DNA of 62,233 bases from Aplysia californica (lineage: Eukaryota): contig NW_004797560.1 of NCBI RefSeq assembly GCF_000002075.1, positions 490,535 through 552,767 of the forward strand, written 5' to 3'. Positions 1-62,233 of the stretch are shown one piece after another. How positions within the stretch are numbered: the stretch's first letter is position 1; each line of letters starts with the position of its first letter. The notes below the pieces were generated by a model that saw nothing but the letters and a program-made list of their open reading frames with translations, did not search any database and was not told the origin of the DNA. Both the position numbers and the translations under genes were made by a program.

Positions 1-67
1 CACCGGTTTACCCTGTTCCAAAATATCATGTATCCCTCCCTCCCTCCATCCCTGTATGTGTATGTAG

Positions 68-175
68 GTGACCCCCGAGGAGATGGATGTGATCACTAGC
101 CGCGTCAACAAACCCACACGCATGAGCCTCATCCGGGACCGTAGCCTCAACGCCAGCATGCCGGAAGTGCAGTGA
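68..175 (+). CDS. Terminal coding exon of an unidentified upstream gene (VTPEEMDVITSRVNKPTRMSLIRDRSLNASMPEVQ*)
   Basis: Pyrimidine-rich tract and tgtag acceptor at 63-67; GC3-rich codons open to TGA 173-175; AT-rich UTR-like sequence follows. Frame assumed to be phase 0. Confidence 0.6.
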   Translation: MTPEEMDVITSRVNKPTRMSLIRDRSLNASMPEVQ

Positions 176-602
176 GGGGGGGCAGACGATACCGACAGAA
201 GCGCGGGAAAAATTGGAAAATCATTTATATTATTGTAAAAACATGTCATTTTTTTGAGAGTGTGTAACTCTTCGCAATGTTTATCATTTTAAGAGTTATA
301 AATTAATATTAAGGTTGTTGTTTGTTGTTGTTTTTTTTTGGGGGGGGGTTGTTTCCTCTTATTTTTGTATTGATTTGTATTTTGGGTGATTTTTGGGAGT
401 TTGTTTTTCTTTTAATGTGGTGGGAGGGGGTGGGGTGGGGTGGAAGGGTTTCTTAGTGTGCATTTTGGAGATATTTTCGTGTTCTTCTTAGTCATGATGT
501 GTTGAGCCGATCAGTATTATTACTGTATTTATTGCATTGTTTCTCATGTACATATATCGAAACATCAATAAAACTCATCTCAATTGTAGAAGTTCTAAGT
601 TG

Positions 603-633
<31 letters not shown>

Positions 634-3134
634 GTAAGAGTTTTATGGCACTTGCAACACAACAGGATAAGGTTCTATGGGTGCCGAAGATAGGAGGTGT
701 TTCAAGAGAGCAACAAGCACAAAATGGAGGGGGGATAGCGAGGATACGTTTAGTTTTCGTAAGTGTTTTACGGCATTTGCAACACAATAAGGTCATATAA
801 ATGCTTAAGATTAGAGGTTTTACAAGAGAGAAACAAACACAAAAAAGAAGGAGGGGAGATAAGATGTTTGATAGGAAAGAAGAATCAAACCACACCAGAG
901 CTCCCGTCAACCACCCATAAAGTTGTAAGTGACCTTGTTGGTAAATAGAGTACATGTACATCGTTTAGGACCCAAGTATGTGAGTGACTTCATCAGTGAA
1001 ATGGTCTAAATTCTGGGGTTTTTTGTTTTTTAGTAAAGAGAAGCACATCGACACACTGTAATAATATAGTGTAAAGCGCATAGAGCCTGCTGTTGAGCGG
1101 GGATATGCGCTATACAAATGCTATTTATTAATATTATTATTACTATTATTATTATAACTATAACTGCAGGGGAAAAGTAAGACAGACAGTGTTAGCTTTA
1201 GTAATTTTACGGCACGTGTAACACAATACGGTCATATAAGTGCCAAAAAATAGACGTTTTACAAGATAGTAACACGCACAAAAAGGTGAAGAGATAAGGA
1301 CGATAGATGTTTGATAGGAAAGAAGGAGCCAACCACTCACTTAGACAAAAAGACAGAAACAACAGATGGACAATATAGAATTAGGACATACCAGGGACGT
1401 CCTCCAAACACCTGCAGTAGTAGTGAGAGTTTTATAGCATAGATAAGGTCATATAAGTGACAAAGATCAGAGGTGTTAGTAGAAAGTAACATACAAAAGG
1501 AGAGGAGATGAGCTCGATAGATGTCTGATACGAATTTGAAAGAAGGAGCGAATCACACAAACTCATCAACCAACTATCTAGGACAAACGCTGAAGGAGAA
1601 AAGAGAACACAACTGATGTAAAAGAATATTACTTGCTTTATTGTAGATTGGAAACGGAAAACTTTTCTCCTCTAGTGTACACACAAATAGTCACACAAAG
1701 GTCGTTGATTCAAATCTGACACCAGAGACAGTGCCGAGAAAACCGTTTATTCAGACTGTAGTGTTATGCTCTAACCGCGGATCCGGGATCTGGAACCTTA
1801 AGGAAAAAAAAAAGAGAGTTCTGATCTAAAACGATGAAAAAAAATAAAAGCGTTAGCCCACAGTAGTACTATTATTTATAATGTATTCTGACTCCAGATT
1901 TTTTAAAGACCAACAGCAGAGCCACTTTGTCAATTATTTTTTTTTTAAATAAAAAAAAACAAACAACAACCTAAAAACAAAAAACAAGTTAAGTAGTGAC
2001 GGATAAAAAGGGGATCTGTCACATGATAATAAAATCAGAGCTCTTGGTACGACCACATGTGTCGCAGAGACGGCAAAACAAAGCATTTCAACAAAATGAC
2101 TGGGTGGCTTGAAATCAAGAGTTATGGCCTTTACAAATTACTCAAACTCACTGAAGTACCATCATGGCCAAGTCCAATTCAGTTAAACATTTTTTGGCAA
2201 GTTTCTTTTGTTAGGCTTTTTAGTTTTTGCATTTTTGTCGAAATTACCTCAAGGTCACAGATAGATAGACCTTTTAACTGACCTACTTTTATTTTTTACT
2301 TCCCGGCTACACAGTTAGAGCATGACACGGCCGTGACGCTTACTTGGAAGGAGGAGAAATGCAGGCTCCGGCTAGCATGAGGTGCACTATATATATATAC
2401 ACAATGGGAGAGGTGGGGGGAGGGGGTGGAGGCTAGCGCTGAGTTCACAGATTTGAGCTAGAATGGCTGACAACAACAACGTAATATCTGCGGAGGTGGA
2501 GGATCACCCCCTCACTCCTGACAACAGATAATGCACTCTTGCACTGGCTGATCACAAGGTTAAACAATATGTAACACATCTAGTTAGAGCGCGGCTACAG
2601 AAAATCTAGATTGGCACGTATAGTAAAATAACCAAGCCCGCAAATTTGACTGTTGAATTAAACTTTCTTCCCAAAACTGAATTTAAAAACGTATTAAATA
2701 TAATATATTTATTAATGTATATAATATATTTATTTAATTTACATTGTTAAAAAGTTGCTTTAATACCAACAGCATCAGCAGAATAAAAAACAAGTTACAC
2801 ATTGTCGAGCTCCCTTGAACTACCAAAAACTGCAGCAAAATAACGACATTTTGCAAAGCAGCTACAGAGACATATCTACAGCCTTCTGAGAAATCCTTTT
2901 GCATTACTGTACTGCACTGCACCCCCTTGGAAGGATTCAATTCAATCAAGTATTGTCAAAGAAGATGAACCAGAACCATACGTGTTACTGTTAGTACCGG
3001 CACTCAGATTAGAAGCAACTATTTTAACAAGTTGATGCAGATAATAAGCGCACTACTTTAAGGAAGGGGGAAAGGCTCTGCTTTGGCGAGATGTGGCATT
3101 TGTGATGATTACGAGTTGCATGCTTATATATGTA

Positions 3135-3710
3135 TTTCCTTGACTGTACTCTCTCTAATCTTTACTACACGTTCTTTGCTATGATTTCCTTTACTGTACT
3201 CTCTCTAATCTTTACTACACGTTCTTTGCTATGATTTCCTTTACTGTACTCTCTCCGATTATTACTACACATTCTTTGCAATGATTTCCAATACTGTACT
3301 CTCTCTGATTATTACTACACGCTCTTTGCTAAGATCTCCTTTACTGTACTCTCTCCGATTATTGCTACACGTTCTTTGCAATGATTTCCTTAACTGTACT
3401 CTCTCTAATCATTACTACATGTTATTTGCAATGATTTCCTTTACTGTACTCTCTCTAATCGTTACTACATGTTATTTGCAATGATTTCCTTTACTGTACT
3501 CTCTCTGATTATTACTACACGTTCTTTGCAATGATTTCCTTTACTGTACTCTCTCTGACCATTACATTACAACTTGCATGCCATTATTTCTTTTACTGTA
3601 CACTGCACTCTCTCTCATCTTAACTGCACGTTCTTTGCTACTATTTCCTTACTATACTCTCTCTGACCATTACACCCAAGTTCTTTCCAATCATTTCCTT
3701 GACTGTGTTT
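3135..3710. repeat. 50-bp minisatellite, about 11 copies
   Basis: Unit atgatttcctttactgtactctctctaatctttactacacgttctttgct. Confidence 0.95.
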
Positions 3711-4046
3711 TATACCATGTAAGCCAGCTGCGGTAACTAGCAAAGTCTCCAACTTCTTTTCTTCTCATGATGTTAAAGGTCATCATCAGTTCATGAAGGA
3801 CAAACTACTATTATCATTTTCATTATTATCATTACTATGATTATAATTATTATCACCAGTATTATTATTCTTACTATTATCATTCTTATTACAATGTATT
3901 ACCATTATCATTTTTATCTAAATCTGTTTATCTCCCTACACCTGTGTTCCCAGTCTACATTACACACTACCTTCACACTACAATAAATACATCTTATTTC
4001 TATTCATTAAAAACAAATTGAACATAGACAGACACATTAGAAGCAC

Positions 4047-4081
<35 letters not shown>

Positions 4082-5974
4082 ATAGTAGTAATAGTAGTAG
4101 TAGTAGTAGTAGTAGTAGCAAATTTGTACGCATAAGTAAATAAGGCTAAAACAACTAACTACAATATAAGCAGAATCAAAAAACAAAAATGCTCATTAAT
4201 TATCAAAAGTGGGTGAACAAATGCCTACAAGACAAAACATATCATCGTAGCATGAACATTGCAAAATAGAAACGAGTATCAGCATCACAAAGTGCTAGAG
4301 AGAAATTGCTTCTATAAGAACAACAACCAACAAAAATAAGCACAAGCAGATGACAAACAGAATAGATAATTATGTTGAGTTGCAAGAATGTCACAAAAGC
4401 ACAGTTTGTATACTCTTTCTTTTTGTCTTCATTATTTCTCAGAATCTTGTCTCTTTGTTTGTACCCATGTATCTAAAAGGAGAAGTGCTAACTGGCCACA
4501 AACAATTTCATTTTAAAAAAGAATGTAAAAAAAAACAACACATCCTGCACTTTTCTGACTCTGTATAAATGCCCACAGAGGGAAAAAATTCATGGATCAT
4601 ACTCACTCGTAAATCTATGTATCAAGACTATTTTTTTCATAAAATGCAATCAGAGGAAAATTTCCGAAATCTGGATATCCGGACATCCATAAAAGCCGGA
4701 TATCCGGGTTTCCAGATTTATGGTTGCCAGATTTATTTTAAAAATCGGCAACTGACCTATGGACTATGAGGTGTGACTCAGCCAACAAAGAAGCACACAG
4801 TGCAGAAGGGAGGGAAAAGACAACAGAAGCTTGAGGACTTAAGGCACCTACATCACAAAAGTAACAGGCTCACCACAGGAAAGAAGACATCACATGAAGT
4901 CAGAGTGAGAATGAGCAAGGAACAAAGTCACCCCTCAGCCAAAGAGATGCGGGTGCAACAACAAGGTAAAGTCATGACCACCGTCAACCAAAAATTACGC
5001 GACCTCAAGAACCAACCCAACCGCTAAAGAAAAGTATACATTATCGCCAAGGAAAAAGTACACATCTCAAGAACAGATCGCTAATGAAAAGTACACACCT
5101 TAAACACATACACGCTTATAATAATGAAAAGTACATACCTCAGAAATGAAGAGTAATGAGAAGCGGGTCAACAACAGACTGCTAAAAAAAAACCTACACA
5201 CCTCAAAAATAGACCGTTCGTGAAAAGTACAAATCTCAACAACTGATAGCTAATGAAAAGTACACACCTCAAGAACACAAAGAACTCAGACTGCAGGTAG
5301 AGATGCTACAACCACCCAATGACAGACTGTGAGACATGGAGAAAAAAAAAGACCTTATAAAATCATAAATCTCAACATAATTCTTAACAAATGCTCAAAA
5401 GTTCTGAGACATACTAACAATAATTGGTACCAATATATACATATATAAGAAAAAGCGTTGAGTGCAGAAATTGTCAAAACAAATAATTGTGAGAGAAAAA
5501 AGATTTCTCCCAACAAAAGGTATCTCTCCAAAAAGCCTTTTTCCTTTTGATACACGACAACAACATCAATTCAGCACACGACAACAGTATAAACTAGAGA
5601 TTCTATTACAAACTCTTAGTGAGTCACTTTTCAAAGCGGCGGAGCCTTACGCTAATTGATTAACTTTACGAGACAGCACACCACTTCAACTCAGACAAAA
5701 CAACCTGACAAATAATTGAGAAAGATTATATAACAATGCGAGGTACAATCCCACAACCCACTCGGTAATACCGTTTTGTAAATGTAAGCAAAACGATATG
5801 ACGCAGACTGTACATACTTTAGGAACATAAGTCTCAACATACATGACAATAAACATGGTACGCTGAGCGTTATATTGGAGGCTAAATATTGCGCAACTAG
5901 CAGGAGCTACAACTTAGCTGGAATGTGTTACCAACCACTAGTCTGTCGTTTACATGTAGACAATCTCAGGCCTG

Positions 5975-6300
5975 TACATACCTCATGCCACGTATGTCAA
6001 ACGTCACCAGTACACACCTCATGTTATGCGTGTCAAACATCACCAGTACACACCTCATGTTATGCGTGTCAAACATCACCAGTACACACCTCATGTTATG
6101 CGTGTCAAATGTCACCAGAACACACCTCATGTTATGTGTGTCAAACGTCACCAGTACACACCTCATGTTATGTGTGTCAAACATCACCAGTACACACCTC
6201 ATGCGATGCGTGTCAAACGTCACCAGTACACATCTCATGTTATGCTTGTCAAACGTTGCCAATACACATCTCATGTGACACATGTCATGGGTCACCAGTA
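5975..6300. repeat. 36-bp minisatellite, about 9 copies
   Basis: Unit tcaccagtacacacctcatgttatgcgtgtcaaaca. Confidence 0.95.
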
Positions 6301-9300
6301 GAAACTTTAACCACAATTTGCTCCAAGACTTTGCTCTCACACCTACCAGAGAACCCAGCCCTCACAACAATGAAACAACAGCCTTTGTTCAGCACGGCGC
6401 AGACTTTGTGTCAGGGACAGTAAAAAGCAAGCGTCTCGTCCAGAAAAAACATGGATTCACTAGTAAGTGAAATAAAACCAAGGGAGCGAAGCTAACAAGC
6501 AAGTGCTCAAGCAGCTTTACATACAAATTAAATAAATGATAGGCTCCAAACAGTTGATACAGAAAACTGTCAGTACTGTCAGCTTTGCTAAGCCTACGAC
6601 TATGACCTTTTGGCACCGGAAGTAATTAACGATGTAAAAAGCAGAAATCTATATCTAGTACAGACTCTCATTACTTAAGACTAAGATCCTCAGGGATTGT
6701 CCTTCTGCTTTACTTTACAAACACCAGACTTGCCAACTCTCTCATCACTCAAGGTCAGCAATCCCAGCCAGAACTTCTGCAAGTCTGACGGAGCTGAGAA
6801 GGTATCTTTGTGTCTTAAACAGTCACAATGCCTTCTTCAGGAAGTCTCACTGATCTGAGAATGTGCCCCTGTGTCTTAAAAAACCAATACTTTCTTCGAC
6901 AAGTCTGACAGAGCTGAGAATGTGTTTTTGTGTTTTAAACAACCGATACCTTCTTCGGCAAATCTGCTTGATCTGAGAAAGAGGACTGAGAGCCTCTGTA
7001 GTGGATATGTATCATCAGCTGGAAGACATACACAACACTTCGTTGGTCCCAAACATACAACAACCTACAACTACAACGCCCTCCTAGCCTCTGCCTTTCT
7101 GCACCCACCAGCTTCTGATTATAAGCTCCTGAAAAAAGTCATCACATTGATTTTGCTGGCAGCATTAGGAGTGAGGAGCAAACATTGCCATATATTTCAT
7201 TCACTAACAGAATCTTAAGACCAAACACTATCCCTATTTCATAGATAGAATCTTTATGACTTCAACCAGATCATTAACTTCAAAGATATAATCTTTACGA
7301 CTAAACTCTATCACAAGTTATTTTATAGACAGAATCTAAATGACTAAACACTGTCACGTTTCAAAGACAGAAATTTTATGGCCACACACTGTCACGAATT
7401 TCATAAATAAAATCTTTATGACCGCACTCTGTCGCAAATTTCAGGGACAGAATTTCTATAACAAACTACACACTGTCATGTGTCTCGTGGACAGAATTAG
7501 AAACCTTGTTTCCAGCTACTACTGTCACACATTTCACAGAGAGAATCCCCACAAAAAGAGAGCAGCCACAAGGTTTCCCCTCTCTATGCAACAATAGAGG
7601 CCACCGCAGCCACTACTCTAAACATCTCCAATAAAACAGTGACTCGAAAGAAAAAACATTATGGTCAAATATACATGATATAATATACTGGGAGTGATGA
7701 AATCGCAGTGGTAAAGTGAGAGAAGTAAATATCCCTTGAGAAATATGACAACACTTCAGGAACTGACAATGTGCAACATGGGGTGATTGGTTCGCGAGAG
7801 TTTTACAGCGCTCCCAACTACATAAAAGGTCATATGAGCGCATGGGTGACGAAATGAAAGAAAAGTGGTTGATGAATAATATAACAAGGGCAAGAAAGGA
7901 GGAAATGTAAGAAATGTATGATCACAATGTGCAGAACATCCAAAGAAAAGGTAGAAAGTTTGGGTATGCTACACTGTTGGCGCCGGTACATCAGTGAGAA
8001 CATTGTGACATGTTCAAAGACTGCTCTAGACAGAACAATCTCTACAGCAGAACACCACCGTACATAAAGAAACAACCAGGCAAACAAAAACAAAAACACA
8101 ACAGGTTTGGATACTTAAAACATGAAGAACAATCTCTGGAAAGGTGTGGGGGGTGTGTGTGTGGGGGGGGGGGGGGGGGAGTAACCATATTGACATCTGT
8201 TCCAAATCTTAGACTAGAAAAAGATGAAAAGATTTACTGCTAAAAATGCAAAAGTGTTTGACTTGTTATAAAAACATTAACCCTCTCCCAAACATGATAT
8301 GATGAAGGGGGGGGAAAAAAACTCAAAATCTCTTGTAAAAATTCACATACAAAAGAAAATAATTTATTGAAAGAAATCATTACAACCATACATGTAATCG
8401 CCTACCATAATCAATGGCAGGTTTTTATGCGTAAAAAGTGCCAATTCATAAATCAATATGTACGCATAAAAAAACGGTGACAGATCAATGCATTGACTGT
8501 AAACTGGTAACAAGGTACAGACTAATACAAAGAAAGAGACACAGATCTAATTAATGACATGGAATTTATTGCTGCTTGAACTATTGATGAATCTCTGAAG
8601 TACCGGATCAAATATGGCATAGTCTACTCGACTTCTACATTATAGAGAAACTGCATCACCATTACACATTATTTTCCATCTCGAAGAAAACCATGACAAA
8701 AATTGACAAACATATGAAACCATAGGAGCTGAGAACATCTACAGCAATATGACTTTTCTATGCTGACAATAACGGGTAGCAAGCTAAGAACTGGAGCACC
8801 AGGTTAAATATGACATCTACGCTAAAGACAGCCAGCAAAAAATTTACGCCTGAGAGTATTAAGAGAGAATCCATCTCACTCCCTTTCACGCACGTAGCGA
8901 GCACTATTTTATAAAAATATTTAATCCGGATAAACCTAAATATATACATACATCTAGACCGTTAAGACAAGCTCCATAAAAAGTGGTTGATAGTTTTCAC
9001 AGTGGTTCATCAGAGAACAACGGAACAAAGCTTTGATATGCTGCAGTAGTACGGAAGGGGGGGGGGGGGGAAGATCTTCTTGGCTGAAGATGAATTTGTG
9101 AAAGATAGGAGGGCACGTTCAAACAAATTACAATTCCCTGCCAAAGACAGACTTTTCTTTTTACTCAACAAGCTTCTGTAAGAAACATTTCTTTTTCGCT
9201 AGCATCTGATATACTATCCCCAAAATGTCCCAACTTTCAGCAAAAACCCAGACTTTGCAGGGGAAAATGAATGTCACAGTAAACTACAGAAAATGTCTTA

Positions 9301-9729
9301 AGATGTGAAAATCACGGCTGCTTTTGAAATAAACAAAGTTATACAGAAAGTGGCAACTACAGGAATTTAGTCTGGAATATATCGGAAGATAAAATTGGAA
9401 TTTTAAAACAAAATAAATTTTTAGAAAACATTTTCAAAGCAACGTTCAATCGCAAGGACCTACCACAACAGTGGCTGTTCACACACAAAACAAGAGAACA
9501 TTTCATGTGGACAGACATGTCTTTATTCCTGACTAACTTCAAGAACAAAAGAAAACAAAAAACAGTTGGAAATCAAAATGAGTAAAAACAAAAGTAAACA
9601 AATCCTTCTTTCCTCAAACATTCATGGTTAAGGCTGTGCATGTTTTGAAATATAAAAAAGATGCTACAGGAGAACTTGTATTAACCCATTCACGACTCAC
9701 TGAAAAAAAAAAGCTAAGATGATCAAAAG

Positions 9730-10160
9730 AATACGGTTCTGTCCCCTTTTTAAAATTCACAGAACAATAACAATTATACAATGACCATGAGTCTACGACT
9801 CTGTGCCCATTCCAAAATGGATAAAATAATGCTAAGAGAATCATGAGCCTATATCGTTTGTCATCCCCAGTCTAAAACCCATAAAACAATGTTAAAATGA
9901 TTGCGAGGCTTATAACTCTGAAGTCTTTCTAAAATCCATTAAAAAATGACCACAATGATTATGAGCCTATGACTCTGCCATCCTTTTTCTAAAATCGAAA
10001 AAACAATGTTAAAATGATGATGAGGCTTATGACACCGAGCCCTTTCTAAAACCCACACAAAACAGATACAATGATCATGAGACTGCGACTCTCTGTCCCC
10101 TTTATAAAATCCTAAAACTCCACAAAACAATGATAATATAGAGATTATGAGCCTACGACT
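9730..10160. repeat. Degenerate ~60-bp tandem repeat starting at the DDAH exon 5b stop codon
   Basis: Recurrent atgagcctatgactctg...ttctaaaa(t/c)cc...aaacaatg. Confidence 0.75.
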
Positions 10161-10338
10161 CGGAACGTTTCCACATGGTGAAGTACCCGAGGTCCTCGTC
10201 CTGGATGTTGCTGATGATTCTCTTGGGGTGCCTGGTGCGTGTGATGAGGATGGCCTGACTGCCGATGGATCCCCCGACCTTGGCCAGCTCCGTCAGCTGT
10301 ACGTGGTGTCGGGGCCACAGGATCTTCTCGTCCAGAGT
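10153..10338 (-). CDS. DDAH: DDAH alternative last coding exon 5b (TLDEKILWPRHHVQLTELAKVGGSIGSQAILITRTRHPKRIISNIQDEDLGYFTMWKRSES*)
   Basis: ctcccctcgttctacag acceptor, phase 0, GC3-rich; ELAKVGG matches the DDAH ELEKVDG motif. Confidence 0.85.
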   Translation of the reverse strand, partial: TLDEKILWPRHHVQLTELAKVGGSIGSQAILITRTRHPKRIISNIQDEDLGYFTMWKRSES

Positions 10339-11159
10339 CTGTAGAACGAGGGGAGATTATTTTTAGTAAGCGTTTTACGACACTTGCACAAACACAATTA
10401 GGTCTTAGAAGTGCTGAAGATTCGAGGGTGTTACTGTTACGAGAAAGTAACAAACACATAAAAGAAGACAGAAAGATAAGGATGATAGACTTTTGACAGG
10501 AAAAAAGGAGCAAACCACACCAGAGCACCCACCAACTGACCAAATATGAGAGGAGAGACAAGAGAGAAAGCATTTTTTTAAAAAAGAGTTTTTAGTTTAG
10601 TTTTAGTAAGCGTTTTACGGCACTTGCAACAACAAAATTATGTCATAGAAGTGCCGAAGACTAGAGGGAGTTACGAGTGAGTAGCAAATGCATAAAAGAA
10701 GGAAGAAATATAAAGACGATGGACTTTAACAAGAAAGAAGGAGCAAACCACACCAGAGCACCCGTCAACCCACCACATGAGAGGAGAGACACGAGAGAAA
10801 GTAGTATTTTTTTTAGAAAAAGTTTTTAGTTTAGTTTCAGTACAGGTTTTACGGCACTGGAAACACAATAAGGGTCATAGAAGTGCGGAAGATTAGAGGG
10901 TGTTACAAGAGAGTAACAAACACATAAAAGAAGGAGGAAAGATAAGGTCGACAGATGTTGTAGGAAAGAAGGAGCAAACCACATCGGAAGACCTGCCAAC
11001 CATCCACATACAAGGGGAGAAGCGAGAGAAAACATAAGATTAAAATTGGCTGGGTTTCGTTGCGTTGTAAAGGAGGTGACAAGAAAAAGAGATCCAAAAA
11101 CCTTTGGTTGAGTTTGTGGATTTTTAATGCCATGTACATCTGTGTCTCTAACTGAAAAA

Positions 11160-11195
<36 letters not shown>

Positions 11196-14100
11196 GCATT
11201 TGTATAGCGCATATCCCCGCTCAACTGCAGGCTCTATGCGCTTTACACTATATTATTACCCCAGCAGACCACAGAACACTCCGAAACATTCTCAGCTTCC
11301 CGGGAAGCATACAGTGCAAGCAGCTGATTAAGCGCTCAAACACTAACAAACTGACAAGATCTTTCGCTATCTATAGCCGGGTACCCATTCCCACCTGGGT
11401 GAAGTGAGGAAAATTCGTGTAAAGTGCCTTTCCCAAGGAAACAACGTAGGGCCCCTGGCGGGATTCGAACCCATGACCTAATGGTTGCGAGTCCCAGAGA
11501 CTAACCACAAGGCCACCGACGCCACTATCAAACAAAAGAGACAAAACAGACCAAGAACAGCATACTTAGAGTGAGTTTGAGAACTTGAACAGATGACAGG
11601 AAAAGACCAGGATATTCTACAATAGATTCCATAGGTCAAATAAGCGAGAAAATGGCTGTGAAAGTTTTGAGACTTTCAAAGCTTAAGAGTACTAGGAAAC
11701 TGCAAATTTACATTTTTGAGTCATCATCACATTTTTGGGTACCTTTGATGAATGTTTGCGGGTAAAATTCAGAGAGATCTGTTTTTTAAAGGACTCTTTA
11801 GTTTTAGTAGGGGTTTTACGGCACTTGCAACACAATAAGCTCATATAAGTGCCGAAGATTAGAGGTGTCACAAGAGAGTAACAAACATAAAAATGAAAGA
11901 GGGGGAGATAAAGACGATAGATGTTCGATAGGAAAGAAGAAGCAAACCACAGAAGAGCACCCGCCAACCACCCACTCTAAAGTTACTAAGCAACAAAAAA
12001 GTTATTTGATATAAATTGCCCAATAGGCTGAAAAATGTAGGTTTCTTTGACATTTCTTTTTACAAGTGTCTGATTTCACCACAAAGCCATACATTTGCTA
12101 CTAACTTCAAGTGAAGTACTCAGCATTCCTTCGCCTTGCAATGCGACTTTTGTCACCTCAAGACAAGCCTCAGTTGATCGCACAACATAAATTACTTCCC
12201 CTCAATGCATGACTTATTAAACCTCATGACAAACCTCAGTCGACCTCATAACATGACTTACTTCTCTATGGCATGACTGGTAAAGAGTTTTACGACGCTT
12301 GCAATTACGGCACAAGGTCATCTATCTGCCACAACATTACTTACTTCCCTTCCCCTCACAACATGACTTTTATTTCACCTCACCACACATGCTTCAGCCG
12401 ACCTTACAATGTGACCTACTTTTACCTCCCCTCACTGCCCAACTTATTTCCACTAATGACATGTCTCAGCCGGCCTCACGACGCCACATATACTTCCTGT
12501 CATTGTGTGACTTAGTTCCCCTTACGACACGCCTCAGTTGACCTCACAAGGTCACCTACTTCCCCTCACTGCACAACTTTCCTCCACTTATGACATGCCT
12601 CAGTCGATCTAACAAAGTGACCTACTTCGCCACAAGACGTGACTTACTCTAAGTTCGTCTCACGCTGTGACTTACTTCCCTTTATGACACGCCTCAGTCG
12701 ACCTCACAGTCACCTACTTCGCCTCCCGATACACGCGACTTACTTCTATCCGTAGATGATATTCTTGTAAAACTTGAGCTTCAGACACAGCAGCGGTAGT
12801 GAAGAAATCCCGCGGCCAGCAAATGTCAGCTGCTTCATGTCCACCTCTATCCTCTTGACATCTGGGTCAATGAACTGGTCCAACATCTGAGCTCACACCG
12901 CAGTATCAGGAGAGGAAGAACATCCGTGAATTTCTCAGGTGTATTTTTTTGTTTTGTTTTGATTTTTTTTTCAAAGTTATTTCCACGAGAAGCCATTCCA
13001 TGTGAGACCGAGAAGACATTCCGTGCGAGACTGAGACGAGCGCATATATCAGTCCAGTCCAATCCACACGACAACGCAGGCAGGTGAGAGGTTAACATGC
13101 AGCAGTTTCAAGGGCAAGCAGTTTTAAATTGATGACCATCTTTTGTTTTCTCATTATGAACTTTCTTCATGCAGCGTTCAAAATAGGTTTAATTTTTCTT
13201 AAGCCCTAAGTAATATTTTGGGAGGATGCTTTTTTTTCTTCTTAAACTATTGTGAGCAAACACGATATCAGAGATGTTACTTCAACGCACATATTATTAA
13301 ACCTAACAAACGTGCTGTGGAAATATTTACCGACATGCACAAGTTCATAAGTACAAAAGGCAAAGAAATTGTACAAAAGGACATTTTGAGCTACCTTTTT
13401 TTTCTTCTCTTTTTTCACATAGCCTCAGCTGTTCGGAACAAGAAAACCCCCAAAAACTTTTAACGTAGGTATTTTAACGTCCCCATTGGCACAATTTAGA
13501 TCCTTTGGGAGGCAGATATTGATCCTGCTTGTCTGAGCTAACCTGGGCTGAGAGGGATTCAGCATCCCAGCACAAACAGCCAGATACTCTGCGAAAAAAA
13601 ATTCTCTCCACTTAGAAATCCAACTTGCGTCTCCTATGTCAGTTAACTACAACACAGAAACTGGTCATAGCCTGGGGCGAATCCAATCCGAGCTCTGAGA
13701 ATTTACATTTCCTTCATCTGCTGTAGACGGGAAAGTTTACATGTGTACTTGTCTATTGAGAAAACTTCATACATACGAAAAGCAGTGGACTTGGTTCACG
13801 GAAGTGTGGAGTGCTTGCATATAAACCTCCAGTCTCAAATGCATTTTCATAAATTTGTGTAGAAAAGCATGCGGTCAATTTCAACTGAGAGATTATTTAT
13901 TTCAAGTGAGGTATGGTGAATTCAAGCAGATAATGAGAGAAATTAGATCCTTGTGTCACCTCCACGTATTCTTGTAACTCCAAAGAACATCTAGGCCTCT
14001 AATAAAAATCAGCAATCCGCAAAGAAACCGCAATCAAAACATCAACCAAGCAGTTGTGTTGGCACATAACAGCCTAGTCCAGATTCAAAACTCTTCCTGG

Positions 14101-17100
14101 AATGAAAACGCTATGCTCGGCGGCAGAGTTCTTTTTTTGACAAGCCCTTTCCATAAACCTTTTGGTTACATTCTGTTTTATTTAGTTTTAGTAAGTGTTT
14201 TATGGCACTTGCAACACAATTAGGTCATATAAGTACCCAAGATCAGAGGTATTATAAAGGAGTAACAAACACAAAACTAGAAGGGGGAGAGATGAGGAAG
14301 ATAGATGATTGATAGCAGAAAAGGAGCAAACCACACTAGAGCACCCACCAACCTCCCACACATTGTGTTTAGTATTCTAACCACAGCAATAGTCTGAGTG
14401 ATTATATTCAAACTTGTTTAATTTGTTTCCACTTTACATTCTCTTCCACTCTGAACCGACCTCAATTCCTTAGTTCACTTAATAGCAAAGGGGAATTAAC
14501 AGTAGAAGCCGCTTATACTGCCAAACATAAAAACTGAAAACCTGGCTAAATCAAAGAAAATCTGGCGGTCCAACTTATTATAGTTTAAGCAGACACCAAG
14601 AAGGTATTCCGCTGTATATCACTTTGAATAGATCTTGGCTCTAAAACTTCTGAGGGCTCAATTCCTCAAATATTTATTTCCCTTTTTTTCCTTCTGGCAC
14701 AAGAGCAGCGGAATCTTAACTCATGTTTAGTCAAACATTGTTCACCATGCATCTGAAGGTAACATTTTGTAAAGAATAAATTTTTCTGCGTACACAACTG
14801 AAAACATATTATGGTCCAGAGCTCCAAATACAGTCGAACCTGCTTTAAAGGCCACTTGTCCTTAACAATCACTTGTGCAAATGACAAATTACACACCTAC
14901 CCCCCNNNNNNNNNNNNNNNNNNNNNNNNNNNNNNNNNNNNNNNNNNNNNNNNNNNNNNNNNNNNNNNNNNNNNNNNNNNNNNNNNNNNNNNNNNNNNNN
15001 NNNNNNNNNNNNNNNNNNNNNNNNNNNNNNNNNNNNNNNNNNNNNNNNNNNNNNNNNNNNNNNNNNNNNNNNNNNNNNNNNNNNNNNNNNNNNNNNNNNN
15101 NNNNNNNNNNNNNTCCACACAACACACACACAAACATACACACATACAAGACACACACATAGTCACATGGTACAAAGACAGAGGTGTCAATGAGTCTCAA
15201 AACCACGAGCTACAAGAAGCTTCACATCACAGTTCGTTATTCACAGCCACTTCCTTCTTCCTCCACTTCAAACAAAGGGTGAGTAACTCACAACAAACCA
15301 TAGGCTAATCAGTTGTATTTACACATAAATGCAAGTTTAGTTTTTAGTAAGAGTTTTACGGCACTTGAAACACAGTAAGTTCATAGAAGTGCCGAAGATA
15401 AGAGGTGTTACAAGAGAGTATCAAACACAAAAAAAGGAGGAGAGATAAGGACAATAGATGTTAGACAGAAAAGAAGGAGCAAACCACACCAGAGCACCCA
15501 CCAACCACCCACTTACACAGGGTATGCATGCTTCTCACTTATCATTAAGAAAGACTCGTATAACCCTATATTTTCAATCAACAAACAAGAACATATATCA
15601 GTGAAAAATAAAAAACTTCAAAAGAGAAAACTACAGCTTTGTAAGAAAAAAACACTTTTTTTCTTTAAATGCATGGGGGGGGTTACCTGCCTCCCTGTCA
15701 ACACAATCTATATCATTTAGGAAGCAGGTTTCTAAACCTGCCTGTTAAAGCCAACTCATGCTGAGAAAAACTCAACATCCCAGCACAAAGACCGAGAAAC
15801 CCGATCAAACTTACTTTTCTCCCCACTCTGGCATCAAACTTCACAGTTTTCTGTGTGCAAAAAGTGCTTATCTGCAGTAAGCTGACAAATTCCCTTTTTA
15901 TTCAAATTCTTGGCTTCAAATTTTTTTATTTGTTAAATCAAAAGCCTGATCAGTTACCCTAATAGTGTGAAAAAAAAAATTAAAGTGAAACCATGACTAG
16001 TCTTTTTAATATATTAGAATTCAAATTTCCGAAGAGTGCCTTTTTTAAACATTATACTGATAAAAAGCCTCTTTATCTCGAAAATGCTGTGAATAAAAAA
16101 AACTTGGGCGCATTGTCAGCTCATAGTAGTCATGTCCCAATGTCCTAATCACAATGTACTGAGCATCCTCTTCATCTTTTAAATACACATCATCCTAAGA
16201 AAAATGCTGAGCTTGGTTCAAGCCTGAATATACTTCTGTTTTTGATTTAAGTAAACGTTTTACAACACTGGCAACATGATAAAAAAAGGCATACAACAGC
16301 CGAAAATTAAAGACATTACTAGAAAAAGAGGAGAGACATTTGATAGGAAAGAAAGAGTAACCACACTACAGCACTCGCCAACCACCAACACAAATATGCT
16401 ACATATTATTATGTGCCGAAGATTAGATTAACATACAGAGAAAAGGAGGAGGGATTTTTATAGATATCTGAGGGGAAGGAGAAAGCAAAGGAGCAAACCA
16501 AACCCGCAAGCTGGTCAACACCTTTCACTCCTTCCCTTCATCCCCAATACAACAAATCAATACTGTCAACACCTTTCACTCCTTCCCTTCGTCCCCAATA
16601 CAACAAATCAATACTGTCAACACCTTTCACTCCTTCCCTTCATCCCCAATACAACAAATCAATACTGTCAACACCTTTCACTCCTTCCCTTCGTCCCCAA
16701 TACAACAAATCAATACTGTCAACACCTTTCACTCCTTCCCTTCATCCCCAATACAACAAATCAATACTGTCAATACCTTTCACTCCTTCCCTTCATCCCC
16801 AATACAACAAATCAATATTGTCAACACCTTTCACTCCTTCCCTTCATCCCCAATACAACAAATCAATATTGTCAACACCTTTCACTCCTTCCCTTCGTCC
16901 CCAATACAACAAATCAATATTGTCAACACCTTTCACTCCTTCCCTTCATCCCCAATACAACAAATCAATACTGTCAATACCTTTCACTCCTTCCCTTCAT
17001 CCCCAATACAACAAATCAATATTGTCAACACCTTTCACTCCTTCCCTTCGTCCCCAATACAACAAATCAATATTGTCAACACCTTTCACTCCTTCCCTTC

Positions 17101-20100
17101 ATCCCCAATACAACAAATCAATATTGTCAACACCTTTCACTCCTTCCCTTCATCCCCAATACAACAAATCAATATTGTCAATACCTTTCACTCCTTCCCT
17201 TCATCCCCAATACAACAAATCAATATTGTCAATACCTTTCACTCCTTCCCTTCATCCCCAATACAACAAAACATTACTACTGACAAAGCCTCCCCCCCCC
17301 CCCTCAAGCACTGACACACACACAGAACAGTGGACTGACAGACTCACCCCATAGCTTTTGTTGCCCATCTCCTGCCGAACGTGGTGGATGAGATGTCCGT
17401 TGACATACAGCATGTCAGTGGCCAGCCTCGAGTCCATCTGCATCACGTGGTATGGGTAGTTGGCCACGTCTTGCATTTGCTGGAATACCCAGGGAGAAAA
17501 GGATAAAGGATTTATAAAAATACCAACTAAACCTATAGCATATGGATTATTTCGCATATATATAGTAAAACATTCTCTAATGACTTCAAAGGAACCGGCT
17601 CTCTTCTGCCCATTAGGCAATTCTTATCAGGTTGATTTGTTTTGTTTTTTTTATTTTGGGCTGAACGCATTTTAAGATATGAAAAAACACATTTCTAAGA
17701 GAATTTTACTGAAAATCGTTGATCACAAACATAAAAATTGTAAATTTACAGTTTTCAAGGATACTTAAGCTTTGAAAGTCACAAAACTTTGACGACCATT
17801 TTCTCGTTAGATTTACTTCTGGCACCGGATGACCCCCACCTCCTTCAATCACAAACATCTCAACTTCTTCTTTTTTTTTGACATCAAAAGCAAGGCCAAT
17901 AGACTTTACAAGCTTTAATTTGGTAGAAATAACTTCATTATATACCCAAAAATTGATGAGCGCCTGACTCCATCATGCTGCGACACAAACAAGCTGTAAT
18001 AGGCTAATACACAAGCAGTTATAATATATATCTCAAGCTTATACCTGGAGCACGGCTTGAACATCAGGGCCCGGTGCCACTGCCATGACATTTCTGCCGG
18101 CCATGTTGAAAACATCCTTCAGGTGCAGAGCCTCGCAGTTTCCAAAGTTGACCTTTGACACGGCGTACTCGGGGAATGCTTCAGCCACCGCCTGTGCCCC
18201 TGCCTCATTGGTTCGCTTGCCAACACCAACAAAAATCTCTTTGCCTTGGGATAAAAAAAAGATAACCAGTTGAACATATTGTTATGATATTGTAGTTATG
18301 ATAATGTAGTCATGAATTTGCAAAATCAAATTGAAACTACAAAATCTGAATCAACATCAATCTGTAAGTAATAACATTAATCCCCCCCCCCCCCTCCTTC
18401 CATGTCAATTATCTGGGCTGGCAACCGTAGTCGCAGCCCCCTCCTCCCTCCCCAAGGCCACAGTAGTCATGCCCCCAACCATACATAAATCTGACCTAGC
18501 TAGCAATGGAATAGAGTAAAAGCATGAATGAATATATACTAAACAGTCAAGTAAACGTGAAAAAGTTATCATAAAACCTACAAACAATCAAATAATGGAC
18601 GACACTGGCTTGTAGGTAATTCTTTACTTTCATCATTTAACACCACTATAACAGAAAATCAAAAATTTTTAATAATTACGCCATAAACATTTGCCAAAAG
18701 AAAAGGAAACTCACTGAAAACTATAATCCCATTGACTAACTAAATTTGATATGGATGATCTTTTAATTAATTTTAAGTCTTGTAAAAGAACGCCAATTTA
18801 GAAACTTTCTGACATTTGTTGTTGTTGTTGTTGTTTTCGATCCAGCAACAGCTGGGCTCTCGCCCTTCTGTCCAATGCCATGTAGAGATAAGTGCAGGTT
18901 TGCTGCAGTTGCTGTAATGTTCCATAGAGTGTGTTGTCAATGTTAGGTCACGGAGGGAGAAGGGTACTACCTAGCTCTGATGTCATTTAGGGCTGTGCAG
19001 TGGAACAGGTGATGCTCCACTGTCTCATATGCATAGTCACACAAGGGACACATTGGGGGAAGTTCCGGGTTTATTCTGTTCAGGTGGAAGTTGACCTGTT
19101 CTGACATTTAATATTATATGATCTGTTGGTGACATCCACATTAATCATCAATGTTTCTGTCAAAACAGGTAGATATATATACAACTCACCAGTGAACAGA
19201 ACATCTCCACCATCTAGGGTTGCCTTCGCATTTCCAATTTCAACAACATTCATACGCAAATCTCCTTTCAACACTTTCCTGATTTCACCTACCTGAAAAA
19301 CAAAAAAAAAGTCAACATCAGCGACTTAAAAAAAATACACAGAAATACTGAAAAAAATTATGCTGCGTAAAATTAAAACTATAATTAATTAATTCACTTT
19401 ACAGGGGTCACCAGTTCTGTATTAAAATCACAGTTTAATTATAGCAACCACTAACTTTTATTAACAGTTTTAGTCTTAGCCCAGGAAATTTAGAATCGTC
19501 TTGTTCTGATCCATTTCCAGCAGGAGAGTCAAGAGTAAAGAAAAATGTGTAACGACGCTGTGGAATCAGGTCTGTCAATTTTTAGGCACGACATGGTGTT
19601 ATTGGTGTCGCTTTTTAAAGCTTGTTACATTAGCCTTGCTTTTGATATACAAAATACCCATTTATCTTGAATGCAAATCCGAGATATTTGCAATTGAAGG
19701 AGGTCAGGGTTGTCTGGTTTCAGAGGTAAAATTAGTGAGAAAATGGCAGCCAAAGTTTGAAAACTTCCAGAGCTGAGAATCCTTGGAAACTGAAAGTTCA
19801 CATTGTGTGTGCTTTTTTAAATCAATGTTTTTCAGTAGAATACACATACACAATTTAATTGTGTTTTTAAATGTACATAAAAGGGGTTGAGCCTACAAAA
19901 CAAAACAAAATAAATCCATATGGCCCAAAAAATGCCAATTTCTTTGATTTCATTATTTTGGCGAGCGCCTGATTTCACCACGCTGCCTCACAAATAGATT
20001 GCACACAGTGTAACGCTGCAAAACAGCGTCAGTGAAGGGTGGGGTTTCAACTTAAAATATTAAGTTAGTTAATTAAATTAGCTTAGATCAGGGCTCCCCT

Positions 20101-22933
20101 TTAAGCACAAATGTGCGTATTACGCATTAAACCTGCAGATTACACGTTTCAAGTTTTGGTGGTGCGTGAGCTTTACTGTTTATAATTTCATTTCGGAGGT
20201 TTGTATATATGCTTTAAAATGTAGGTGGTGTGCGTCTGGCAGGCATCATTTTGGCCCTTCTCTATCCTGAAGCAGAGTCATTGATTTGACAACGCACTCA
20301 CTCACATGCACGACAGTCATCTTCTGTGTCAGAAAAAGTCGACTAGTCGACTTACTTATTTATCAGCTGCGCGCATTTTCCGGCAACACCGGCCGGCTTC
20401 AGCATAAAAAGCTCAGCCTACATTCTGGTGGCTCACATTTGCCAGTGTCGTGCCGTGAGTTTACCCCTACTGTGAGATTACACCCATCCTTCTTTAACAC
20501 ACTAGTAGTAAACATGAATTGTCTGCCACCGAAAGTGTGGAAAGACTGAAATGTGAACCCTGGGATGGCTCTGAAGAACAATGAATCAGTTTATTTTCCA
20601 CCAAATCTGCCACTCATCCCTGCTTTAAATCTCAAGCATCCCGATTTATCCGATTTGGATCGTGTGTACCCCGATATTTTTTTGGGGGGGGGGGGTTTTA
20701 TCCGCCTGTTGCACCCGATTTTTCTAAAATCTTACTCTGTCTTCTTTTCTGTCGTGGGAAGCACTTCCTTTTAAATTAAACCTTTTGTCAGCAGAAACTC
20801 GGAGCACTATTTTCCTAAAAGTCTATGTCGAATTTTGTACGTTGACTCACCAAAAGTTGAGTTGGATCTTTGCTCAACGTATTATTTCAAAGAGTAACTA
20901 TAATGGAAGTAGTATTGATTCGGCATTCCGACTTTTAAGACATTCTCAAGATCTACTAAATGCCTAAACATGCTTTGTCCGAGTTCTGGTTAGTCGTCAG
21001 TAAAACTTCCAATCGTGCGCTTGCACACGTAACAGGACTTCGGCACGTGAGTTCCACAGGCGTGTGTCGGGGATCGTCCGTTGACGTGGTCAATTTAAGT
21101 TCATGCGCACCGGTTGAAGCGTCTTTCAGGACTTATCCGGGGGGAAGAGGGGGCATGTAAAACACTTGGACTAGGAGAGCTTGACGTGATATTTCAGGAT
21201 TTTTTAAAAACTGATAAAACACACATGCACGCTCAGACACACACACACACTGCGTGTGCACAGACACTCATACACCACACACACGCGCACACAAAGGGAA
21301 TACACGTGGATTTAATAAAATAATGGATACTCCTGGAAATTTTTTCAGTTAACTTGGCAGTGACCTTTTAAGTGATTTGTCGTTGATCTCGATTTTTTTC
21401 ACCAGACTTTTAGATTTCATAGAGTGGCAGGTCTATTTTTCTTGGTGTATTAAACCCCTTTTGGTTTGTCAACTTATATTTATTGTATTTTTGAGGCCCA
21501 ACTGCTCAACCACCACCACTCCCCCCCCCTCCCAATAGATACACAACTCTAATTCTAGTCAATATTACTTATTTATTTCTTAAGTTTTAAATAAAAATCG
21601 TAAGCATTCAATTATAGTCATGGTCACTGAGTCACTCTGTGTGTGTCTGTAAGCTGTGTGAATGTGCATGTATAATGTGAGTTTTACAAGCAAAAAATCT
21701 TACCATAAAATTATGAATTTTACCCTTTAAGTTTCTAAAACAAGAGTGTAAAATACCCCTTAACTTTTTAAGATAGTAAACCAAAGCGGAGTGATTATTC
21801 TCATCCGGGGTGAGGATAAACTGGATATTGTATTCTCACCCGGGGTGAGAATAAAATTGATACTATTCTCACCCGGGGTGAGAATAAAATTGATACTATT
21901 CTCACCCCGGGTGAGAATAAATTGAGATCTAGATCTAGACTCTAGATCTAGATCTAGATTCTACTAGATCTACTCTCACCCCGGGTGAGAATAAACGACG
22001 ACCGTCTACTCTCACCCGTTTTTTTGTTGTTTTGAGCATCATAGGACCCCTGTCACTGAGCGCTCCAGGTGACAAAACTCGCCTCCCTCTCTCACTCCGC
22101 TGAGCGCAGGAGGCAGCGAAAATCGCCAACGGGCGGGCCAGCTCTCGAGAGCGGGAGGCGACTATTGTCGATTTGGGGGAAAACTTATCTTTTGAGCATA
22201 TAGCGTCACTTTTTGAAGCTATTTATTGGTTCTGTTATGGAGAATTTTACTCTTGAATAGTTTTTAAACAACCAATCAAAATTAAGAAATAACGACCGAC
22301 GACAGCCAAACGAAAGGAAGAAGGAACCTCTAAAAGTTGGCCTGAAAAGGGGAGCCCTGCTAGATTCTAGATCTCTAGATTTTTCTAGATTCTAGCTAGA
22401 ATCTAGATCTAGATCTAGATCTAGAATCTAGATATCTAGTAGGGCTATTTTCACTTTGTGACAGTGTGAGTGACAGTCATTGACTCATTTTGTCAAATTT
22501 TGATTTTTGATTCCTTTCACTTTCAGCACCTCTAGATTCTAGACCTAGATCTAGACCACTACATGAACATTTACAGTAAGTACCAGGTACAATAATGAAC
22601 TATGTGAAGGTGTAGATCTAGATCTAGAAATCTAGTAATCTTTAGACTTACTTCTCCTTGTCTTGAACTGTGTCCAGGCCGGGCTATCAACGCCGTGTTT
22701 CCTATGACCACTGCGGTGTCATCCACGAAACAGCAGTCGGGGTAGCTTTCATCTTCGACAAGTTCAATGATGTTGATATCACAATTTTTCAAAACTTCCC
22801 TGATCGTCTCATACTCTTGTCTCGCTTTCTCTACATCAACACCGTTTGGATAATTATCCGACCCAACGCTCCTGTTTTTCAGAGAGTTGGGCACACGGCA
22901 AATAATAGCGAAATTGTAGTGAAACGCCGACAT
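10153..22933 (-). CDS. DDAH: Dimethylarginine dimethylaminohydrolase (DDAH)-family gene, 5 coding exons per isoform, 285 or 300 aa depending on terminal exon
   Basis: Exons 22652-22933 (duplicate 24862-25143), 19190-19292, 18045-18244, 17348-17479, then 12746-12886 or 10153-10338. All introns GT-AG with compatible phases 0,1,0,0. Motifs YPDCCFVDDTAVV, RPGHSSRQGE, LDGGDVLFTGKEIFVG, RTN, LHLK. Confidence 0.92.
11160..11527 (-). mobile_element. Full-length tRNA-derived SINE with L2/CR1-like tail and (TTA)n end
   Basis: A box ggtggccttgtggttag, B box gggttcgaatccc, tail gtaaagcgcatagag...gcgctatacaaatgc(tta)n; partial relatives at about 1058-1156, 30020-30305, 33265-33560, 53530-53690, 55243-55320. 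Confidence 0.85.
11797..11975 (-). repeat. Representative of a high-copy ~170-bp interspersed repeat (SINE or LINE-3'-tail-like); at least 15 copies in the window
   Basis: Consensus gtgggtggttggcgggtgctctggtgtggtttgc...cggcacttatatgaccttattgtgttgcaagtgccgtaaaac...actaaaactaaa with a terminal stem-loop. Copies near 630, 749, 1190, 1420, 10361, 10590, 10826, 11797, 14180, 15337, 16243, 26000, 54448, 55345, 57095, 58219, 60917. Confidence 0.85.
12100..12745. repeat. Degenerate tandem repeat containing copies of the DDAH exon 5a donor site
   Basis: Recurrent gtgac(t/c)tacttc (gaagta[a/g]gtcac on the - strand) and gcctcagtcgacctcac. Confidence 0.75.
12746..12886 (-). CDS. DDAH: DDAH alternative last coding exon 5a (MLDQFIDPDVKRIEVDMKQLTFAGRGISSLPLLCLKLKFYKNIIYG*)
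   Basis: ctcag acceptor, phase 0; aligns by eye to the DDAH C-terminus and to exon 5b; gtaagt donor 2 nt after the stop. The acceptor pyrimidine tract is weaker than that of 5b. Confidence 0.7.
   Translation of the reverse strand: MLDQFIDPDVKRIEVDMKQLTFAGRGISSLPLLCLKLKFYKNIIYG
16514..17270. repeat. 51-bp homogeneous minisatellite, about 15 copies, in DDAH intron 4
   Basis: Unit gtcaacacctttcactccttcccttcatccccaatacaacaaatcaatact. Confidence 0.97.
17348..17479 (-). CDS. DDAH: DDAH coding exon 4
   Basis: ttccag acceptor, QMQDVANYPYHVMQMDSRLATDMLYVNGHLIHHVRQEMGNKSYG, gtgagt donor. Confidence 0.88.
18045..18244 (-). CDS. DDAH: DDAH coding exon 3
   Basis: (G)KEIFVGVGKRTNEAGAQAVAEAFPEYAVSKVNFGNCEALHLKDVFNMAGRNVMAVAPGPDVQAVLQ; aag acceptor, gtataa donor. 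Confidence 0.92.
18816..19080 (-). mobile_element. 3' fragment of a LINE (ORF2 CCHC knuckle plus (CAA)n tail) in DDAH intron 2
   Basis: Minus-strand translation PMCPLCDYAYETVEHHLFHCTALNDIR; ends in acaacaacaacaac. Confidence 0.75.
19190..19292 (-). CDS. DDAH: DDAH coding exon 2
   Basis: ttttcag acceptor, VGEIRKVLKGDLRMNVVEIGNAKATLDGGDVLFT(G), gtgagt donor. Confidence 0.92.
20089..22359. mobile_element. Non-autonomous hAT-like element in DDAH intron 1
   Basis: TIRs cagggctcccctt (20089) and aaggggagccctg (ending 22359; duplicate right end at 24589); flanks gcttagat / ctagattc are only an imperfect TSD; internal palindromic attctcacccggggtgagaat repeats at about 21800-21995. Confidence 0.6.
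22652..22933 (-). CDS. DDAH: DDAH coding exon 1 (copy A)
   Basis: MSAFHYNFAIICRVPNSL...YPDCCFVDDTAVVIGNTALIARPGHSSRQGE followed by a gtaagt donor. Confidence 0.9.
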
Positions 22934-24861
22934 GTTTACTTGCTTTGGGTTCTTCAATCTGCACTTCCGCGTTCGCAGGAGAGTGACTCGTTTTCGCACG
23001 GGAAACGCTCTATTGAAATAAAAATACTGGATTGGACAGGATTTATTTCGAGGATATGGGATTGGCTTCCGATAAGCCTACGTAAAGAGTAAAGAGGGAG
23101 AAGTTAATAGAGCGAGTGGGATTATTGGGATAGTCAGTCATGCGGGTGAACTCTAGTGAACAGTTGAGTGAATAATGAACAGTCATCAAACTGTATAGTA
23201 AACTTGTACCTGGAGAATCTTTGCTTGTTGTACTACACCCTATAATAGCCTAGTCTTCTATTAGTGAGCGCATGTGTGCGTCAAAACTGGAAAATCCGAT
23301 GACAATACCACAGACGGCCAGAGATCTGCTGTTTAGGCGGATAGGTCGCGCGAATGACGAATGGGCAAGGAGTTGCGAATGGGTTGATTAGAAGATGAAA
23401 CGTAATAAATTCCGGATATAGCAGTGAGGCAATGACGCGGATGTCGAAAGAAAGGCGGATACTATGCGATTAGCTAGGCCTAATGGACTAGCAAGCGAAA
23501 AGACTTGAGGCGAGGTCGAGCTTTTATAAAAATGGGATGTAGCATCGTCGAATACAAAATCGTTTAAAATTGCAACTAGCCTACATGTATCTCCCTTGAA
23601 CTTTGAAGATAATACTCTAATAAGGTTGTTTTGGGGCTATTAGAGTTTGTGTGTGTGTGTGCGTGTGTGTGTTTGTGTGTGTGTGTGTGTGTNNNNNNNN
23701 NNNNNNNNNNNNNNNNNNNNNNNNNNNNNNNNNNNNNNNNNNNNNNNNNNNNNNNNNNNNNNNNNNNNNNNNNNNNNNNNNNNNNNNNNNNNCTCTAATT
23801 CTAGTCAATATTACTTATTTATTTCTTAAGTTTTAAATAAAAATCGTAAGCATTCAATTATAGTCATGGTCACTGAGTCACTCTGTGTGTGTCTGTAAGC
23901 TGTGTGAATGTGCACGTATAATGTGAGTTTTACAAGCAAAAAATCTTACCATAAAATTGAATTACCCTTTAAGTTTCTAAAACAAGAGTGTAAAATACCC
24001 CTTAACTTTTTAAGATAGTAAACCAAAGCGGAGTGATTATTCTCATCCGGGGTGAGGATAAACTGGATATTGTATTCTCACCCGGGGTGAGGATAATATT
24101 GTATTCTCACCCGGGGTGAGAATAAAATTGATACTATTCTCACCCCAGGTGAGAATAAATTGAGATCTAGATCTAGACTCTAGATCTAGATCTAGATTCT
24201 ACTAGATCTACTCTCACCCCGGGTGAGAATAAACGACGACCGTCTACTCTCACCCGTTTTTTTGTTGTTTTGAGCATCATAGGACCCCTGTCACTGAGCG
24301 CTCCAGGTGACAAAACTCGCCTCCCTCTCTCACTCCGCTGAGCGCGGGAGGCAGCGAAAATCGCCAACGGGCGGGCCAGCTCTCGAGAGCGGGAGGCGAC
24401 CATTGTCGATTTGGGGGAAAACTTATCTTTTGAGCATATAGCGTCACTTTTTGAAGCTATTTATTGGTTCTGTTATGGAAAATTTTACTCTTGAATGGTT
24501 TTTAAACAACCAATCAAAATAACGACCGACGACAGCCAAACGAAAGGATGAAGGAACCTCTAAAAGTTGGCCTGAAAAGGGGAGCCCTGCTAGATTCTAG
24601 ATCTCTAGATTTTTCTAGATTCTAGCTAGAATCTAGATCTAGATCTAGATCTAGAATCTAGATATCTAGTAGGGCTATTTTCACTTTGTGACAGTGACAG
24701 TCATTGACTCATTTTGTCAAATTTTGATTTTTGATTCCTTTCACTTTCAGCACCTCTAGATTCTAGACCTAGACCACTACATGAACATTTACAGTAAGTA
24801 CCAGGTACAATAATGAACTATGTGAAGGTGTAGATCTAGTATACTTAATCTTTAGACTTAC

Positions 24862-25143
24862 TTCTCCTTGTCTTGAACTGTGTCCAGGCCGGGCTATCAA
24901 CGCCGTGTTTCCTATGACCACTGCGGTGTCATCCACGAAACAGCAGTCGGGGTAGCTTTCATCTTCGACAAGTTCAATGATGTTGATATCACAATTTTTC
25001 AAAACTTCCCTGATCGTCTCATACTCTTGTCTCGCTTTCTCTACATCAACACCGTTTGGATAATTATCCGACCCAACGCTCCTGTTTTTCAGAGAGTTGG
25101 GCACACGGCAAATAATAGCGAAATTGTAGTGAAACGCCGACAT
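24862..25143 (-). CDS. DDAH: DDAH coding exon 1 (copy B, probably the allelic copy)
   Basis: Same translation and donor as copy A; lies inside the 2.2-kb duplication across the N gap at 23693-23792. Confidence 0.8.
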
Positions 25144-25904
25144 GTTTACTTGCTTTGCTTCTTCAATCTGCACTTCCGCGTTCGCAGGAGAGTGACTCGT
25201 TTTCGCACGGGAAATGCTCTATTGAAATAAAAATACTGGATTGGACAGGATTTATTTCGAGGATATGGGATTGGCTTCCGATAAGCCTACGTAAAGAGTA
25301 AAGAGGGAGAAGTTAATAGTTAAAGCGAGTGGGATTATTGGGATAGTCAGTCATGAGGGTGAACACTAGATCTAGTGAACAGTTGAGTGAATAATGAACA
25401 GTCATCAAACTGTATAGTAAACTTGTACCTGGAGAATCTTTGCTTGTTGTAGGCCTACTACACCCTATAATAGCCTAGTCTTCTATTAGTCATAATTAGT
25501 GAGCGCATGTGTGCGTCAAAACTGGAAAATCCGATGACAATACCACAGACGGCCAGAGATCTGCTGTTTATGCGGATAGGTCGCGCGAATGACGAATGGG
25601 CAAGGAGTTTTACAGTCTAAGCTCCTTGCGAATGGGTCGATTAGAAGATGAAACGTAATAAATTCCGGATATAGCAGTGAGGCAATGACGCGAGTGTCGA
25701 AAGAAAGGCGGATACTATGCGATTAGCTAGTGGACTAGCAAGCGAAAAGACTTGAGGCGAGGTCGAGCTTTTATAAAAATGGGACGTAGCATCGTCGAAT
25801 ACAAAATCGTGTAAAATTGCAACTACATGTATCTCCCTTGAACTTTGAAGATAATACTCTAATAAGGTTGTTTTGGGGCTATTAGAGTTTGTGTGTGTGT
25901 GTGC

Positions 25905-25935
<31 letters not shown>

Positions 25936-26590
25936 TGTTTGTGTGTGTGTGTGTGTGTTCTTTTTGTTTTAGTTTAGTTGTGGGGTTGTTGTTTTTTTGT
26001 TGAGTTTTACGGCACTTGCAACACAATACGGTCATATTTTTATAAGTGCCGACGATTAGATGTGTTAGGCTAGTAAAGAAAGGAGCAAAACACACGTTAT
26101 CAGAGCACGTCCACCAAATTAACCACTCACTTTGCTCTGTTTGTTCGTAGTTGTTTGGTTGATTTTGTTGTAAGGGTTTTTCGGGGGGGGGGGGGGGTTT
26201 ATTAATCATCCTTAAAATGTATTTCCTTTTTGTCGGTCCGTCCAGTTATCATGTAAATTATATTATATTATATTATATTATATTATATTATATTATATTA
26301 TATTATATTATATTATATTATATTATATTATATTATATCCCCGCCCTCACCCCCACCGTCTCGTTTTCTTTCTCTAAAAAAAAATAATATATATTTATAC
26401 TTTTTTTTAAAAATCGTACATTATTTGTAGGCGTTGCAGACACTTGCATGTTAACCTTGAAAACTGTAGTACCCGGTATCCTAAAACCACACCATGGAAG
26501 CAAAATGTGTGTGTGGGGGGGGGGGGGGTTGCATACCACAGTAGGCTATGCTCAACTCTGGAATTATTCCGTTCGCTTTGAGAGTGCGAG

Positions 26591-26657
<67 letters not shown>

Positions 26658-26829
26658 TTTTTCATAATTGGTTTTATGCGTACTAAAAAAAAGTAGTAAT
26701 AATATGATTAAATTGTATAGATATATATAACTGCTATTTTCTTACGACAGTGAACAAAAGGAAAAATATTGGCAAAGTGAATGTGGGCGTGAGCATGTAT
26801 ACTTTACTATTACTTTTACTTTTCACCCT

Positions 26830-28480
26830 CTGTTGCCGTTAAGCGTCGAGGGGAGATGCAGTTTTTTTGGTAGTGCCAGCTCCCGCAGCTCTTTAATTGA
26901 GACTCTTTCAGTTGGGATATTATGTTTTCTCAGGGTTTCTTTGGCATCCTCGATCCACCTTTTGCGTGGCCTTCCTCTTCCTAGCCTGAGTGCTTGGTGG
27001 GCTCTCGGGGCTGGCTGGCTGGCCAGGTGGCATACCTACCAGCTAACAAGTGGCCAAATGATTTTACTGTCTTTCTATGTAATGCAGGCAAGACAAAATG
27101 CCGACAGCTGCTCTTAGTTCTTCATTTCTCTGCCTGTATCGTCTTGTGATGTAAAGGGTTTTGCGGAGATATTTCATTTCGCATGCGATGATTTTGCTAT
27201 GCGTTTTACTTAATGTCCAGGTCTGGCACTGGTAGTATAATTTTGGTACATGTAATTGAGGAGATAAGCTGTCTCTTTGTGTCCATGGAAATGTTTGGGT
27301 GAGATAGGAGGGGTGCGAGCTGGTAGGTGACAGCGTTGGCTTTCTGAATTAGCATTTCTATTTCTCTGTCCAAGGACCCGTTTTCAGAAAAAATTACTGC
27401 CATTCAAATCAAACTCCTTCACCTGTTTCAGTTGTTTACTATTGGCATGGATGTAGGGACTACGGTTTTGGCTCACTTTCATAACTTCTGATTTTATGGG
27501 CTTATTTTCATGCTAAATTTCTCGCAGCTGTTGTTCATTTCGGTAGGGTGATTTTGGAGGCTTTGTTGGTTTGGATGATGGGACATTGGTCGTCCGCGAA
27601 TAGAAGTTCATTACAAACAGGAGGGGAGATAGAACGCATCCTTGTCGTACTCCAAATCTTACTTTCCTTCGTTCTTCTGAGCTTCTGCTGCTGGCTGGTG
27701 TGTAGAGCTCTGACATTATCTAACATTTTTCCTCTGACGCCATACTTTTTGAGTGTCTTCCAGAGTTGTGCATCGTTTACTCTCAAAAGCATTCTCCTGG
27801 TCAAGAAAGTCGATGTTGGATTCTTTGTTTTCTCGAAGAGGTATATTATATCTATCTGTCTTAATGCGAGTACAGCATCAGTGCATCCTCATCCCTTTTG
27901 GAATCCAAAATTACCTTTGCTCAGATTTCTCTCTACAATCTGGTATCTTTGCGTATACCGGTATTTTCTCTGCGTGACTTAATAAAGAGATGCCTCTGTA
28001 CTCTGTACGTTGTGCACTTCCGTTTATTGCCTTTATTTCACTTTTACCATAATGGGACCACTATACAATGGCTCTTTGCCAATCTTCTGGGCATTCCTTT
28101 GTTCCCAGGCTCTATTGAAAATTCACCTCAGCCACAGAAGCCTACGCCGGTGTTTCCACAAGCTCTAACTAATGGCTTCCACTGCGATGTCATCTGGTCC
28201 TGGGACTTTATTCTTGGGGCTGGTTTTGATGAGCGCCTTTTTGATTTGAGAAATAAGGGTGGATAGCTCTCCATGATGGTTGGAACTTTTCTTGTTGTCC
28301 GTGGCACGCGTCTGAGTTGAGAAGTTCTTGGAAATAATTTTCCCATCTTTTCTTAATAACATGCTTGCTGACATTAGTAATATTACCCTCTTTGTCGTTT
28401 AATATAATGCTTGTTGTTTTTTTTTCTTCTTCTTCTAAAAACTATATTCTCTATTGCTCCTGTCTTCCTGTCTTGCTTTC
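26830..28480 (-). mobile_element. Decayed RTE-like non-LTR retrotransposon (reverse transcriptase fragments)
   Basis: KVPGPDDIAVE, LWKTLKKYGV, GVRQGCVLSPLLF, LLFADD and a 3' GRPRKRWIE motif; many frameshifts. Confidence 0.85.
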
Positions 28481-29691
28481 CTTCTGTTATTCTGCTGATG
28501 AGCTTCTCTTTACTTAAGATCATACAAAGAGCCCCCCCCCCACACACACACGCGCGCGCGCGCGCACGCACACACGTCAAGTACAAAAATAAGCGCAGGC
28601 ATGCAGGTGGTTTGACTTTTGAAGGAGAGTGGTAGATCCTGCTGTAGATTCTACTACATGTAGCCTACTTTGTACTGTCCTCGTGTTGTTTCTCACTGTC
28701 TCTTTTTTTAACTTTTCCCAGCACTGTGAACAGTCATCATGGTGTTGATGTGCTCCTCTTTACTCAAATTAAATAATAAACAAACACACACAAACACACA
28801 CAAACACACACGCAAATTTATACATGCACNNNNNNNNNNNNNNNNNNNNNNNNNNNNNNNNNNNNNNNNNNNNNNNNNNNNNNNNNNNNNNNNNNNNNNN
28901 NNNNNNNNNNNNNNNNNNNNNNNNNNNNNNNNNNNNNNNNNNNNNNNNNNNNNNNNNNNNNNNNNNNNNNNNNNNNNNNNNNNNNNNNNNNNNNNNNNNN
29001 NNNNNNNNNNNNNNNNNNNNNNNNNNNNNNNNNNNNAACCAACATACTACACAATTCACTCTTCAAACGGATTAGTCAGTTGATTTTTGATTTATTTCAC
29101 TGCATTTCTTGACGCTGGACAGCCGATGCTATGGAAGACATGCTTATTAGCCTCACAAGATTACCGGTACCGTTGAAATTAAATACTTAAGTTAAAAATA
29201 CCGCCAGCCTCGCAGCGCCACAGACTTCATGCTCGTCCCAAAGTAGGCGATAAATAGATCTAACGAGGTTTGACTTTGACTCTGTTGGCCCAATAAATTT
29301 TGCATAATGTTATATATATATATCACCCTTGGGAAGAGCATGAAGTTGGTGGAACGCCGGGCTGGAGGTTCATCGGGGTTCCACACAGCCCCTAGCACTA
29401 CAATGTACATTGTAATTGTACCATGATAGCTATGACGTAGATCTATAGCCCCGATTGCCCAACGTCAAGGAACAGTCAATGAGTCATGCTTCTGCGGTGC
29501 ATTATACATGCATGTATAATGTGCGTTTGAGAAGTGTCTTTTCGTTATTGTTGGTGATCAATGATAGGGATTCTGTATGATGAAATAGTACCATTGTAGG
29601 TCTACGTGTATTCACAGCAGAGAGTCTTCGCTCTCTCGAAGGTATGATCTCTTTGTCTTTCTCGTGGGACAAAAGTACTACTATTTATTTA

Positions 29692-29940
29692 TTAACCCTA
29701 TCCGTACTTTATGTTTTACTATCGTATCCATACAACATGGGGGAACTCTGTGCCATCACTTTCCAAAGAGGAAATTTACTCGTTAATCCGATCCGTACAT
29801 TTTGCAAAGCAGTCGGTCAAAATGATTCTTTGAGAAATACTGAAAGCTTTAACGAGATCTTCGTACTAGAAGTATAAAATGTGAAGAATACAACCCCGGA
29901 GGTACACAATGACCCCAAGGCGTACGGATACGGTCAATAG
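29692..29940. mobile_element. piggyBac-like MITE (second copy about 32944-33190)
   Basis: ttaa-ccctatccgtac ... gtacggatacgg inverted ends; right-hand TTAA is degenerate. Confidence 0.4.
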
Positions 29941-30869
29941 ATCTAGGGCATTTTATTCATGCTCTAGAATAACATGCCCAAAGCAATTCTATTGTTAAAT
30001 GTATTATACACTCCAGCACATCTGCAAAACAAAACATTCTTGGTTGCTTGGGAGGCATACAATACAGAGCAAGCATCCAAAGTGTTTCGTTACTAAACTA
30101 AGAAAACTGATAAGATCTTTCACTTCTATTATTGACAACAGTTAAATTGAGACAGGAACAATGAGCCTCTTGTCACCATGATGAAGTGAGGAAATTCGTG
30201 TAAAGTGTTTTTCACAAGCCAAACCGTCGGGCCCCTGATGGGGTCCGAAGCCATGACCTTTCAGTTTGGAGCCCAATAGCCTAACCACTAGACCACAAAC
30301 ACCATTCTTTTGACAAAATACATGAAACAACAACAATAGCAATAATACCATGTAACAGAATCTAAAAATGTGTCAAGTACCGTTTAATAATACAGAAGTG
30401 TATTTTCTATAGAGAGTAATAGGGCGAAAAGTAGAAGATAAACTGTGAGTATAATTTAAAAATTACTTTTATGTAAATTATATTAATGTTTACTTTACTG
30501 ACTAGAAAGTACAAGAGAATAGTTCTTAGAGGTTTTTTAAAGGCATTATAAGGGATTGAAAACAAAACACATTCACACATGATCTGGAATAATGCACATG
30601 ACAAAAAAGCCTGATGTAGAGAAAATAAATACTATAAAAGAATAAATATTATCTACATCGTTAGTGTCTGATTCTAATTCTGTCCTACACATCAGGTCCA
30701 ACACTTTTATTTGAAACTCTGAGTAATAAATACAGTCGACTCCACTCGCTGAGTTGATTTTCGGTTAACTTGAACACTTTCTTGGATCCTAGCACCTCTA
30801 TAAATATTCTTTACAGGTCCCAACGTTTAAGTTGAACTTCCGATGAGTGAATTTTATTTTCGCTCTCCC

Positions 30870-32027
30870 CACAGCATCAACTCATCCTTCTAAAGAGATA
30901 GCACAGGCCACCACTGGGAACATACTCTTGCATACATGTATTGCTGCAACCTTCCTTGAAAAACTGCTACAGGGGGGAGGCAGCGTCACGCCGGATGGGG
31001 ATACCCTTGAAGCGCTATCACAAATTTCCACAGAGCTGCAGAAGCGCAAAGAGGAACTGTCATCATACAGAACAGGCAGACTGTGGCTTCAGTAATGGAC
31101 ATGGTCGAGATTTTTCAGCGTTCCATCAAAGCTGGGAGGACTGGCAACTTTCTTCTCCATCTGCTAGTGTATCTACAGCAGGACATGCTGGAGTTGGAGG
31201 CTTCAGAGCACAATCACAAGTGCTTCCTGCTAGGCTGTATCTACAGCAGATGCTGGAGTTGGAGGAGAGCCAATCACAAGTGTTCCAGCGATTCAAGGAT
31301 GGCCATAACATCATCAGACGTACAGACTGTTACTGGGCTGGTCTGTCGTTGGACTTAGTCATAAAGCAAACACAAATGCGCAGTCTACAGAGTGTTGGCG
31401 GATTGTTCAGGGGCTCGGGCATGGGTGACAGCGAGCGCTCGATTTGGTTGTTGAGCATGCCAGCTTGCGCTCATGTCAATGAATCTATGCAGAAAATGAT
31501 CTAGGAGTGGCTTTTGTGACAAGTGAGCAGCACAAGGAAGTCAGCAAAGCCAGGCAGAAAATGGACCATCAAGACACCAAAACACAGGTCACCTTCTTCC
31601 AGAGACGAATCCATTCAACATGTGTGGCACTTTGAAAAGTCTCTCAAACGGAAGGACTGCAGCAGAATCTGTGAATGTAGACACAGCAAAAGAAGTGGGC
31701 CAAGCTATTCTTGAAAGAATGAATGGACAATCCGTTGCAGACCTGAAACTCAAGAGAAATGATCAAGCTGTCACCCTTGTCATGAAGACGACGGGGCCGG
31801 AAAGAAATGAGTTGATCACCCTCAATTCTGTTCTACTGTTCTAGAGATTGGTCAAGAGAGCACATACCCGCTCTGAAACACTCCATTTAGTCTTCGAATT
31901 TGAGCTGACAAACATACTAACACCGCTCTTTGAGAAATCTGGACCCCCCTCCCGTCCAGCTAGCAAGCCCCCCCCCCACCCCCACCTGTCCAGCTAGCAA
32001 GCATCTCTTGGCTGACTGTGGTCACAC
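30870..32027 (+). pseudogene. Second (probably allelic) copy of the Academ transposase fragment
   Basis: Near-identical to 34150-35380; contains stops and frameshifts. Confidence 0.7.
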
Positions 32028-32187
32028 NNNNNNNNNNNNNNNNNNNNNNNNNNNNNNNNNNNNNNNNNNNNNNNNNNNNNNNNNNNNNNNNNNNNNNNNN
32101 NNNNNNNNNNNNNNNNNNNNNNNNNNNAACAAACACACACAAACACACACGCAAATTTATACATGCACATGATTGTGCCATAGAGAG

Positions 32188-32252
<65 letters not shown>

Positions 32253-34149
32253 CTTAGATGGTCTCATTCAACCAACATACTACACAATTCACTCTTCAAA
32301 CAGATTAGTCAGTTGATTTTTGATTTATTTCACTGCATTTCTTGACGCTGGACAGCCAATGCTATGGAAGACATGCTTATTAGCCTCACAATATTACCGG
32401 TACCTTTTGAAATTAAATACTTAAGTTAAAAATACCGCCAGCCTCGCAGCGCCACAGACTTCATGCTCGTCCCAAAGTAGGCGGTAAATAGATCTAACGA
32501 GGTTTGACTTTGACTCTGTTGGCCCTATAAATTTTGCATAATATAACATTTATTACAGTTAGCCAAACCTCGTTAGATACCACCATCACCCTTGGGAAGA
32601 GCATGAAGTTGGTGGAACGCCGGGCTGGAGGTTCATCGGGGTTCCACACAGCCCCTAGCACTACAATGCACCATGATGGCTATGACGTAGATCTATAGCC
32701 CCGACTGCCCAACGTCAAGGAACAGTCAATGAGTCATGCTTCTGCGGTGCATTATACATGCATGTATAATGTGCGTTTGAGAAGTGTCTTTTCGTTATTG
32801 TTGGTGATCAATGATAGGGATTCTGTATGATGAAATAGTACCATTGTAGATATCTACGTGTATTCAGAGCAGAGAGTCTTCGCTCTCTCGACGGTATGAT
32901 CTCTTTGTCTTTCTCGTGGGACAAAAGTACTACTATTTATTTATTAACCCTATCCGTACTTTATGTTTTACTATCGTATCCATACAACATGGGGGAACTC
33001 TGTGCCATCACTTTCCAAAGAGGAAATTTACTCGTTAATCCGATCCGTACATTTTGCACAGCAGTCGGTCAAAATGATTCTTTGAGAAATACTGAAAGCT
33101 TTAAAGAGATCTTCGTACTAGAAGTATAAAATGTGAAGAATACAACCCCGGAGGTACACAATGACCCCAAGGCGTACGGATACGGCTAATAGAGATCTAG
33201 GGCATTTTATTCATGCTCTAGAATAACATGCCCAAAGCAATTCTATTGTTGTAATGTATTATACACTCCAGCACATCTGCAAAACAAAACATTCTTGGTT
33301 TCTTGGGAGGCATACAATACAGAGCAAGCATCCAAAGTGCTTCGTTACTAAACTAAGAAAACTGATAAGATCTTTCACTTCTATTATTGACAACAGTTAA
33401 ATTGAGACAGGAACAATGAGCCTCTTGTCACCATGATGAAGTGAGGAAATTCGTGTAAAGTGTTTTTCACAAGCCAAACCGTCGGGCCCCTGATGGGATC
33501 CGAAGCCATGACCTTTCAGTTTGGAGCCCAATAGCCTAACCACTAGACCACAAACACCATTCTTTTGACAAAATACATGAAACAACAACAATAGCAATAA
33601 TACCATGTAACAGAATCTAAAAATGTGTCAAGTACCGTTTAATAATACAGAAGTGTATTTTCTATAGAGAGTAATAGGGCGAAAAGTAGAAGATAAACTG
33701 TGAGTATAATTTAAAAATTACTTTTATGTAAATTATATTAATGTTTACTTTACTGACTAGAAAGTACAAGAGAATAGTTCTTAGAGGTTTTTTAAAATGC
33801 ATTATAGGGGATTGAAAACAAAACACATTCACACATGGTCTGGAATAATGCACATGACAAAAAAGCCTGATGTAGAGAAAATAAATACTATAAAAGAATA
33901 AATATTATCTACATCGTTAGTGTCTGATTCTAATTCTGTCCTACACATCAGGTCCAACACTTTTATTTGAAACTCTGACTGAGTAATAAATACAATCGAC
34001 TCCACTCGCTGAGTTGATTTTTGGTTAACTTGAACACTTTCTTGGATCCTAGCACCTCTATAAATATTCTTTACAGGTCCCAACGTTTAAGTTGAACTTC
34101 CGATGAGTGAATTTTATTTTCGCTCTCCCCACAGCATCAACTCATCCTT

Positions 34150-37100
34150 CTAAAAAGATAGCACAGGCCACCACTGGGAACATACTCTTGCATACATGTA
34201 TGGCTGCAGCCTTCCTTGAATAACTGCTACAGGGGGGAGGCAGCGTCACGCCGGATGGGGATACCCTTTTGAAGCGCTATCACAAATTTCCACAGAGCTG
34301 CAGAAGCGCAAAGAGGAACTGTCATCATACAGAACAGGCAGACTGTGGCTTCAGTAATGGACATGGTCGAGATTTTTCAGCGTTCCATCAAAGCTGGGAG
34401 GACTGGCAACTTTCTTCTCCATCTGCAGTGTGTCAAGGAGTAGGACATGTTGCCTTACTTTGCTGCTTCAGGTCACAATAATTACCTGCAGTCTGCTAGG
34501 CTGTATCTACAGCAGATGCTGGAGTTGGAGGAGAGCCAATCACAAGTGTTCCAGCGATTCAAGGATGGCCATAACATCATCAGACGTACAGACTGTTACT
34601 GGGCTGGTCTGTCGTTGGACTTACTCATATATAGAGCAAACACTGATGCGCAGTCTAAAGAGCCTTGGCGGATTGTTCAAGGGCTCGGGCAGGGGTGACA
34701 GCGAGCGCTCGATTTGGTTGTTGAGCTCGCCAGCTTGCGCTCATGTCAATGAATCTATTCAGAAAGTGATAGGAGTGGCCTTTTTGACAAGTGAGCAGCA
34801 CAAGGAAGTCAGCAAAGCCAGGCAGAAAATGGACCATCAAAACACCAAAACACAGGTCACCTTCTTCCAGAGACGAATCCATTCAACATGTGTGGCACTT
34901 TGAGAAGTCTCTCAAACGGAAGGACAACTGCAGCAGAATATGTGAATGTAGACACAGCAAAAGAAGTGGGCCAAGTTATTCTTGACAGAATGAATGGACA
35001 ATCCGTTGCAGACATGAAACTGAAGAGAAATGATCAAGCTGTCACCCTTGTCATGAAGACGACAGGGCCGGAAAGAAATGAGTTGACCACACTCAATTCT
35101 GTTCTAGAGATTGGTCAAGAGAGCACATACCCGCTCTGAAACACTCCATTTAGTCTTCGAATTTTAGCTGACAAACATACCAACATCGCTTTTTGAGAAA
35201 TCTGGANNNNNNNNNNNNNNNNNNNNNNNNNNNNNNNNNNNNNNNNNNNNNNNNNNNNNNNNNNNNNNNNNNNNNNNNNNNNNNNNNNNNNNNNNNNNNN
35301 NNNNNNNNNNNNNNNNNNNNNNNNNNNNNNNNNNNNCCCCCACCTGTCCAGCTAGCAAGCATCTTTTGGCTGACTGTGGTCACTCTCAACACAGGAGAAT
35401 GCCAAGTTGCCAGACGGGGTCAAAGTAGTCCTTGACGGTGGTGCTCTTCTGCATCGTTTGTCTTAGGGCAGAGGAATTAGAAATCTACCAACTAAAACCA
35501 AGTTGTGGGAGCTACGTTGACTACGTCGTTCGAAATTATGGCACACGAGCAAGTGTGGTGTTTGACGGTTAGATCTATGTCAGCGGCCCATCCACCAAGA
35601 ACATCACAAACCTTCGGCGACAAAATGGTCGCAAAACAGCCTGCCATGTCCACTTTGATGGCGAAATGCTCATCTGAGACACGAAAGAGAACTTTCTCTC
35701 TAACCTTGGTAACAAACAGCGCTTATCTACATCCTAGCAGAGTCCTTCATGATGGAAATAGGAATTGAAATATTCCATGCCGATGGTGATGCAGACTGCC
35801 TGATTGTGAAGACAGCTCTCACAAAAACCACAGAACATATTGTTGCTGTTGTTGGGCGAGACACTGACTTACCTGTGCTGCTTTTGTACCACTTCCATCC
35901 ACAAGGGCAGGGGCGGACAGGCCTGTGAGCATTTGAGCAGTGCCCCCTGGGCCGGTGCCGAAGGGACAAAGTGGGCTGGTGCTGAAAGGACGAAATGGGC
36001 CACTTGGTTAAAAAAAAAGGTTTTCAGATTACTGTGTTTATAAGACCAGTATACTCCTATTTCTTCAACGTTTAAAGAAATCTACTTGTAACCTCGGAGA
36101 AAAAAAACGTTTTAAAACGTACGAATTTCTATGTCTGTTTTCTAGATGGATCATGGTCTTTTGTTTGTCGTTGTGTAGAAAAAGAAAACTTCAACGTTTG
36201 TTCGAATATTATGTCAACAATGTCAATTCATATACAGTATTGCTTTTTTCAGCACGGGTAGGCTACTCGTATCATTGTTTGTAGGCCTGAGTTAGTGGTA
36301 ATGGATAAGTCAAACGGCAAAAAAGAAAAAAAGAAAAGAAAAGGAAGTGCGGAGAAGGAACGCCATCGACAGAAAAAGAAACTGTCTGAAAGTTCATCAA
36401 AATGCTGAAATATTTTGTATATGTTCAAAAGCACTGATGCAAATGGACATGAAATCGGTGAAAATGTGTCAGAAGGCAGTATACTGGCACATACAGCTGG
36501 ACCTTCAGCAGTTGAAACAACGGTCTTTGACCAAGTGGACGAAAGTAGTGGATTGGCAGCACAGGAGAAGAAAGGTTGTTGTTTTGGAATCATCATCCAT
36601 AATCCATGACAGAAGACAGATAATCGAGTGGTGCAAAGATGTTTCATTCGTGAAGAAGGTTCTAACAGATGGTGGCTGTCTTACAACAGAGACTCCCATG
36701 CACTTCACTGTTCTCTCTGCTTGGTGTTTTCTGCCACTTCAGACACATCCACATTTCTTGAGGGGACGAAAGCCTGGCGGCATGTACATTCTCGTATTGA
36801 ACAATATGAACGTTCATCTTTGCATCCGCAATGCTCAACAGCATACCTGGTTGATTAAAACAATCAAGCATTTCTCACGTGTTGGCAAAGAACTACTGTG
36901 ATGAAGTCAAGAAACGGCAAGTGATGAATCGAATTGTGGATGTAGTTAAACTCATACTGTCATAGGCAAGAGGGGACTAAGCTACAGAGGAAATACGGAA
37001 GAGGCAGCCTACACTTTGGACAATGCAGAAATTGACCATGGTGTTTTCCTGGAAATTGCTAAGTTGCTACGCAAATATGATTCATGCACAGCTGATCACC

Positions 37101-38604
37101 TCTCTCGCGTAGTCCATGACAGCAAGACAAAAATGAGAAGGCAAACAGTTCGAAAGGAAGAGGCCCATTCGTTACTTGTTTGTCTAAAACTACAGTGAAT
37201 TCTATCATCACGGTTATTCGGGATAAGATCAGTAGTTTCATTTCGGAAGAAATAACAGACATGTTTGCTGTGGAAATTGACACAACACAAGACATAACAA
37301 CTCAAGACCAGTGCTCCATTGTCGTTCGATACGTGGATGAAACTGGCAACATCCAAGAAAGACTGGTGAGCATTGTGAAGTGCAAAGAAATTACCGACAA
37401 AGCCTTTGTGCAGATTGTTTAGGACGTTATGCAAGGGTTGAATCTTGACCTCAAACAATGTGTTGGGAAGGCAACTGATAGTGCAGCAAACATGCAGGGA
37501 CACTATAGAGGTTTCAGTACTCTGCTTTCAAACAAAGCTCCAAAGCAGATCCGTGTTTGGTGCCACGCTCATGTACTGAATCTTGTCGTTTCGGAGGCCA
37601 CAAGTGCTGTAGTGAACAGTGCATTGCTACTTACATTGATGAACGACATTGCAGTGTTCTTCCGGAAGTGTTATCAGCAGATGAACTTCTGAAGGCAGGC
37701 ACTCGACTACTATGAAGCGTTTGGGAACCATTGGTGAGACCAGATGGTGCTCAGAAGATGTTGCCTTCAGGAAGGCGTTTGGTTCTTTCAACAATCTATC
37801 CGAAGCTCTGTTAGTTGAAGTGATCACCAGCCTCAACACTGTACTTGTTGCTGACAACATCCAAGCAGTCATGGCGGACTTCGAAGCTTCTCAAAATGCA
37901 GCAGAAAAGTTTGTTCAATCTGTTCAATGGGTAAATGATGCACTGGAGGAGAGAGGGTCAGACTCATTCGTGGAAGAGTCGCTTCCCTTGAAACGGCGAA
38001 AACGACGCAGGCGAATGGATGATGAATTCTGAACAGACGAAGCTACATCAACAGTTGACCCAATGAACAGAATTGCAAAGCCTTGGAAAACAAGGGAAAT
38101 CGCTGAAGCAGTCAGTTGCAGACCACAATGAGGTGAAAAACGGCGGCATTGACTGTGAATCAGAACTGAACACAAGAAATGTTTCAACAAGTTCTACTGT
38201 TACATGTATCTCATGCAAAGCTTGCCCTCTCTGCTGTTACAAGGTGCTACTCAAGTTGAACCCCTTCACCGATGCTTACAAAGGCATTGAGGTTGCTTTC
38301 AAGCTACTACTAATCCTGCCTGTGTCGCAGGTTGCATGCAAACGGTCGCTTTCTGTCCTGAAGAGAATCAAAACCCCTCTCCGAAGCACAATGACACTAG
38401 AACATCTTGAGGCAACTATACTTATGTCAGTGGAAAAGGAGATCTTGACCAAACTGGACAATGAAGACACCATTGATGCTGTGGCCGCCAAAAGCAAAGA
38501 ACTTCGCAGACATCTACTCTCTTATGCTCCGGGCTGAGTTCTTGTGCTAATGTTGTTTTGATTTGGTTGTACCACATATATGTTGTATATTACAAAGTTG
38601 CTTA

Positions 38605-38663
<59 letters not shown>

Positions 38664-41144
38664 GACAGACAGACATATATTNNNNNNNNNNNNNNNNNNN
38701 NNNNNNNNNNNNNNNNNNNNNNNNNNNNNNNNNNNNNNNNNNNNNNNNNNNNNNNNNNNNNNNNNNNNNNNNNNNNNNNNNNNNNNNNNNNNNNNNNNNN
38801 NNNNNNNNNNNNNNNNNNNNNNNNNNNNNNNNNNNNNNNNNNNNNNNNNNNNNNNNNNNNNNNNNNNNNNNNNNNNNNNNNNNNNNNNNNNNNNNNNNNN
38901 NNNNNNNNNNNNNNNNNNNNNNNNNNNNNNNNNNNNNNNNNNNNNNNNNNNNNNNNNNNNNNNNNNNNNNNNNNNNNNNNNNNNNNNNNNNNNNNNNNNN
39001 NAATCATGCCCATATCCAAACACACACACACACAACTACAATGTGGGTGTTTTCGTCTGTTTCTGTGCTCTAACTAGTAACACACAACAGTATAGAGGCT
39101 TAGAAACACTTGTTGGCTTCGCGTGTTTTACAAGGCCTTAGTGGGCCGGTACAATTTACAATTGACAAATGCCCAGGCCGGTTTTTATGACCCAGTCCGC
39201 CCCTGCACAAGGGTGTAACAACGTGTATTTCGACACAGTTTGGAAAATCTGGGACATTGAAGTTGAAGCAGCACGAGAAAGTCTAGGCCCACATGTCTGC
39301 AAGAACATTCTGTTTGCCCATGCACTTAGAGGCCGCGACACCACTAGCAGCCTCTTCAACGTGGGCAAAAAGCAACCGGTGATGCATCTGAGGGAATCAG
39401 CAGTTTTCTGTCAGATGGCACACGTCTTTCGCAGCGGCACCAAGCGCACCACACAAGAAGATGTCATCGAAGCGGGAGAGAGAGCTCAGGAGGCTTTGTA
39501 TGGTGGAGAAGAAGACGACAGCCTAAACAAGCTGCGCTTCATCGATACAATCGCAAGTTAGTCCACTCCAAAGCAGCAGCAGCGGACCCAAGAAGGTTGC
39601 CACCAACACACTCTGTTGGAAAGTTCCACTCCCTTCGAACTTATTTTCAAGTCCAAATATGGAAACGGCTTGAAAGTGAGAAAGCTAGGCCGCTGTCTGC
39701 AGAAAACTGGGGTTGGGAAGTGACAGATGGCATGCTTCTGTCAGTTTATACTGGCGCTGCTGTTGCCCCTGAACACTTGCTGCACGTTGTCAATTGCAGT
39801 GCAAGACAGACTGTGGAGTAAGTTGTGGGTTTCCACAGCATGGACAGGTATGTACAGCCGCCTGTGGTGATTGTCGTGGGGAAAGCTGTACATTACTAAC
39901 TGCGTCATCAGTGACACAGCTGAGCGCTGCTGATTCGGATGACGGAGACTGAGCTCAAAGGGTGAATGGGCTGTTACAGACAACTTGCACTTTGAGGTCG
40001 GTCGAAGTTTCCAAGTCATTTCCTAAGTGAGGAACACTGCCTTCAGTGCTGAAGTTGGAGCTATCTATGATTTTCCAATTGTATTGTGGAGAGGTGCATG
40101 CCAGTGAATTATCATACTATTTTCATTTGTGGTTAACACTGGGCCGGTTTTGGGTCATTGGCTACTTTCATCATTTGGATCATAAAAGCTACTTTAGTTT
40201 TCTAGTTTGTAAAAGTTAATGCTGGAGTGTGTTTCGGAGGAGACTTTACCCGTTTTGGCTTATGGTGCAAGCCCTTATTCCGGTAATGGTTCAACTGCAC
40301 GGTCCTTATCGAATAACCGATTAAATTCGGAAATAATGGAATACATTCGTATGGCCATAAAACGCGTCGTAAATCAAGTTTTCAAGAAAACACTGCACTC
40401 GGACAACTAACACTACCATAACCCTCAACTAACCGTAATCAGGGGAGCAAAGCCCTCCCCCCCCCCCTCCCCCAACTTTCTGAAACGAATTTATTCAACT
40501 ATTTCCGGTTTATACGATTATTCGATTTATTTGAATCATTGCCTTTATTCGGCTAAAAACATTTTGCCCGTTTACATTTTCCTCGATGTTTGCTTGTGAA
40601 AAGAGTCATGTATTTCCAGTTTAAGAAACACATATAACGAGCTTTAAAGCAACTAGTTCAAGGTCAGAGCATATCTGGCTAAAATATCACCAGCCTATAA
40701 CGTGGGTATTCCACCTACAGTTAGTCCGGACAGGATTTAGACTTCAGCCAGGTTGCAGCCTCGCCCTCGCCGCAGGTAAATCATAACGTGTGATACGAAA
40801 AATACCACCAGTCTTGCCTAAGCCATCCGATCCAACTGCAGTCCCGCCTGCTGCAGACGGCAACGGCTATATATATAGCGAGCTAAATATTTTCATCGTC
40901 AGTCAACGAGGGAGTGACTAGCACTAAATTTGAATAAATGTCAAATTCGGATTCAGCTTATCAAAATTGACGAAATGGCTCGGGGACGACTTGTTTTATT
41001 GCGTTTTTCAAAATCTATACATGTAATTAATGCATCGAATGCATCATTGTGGGGTGGAGGTGTGTTACCCCCGGGGCGGGGCGGTGCTACTGCAACTGGA
41101 GTGTCTTTAGGCCATTCCCAAATGGGGGGACATTTCTCCTTCTA
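34150..41144 (+). mobile_element. Decayed Academ (AcademX-type) DNA transposon, 5'-truncated, interrupted by a hAT
   Basis: Frameshifted fragments: MLPYFAASGHNNYLQSARLYLQQM...IEQTLMRSLK (transposase); DADCLIVKTAL...DTDLPVLLLYHF...ILFAHALRGRDTTSS (XPG/FEN-like nuclease); PPT...HSLRTYFQV...WGW; Cys-rich finger CKTDCGVSCG...CTAACGDCRGESC at about 39795-39890; candidate terminus ...ctccttcta at 41144. Start is approximate. Confidence 0.7.
35908..39205 (+). mobile_element. hAT transposon with decayed ZMYM1-like transposase (about 36300-38537)
   Basis: TIRs caggggcggac (35908) and gtccgcccctg (ending 39205); exact 8-bp TSD cacaaggg at 35900-35907 and 39206-39213; motifs LSYRG, IDTTQDI..DQCSIVVRYV, CHAHVLNL, TRW and dimerisation domain LPVSQVACKRSLSVLKRIKTPLRSTM. 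Confidence 0.93.
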
Positions 41145-42049
41145 GTGCACAGTAGAATTGTAAATGGGCTGTAAAACAATGTCATGCTCATAGCTGTGCC
41201 TGAACTACAAACAGGGAACTGCGCTGCTTTTTCTTTCCTAATCTTTACTGTCGTCATTTCCTCTACTTCTTTAGTACGTTTGTCACACTCTTGAGACCCG
41301 TTATTTCCGGAGTGCCTAGAGATAGCCGAAGCAGACTTTGTGCTGCTGAAGATAGAGAGGTGAGCAAAGTAAGTCTGATTCCCAGTACATGTAAGGACTT
41401 CTTTTTTGACATCCACCCCTTGGCGCTCATATGACCTTGTGCAGTTTTGCGAGCGCCGTAAAAGCTCTACTAAAACAAAAAACGAGGTGTGATAGCTGTG
41501 TCAATAAGTCAAGGCCATGTCTGATGTCACCGTTCAACCCCAGTATAAATCTGTGTACATGTAGTGTATAGTAGGCAGCAGAAGGTCTATTCATTATGGC
41601 GTCGTGGAATAAAGATACTCTTTGCAGTTTATTGATCTCTATAGAGACAAAAATTTAGCGGAAAGTAAAAAGCAAACAAAACAGTAACAAGTATACTCAA
41701 GAGAGGGCTTATGAAAGGCTTGTAGTTGTAGAATTTTGCATGCAATATGAACCTGAAGCAAACTTCATTGTGTAAACGTCAGTGTGTAGTAAACAGGGTG
41801 ACCTTTATTTTGACGCAAACGTAGTATCAATATGAGATTATCTGCAGTCCAACTGCAGTTTAAAATTTTGCTGTTAGAGCTACACCTTCAGCTAAAGGAC
41901 CAACTGCAGTTGACAAGGCTGCAGTTAAAAATCCTGTCCGGACTAACCGTACGTGTACACTGTAATCCACCCATAAAACTAGCACTTTCAGTTGGTAGGA
42001 AATTTCGGAATTTTTGCCCGGGCGGCAGCCGAAGCACCCTGTTATCGAT

Positions 42050-42442
42050 TTTAAACCACCAAGGGATCTTTAACGAGCGCAACTTGCACACGGGCCCTCC
42101 TAGATTTTTCGCCATTGTCCGAGAAGGCTAGGTGTAGATCTTTCCTACCAAAAGATCAGGGGTGTGGCTTAAAGAAAGCAGTAAGAAGGAGCTAAGTAGA
42201 AGCAGTAGAAAGGCTGCAGAAAGAGTCAAGAGCCCAGTGAAGGGGGCAAAGGAGGTGAGGGGGTGGGGGCAGAAAGAGGAGACGAAAGAAGACGACAGAA
42301 CATTGCTAGAGAGCTGGAAAGGAGGTGAAAGGAGACAATTTTAAAGAACTTTTTTTTCGGTCGCAACCCGGATTCGAACCCAGGACCTCTGAATGAGTTT
42401 GAGAGGCCAACACGATAACCTCTAGGCCACGAGAGCCCCCCC
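42050..42442 (-). mobile_element. tRNA-derived SINE-like repeat; a second copy at about 48200-48564 plus 51228-51240 is split by the Buster hAT
   Basis: B box gggttcgaatcc on the - strand; the two copies are colinear across the hAT insertion. Confidence 0.65.
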
Positions 42443-44761
42443 CTAAAACTATTTGTACCCTCACAAACCAAACAGAATGAAAATGGTGGAATAGCTTTCG
42501 CAAACTTAAATAAAAAAGAAGTAATTCAAACCTTAGCCTAAGTAATAAATCACACACTCTTATAGACTCACAAAACAAAGACAAATCTCATTATAAACTT
42601 TAAATAAAATAAAATGTAAAATGGTTATTAAAAAAGCTATGAAACAAAAAAGAAAATCGAAGTGGTGAACATGGTACATGATGTATTGACATAATTTGAA
42701 ATGAGGCTGGACAAAAGAAGAACAAGAAAACACGTTGGCCCATTTCTTTGCCTTCTAATTTGATTCAATGTCCTTGATGCCCTAGATAGTACGGTAATCA
42801 ATTATATTGATCAGTATTCTCAGCCAAGAAGTACACAGTGTGGACTGCACATGTTTACAACAGGTACCGTACATGATAGAAGAGGACAGATTGCCAAGAG
42901 GTAGGGCCTACTGGGTACCCACCGAAGGCAGCTGTATGATATTTTTTTTTTTAACCCAAGAAACTTTAGGCCCCCCTCCTTTTAAAAACCTTTTCACAAT
43001 TACCCCTTCACCACCCCCCTCCTCTTTTGTTCTTGAAACTTCTTGTCTTTTGGGCTTGAAGAGCTTTTTAAAAAAAAATGTAGTAGTTATCTTTCACAAG
43101 ACCATTGTGAAAGGGGTGTTTGAAGGAAAGAAGTGGGGCAGGAGAGCCAGAGGAAGGAAAAGAATAACATAGATGGACAACATATGAAGGACTGGCCTGG
43201 ATATGGCAGGATGTGCAACGGCAGCTTGCGACCGTGAAAGATGGAGGGTCATAACGCGTCAACCTCTGACTCTGAGTCAGAGATGACACCTTCAGTCATC
43301 CAGGTGCCTCTGTATATTTCACACCCTAACTGACACAATCAGATCATTTAGGAGTGAGGGGGGCTTCGAACCAGCCTGTCAGTGTAAGGCCAACCAAGGC
43401 TTTGGGGGAAACAACATTAAAATGTCTTAACAACAGTAACAGAAAGACAGAGGTACTTTTCTTTTGATAAAGGTTCTCTCCACACAGCAATCAAACTGGG
43501 TCTTCTGCGAGTGGTGGTGAAGTGTGTAACCCTGCAACACCACAGACACCGGTGGCTTGGGTTCAATATCTGCAGCTGCAAAAAGCTCTTCAAGAACGAA
43601 ACCTGTCACCACATTGACAGCTCAGCGTTAAGACTCTGTCATAACTCACTTTTCAAAACAGCATTATATGGCAGAGAGTAACACTAAGCAGTGAACATCA
43701 TACATAATATATTATTCTATATATATATATTAATAGTAGACCCGACCTGTTCCATTTTTTCAATGCCGTTCTTTTGCTGGTAGAATGGATTCATCAAAGT
43801 GGCCATAGTAAACCGGCTTTCTGCCGGTTTGACGGCTACTTTCATGACTTAATGTCACTCGTCTGAATCAAAATGGCGAGGGCTACAAACGAAACAGATT
43901 GTTGTTTCTGCTCTGGTGATTGAGGAAAAAGAAAAGAGGGGGTCATCAACATTATGAGGTTTCATCCTATCAACAGAAGGAGAGCTATATGTATACATGG
44001 AGAATACCACCATCTCATGCCCCAACTGCCCAATCACCGGAGAATTTTCAGCAATATCTCAAAATGACACATCAGAAGCTCTTCTTTAACTGTGAGCACC
44101 CGATCTATCTTAATGAGAAGTCCACAAATTTCGGAGCCTCACAGCAAAAATTAGTATTTCTTTGCCCATCTTCATCATTTGCAAGGGGAAAGAACTATCA
44201 TTGTTATTGTAAAAAATGGACAAAGTACTGTCCCTTCCAACTTTTCTTTCTGTCGTTGAGGCAGCGGGGCGGATTGCACGATAGGCGAAAAGAGGGTGTT
44301 AAAATGCCGCGCCGGGCTGGCCACTGTTACTCTATGGCCGTCCACGCACGTCGCTGGTGGCGCCACATAGCAGTTCAGCCGGGTTGATTCTTCTCCTCGT
44401 CACGGCAAAAGAACTGCGTCAAAAAAACCAAAACAACTGGAATGGGACGGGTCTACTATGGTTTCAGCCGGAGCGGACAGACGGAGGTAGCCACGTCATT
44501 ATGAGCGAAAGACAATCTCAGACATTACAGTCCACTTGATGATCTAAGTGCGATGTTTCTGTTCTACAATTGGATCATCTGAGTTGTTCCATTCAACGGT
44601 CTACTACAATCCTCAATACGTCAATACACAATGTCCTGCACATTTTTTTCCCTCCGTATAGGAGGGACTGTCACTGTCATTGGCCACACAATGCTTTGGT
44701 TCAAAAGGACCATACGTATTTTGATGGTTGTACATGTAGTTGTAGTTTGTTACTGTCAGTG

Positions 44762-45763
44762 TTAGTTGAAGTAAACGGTCTTGATGTCATTTAGAAAGGC
44801 GATGAACATATCCGGCTCATCCTTCCTCCAAATCCTCCAGCAAATGTTATCCAGGTGAGACTGGAACGTGCTAAGGTTATAACCTCGTTTTTTCTTCAAG
44901 ATGTTCGTGCTGGCATCCAACCAAGACCTCTCAACGGGCTGGGCGTGAACTCCTGTTGCTGGATCCACATGAAGCTGGTGGTGGTTGACAGTTCGATGCT
45001 GAAATCCTAAAGAGCTGAGAACACCGTAGGCTGGCCATTCGTTGCAATGAATAAAAGACCCTGGCTCGCACTCACGCTGAATGATTGGAATCAGCGTCTC
45101 CGAGTCCCTGTTAATCACCCAAAAATAACGACAATCGTTTCCTTTCTTGAGTCCAAAAACCCACAGATCGTCCATCTGTCGACCATAACTCTGACTGTTT
45201 TCCACAGAAGTATCGTCGTCAGCATTACTAGACGGTTGATCTCTGGCCAGCTGCTTTCCACGGCCGTTTCCTCTGCGGCCGGCAAATCCAGACTCGTCGA
45301 CCAGGATTGGTTCCGTTTCCGTGCCTACCATTTTTCCTCGGGATGAAACAATGCTGGAGCATACCTGTCGGCACATTTTGAACCGATCTACAACAACCGT
45401 GCGACTTCTGCCGGTGAGAGCGACAACTTGATCCATTGACATGTCAAGGATGAACATGAAAACCAGCTCAAGAATGGCGCTGAGCGGGAGCCTTGCATGA
45501 ACGTTGCCGCCCCGAGCCTTATGATGGAAGAATGGGTTCCCTCGACGCAGAGATCGTGAAGTTTGGCAACCTTTTTTGGGGCATCTCAGTACGGCTCTGA
45601 ATTCACCCCCCTTATCCCTCTTCCTGGTCTGTCTCATCGCTGTGCCACACTTGTGACAAGGATTAGCGGTGTCCGGAGCTCCTAGGAGGCCCTGACAAAT
45701 CAGATAGTTTGCTGCTGCTTCTTCTGTTGGAATAACAGTGTCGTAGAATTCTCTCAGGTACAT
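44762..45763 (-). CDS. ISXO2-like (IS1595/Merlin family) transposase-domain protein, 333 aa, intact, possibly domesticated
   Basis: N-terminal zinc ribbon CHKC...CPKKGC; motifs VDES.FAG, WVFG, RDSETLIPII, IHCNEWPAY, TVNH, VDPATGVHAQPVERSW, QSHLD, all characteristic of Merlin/ISXO2 transposases. Confidence 0.9.
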   Translation of the reverse strand: MYLREFYDTVIPTEEAAANYLICQGLLGAPDTANPCHKCGTAMRQTRKRDKGGEFRAVLRCPKKGCQTSRSLRRGNPFFHHKARGGNVHARLPLSAILELVFMFILDMSMDQVVALTGRSRTVVVDRFKMCRQVCSSIVSSRGKMVGTETEPILVDESGFAGRRGNGRGKQLARDQPSSNADDDTSVENSQSYGRQMDDLWVFGLKKGNDCRYFWVINRDSETLIPIIQRECEPGSFIHCNEWPAYGVLSSLGFQHRTVNHHQLHVDPATGVHAQPVERSWLDASTNILKKKRGYNLSTFQSHLDNICWRIWRKDEPDMFIAFLNDIKTVYFN

Positions 45764-46519
45764 ATTGTGCTCGGTTTCAGCTGATGCTATAATGTAAGAA
45801 ATTACTTGAATGATCTCAGTCTCTCTGTGAAGTTCAAAGTTAATTGGGACTGAAAAAACAAAATGAAAAAGTTACCGTCTTAGTTTAGTTTTTTATACTT
45901 TAGCCAATCACACGCGCACAAGCTGTCTCTGAAGTCTGAAGTAAGTAGCCTTTAGATCTGGCTAATCACTAGATATCTAATCATGGACCCATGGGAACCG
46001 TGGATAAAAGTTTAGTGTAGTGTAAGTAAAAAGTAAAAGTGAACTTTTACGCCACTGCCTTTGCAAGTTCATGCTTCCCAAGCCTGGACGTCGACCCATC
46101 TCAGGTCATTATATTGCTTTCCTGACCGCCGCCTTCTTGTTTTGTTTACAATAGGACCACTCACTGTTTACTGTTTACTAGACTATTTTTGGCATAGCAC
46201 AGGACAAGTTGACAGGTAGACCGTAACAAGTGCCGCAGCCGGGCCACTTGACGGTCTACCGCCATAATGCGATTTAGGCCTACGGATGACATGAACAACC
46301 CACGGTTTGCTTGACGATCTACCGATATAAACAGTTGTAAACCATAGAGTAAAACAAAAACATCAAGGCAGTTAGTCTACTTGACTTACAACAACCAGTT
46401 TTAGCCTATACATAATGTTTAACCTAATTTTTTTTTTTTAAAGAAGTAAATTTGGCAATCTCGACCGTTTGTTTTGTTTTTGACTAATCGAACTGCTAGT
46501 ACTGCCTCAAACGTCCAAG
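45764..46519. promoter_or_regulatory. Probable bidirectional promoter region between the ISXO2-like gene and TBRG1
   Basis: Divergent ATGs 757 bp apart; relatively CpG-rich; YY1-like CAAGATGGCTGC overlapping the TBRG1 ATG; - strand donors at 46389 (gtaagt) and 46164 (gtgagt) and acceptor at 45850 (ttttttcag). Confidence 0.5.
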
Positions 46520-49201
46520 ATGGCTGCTCCCAGTTCGTCGACTAATCAGACAAGTTCAGCGCCAGTATGTAGATCTAGATCTAGATCTAGTCAGAATAAT
46601 TTGATGTTTCTGTCTTCTTTTTCTTGAATACGTTTCAGTCCAGATAGATCTAGATCTGTATCAAGGATACTCCTGTTTTAACTCCAACGATTGCTGTTCG
46701 ACAGTAGGTCTACTACTACTATCCTTAAATCTAGAGTTAGAGTCTAGTCTAGGCCTAACTAATCCTGCAATCCTAGATCTGACAATGGGTGATCTTGTTT
46801 GTAGTTCCGTTCGTTAAAGTCCACGATCCATTTGTTTACATCCAGAGAAGAAATCCAGAAGTCTTGATGACCAAATACTATTTGAATTAGGCTACACAAA
46901 GAGTGGGGATGCAACCTAACTGCAAAACATCAAATTTAGGCTAATTATTAGGATAAAATTCAGGGGGGCATGCGGCATGCTCCCCTGAACCCACCCCCCC
47001 ACCTCAGTATTTTTATTAGGTCAGGGGAGCAAGCCCCCCTGAAACCCCCCTACTCTTGACTTTAACGAACGAAACTACAAAATCGCCCTACAATGGTTTT
47101 AATTGTCAATTTCTTTGCACCTACGGACTCATCTCTGTGCTGTCACGTGTGGGAAAGAAAGAAAAGAAAATACAAGCGTCGACAGTCGTCCGATTTTTAG
47201 ATTGTCTGGCTCGCCATCGTAACCGGTCAATGAACCTGCGCGCATTCGCATCATAAATAAATACGGCATCGTGTGAGCAAAGACCGTTTTTGGTGGGAGT
47301 AACTGCGTTGCGAAGTATAGGATTACGGAAAGGAAGAGGCTAGCCGTACTTAATGACGGCTAGACTGGCAGTCTAGCCGTACTTAAGTACTTATTCTTAA
47401 TATGATGGCTAGACTGACCATTTACAAAAAATAGGCCTACTGAATTGTAAATATATATACATTTTTAGTGTGCAGTACCTAAAGTATTTGTATTTGAGAC
47501 AAAACCAGGTTCCTTAATGACAGTGCATGTATTTTAAACCTCCTGTTTTCTAATGTAAATAGGGCCTAAGATAAGTACGGCTAGACTGGCAGTCTAGCCG
47601 TACTTAAGTACGGCTAGACTTCTTGTACTTAAGTACGGGTAGACAGCCAGGCTAGCCGTACTTAAGGACGTCAGTCTAGCCGTACTTAATATTGATGGCT
47701 GAATTGTAAATGAAAATTTTAGTTTGCAATGCCTAAAGTATTTGTATTTCAGACAAAACAAAAAGGTGCCTTACTGACTTGCATGTATTTGAACCTGAAT
47801 AATTACTAGATCTAGATCTAGATCTAGATTAGATCTAAGGAGACCTGTGTACTTAACAGGATTGAGTCGATTGGGCCAAACCTAGATCTAGATCTAGATC
47901 TAGATCTAAGTACGGCTAGACTGGCAGTCTAGCCGTACTTAAGTACGGCTAGCCACTTCGTTACGGAAAAGGGGAGGGGATTATTGATTTTTTTTTGGCT
48001 GCTCTTATTGGCCCACAGAGTAAAAATTAGCGAGAAAGGGGCAACTAAAGTTTTGATTTGGTAAGTGTTTTAAGGCGCTCGCAACTGTATAAAGTCATAT
48101 AAGTGCGGGACACATGAAAATTAGACATTTTCAGTTTGGAAAGTAGGAACTAATTATGAATTTTGCTAGAGTGGCAGCTAAAGCCGACTGTACTCTTATT
48201 GATTTTGGACCCCCAAGGGAATTTTAACATGTGCAACTCCCACACGGAACCTCTAAGATTTTTCACCCTTATCTGAGAAGGCTAGGTGTTCTAGATCTTT
48301 CTAAGATCAAGGATATGGATGAAAGACAGCATTAAGAAGGAGCGAAAGGAGTTGCAGTAGAAAGGCTTCAGAAAGAGTCAGGAGCCCAGAGGAGTGGGCT
48401 AAAGGGGGTGGGGGCAGAAAGTAAAGGTGAAAGTAAACAACAGAACATGGTTAGAAAGCAGGAAAGGTGAAAGGTGGAAATTTTAGAGAAGAAAATTTTC
48501 CGTCGCTTTCAGGTTTCGAACCTGGGACCTATTGAATGAGAGGTGAACACTGTAACCTCTAGACCAGTGGTTTTCAAACTTTTTTCGCCCACCGCCCCCT
48601 TTTTCACCCAGCCGAGCCCCAGCGCCCCCTACTCCACCCCAATCATCAATGTGACATAACGACATGCATAATATAATAGCAATCACAAATAAAGAGAGAG
48701 CTCAAACAGCAGCGTAGAAAGTAACATGCCTAAATTCTAATGATTTGGTTCTGAATATTAGTTGGGTCACAAATCACCATCATTACAGAGTTTTAAATTA
48801 AGCGTGTACGAGAGATAATAAATCACATTTTTCTCCAAACTTATGAAAGGGCATTGAGAGCAAAATGCTGTCATTTTATGCTTATAGTTGTAATCGGTAC
48901 TAAACGACCAGTGTTATTAACATAAATAAAAATAAAACATGTATTATCACATTTACAGAAGCAAAACGCCAAAAAATAAATAAATAAATAAAAACGCCCG
49001 TGATCATTCGTTTGAAAACAGATTGACATTATCTTTATGAAACGTTTTCTCCCATCAACGTGCTGCAATAAAGTTGCCTGAGATGTGTATCAAATATCTC
49101 CATTGTAGAAAATAAAAATATTATTAAGTTGTTCAAATGTGAGAAACCACACGAAAGAAAAAGTATGCATGGATCTTAGTCTGTAATTATCACCATCATT
49201 G

Positions 49202-49251
<50 letters not shown>

Positions 49252-52200
49252 TTCATTATCATCGTCATCATCATCATCATTTTCATCAACAGTGGTAGCA
49301 CGTGCACATAAAAAAACTCTGTTTAACAAGTGAATGTTTTGCTTTTTTTAAAAAGGAAGAAAAAAAAAAAGAAAAGACACATTGAGATATCAAGTAAGGG
49401 TAAACTACGGAGTAGCGTGCGCAAATAAGTTATTGACACTACCCTAATGGGAAGGATGGACCTGCTTAAGACGGAACCAACTTATCAACATCAGGTTTCA
49501 GATTGGTCAGTAGCAGACGCAAATCGCTACGCTTCGTCAGCAACCTTGCCACTGTACTGAATCCCCTTTCCACTAGATAGGAGGCGGGAAAAGAGATGAA
49601 CAACAACTTGATCTTTTCCCACTTCTCTTGCACAACAGTTTTCAACCAGAATGACTGGTACGGCTTTTTGAACAATGGTTAGATTTCAAAGTCACATTTC
49701 ATCGTCAGAAGCTCTTCTTCAATTGCTACTTGCAAGTTATCTTCTGTTTCAGTGTTCGATGGGTCCAATATCCAGTATGGAATTTCCAGTTTAAAAATAT
49801 CAGGAGGCTAAACCTTGTCTTCATATCAGCGTGCAAATCTCTGAGGTGGTTGCTATATATATTTGTAGTTCCTCGTCAGAAATGCGCCCTTCTTTCAGTG
49901 TCTTCGTCAAGCTAGGACACTGAGAAATTTTCTTCTGCCAATATTTCGGCGGATCATTTCCAATTTCCACAAGAATGACAAAAGCCTTGATCAGGTTGGT
50001 ATCATCCCCCTGCAGCTGAAAGTTGAACTGGTTGAACTTTGTGAAAAGATCTGTGAGGAGCGCAATGTTGTTCTTGTGTTCTTTCTGTTTATTGCAGAGA
50101 TCACTGTCTCTTTCTTGAAAACAAAACCTCCAGCACAGAGTCAAAGAGGCAGAACAATAATTGTGTTCAACAGTTTCCTTTCGAGAGCCACCAGACTTCA
50201 ATGTGCAAAAGTAAGCTTTGAAAGTACTCGTCATTTTCTGTCTCGAGTTCAAAGCGTGGACTTTGATCTTGTTCACACACTTGATGACAATGGCCAGTGT
50301 GTCCTGCAGACTATCATTCAGGTTTTTTACAACCAAATTATGTCTGTGAATGACACAGTAAACAGTAAATACTCCATGGACTGATTTCATCTAGAAGTTC
50401 ACAAATCCACGTTTCCGACCTGCCATCGACGGTGCCCCATCTGTTGCACAGGCAACTGTACTGGTCAGAGGGATCTGTTTCTCGTAGAAAAATTCTTGGA
50501 CCACTTTGAAAATGGACTCGCCTTTGGTATCTGTTTCCGACATTTTCGCAAATAACAATTCTTGCATTATTCCCTCACCCTCTATGAACTGATATCCAGT
50601 TAAAGGCTGAGCTCACGCCCTTTCAGCATTTTGCACAGTGATTCCTCAACATTAGCTGACGTCTCATCTAAACGTCTTTGAAAGGTATTTGCACTTAGTG
50701 GGAAAACTTTCAACACAGGCTCCGGGGCACGTTGCAGGACTGTGCTGACCACCTCTCTTATAGCAGGCAATATGAGGTCCTCACCGATAGCATGGTGTTT
50801 CCCTGCCTTTGTAATTAGCTGAGATAAATTATATGTTGCTCGTAAGCCTTCATCAGCTTGATCGACGTTGGCTGCAAACATCGGTTTCACTGATTTTCAT
50901 TTCTGAAAATTGATCTTTAGAGTTTTGAAGTATGCTACATCTTTGTCAGATTTTTCGTGATGAATCTTCTTATATGGGATTTGCGGGCTGGGAAAGAAAG
51001 TTCTTAGTTATAAGTGTAAACTATGCCTAAGCTATCAATTTTGTTTTTGTTTTTGTTCTTTTATGTGGCTTTTTTCCCCTCATCATTTTTTATGTTGCAT
51101 GTCATGAAAATTTCACACCGCCCCCTTAGCGCCCACAATCGCCTAGTTTCGCCACAGCGCCCCCCAAACTCTCGCCACCGCCCCCCTGGGGGCTGTAGCG
51201 CCCACTTTGAAAACCACTGCTCTAGACCATAAGAGCCCCCTCAGCAGGTTTGACTATGATATATCGATATAATATTCTTTTTCCACAGAAGATTTCTGCA
51301 CCTTCTGGGTCAAACACAGACACTGCCACTGCCTCAGGCACAACTGCACCGTCCAGCATGGAAACCAAACCATCGCCAAAACTCCTGGACCAGCTCATGC
51401 AGAAAAAATATAGCACAATTCCTCACGGGTGAGAGAACCTGACATCACAGCAGAGTCGTTCCTCTTTGTCTCTGAGAAATTTACTGAGTTCTAGAGTTTT
51501 CTGATTATTTGTGTGGCATTATTGAGGTGAAATCAGGCGCTTGGAAAAATAATGAAATCAAAGAGAACAACATTTTCTGTCTGCTGGGCAGTTTTTATTG
51601 ATTTTATTCCAAATATTTTTTTGGGCATCATAATTGAAGCCTTTACTATTTAAATCTAATGCATGCAATTGTGCAGCTGCCAATCAGGACCTTGAAATGT
51701 GTTTTATGTTTTTGAGGGTCTGATTATGGAAGTCTTTTTTCATGTTTGAAAATTTGCTTTGTCTGTTGTCTCGTATTTCTTCTTTACGGACTTGCTGATA
51801 TTGAAGAAAAATATGAATTCTGATCAATTCGTGACTGGATCTGTGAATAATAGTGGGAACGAAGCCCGTTTGTTACTTGAGTTTTGTCTGTACTGTATAG
51901 GTAAAGGTCTTTTCGGAGGATTTCTGATATAATACTTATATTCTTGCAGATCTGCCACGACTAGTTTTAAGTGAATGTAGACATGCTTGTTTTAACTGTT
52001 TTGAGGGGGAATTACTCGGTCATTGCCTACCATATTTATCTGCTGTGTTGGTAAAGTCTGTTTTTTGGGTTTAAAAATTTTGTAGCTAAGTAATCAACAT
52101 ATTGTTATTCTGAGGGAACTCCTTGATTTGAAGTTACTTTAGACTTGTGAGCCCATTTGAAAACATGGAAGTCACATTCAGTAATTTTCTCAGTCGTTAG

Positions 52201-55200
52201 TTGGAGTATGCCACTGGTGAGTTCTATTTTCTTTTTTGTTTCCCTTTGTCATTTCTGTCTGTCTTTCATTTTTTTTTTTCCCCACGCTTGATGATGATTG
52301 TTTTTCAGTGTTCTTCTCTTAACTCGAACATTTCAGTTTTCAATGCACTAAGGAAGAAGAATTTTATAGTGATAATGGATAAGATGTACTTTTGAAATGA
52401 AATGCAGACATTGGCCTTGAACCTAATTGTAAATGTACAGTCTAGAATGGACATATCAAAATCGACTGGATGCAGTAATATTTTCTTGCTATAAATACAA
52501 AGAATATGTAAGAAAAAGTTTGGGAACTGAAATTCTGTTGATTATGTGTGTTTGGCAATGTATGAGTATGTGTTTTGCTATATATGTTTGCTGTATTATA
52601 ATTTGTCTGTCTGAGAGTTAGCTTGGTTTGTTTGTATTTCTAGAATTCCGCCGTCAATCTCAGGAGGATCGGGATCTTCACCAGGACAGCGGGTGCGGTC
52701 GGCAGCCGTCAACGGCCAGGAACAGTATGCTAATAAACTCAAGAAAATAAGGCGGGCCATAAAAGATACCATTTTTGTACGTTACTGTCACATTTTGTTG
52801 GAACTGGATAGATACAGAAATTGTAGATTTAATTATCTTAAGATGAAAATTCTGCCTTCGCTTTGGTTTTCATTCTCTTTAAAACNNNNNNNNNNNNNNN
52901 NNNNNNNNNNNNNNNNNNNNNNNNNNNNNNNNNNNNNNNNNNNNNNNNNNNNNNNNNNNNNNNNNNNNNNNNNNNNNNNNNNNNNNNNNNNNNNNNNNNN
53001 NNNNNNNNNNNNNNNNNNNNNNNNNNNNNNNNNNNNNNNNNNNNNNNNNNNNNNNNNNNNNNNNNNNNNNNNNNNNNNNNNNNNNNNNNNNNNNNNNNNN
53101 NNNNNNNNNNTTCCATATTTTCTAAAGGAAAGGGAAGTATAATCTTAAATTTCAACTTTTGAAATGAGCTGGAAAAGGGTGTGTTTTTCCTCTTCCCTTC
53201 CATTTGTTAAGTTCTGCTGATTGCATGAGGTTTTGGCAGAGTCTACTCAGATGCCCATGCCTGGTGTAGTTTTACGTTGATTTTCTTTCCTTCAGCTCAG
53301 AGTTGAAATTACAACTAATTCTAATTTAGTTGGACACAGATAGCATGAACACAGAAAACTCTAAATCGCAGATAGCTCTTCAAATTTGACATTCCCTGAC
53401 TGATATCACTTTTATTTTTCATTATCGGTTTTAACCGAAATTATAGATGTGTCGAACACGTTTGTCAGTCCCCGACATATTTGAATTATCCGTGCACAAC
53501 TGTGCTACCAGCAGCTTTTATATTGCTCATATCCTCACTGTACAGCTTGCTTTATAACTGTTACCCCATCTGACTTTGAAGTACTCAGAAACATTCTCAG
53601 CATCCCGGGAAGCAAGCTGTTTATTGCTCATGCTTAAACACTTAACAAACTGACCTGGATCGATAACAACAAACACAAACAAACTGGCAAGATCTATGGA
53701 CGGATGTGAGTTGTAATTCTGTAACGTCTCTCTTCTGCCAGGTGAACGGTGCAGTCTGTGATGAGGTGCTGAGGACGGAAGAAAAATTGGCGAAAGCGAA
53801 AGAGGAGAGGAGGTATAGCTATTGTTATAGAGATTTTGTCCATGTCTAGTTTTGTAGCCATGATTCATTATCATCTCTTTCTATCTCTCAGGAATGCTAT
53901 CCTTCAGAGAGGCAGTTTTTCTGTACCCCCCTTCCCCCCCCCCCTTTCCCCACCCCGTTATTTTCACTAGAAGAAAGGTCAATAATCTGAACATCTGTTT
54001 TCTGTTTAACCCCGTCTTAGTTTTCTATTAAGCGTCTTTTTGTTTGCAAAAATAACTTTGTAAATGTTCACAAAATCTTCTATGTAAATGTTGTTCTCTG
54101 CCATCGTTGAACAAGTTTTTTCCTTCAGATAAAAGTTAATCTTTTTAGTTTGTTGATATTTTTTCCAGTTATGAAGAAGAGAGAGAGGAAAAAGTTAAAG
54201 AGCACAACTGCTAGGCCCTAACTCTTAACGTCTTTACTTTCCCAATGTTGTTTCAGTTTGTCTGTTTTACTCTATCTCTTCTGTAAATGATGGTTATTGT
54301 GTCGGTGTGCTTCTCTTCACTCAGACTCGTATTAAATGAGTTCAGAGCTAGCTAGTTTCTTCAGACGTACTGTTGAAATTGTTACCTTCTAAGAGGACCA
54401 CCTGTTGTTAAGGAGAAAAATGATTATCTTAGACAGGTGGACGCAGTATGTGGGTGGTTGGCGGGTTCTCTGGTGTGGTTTGCTTCTTCTTTCCTATCAA
54501 ACATCTATCGTCCTTATCTCTCCTCCTTTTTTCTATGTTTGTTACTCTCTTGTAACACCTTTAATCTTCGGCACTTATATGACCTTATTGTGTTGCGAGT
54601 GCCGTAAAACTCTTACTAAAACAAAAAAACGACGACAGTACGCAGTGTTGTTATAATGTACAAAAATAATGGCAAGGGAGGAAATAGGAAGTGTCCGTTT
54701 TTACAGGTGACTTTCTTATACAGGTAGCCATTAGAGCAGGGTTTTTTTTCTTTATTTATATAGATGTTCTTCTCATCCTTACTTTCATCATTTTTCCTCT
54801 GCTTCTTTTGTATGTTTGTCACTCTCTTGTGAATTGCTATTTTATAGGTGCCTTGATTGTCGAAGCAGACTTTGTGCTGTTGAGGCTAGAGAGGTGAGCA
54901 GAGTAAGCCTGATTCCCTGTTTGGATTTATCTGTTGACATCCACCCCTTGGCACTCAGATGACCTTATGCAGTTGCGAGTGCTGTAAAGCCTTACTAAAA
55001 CGAAACAAACTGGATGTTTTTCTCTTTTCTCCAAGTCTAATAACTACAACTGAGATATTTGTCATGTTCCAGGTTCTTGTTGAGAAAGTTGCTCCAGTAC
55101 CAGTCGGTCACAGACACCCCCACAGCCACCGTCAAGACAGAGTCTCAAGCTACTCCGGCCAGACAACCCAAGACTCCTGCAGGTTGGTTCTCTCACAGCC

Positions 55201-58200
55201 TACTCAGATTTTTCGTGAAATCAGAGAATTATAGGACTGACGATAATAATAAATAGCATTTGTGTAGCCCATATCACTGCTCAACAGCAGGCTCCATTCG
55301 TTTTTACGCTTTATTACCCCTTTAGACCTAAGAACACTCTTAAATGTGGGTGCTCTGGTGTGGGTTGCTCCCTCTTTCCCATCAAACATTTGTCATCCTT
55401 ATCTCCCTACCTTTAAAAAATAAAATTATGTTATTCTCTAGTAATACTTCCAATCTATGGCACTTATACGACCTAATTGAGTTACAAGTGCCATAAAACT
55501 CATCCTTAAACTACCCCCCCCCCCAAATTGTTTAAATCACAAGTTATTGACCTCTCATTGGAAAAAAAATTGAAAGTGTTTTTTCCTCAGATTCTGTGGC
55601 ATAAAGTGTAGGCCTTCATAAAAGGCATCATATCGACATATCAGTCTCATCCATACACTCATTCCCTCCCTCATTAAATAACCTCTCCCCCCTCCCCTCA
55701 CCTCACTAACACTGGTACAGGTGTAACTAAACTTCCAGGAGTGCTTCTGTCCTCTCTGGGTTTTTTGGGTTTTCTTGGAAGTAAAGATAATTTCAAGTGA
55801 CTTTTTGATCTTGTTTTTCCAGGTTCCCTGGACCCCATGGCCTCAGAAACGAGTGGAAAGCCCAGTAAGGGAGTGAAGCGTAAAGCGGCAGGGGCCAGCC
55901 CTGTGGGTGCTGGGATTTCTCCCTCTGCCAGTCTCGCCTCGCTGTCTCGGCCCGGGGATGCCAAGAAAAAGGCGCCACAGTCGGCCAAAGAGATCTTGGG
56001 TAATGTTGCTCTTCACTTCTGCGCTAGAATACGTATGGAAAGTTTTTGAACATTTGTTAAAAAATGTTATTTTGATGAGCAGGCGATTTCACCTCGATGC
56101 CACCTATTCAATTCGATGATCAAGGTCCTGATCAGGTTACAGACGCATCTTCCGAATTTTTCTCCTGTATGGTGGCATGGCTGCTGACCAGATGAACTGA
56201 CTACACAGGTCAAAGTTCTGGCATACGCTGACAAAACGCCTTTTTAAAAAATTCACAGTACAGTCGAACCTGCCCTGACGGCCACCTGTACGAATGGCCA
56301 CTTTCCATTTCCCCCCTTGCATTTTTTCTATATAATTTAACTGTAAAATGGGCATCTGTCCAACACTGCCGCTGCCACCATATTTATTTAAACACACAAC
56401 CCCTATCACACCAAGCAATAACACCTGTCTTAGGCGGCCACCTTAGTGACTCCATTACGTTTTGTCATAAATTGTGCATTGTCCCCTGGCGTTGTGGGCG
56501 AGCCGTCATAATTCAATCACCTGTCGTTGTTGTTAGGTAGTCCCTCCAACCGATCATGTCGTGCAGGCCCCTCCTGCTGTTGACCAATAGGTGACAAATG
56601 TTCATCTGCCTGTGAGGTAAGCGTGTGATCCCTCATAACCCCCTTCATCTCCCCAGATTCGTAACAAGTTGCAGTTTCAACATTACTAACTACTCCCATC
56701 TTCCGTCTGTCCAAATTCATTACAAGTTGCAATTTCAACTTTACTTTCCCCCCCCCCCATCCCCCCATCTCACCAGATTCGTTACAAGTGCGCCCCAAGA
56801 AGAGCAAAGGTGTCAACAGGAAGGTCATCCCTCCCCTCATGTTGGATTCTCTGGGCCGGCCCGTGTTCCCCATGGCCTTAGGGGACGTCACACTACACAG
56901 TATAGGGGAGGTACGTCTCTTTGTCTGTCTGTCCGTGTTCCATGTCTGTCTTTTGGAAGGACGGTCAGTCAGTTGATCTGTCTGTCTGTTGGTCTGTTGA
57001 TATATGTCAGTCTGTGTGTCTGTCTGTTTGTCGGGTAGGTACATGTCATGATAACACAGGCTGTGAAGTTCGAAAGAAACACTTTATTTTACATGTGGGT
57101 AGTTGGCAGGTGCTCTGGTGTGATTTGCCCCTTCTCTGTCAAACATCTATTATCTGAATCTCTAGTAATAACACCTCTAATCTTCGGCACTTGTATGACT
57201 TATTTGTATTGCAAATGCCGTAAAGCGCTTACTAAGATTAAAACTTATTTTACAGCCGAAATTGTAGAGTAGCACTGTACACATAATTTGCTATTTGACT
57301 CGGTCCTTTTTTAAATGGACGTTAAACTCAGAGGTCCCGTCTCTTAGATAACCTAATGGTATTGATCTAGGCGTTAAACCCATACCATACCATTCCAGAT
57401 TGTCCCGGACCGCCTGAGCTTCCACTGCCCAGACTCCATCTACCCAGTGGGTTACTGTATCACACGTGTCTACGCCAGTCTGCACAAACTTGACACCAAA
57501 TGTCTCTACACCTGCAAGATCTCCGACAACAATGATGGACCTTTGGTTTGTGATTTGTTTGTTAGTTTGCTTGTTGATTAAAAAAAAAATCTTTGGGGGT
57601 TTTTTTTGCTGCATAGTTTCGTTTTGTTTAATTTTGTCTTTGTTTTAATAATTATGATGATAGTAATAATGATAATAATAATTGTAACAATAATAACAGA
57701 AATAATAATAATAGTAATAATGATAGCATTATCAATACTAATAATACTGATAACAACAGTAATGATGATAAGAATTTACATAGTGTTAATCCCTAGTAGG
57801 CTGTAAGTGCTGCAGGTTCGAAGGTATTTAAAATAACAAAATCTGGACCTGAATCTCTTCCCAGTTTGAGATAGCGGCAGAAGACAGCTCCGACATCGTG
57901 TTCAAGGCCACCACCCCCACAGAGTGTCATAGCTTGTTGCTGAGGGCTGTCAACAAATCGAGGTAAAGCTGAGAGTTGTTTTATTGTTGTGGGTTTCCTT
58001 TCTGTTGTGCTTGTTGATATTGTTGTTGTGTGACTTTTTCTGTCCCTTCAGAACTTTTCCTGTTTGACAAATTATCTTTCCTTTAGTAATTTTTTCTGTC
58101 TATTTACTCTTTTTTCTGTTGTGTTGTTGTTGTCAGTTTTTCTGTTCCTTCGGTAACCTTTCCTCTTTCACTAGTGACCTTTTCTATCTCTTCAGTATAA

Positions 58201-59599
58201 CCTCTTCAGTAAACTTTTCTGTGGGTGGTTGGCGGGTGCTCTGGTGTGGTTTGCTCCTTCTTTCCTATCAGACATCTATCCTCTTGTCTCCCCTTCTTCT
58301 TTTTTATGTTTGTTACTCTCTTGTAACACCTCTAATCTTCTGGCGCTCATATGACCTTATGCAGTTGCGAGTGCCGTAAAACCTCTACTAAAAAAAACCC
58401 AACTTTTCTGTCCATTTATTTACTCTTTCCTTTCCTTCCATTAACCCTGTGGCTCTTCTTGTTTTGACAGGGGAGAGATTCTGCCTACCGAAGGTCGAGG
58501 GTTGGATTTCTTCGGCCTGTCTCACCCGGTCATCCAGAACCTGGTCCAGTCGTGCCCCGGTGCCCGCAAGTGTTCCCGCTACAAGTGGGTCAAGTTTGAG
58601 ATCAACAAGGCGGAGACCAACGACAACGTGGCCGTGGGGGTCACTGACCCTTGTGTCAGCTACGACGCCTTGAAGATGCACATGATTGCCAGTGAGTGAT
58701 GTGATTACTTGTGAGTGGGGTATGATTGTTAGTGGATGGTATGATTGCTAGTGAGTGATGTGATTGCTTGTGAGTGGATAGAATTGCGAGTGGGTGGTGC
58801 TATTGCTAGTGGGAGATATGATTGCTAGTGAGTGGTAAGATTGTTTGTTTGAGTTATGATTGCTAGTCATCAAGTGAACGATTGTAAGAAGGTGAAGAAT
58901 AATTGCAAGTACCTGACATTATTTTCAGTCAATGAATGATTGTCAGATAGTGAATGATTTCCAGTAAATTACATGATTCTCCATTATAGTTTTCTAAATT
59001 ATTTTGAGAGGGGCAAAAAAAATAAATAAAGATGAACATTTTGAGAAATACAGTCAAACTCGGATGTAACAGAACAGATGGGACCAGCAGTTTTTCCCAG
59101 TTATAACCGTTATCAAGAGAAAGTACCAGTACCATATATATTTATATATATTATATATATATATATATATATATTCGATTACCGCAGATCCTTTTCCAGT
59201 GGGCTGTTTTGCTGACACAGACGGAATGGTTCAGTGACCCTAACATTATGGGTGGTATGTGTTTAGGCCAGTGATCAAACCAACAGGTGAAATGTCTTGG
59301 TTGATACAAATTCTAGTAATTAATCTTGACTGTTCGAAAGCATGTTCATGCATTGCAAGATCACTATTGAATCCGAGTCTGCGCAAATTGAACCCTGTTA
59401 TATCCAAGATCCTGTAATAACAGAAGCTGTTACTGTTATAAATGGACTGGACTGTATTGAAATTCTTTTCTTGTTTTCTCTCTCCCTCTCAACAGTTGGT
59501 CAAAGCCGACCCGGCCAGAACCTGGCGGCCCATGTGGAGCAGTCGACAAATCTACGCTCTTTGCTTACCAAGGGCAGCGGTCAGGGATCTAGCTCATGA
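46520..59599 (+). CDS. TBRG1: Transforming growth factor beta regulator 1 (FYRN/FYRC domains), 11 exons, 459 aa
   Basis: Exons 46520-46564, 51289-51428, 52644-52776, 53742-53812, 55073-55182, 55823-55999, 56777-56910, 57399-57545, 57865-57962, 58471-58691, 59496-59599 sum to 1380 nt in frame, all GT-AG. Coiled coil NGAVCDEVLRTEEKLAKAKEERRFLLRKLLQ, FYRN IYPVGYCITRVYAS...YTCKI, FYRC DFFGLSHPVIQNLVQSCPGARKC. Exons 1-2 rest on splice sites and phase only. Confidence 0.92.
47332..47960. mobile_element. Palindrome-rich MITE with 9-bp TSD (Mutator- or Merlin-type) in TBRG1 intron 1
   Basis: TIRs ggaagaggctagccgtacttaa / ttaagtacggctagccacttcg; TSD ttacggaaa at 47323-47331 and 47961-47969. Confidence 0.8.
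48565..51219 (-). mobile_element. hAT transposon of Buster/Charlie type (ZBED5/SCAND3-like transposase, decayed) in TBRG1 intron 1
   Basis: Perfect 14-bp TIRs cagtggttttcaaa / tttgaaaaccactg; 8-bp TSD ctctagac (48557-48564, 51220-51227) with central TA; motifs KHHAIGEDLILPA, ATDGAPSMAG, CVIHRHNL, FPASYLVERGFS. Confidence 0.95.
52644..52776 (+). CDS. TBRG1: TBRG1 exon 3
   Basis: ttctag acceptor, ...QEQYANKLKKIRRAIKDTIF, gtacgt donor. Confidence 0.85.
53742..53812 (+). CDS. TBRG1: TBRG1 exon 4
   Basis: VNGAVCDEVLRTEEKLAKAKEER, canonical splice sites. Confidence 0.88.
56777..56910 (+). CDS. TBRG1: TBRG1 exon 7 (start of FYRN)
   Basis: ...LDSLGRPVFPMALGDVTLHSIGE, gtacgt donor. Confidence 0.88.
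57399..57545 (+). CDS. TBRG1: TBRG1 exon 8 (FYRN)
   Basis: IVPDRLSFHCPDSIYPVGYCITRVYASLHKLDTKCLYTCKISDNNDGPL. Confidence 0.9.
58471..58691 (+). CDS. TBRG1: TBRG1 exon 10 (FYRC)
   Basis: GLDFFGLSHPVIQNLVQSCPGARKCSRYKWVKFE. Confidence 0.9.
58682..58866 (+). repeat. Short-period tandem repeat copied from the TBRG1 exon 10 donor
   Basis: Recurrent atgattgctagtgagtg; the first unit is the real ATGATTGCCA|gtgagt junction. Confidence 0.8.
59051..59454. mobile_element. pogo/Tigger-like MITE in TBRG1 intron 10
   Basis: ta|cagtcaaactc ... ggactggactg|ta (TA TSD, degenerate TIRs); similar ends at about 14830 and 56260. Confidence 0.5.
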
Positions 59600-59622
59600 C
59601 TGGACGACTGAATGACCCTTCT

Positions 59623-59667
<45 letters not shown>

Positions 59668-59971
59668 GGAGTTACCTTTTTGGAAGTTAAAAACAACTTT
59701 CTGTGTTGGGGGAGTTATGATTTTTTAAGTGGGAACAAACAAGTTTGCATGTGAGGGAGTTACGATTTTCTTTCTTGTCTCAAGTTCATGACTCTGCAGA
59801 GTAGACTCCAGCAGCATCCCTAGTAGCCAGCGTCCTAGCTGTTATGGAGAGAAAGTCAAAAAAGAAAAAATTAGTTGCTATCTCGCACAGTTTCAACTTT
59901 TTATTCCCAAGTTCACCACTGTGTGGAGTAGTAGTGTAGTTTCATTATTTTCTAACATAGTTTCAGTAACA

Positions 59972-60225
59972 ACCGGCATTTGTGGTGTGGTGGTTAGGCA
60001 CTGTGCCGTCGCTCACGGGAAACCGGAATTCTATTCCCAAGTGGTGAGAATAATATTGAGTATCTCGGCCTCTCTGCTGGGATGTTGTATCCCTCTCAGC
60101 CCGGGTCTGTCTGCTGGGATGTTGTATGCCTCTCAGTCTGGGTTGCCCCTGACAGGCAGGGTTGGAACCTGCCTCCTGAATGATTTAAATTGTGTTGATG
60201 GGGCGTTAAAAACCTACTACATTAA
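59972..60225 (+). mobile_element. SINE-like repeat; relatives on the - strand at about 13460-13620 and 15670-15830
   Basis: tRNA-like head ggtgtggtggttagg; shared gctgggatgttg...ctcagc and aattgtgttgatggggcgttaaaa tail. Confidence 0.5.
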
Positions 60226-62181
60226 CACTGAAAAACACACCAAAAAAATTGACTAGGGCTCAAGCCCAAGTTTGGAATAAACAAAGAGGTTGTATATGAT
60301 ACTAGAGCTTGCGGCCGTATTGTCACATGTTTGTGTCGGACCTTCATAGGGCATGGCCGGCCCGCCCTGATTTGAATGAACACTCTGATCTCCCTCCCAG
60401 CTTCCTTCGAGCTTTAGTAATAACGCTTCTCAGACCCCATTATTTCAGTGCAAGCTTGTAGATTTTCCCCTTAGACTGCCCAGACGCCCCCACATGAGTC
60501 TCAAAAAGTACTCACTTGTCTGTGGAACTGCGCTCATGACGCCCTTGAGGTTCAGTATCCCAGAGTGGGCACACGCTGCCCCCGTTTGTTTACATGGGCG
60601 GCATCACTGCCACGAAGTCTAGTACTAAATAAAACCTCTTTGGGAATAAGTTCATGGGCCATTGCTTGAAATATGAAACGAAACTGGCACAAATTATGTG
60701 GGGATGATGACGACCTGCCGAAAAATTCTTAAAAGTGATCCAGCTGGCCTTTTTTAAAATAGTTTTATTTGTTAGAGGTAGAGAATAATAATATAACCAG
60801 AAAGAATGAGTCTGTCAATGCTTAGAATTTTCCACAGCAAGTCGTCATCCTCACATTACTTGTGTCGCTAACGTTTCTTCATTTGTCATGGAATGTCCTT
60901 ATTTAGACAAGTTTTCTTTAGTTTTAGTAAGAGTTTTGCGACTCTTGCAACACAAGTAGATCATATCAGTGTCTATTTTAGATATGTTACTAGACAACAA
61001 GACACAAGGTAAAGCCTGAGAGATATGGGCGATAGATTTTTTGTACATGTATAGGAAAGAAAGAGCAAACCACATTAACGCACCCATCGACCGCCTACAA
61101 TCTAGACGAGCACAAGATCAGGCAGTGAAGAATTTTTTAAAAAAGCATAAATTATTGGGTATTTTACCTTATTATGTTTGTTATGCAATATTGTCATATT
61201 TCTTTATGCATGACTTTATGTATATAATTGAATGAATAAAGTTGATCTACTATCCTTGTTTTCAAGTTCATTTCATCTATAATTATCAATCTGCATGTAT
61301 GTTTACTGCTTTGATCATTCATTCTTCTTCTCAGTTTGGTGTTTTTTTTAATACAACTAGAAGGTTAGTTAGATAGGAGCTACGTTGTTGGAGAGTTTCT
61401 GATGCTGAGAAATTGGATGACCAAACTGGCTGCACACGAAGGAGGAATATTCTATCCTTAACTATACGAAAAACAGAGTTACCCGTTATTACGAATTTGG
61501 CAAGATTGTGACGATTTTTGTTTAATTTCACGAAAATACGATCGTAAAATACCTCCGATTCTGATTTTTTAAAAGTTCGGCTGTCCAACAAACTCACTGG
61601 CCTCTGCCAACCTTCCTGGTGTACAAGAGTAGAAAAACTACCAGACCCGGACAGTCTACATCACCATGACACGTGCAGATTTTTAACTTAAGCAGCTTCT
61701 TTGCCTTGAGCCGCTGTAGTCTCTCGGCGCATCTTTGCCCTAACAAAAGTGTAAGACTTTAGAAGTGCCAAATCCAGGAAGAAGATTAGGTTGACAAGGT
61801 GCCTTTTGTGCTGTGTGTGACACCCAAGGCCAGTGAGAGAGATTTTTTAATGGATCATTGTTTGAAACTTAATACAATAGCCCATTTTTTTGTCCCTTTT
61901 TTTGTAACTCGACCAGTGACGAAAATGCGATCGCAATACCCCTGATTCTGATTTTTTAATAATTTCGGCTATCCAATCTCACTGACAACCTTCCCGGTGG
62001 ATAAGGGGAGGGAAACTACCACCAGACCCAAGACTGCTTTTTTTTTTACCATGCTTTTGTTTGCGTTACTTTGTTTATACTTGCCTGGCTACAACCCCTG
62101 TCCTTGATTGTGACTCTCCAGAGAAAAAGACGATTCACGGCCATATTGCGAATTTTTAGCCAGATTACTAATTTTGTATTT

Positions 62182-62233
<52 letters not shown>

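Follow-up and report, generated by a model that had tools for sequence, protein, structure and literature searches.

The fact that exon 4 of a DDAH-like gene of Aplysia californica is followed by two open exons, either of which could close the reading frame, raises the question of whether one gene holds two alternative C-termini and, if so, where the additional ending comes from and what it changes in the protein. The window, that is, the whole stretch of 62,233 nucleotides that was analysed (contig NW_004797560.1 of assembly GCF_000002075.1, positions 490,535 to 552,767), carries this gene in five exons on its minus strand. Exon 4 ends in phase 0, and both 5a (12886..12746) and 5b (10338..10153) start in phase 0 behind it, each with an AG acceptor:

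24862..25143, minus strand: second copy of exon 1, coding sequence 282/282 identical, same donor, with about 1 kb of near-identical flanks.
22652..22933, minus strand: exon 1, ATG at 22933, 94 codons, phase 0, GTAAGT donor; residues 1-94, exact in both RefSeq isoforms.
19190..19292, minus strand: exon 2, 103 nt, ending in phase 1; residues 95-128 of both RefSeq isoforms.
18045..18244, minus strand: exon 3, 200 nt, with the conserved LHLK histidine (His column conserved) and a KRTN motif.
17348..17479, minus strand: exon 4, 132 nt, 44 codons, ending in TAT GGG before a GTGAGT donor; residues 196-239 of both RefSeq isoforms.
12746..12886, minus strand: exon 5a, alternative exon of 46 codons plus TAG, AG acceptor at 12888-12887; C-terminus of RefSeq X3.
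10153..10338, minus strand: exon 5b, 61 codons plus TAG, strong polypyrimidine tract and ttctacAG acceptor; C-terminus of RefSeq X1/X2.

These coordinates and splice sites were re-read and are all as the initial annotation had claimed when it joined exon 4 in phase 0 to either of two open 3' exons; its remark that neither exon stands in the open reading frame track in the correct frame needs correction, 5a being present in the correct frame in a list of open reading frames made at a 40-aa minimum. The two copies of exon 1 share 95% column identity when indels of the alignment are included, an N gap (23693-23792) lies between them, and the second copy may be a genuine tandem duplication or may be an artefact of the assembly or of haplotypes.

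The exon model is right and matches RefSeq. Every exon peptide of the window is an exact substring of the RefSeq isoforms at the expected position, and the products of exon 4 plus 5a and of exon 4 plus 5b are identical to isoforms of the Aplysia DDAH1 gene, namely the 285-aa X3 (XP_035826476.1), which ends in 5a, and the 300-aa X1/X2 (XP_005101650.1/XP_035826475.1), which end in 5b. Isoform pairs with both tail types also stand in NCBI for Physella, Babylonia, Littorina, Haliotis and Ylistrum; all of these isoforms are automatic models (Gnomon for Aplysia), some of which could have been propagated by protein homology, and they speak only indirectly for transcripts that join each exon to exon 4. 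Both isoforms are already publicly annotated, and the mechanism is of a known kind and not a new one. The RefSeq entry is a list of products, silent on the paralogy of 5a and 5b, on their conservation from gastropods to a scallop, on the donor behind the 5a stop and on the absent nucleophile, and our literature searches found no paper on the isoforms of the Aplysia DDAH-like gene. What is new here beyond the annotation is the evidence from conservation and selection.

Membership of the DDAH family is visible in the full-length proteins. The RefSeq products reach 33-36 bits against Pfam PF19420 (DDAH_eukar) and PF02274 (cut-offs 23 and 22.8), with E values of 3e-8 to 4e-9, and phmmer against human DDAH1 gives E 1e-47; exon 1 alone matches DDAH_eukar with E 0.004 and exon 3 alone matches Pfam ADI with E 0.0015. 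Taken as single exons, 5a and 5b match neither Pfam nor the PDB DDAH entries, which says nothing because the pieces are too short, and it takes the full-length protein to see the link of both to the DDAH C-terminus. A search of the Aplysia genome with PF19420, a search insensitive to split genes, returned nothing and missed this gene itself too, while two Cys-bearing molluscan DDAH queries, of limited sensitivity for a second, canonical DDAH gene, matched this locus only. A single DDAH-like gene was thus detected in the Aplysia assembly.

Are the two endings copies of each other? Their peptides are colinear, with a Smith-Waterman score of 35 against 18.4 +/- 3.5 in 5000 shuffles (p = 0.002, just marginal once the many intronic open reading frames are allowed for), and no similarity is found between them at the nucleotide level (p = 0.36). 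The comparison of the two exon families as profiles from seven species is far more telling: hhalign aligns them over 44 colinear columns with a probability of 96.5% and E 7.8e-10, which bears out the homology of the peptides that the initial annotation had put forward. Searches of the Aplysia genome with the 5a and 5b peptides returned the exons themselves only, so that there is no dispersed paralogue.

The conservation of 5a answers the next question, whether this exon is anything more than a chance open reading frame. Seven other mollusc genomes (Haliotis, Biomphalaria, Babylonia, Ylistrum, Elysia, Bradybaena and Patella) have an intact orthologue of 5a in the interval from exon 4 to 5b, all with the order 4 - 5a - 5b, open frames and AG acceptors, and the pair is common to patellogastropods, vetigastropods, caenogastropods, heterobranchs and one scallop; no 5a was found in Mercenaria, Argonauta or Owenia. 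In the annelid orthologue it is a neighbouring exon that has been duplicated, independently. A profile HMM built from five foreign 5a tails ranks the 5a of the window first among 5956 six-frame fragments (E 4.7e-20), and 5b comes second at each locus except Haliotis, where it has E 3.1. When the Physella 5a region and the 5a of the window were used as queries in a word-index search of proteins, no match came up among the cluster representatives, which alone were covered; the Aplysia X3 sits behind a 5b-type representative, and these empty searches are therefore uninformative.

A selection test on related genomes, as suggested along with the exon model, yields pN below pS for both exons. Between Aplysia and the other heterobranchs, 5a has a pN of 0.26 for a pS of 0.57-0.94 (Fisher p 2e-3 to 2e-11), and 5b a pN of 0.07-0.11, the non-synonymous evolution of 5a being about three times faster than that of 5b. 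These rates indicate that 5a is under purifying selection, and on the evidence of profile, conservation and selection we rejected the notion of a chance open reading frame. One may still wonder whether 5a is a decaying pseudo-exon or an unused annotation artefact, its similarity to 5b a relic and the X3-type isoforms propagated by homology. Its faster non-synonymous rate and the loss of a phmmer alignment between 5a and vertebrate DDAH1 would fit such a decay, as would three poly(A) RNA-seq runs of the species that hold no 5a read; in these runs, however, depth is zero on 5a, 5b and the 3' UTR alike, repeats alone being covered between 9400 and 13000, and the missing junction reads reflect a gene that is silent there and do not show the junctions to be absent. 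Against decay, the exon is still open over 44-48 codons in eight species, where it has retained its AG acceptor in phase and its final stop in spite of saturated synonymous sites, the profile made from foreign sequences only recovers the Aplysia exon, and a neutral intronic sequence of 141 nt is not expected to be alignable across Aplysia, Patella and a scallop. Since pN is significantly under pS, the selection signal already contradicts this reading, and we regard it as highly improbable.

Taken together, the RefSeq isoforms, the isoform pairs of five molluscs, the 5a orthologues of seven genomes and the purifying selection favour the old exon duplication with alternatively used copies that had been proposed for this locus; they support a tandem duplication of the last coding exon that would have taken place before the split between gastropods and pteriomorph bivalves.

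How the upstream copy is spliced is a separate matter, on which the sequence between the two exons has some bearing:

12738..12743, minus strand: 5' splice site GTAAGT, reached after the 5a stop and 'aa'; putative donor for a 5a-to-5b junction.
12130..12720, no strand: tandem array of about 66-bp units directly downstream of 5a, GAAGTARGT in each unit.
Near 11400-11530: tRNA-like SINE.
10357..10983, no strand: high-copy element arranged as a 234-bp tandem repeat, right next to the 5b acceptor.

The GTAAGT that had been noticed 2 nt past the 5a stop is indeed found at 12743-12738. It doubles as the first unit of the 66-bp array, which supplies extra donor-like hexamers at +70, +98, +401 and +484, and it would therefore be weak evidence of a donor if judged on the Aplysia genome alone. 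A donor at the same position in other species led us to reject a mere by-product of the array as the sole explanation: GT[AG]AGT starts 1-12 nt past the 5a stop in five of the eight species (Aplysia, Biomphalaria, Bradybaena, Babylonia and Elysia), for which the chance is about 1e-9, the other three being Haliotis, where nothing resembling a donor occurs up to about 45 nt from the stop, and Patella and Ylistrum, with weaker ones only. This pattern favours a 5a that acts as a stop-carrying cassette spliced onto 5b, as initially suggested. The use of the 12744>10338 junction, the escape of the transcript from NMD, for which the 50-nt rule is a mammalian rule, and the functional consequence are inferred. 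The 234-bp repeat next to the 5b acceptor shows very high read depth on both strands, in RNA and DNA runs (the read run named X1 is DNA).

The absence of a donor near the stop in Haliotis and the weak ones of Patella and Ylistrum would suit another reading, in which transcripts that include 5a end there, being cleaved and polyadenylated at a site proper to this alternative last exon, and the choice of isoform lies between splicing to 5b and polyadenylation. In Aplysia, an AATAAA 372 nt past the 5a stop means that 5a could instead, or also, have a poly(A) site of its own, and the NCBI isoform proteins cannot discriminate, the proteins being identical whichever route is taken. It is hard, however, to reconcile a terminal exon of this kind with an exact GTAAGT or GTGAGT 1-12 nt past the stop in five species of two gastropod subclasses whose flanking intron is otherwise unconserved, or with gene predictions of Batillaria and Mytilus coruscus in which 5a-type sequence is fused to 5b-type sequence. 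The oyster alternative oxidase, in which the size difference between the two mRNAs equals the first duplicated exon (PMC5589949), is a precedent that also speaks for the cassette. We consider the alternative last exon improbable.

What, then, would the exchange of one ending for the other do to the protein? The C-terminal segment of a true, catalytically competent DDAH (EC 3.5.3.18) holds the Cys nucleophile (C274 in human, C249 in P. aeruginosa). The initial annotation had placed the nucleophile in the segment that is swapped, which is true for canonical DDAH; the Cys is nonetheless missing from both 5a and 5b. In the column of human C274 (the first C of LLTCCS), Ser stands in Aplysia 5b, which is a constitutive-type last coding exon, and in all 24 molluscan 5b sequences, and the 5a sequences have S/A/R/R/R/N, so that 5a shows no conservation there. 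The best sequence match of the 5b isoform in the PDB is the human C274S variant 3p8p, with the Ser of 5b aligned on residue 274. The Aplysia isoforms retain the two catalytic partners, His (LHLK) and Asp (LDGGD), as do nearly all orthologues; in Ylistrum, Arg takes the place of the His. The 5b ending also has an acidic/aromatic tail, SNIQDEDLGYFTMWKR, which is conserved and is lacking in 5a.

Each isoform appears to complete the pentein fold, at least in AF2 models of orthologues. The Physella 5a-type isoform (pLDDT 94.7) is modelled as a five-module beta/alpha propeller that superposes on DDAH1 (2ci3, 6szq) with Z of about 40 (2ci3: 40.9) and an rmsd of 1.4-1.5 A over residues 1-276, and the Biomphalaria 5b-type isoform (pLDDT 93.8) shows the same elements; the input alignment of AF2 includes homologous C-termini, and fold completion is for this reason not independent evidence. 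Vertebrate DDAH1 (2ci3, 6szq, 3i2e) has this same fold, with Z of about 40, an rmsd of 1.5 A, about 35% identity and shared His and Asp columns. It differs by its Cys nucleophile, for which molluscan 5b has a natural Ser like that engineered in 3p8p and 5a nothing conserved. The C249S variant of the Pseudomonas enzyme (1h70), which is equivalent to C274S, is catalytically inactive.

Accordingly, the reading that we hold to be very probable is that of a single DDAH-like gene with an ancient duplication of its last exon, in which 5b would be the default, 5a a stop-carrying cassette, and the choice between them a swap of pocket wall and tail. The downstream copy, 5b, would serve as the slowly evolving default ending and give the 300-aa protein. 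The upstream copy, 5a, would be the alternative, an exon of 141 nt in phase 0 whose acceptor is weaker and whose in-frame terminal stop is followed 2 nt further on by a consensus donor; when it is included, translation would stop just ahead of the 5a/5b junction, 5b would become 3' UTR, and the 285-aa protein would be made. The two endings would then be mutually exclusive at the protein level owing to the stop codon and not to splicing exclusion, each of them encoding the strand-helix-strand unit with which the pentein propeller ends. With Cys replaced by an invariant Ser in 5b, no conserved residue in 5a and the tail in 5b alone, what is switched would be pocket wall and tail: judging from these residues, splicing most likely exchanges these parts of a non-canonical DDAH-fold protein and does not choose between two active enzymes, and the molluscan protein is probably non-hydrolytic.

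Nitric-oxide signalling is much studied in these animals. It is tempting to go one step further and to imagine the Ser-for-Cys paralogue as a methylarginine- or arginine-binding sensor or regulator that feeds nitric-oxide signalling, with 5a/5b toggling its pocket and docking tail; we take this for a speculative and rather unlikely proposal. If it were true, this would be a splicing-controlled pseudoenzyme switch, and the annelid duplication would suggest that pocket walls which can be exchanged were selected for more than once in the family.

Whatever its biochemical role, the pair is a clean and very old case of a tandem-duplicated terminal exon retained as an alternative ending, and what has been duplicated is the part of a well-studied enzyme fold where the catalytic centre is formed. 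As neither version has the catalytic Cys, the role of a conserved, spliceable, cysteine-less DDAH becomes a testable question.

The closest known case is that of the oyster alternative oxidase CvAOXA/CvAOXB, in which the last exon is tandem-duplicated and used through 3' alternative splicing (Liu & Guo 2017, PMC5589949). Here too a mollusc gene has a duplicated terminal coding exon either copy of which supplies the C-terminus, and here too conservation is higher in the second copy, the first being changed around functional sites. The oyster gene belongs to another protein family and its products have the same size, whereas the 5a form of the DDAH-like protein is 15 aa shorter; it comes with experimental mRNA and stress-expression data, while the DDAH pair is described here from sequence. 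The DDAH pair, common to gastropods and bivalves, is much older than the oyster duplication. The mutually exclusive homologous exons of coq-2a/coq-2e in helminths, annelids and molluscs (Tan et al. 2020, PMC7434440) offer a second parallel, in that a spliced swap of homologous tandem exons, conserved across lophotrochozoans, alters a substrate pocket; these are internal exons, one of which is excluded through splicing, in contrast to the DDAH exons, whose exclusivity at the protein level would come from the stop that ends the upstream copy. With respect to the lost nucleophile, the catalytically dead trypanosome RESC5 (8dpk) has likewise a DDAH-like fold without the catalytic Cys (Z 26 in the fold search); its sequence is related only distantly and it acts in an RNA-editing complex, a role of which the DDAH-like protein gives no sign. 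PF26170 is among the precomputed Pfam matches of the orthologues.

The window, of about 40% GC, is eukaryotic and carries SINE-like and tandem repeats as well as N gaps. A five-exon DDAH-like gene on its minus strand can be read straight from the sequence, with exon 4 followed by two candidate endings, 5a and 5b. Re-reading of the exons yielded the same coordinates throughout as the initial annotation:

Exon 1, 22933..22652, minus strand: begins with ATG, 94 codons
Exon 2, 19292..19190, minus strand: read from the sequence
Exon 3, 18244..18045, minus strand: holds the LHLK histidine
Exon 4, 17479..17348, minus strand: phase 0 end, GTGAGT donor
Exon 5a, 12886..12746, minus strand: gctcAG acceptor, 46 codons, TAG, then 'aa' and GTAAGT
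Exon 5b, 10338..10153, minus strand: ttctacAG acceptor, 61 codons, TAG
Intronic repeats between 5a and 5b, 10357-11060 and 11770-11975, with a SINE near 11400-11530

Both Aplysia isoforms are already annotated. Cluster look-up identified XP_005101650.1/XP_035826475.1 as the A. californica DDAH1 isoforms X1/X2 (300 aa) and XP_035826476.1 as isoform X3 (285 aa). Each exon peptide of the window is an exact substring of these products (positions 1, 95, 130, 196 and 240), 5b being restricted to X1/X2 and 5a to X3. Isoform models of the NCBI pipeline normally rest on transcript alignments. The RefSeq proteins and their orthologues, rather than joined window exons, were used for searches and folds. 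Exon 1 and about 1 kb of flanks occur twice on the minus strand (22300-23400 and 24500-25600), on either side of an N gap (23693-23792); the 282-nt coding sequence and GTAAGT donor of the two copies are identical, and their flanks are set apart by only a few substitutions and indels. Either a tandem duplication of very recent date or an assembly/haplotype artefact would explain this doubling, which might in turn account for RefSeq listing X1 and X2 as separate transcripts of one protein.

The peptides of 5a and 5b align colinearly with each other, as initially noticed (Smith-Waterman score 35 versus 18.4 +/- 3.5 for shuffled sequences, p = 0.002), with no similarity between the two exons at the nucleotide level and no match in Pfam or PDB for either taken alone. 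A 7-kb intron holds so many ORFs that this p value would be marginal on its own. The paralogy is established by hhalign comparison of a seven-species 5a alignment with the 5b alignment (probability 96.5%, E 7.8e-10, 44 colinear columns), and this result, together with the occurrence of the pair in eight genomes, bears out the old exon duplication initially proposed.

The search for relatives relied on exon 1, which gave 1034 phmmer matches in a 1.84-billion representative library, the best full-length one being a 298-aa Batillaria protein that in turn retrieved molluscan "DDAH1-like" proteins from a 5.8-billion library. Several of these are labelled by NCBI as isoforms and measure either ~300 or ~285 aa, and their C-termini sort into two types. 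The 5b-type tail, xLDEKI...KVGGTISSL...SNIQDEDLGYFTMW, is found in Pomacea, Babylonia X1, Biomphalaria X1, Haliotis X1, Ylistrum X2 and others; the 5a-type tail, MLDQ/ELxK...DPDLKRHE...LLxLKLKxYKxIIS, in Physella X2, Babylonia X2, Littorina X2, Haliotis X2 and Ylistrum X1. The Physella X2 tail is clearly orthologous to the window 5a.

Orthologous loci were fetched from other species and their exons mapped, and the window and six loci, cut into six-frame fragments, were searched with a profile HMM built from five foreign 5a-type tails only. Its best match in the window is 5a (E 4.7e-20, 69.9 bits), and it recovers exons in Bradybaena (E 9e-16), Elysia (4e-13) and Biomphalaria (5e-12), for which no 5a-type isoform was present among the retrieved proteins. 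The runner-up in each locus is the 5b exon (E 9e-7 to 9e-3), with the exception of Haliotis, whose 5b reaches E 3.1 only. A further 5a exon is present in Patella vulgata (E 1.9e-11). Profile search and locus mapping thus place 5a orthologues in eight genomes, Aplysia included, and in all eight the order is exon 4, 5a, 5b, and every 5a has its AG acceptor in phase, stays open for 44-48 codons and ends in a stop. The search detected no 5a inside the gene of Mercenaria (clam), Argonauta (cephalopod) or Owenia (annelid), which reflects either later loss or divergence past detection. From the distribution of the pair, the duplication predates the split between gastropods and pteriomorph bivalves.

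Both exons are conserved. Between Aplysia and other heterobranchs, 5a keeps 57-65% amino-acid identity while synonymous sites are saturated (pN 0.26 versus pS 0.57-0.94; one-sided Fisher p 2e-3 to 2e-11), which excludes a neutral pseudo-exon; 5b is more constrained (pN 0.07-0.11, 84-92% identity).

The full-length RefSeq products score above the Pfam DDAH_eukar and ADI thresholds and match human DDAH1 at E 1e-47. In a 96-sequence alignment, the nucleophile column was taken as the first C of the vertebrate LLTCCS, corresponding to human C274 according to the PDB titles 3p8p "C274S" and 1h70 "C249S". The His and Asp partner residues are conserved, the 24 molluscan 5b sequences all carry Ser at the nucleophile column, and six 5a sequences carry S, A, R, R, R and N. 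Among PDB sequences, the 5b isoform matches the engineered C274S variant of the human enzyme best, its Ser aligning to residue 274. The 5a tail no longer gives a phmmer alignment with DDAH1. The swap of an active-site segment initially proposed therefore stands as regards the strand exchanged, but the thiol had already been lost, so the swap happens in a paralogue devoid of it. Splicing would switch between a tailed form that bears the Ser and a shorter form without a conserved residue at the nucleophile position. AF2 models of Physella X2 (5a type, pLDDT 94.7) and Biomphalaria X1 (5b type, pLDDT 93.8) share the same strand-helix-strand ending, and the former superposes on bovine and human DDAH1 (Z ~40, rmsd 1.4-1.5 A, residues 1-276). 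Both orthologue models complete the propeller of the pentein fold, which, as the alignment contained homologous tails, speaks for fold compatibility and is not independent proof. When the Aplysia assembly was searched, with limited sensitivity, using two Cys-bearing molluscan DDAHs (Lottia, Babylonia), this locus alone matched, and Aplysia may therefore lack a classical DDAH and possess only the Ser-type paralogue.

The initial annotation saw the GTAAGT past the 5a stop as a possible donor of a cassette spliced onto 5b. Taken alone, this hexamer is little proof of a donor, since it doubles as the opening unit of a ~66-bp tandem array repeating GAAGTARGT. The array (12130-12720) starts directly past the 5a stop, its units hold GAAGTARGT(C/G)AC, and it may have grown out of the exon-intron boundary; the donor motif is reiterated within it at +70, +98, +401 and +484, offering alternative donors. 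A GT[AG]AGT nevertheless follows the 5a stop in five of eight species (Babylonia +1 nt, Aplysia +2, Biomphalaria +3, Bradybaena +4, Elysia +12), and the chance of at least 5/8 such donors is ~1e-9 from per-locus hexamer density, a value that takes species as independent and overstates significance somewhat. Candidate donors are weaker in Ylistrum (CAG|GTATCT at +10) and Patella (AG|GTATTA at +5) and absent past the stop in Haliotis. Ab initio models in Batillaria and Mytilus coruscus also join 5a-type to 5b-type sequence. Because of these joins and the donors in five species, the cassette is favoured: inclusion of 5a would end translation a few nucleotides before the 5a/5b junction, 5b then serving as 3' UTR. 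The "50-nt rule" of NMD escape is established for mammals, and the gene here is molluscan. A separate poly(A) site past 5a, to which an AATAAA at +372 past the Aplysia stop would correspond, is a possible alternative, and both routes may coexist.

When three poly(A) RNA-seq runs from A. californica were mapped on 9400-13000, depth was zero on 5a, 5b and the 3' UTR, with only intronic repeats covered; the gene is simply not expressed in these three samples. A fourth run behaves as genomic DNA. The 5a-5b intron is filled by a tRNA-like SINE and by a very high-copy element arranged as a 234-bp tandem repeat, and RNA and DNA runs pile up on these repeats on both strands, with reads running on into unrelated sequence.

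The 5a/5b pair is real and was correctly interpreted at the outset, and it involves no new mechanism, tandem exon duplication followed by alternative use being a classical one. The closest precedent is the oyster alternative oxidase, in which a duplicated last exon is alternatively used; there, one mRNA is longer than the other by a single exon, and divergence around functional sites is greater in the first copy (PMC5589949). In coq-2 of lophotrochozoans and nematodes, homologous exons retune the active site (PMC7434440). Our literature search found no paper on the DDAH exon pair, whose main interest lies in its age, in an exclusivity enforced by a stop codon and in the role of a cysteine-less, spliceable DDAH.

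Other alternative segments were seen in this gene family. In Owenia fusiformis, two tandem 132-nt copies of the exon-4 equivalent (locus L014, 19657-19788 and 21047-21178), ~50% identical at the protein level, are alternatively used in the annotated proteins CAH1787661.1 and CAH1787660.1; this switch between duplicated exons arose independently and lies one exon upstream of its molluscan counterpart. The same locus holds, at 16610-17070, several partial copies of the exon 3 start. The Priapulus caudatus DDAH1-like isoforms X1/X2 (P0266/P0014) have two annotated C-terminal variants that diverge only past the LLINK strand, which makes their alternative ending shorter and different in kind; they too carry Ser at the nucleophile column.

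Follow-up and report, generated by a model that had tools for sequence, protein, structure and literature searches.

Two Merlin transposase-derived genes of Aplysia californica that lack the second catalytic aspartate have evolved under purifying selection and are probably domesticated

Does an open transposase frame with altered catalytic motifs mark a gene that serves its host, or a transposon copy whose decay has not yet reached the reading frame? This question is raised by a frame of 333 codons in Aplysia californica, here called gene A, in a window (the whole stretch of DNA that was analyzed) of 62,233 nucleotides, corresponding to positions 490,535 to 552,767 of contig NW_004797560.1 in assembly GCF_000002075.1. 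All positions below are those of the window. The initial annotation had proposed that gene A is a host-co-opted DNA-binding gene derived from a Merlin/ISXO2 transposase. Domesticated transposases are well known from the hAT, piggyBac, Harbinger, Mutator and Tc1/mariner superfamilies; if the reading is true for gene A and its paralogue, gene B, the pair would add Merlin to the animal list.

Gene A runs on the minus strand from an ATG at 45763 to a stop at 44762 without interruption, and the plus strand of this interval was ruled out as the coding strand by the presence of stops. The protein matches the Pfam domain DDE_Tnp_IS1595 (PF12762; E 1.7e-10, 41.6 bits versus a cut-off of 27) and exhibits 50 to 55% identity over its full length to many DDE-intact Merlin transposases, whose motifs read DE[AS]RFAGRRKYNRGR, IHSDEW and Q.IERSW. 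Scored against 40 full-length relatives, gene A has Asn at position 241 (codon AAC, 45043-45041) where 37 of the relatives have Asp and one each has Glu, Val and Ser; its triad is D156, N241 and E278, and the DDE set is not intact. This substitution had been noted at the outset, as had two further changes that are also seen in the alignment: RRGNGRGK where relatives have RRKYNRGR, and VVDR where they have xxDW. As a rule, DDE enzymes lose catalysis when the Asp that serves as second metal ligand is replaced by Asn or Gln. The zinc ribbon, also described as intact, retains all four cysteines, which were scored against 30 aligned proteins; Atlas feature matches to PF12760 clusters reach 0.93-0.94, and no Pfam zinc-ribbon match was obtained in gene A at an E value of 0.1 or below. 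A statement that gene A is the sole uninterrupted transposase of the window holds for the frame itself and, as to rivals, for the part that was scanned: in a Pfam scan of 10 of the 43 window open reading frames of at least 120 amino acids, the only other transposase match was one hAT dimerization fragment.

The model of the full gene A protein contains an RNase H/DDE core (best Z 10.4, rmsd 3.4, 129 aligned residues), and a separate model of residues 1-145 predicts a helix-turn-helix (HTH) that resembles DesR, sigma region 4, Myb and Tc3A with Z scores of 5.3-7.3, values that lie below the tool's caution line of 8 and may reflect just a common arrangement. Foldseek returned no match for either model at an E value of 0.001 or below, and a PDB sequence search found nothing relevant. 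The effect of the W127R change is not judgeable from the model, because its alignment supplies Trp. Features of the locus are collected in Table 1.

Table 1. Features of gene A and its surroundings, in window coordinates
Feature	Position	Strand	Basis
Eroded downstream (right) TIR remnant facing gene A	44528..44567	+	nhmmer E 7.7e-5
Gene A, Merlin/ISXO2 transposase-derived ORF	44762..45763	-	open frame, Pfam match, fold
C-terminal helices, residues 291-333	44765..44893	-	helices in model; omega 0.08, most constrained segment
Catalytic Glu E278, kept	44930..44932	-	alignment, 40 relatives
Second catalytic Asp changed to Asn (N241); Gln in gene B	45041..45043	-	alignment
K165G in RKYNRGR motif, common to gene B	45269..45271	-	K in 37/40 relatives, G in 0/40
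First catalytic Asp D156, kept	45296..45298	-	alignment, 40 relatives
Predicted helix-turn-helix, residues 94-141	45341..45484	-	helices 94-105, 110-117 and 121-141 in model
W127R, third HTH helix, common to gene B	45383..45385	-	W in 39/40 relatives, R in 0/40
Zinc ribbon, C36/C39/C61/C66	45566..45658	-	invariant in 30/30 aligned proteins
CCAAT-box island upstream of A and B	45904..45913	+	10-nt identical run, A/B alignment
Weak inward-facing upstream (left) TIR remnant, doubtful	46207..46232	-	E 0.35; unreported by second profile
Outward-facing, well-kept TIR	46238..46274	+	nhmmer E 1.2e-5
Likely first coding exon, TBRG1-like gene	46520..46564	+	ATG and GT donor

Gene A had been expected to be single copy. 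A DNA search of the animal's own genome (927 Mb, animal-type), in which copy counts are lower bounds, found at least 10 matches on five contigs, and one of these is an intact and complete paralogue, gene B (G000:C1384:58661-59870), with 79% nucleotide identity to gene A. The frame of gene B is open over 402 codons; the loop that leads from the second Asp position to the Glu contains an inserted repeat of a 21-nt unit, and Gln (CAG) stands in place of the second Asp. A second, partial B copy lies at C1384:60715, after an N gap, and is likely an allele or an assembly duplicate, because its 98% identity extends through the flanks; the two point differences between the B copies are both nonsynonymous. 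The other matches of the gene A family, in three places, are fragments of 66-80% identity with stops and frameshifts, of which the C36 fragment keeps the canonical IHSDEWP and HTQSIERSW while the C518 fragment has a stop at the family's W127 position. The intact frame is present at low copy number, namely two loci and the partial 98% duplicate of B. With the best other match to gene A at 79%, this search found neither near-identical dispersed copies nor the many near-identical TIR-flanked copies of a mobile element. A protein collection contains a version of gene B (P0002), and the exact gene A sequence is absent from it.

Unrelated Merlin families within this genome are multi-copy and DDE-intact, with copies 98.8-99.5% alike. 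At least three distant families with an intact DDE triad have copies 97-99.5% alike (G000:C1701, C1053 and C562, which are L018, L023 and L019; C430 and C183, which are L025 and L026; C82 and C573, which are L016 and L017); L026 is flanked by two microsatellites, a long one of AG and, on the opposite side, one of TC. These distant families have probably been active recently. This host thus still has young Merlins, the gene A/B family not being among them, and the active families exhibit only about 30-35% identity to the gene A protein.

How far A and B have departed from transposase constraints, and whether they did so together, can be judged from the conserved columns of the alignment. At 91 columns, at least 85% of the 40 relatives agree; gene A deviates in 15 of these columns and gene B in 10. 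Three changes, N85G, W127R and K165G, are common to both genes and absent from all 40 relatives, and three further residues (S240, D241 and K285) are altered in both genes to different residues. In a quick tree, A and B form one clade (SH-aLRT 100) with a stem of 0.69 changes per column and tips of 0.15 and 0.23. From these sequences we infer that the common ancestor of A and B had probably already drifted from transposase constraints. Loss of the second Asp need not be shared, as the AAC and CAG codons may have arisen independently. The departures of A at conserved columns and the nonsynonymous differences between the B copies may indicate relaxed constraint.

A pairwise codon maximum-likelihood comparison of A and B gave an omega of 0.21 (dS 0.74, dN 0.155; 2ΔL 90 versus omega = 1), so the prediction of a dN/dS below 1 was borne out against a catalytically altered paralogue, with the proviso that the value is pairwise and not separable by branch, and that the element's active life could supply part of it. 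Counting methods (NG86) gave 0.19-0.29 and the bootstrap 0.17-0.33. The differences number 52, 44 and 122 at codon positions 1, 2 and 3, and all three coding indels (3, 147 and 12 nt) keep the frame. Constraint varies along the protein: omega was 0.15 for residues 1-145 (2ΔL 52), 0.21 for residues 201-290 and 0.08 for residues 291-333, while residues 146-200, with the first Asp and the linker, were the least constrained (0.54, indistinguishable from 1). Where the flanks can be aligned, they are 54-55% identical and contain many indels, compared with 78% identity for the coding sequence, and flank divergence roughly equals synonymous-site divergence. A and B are Merlin copies without the second catalytic Asp that have evolved under purifying selection.

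As selection during the active life of an element also lowers omega, an independent clock is needed. Simulated neutral decay before indels left the frame open in 3.4% of cases at 0.1 substitutions per site and in 0.8% at 0.15; with indels these values fell to 0.07% and to 0 of 3000. Such a clock is provided by the terminal inverted repeats (TIRs). Merlin elements are described as having TIRs that start with GG and 8-bp target site duplications (TSDs) (PMC8101967). No intact pair of GG-starting TIRs with a TSD brackets the gene A frame, as had been stated, and no 8-9-bp TSD is recognizable by reading the sequence at gene A; the impression of a locus free of such ends has to be amended, as eroded cognate TIR remnants are present (Table 1). 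The right remnant is 90% identical over 40 nt to L161 by blastn and is followed by a subterminal repeat at 44596-44610. The second TIR profile was built from 30 MITE ends.

A 17-mer upstream of both A and B occurs 39 times exactly in the genome (0 for a reversed control) and, when one mismatch is allowed, 246 times (207 with one; control 1). We dropped its interpretation as a plain promoter motif when it proved to be MITE TIR, namely the inner part of a 26-nt TIR that is whole at L170, L178, L180 and L183: GGTGCCAGTCCACTTGACGGTCTACC. The terminal 17-mer picked out 37 ends; among 30 of them, 10 have an opposite end 230-751 bp away, and the 8-bp TSDs of these ten elements have no mismatch in two, one mismatch in one and two mismatches in one. 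Metagenome contigs that encode intact protein relatives have TIRs of matching design, GGTGC...TCTACC, and the decayed C36 copy carries the 26-nt TIR downstream; on these grounds we regard the MITE family as the cognate of the gene A/B Merlin. At TIR positions 18-26 of the family, 74 of 270 positions differ (indel shifts included), the elements are 65-77% alike and the ends are about 25% decayed. Judged by this divergence, the cognate family is old and long decayed. It is difficult to account for two open frames in so old a family unless selection acted once transposition had ceased. Selection on the TIR core across the genome is unsupported, with 37 exact terminal 17-mers versus 39 exact inner ones; since the core is not preferentially preserved genome-wide, any regulatory network would consist of few sites.

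The upstream region of gene A is of interest for the placement of one such core. Gene A lies head-to-head with a TBRG1-like gene, with 757 bp between the two ATGs and the FYRC exon of the latter at 58484-58597; a genome search with the intergenic stretch matched only itself. A TIR core of 20 nt (46243-46262) is identical upstream of gene B and is located about 450-500 bp upstream of both genes. An identical run of 20 nt was reached by 13 of 20000 column shuffles, a figure that applies to a core noticed after the fact. The CCAAT-box island, a second run that is identical upstream of A and B, may have a promoter role. A 5' UTR intron with an acceptor-like site near 45850 found no support: the contig that spans 45328-46233 in run X13 shows no splicing, and gene B has no AG there. 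Neither AATAAA nor ATTAAA occurs on the sense strand in 43001-44762. Exon 1 of the TBRG1-like gene (46520-46703) has two candidate donors, 46565 and 46704, of which an X13 contig uses the second.

Four sequencing runs (X7, X13, X21 and X23) were compared for coverage of the locus. X13, with 93 million letters and taken to be RNA by guess, has contigs over 44728-45062, 45105-45321 and 45328-46233 with depths of 2.5-9.5 and zero coverage at 46312-46455; a 1550-nt contig of this run leaves the genome at the GT donor at 46704, consistent with spliced TBRG1. Low-depth X13 contigs are also found over non-coding 43137-44552, and a DNA background is possible. Two listed X13 variants in the frame are synonymous, one further variant on the same contig is unlisted, and all listed indels are outside the gene A frame. 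In X21 and X23, which are raw poly(A) data, depth over the frame is zero, and the control failed, its bin in TBRG1 exon 1 also being near zero (0.26 and 0). X7, probably DNA, has almost no contig on the frame although it is listed as matching at 0.74, so that filter holes occur. Among the listed runs, none of which is recorded as RNA, eleven with small contig totals (57-143 million letters) contain 57-77% of the words, and of these eleven X13 alone is taken as evidence. The coverage by X13 is suggestive of gene A transcription.

Protein searches found no orthologue in other species: in three length classes no match exceeded 58% identity apart from P0002, the entry of gene B itself, and among the best 150 representatives none exceeded 63%. 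A search of longer proteins revealed no fused form, with 1 distant match among 2532 candidates, which is weak evidence. The A/B pair may be lineage-restricted or simply unsampled. Several full-length open frames of the gene A clade with degenerate catalytic motifs were observed (P0030, P0040, P0035, P0019, P0042 and P0097); P0030 and P0040 group together (SH-aLRT 99) and have lesions in common, and in P0097 a tandem repeat is inserted in the loop that also carries the gene B insertion. In gene models of Diabrotica virgifera, a motif-degenerate transposase of this Merlin clade is fused to the HMG-box protein DSP1 (P0096, P0249 and P0250; XP_050511378/9), with two similar transposase versions among the fusion models; this is possibly an independent Merlin capture or an annotation artefact.

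Few domestications had been thought to be known from the Merlin superfamily. Putative cases do exist in protists: one study describes Merlin/ISXO2 candidates in Stentor, Symbiodinium, Perkinsela and Bodo (PMC8101967), and Oxytricha ISXO2 genes are called domesticated in another (PMC5312943). For animals none was found in the literature covered, to which most subscription papers do not belong, and the supplement of PMC8101967 may list these proteins. A Drosophila study of Tc1/mariner-derived genes includes synteny and expression among strict criteria and rejects one- or two-copy candidates without them (PMC13548663), and SETMAR (Hsmar1) is reported to retain TIR binding (PMC9062482, PMC3459987).

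The A/B pair shares with Merlin DNA transposons (IS1016/IS1595-related) a DDE_Tnp_IS1595 domain as well as cognate MITEs with GG TIRs and 8-bp TSDs, but unlike them gene A has lost the second Asp, has eroded TIRs and no TSD, and belongs to two old loci only. As in the protist genes, an open frame is preserved without an intact TIR or TSD, in a group where DDE is often unconserved and spread is by duplication. In contrast with those cases, A and B are found in an animal, the dN/dS of the paralogues has been measured, the cognate MITE family has been identified and TIR cores are present in the promoters. SETMAR (Hsmar1) and CSB-PGBD3 (piggyBac/MER85) are likewise reported as domesticated transposases beside scattered TIR relics; these two, however, are fusions that stem from other superfamilies and whose binding has experimental proof, whereas the gene A frame is apparently stand-alone, its binding is predicted and its HTH core Trp is changed.

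We consider it likely that A and B are domesticated host genes. The original proposal of domestication gains from the omega of 0.21, the lack of young copies, the decayed MITE ends and the low neutral survival, and loses its supports of a single copy and absent TIRs. Mobility has been lost, in TIR/TSD or in catalysis, and selection between the paralogues has been purifying. Whether a domesticated pair would bind the TIR core we regard as evenly balanced; DNA binding by gene A is plausible given the predicted HTH fold and the TIR core in both promoters, and is weakened by W127R. For the pair as a whole we lean slightly towards a domesticated Merlin that works as a non-catalytic binder of the TIR core. 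On this model, an old Merlin family, characterized by its 26-nt TIR and its 8-bp TSDs, would have spread in the genome, leaving hundreds of MITE ends. One copy would have gathered N85G, W127R and K165G at otherwise invariant residues and would then have been duplicated together with its upstream flank to give A and B, and as the family became extinct the second Asp would have disappeared from both daughters, giving way to N in A and to Q in B. The zinc ribbon and HTH would still recognize the inner TIR core, the conserved C-terminal helices would dimerize the protein, and the metal site would be dead, such that DNA would be bound and not cut. The protein would bind, or repress, in a sequence-specific manner, in the first place at the TIR core that precedes A and B, with autoregulation of both genes (for gene A via the promoter common to TBRG1), and some MITE ends may perhaps also be bound.

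An unlikely alternative is that the pair is domesticated for another purpose, with the C-terminal helices and RNase H scaffold serving as an adaptor for protein interactions or chromatin, or dampening Merlin transposases as their dominant-negative partner, W127R having abolished or changed DNA binding. The C-terminal helices are indeed the most constrained segment (omega 0.08), W127R is common to A and B, and the TIR core has no genome-wide preference; the zinc ribbon and HTH, however, are also constrained (omega 0.15, 2ΔL 52), and the TIR core is retained in both promoters. Active Merlin families persist in the genome, but at only about 30-35% identity mixed dimers are less likely. It is rather doubtful that A and B are not domesticated at all and are instead dead copies of two old subfamilies, with a low dN/dS from their active life and frames that survived by chance. 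Such copies would suit the TIR remnants that still flank gene A, the several conserved residues that gene A lost on its own, an independent loss of the Asp in A and B, the failure of protein searches to find an orthologue and expression evidence that is no more than suggestive. Yet neither subfamily has close copies, the other fragments of the family are broken and the cognate MITEs are about 25% decayed; synonymous sites and flanks have diverged to about the same extent, the neutral survival of 3.4% per copy at 0.1 substitutions per site would have to apply to two copies, and the changes that A and B have in common at near-invariant residues speak for an ancestor in which function was already impaired. 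It is very improbable that gene A encodes a transposase that is still active, or was so until recently, by means of a non-canonical catalytic center: the frame is intact, D156 and E278 are kept and an RNase H fold is predicted, but the D-to-N or D-to-Q change would normally abolish catalysis, neither young copies nor young MITEs are found, and the TIRs of gene A are eroded.

The preferred reading, of domesticated TIR-core binders, can be extended to one in which A and B are Merlin-born animal transcription regulators that bind the TIR core, control their own expression through its copies in both promoters and recognize some of the hundreds of sites spread by MITEs, with the clade tamed repeatedly in other animals. 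We hold this extension to be unlikely as a whole; its element of recurrent taming points to P0030/P0040, P0035, P0042, P0097 and the beetle HMG-box fusion P0250. The pair gives a test of joint co-option of a transposase and scattered sites, as its three components can be named: the protein domain, the site of 20 nt and the promoter in common with TBRG1.

The window contains several other features. Just downstream of the right TIR remnant of gene A, a 727-bp element (43733-44459) with 28-nt inverted ends, an apparent AT target duplication and frameshifted remnants looks multi-copy in reads; the remnants have no Pfam match and resemble a PIF/Harbinger-ISL2EU transposase. The hAT fragment found by the Pfam scan belongs to a broken element at 38067-38537 (+) with a piece of the dimerization domain. 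Intron 1 of the TBRG1-like gene contains a cluster of short palindromic repeats (47318-47969) with TAAGTACGGCTAGAC-type units and TAGATC runs, and, at about 48566-51223, an element-like stretch with CAGTGGTTTTCAAA ends that we take to be a broken hAT. The same DDAH-like coding exon occurs twice on the minus strand (22571-23077 and 24769-25218), about 2.1 kb apart, as either an exon duplication or an assembly duplicate. An array of 45-nt units at 16432-17354, open in all three forward frames, is probably a minisatellite.
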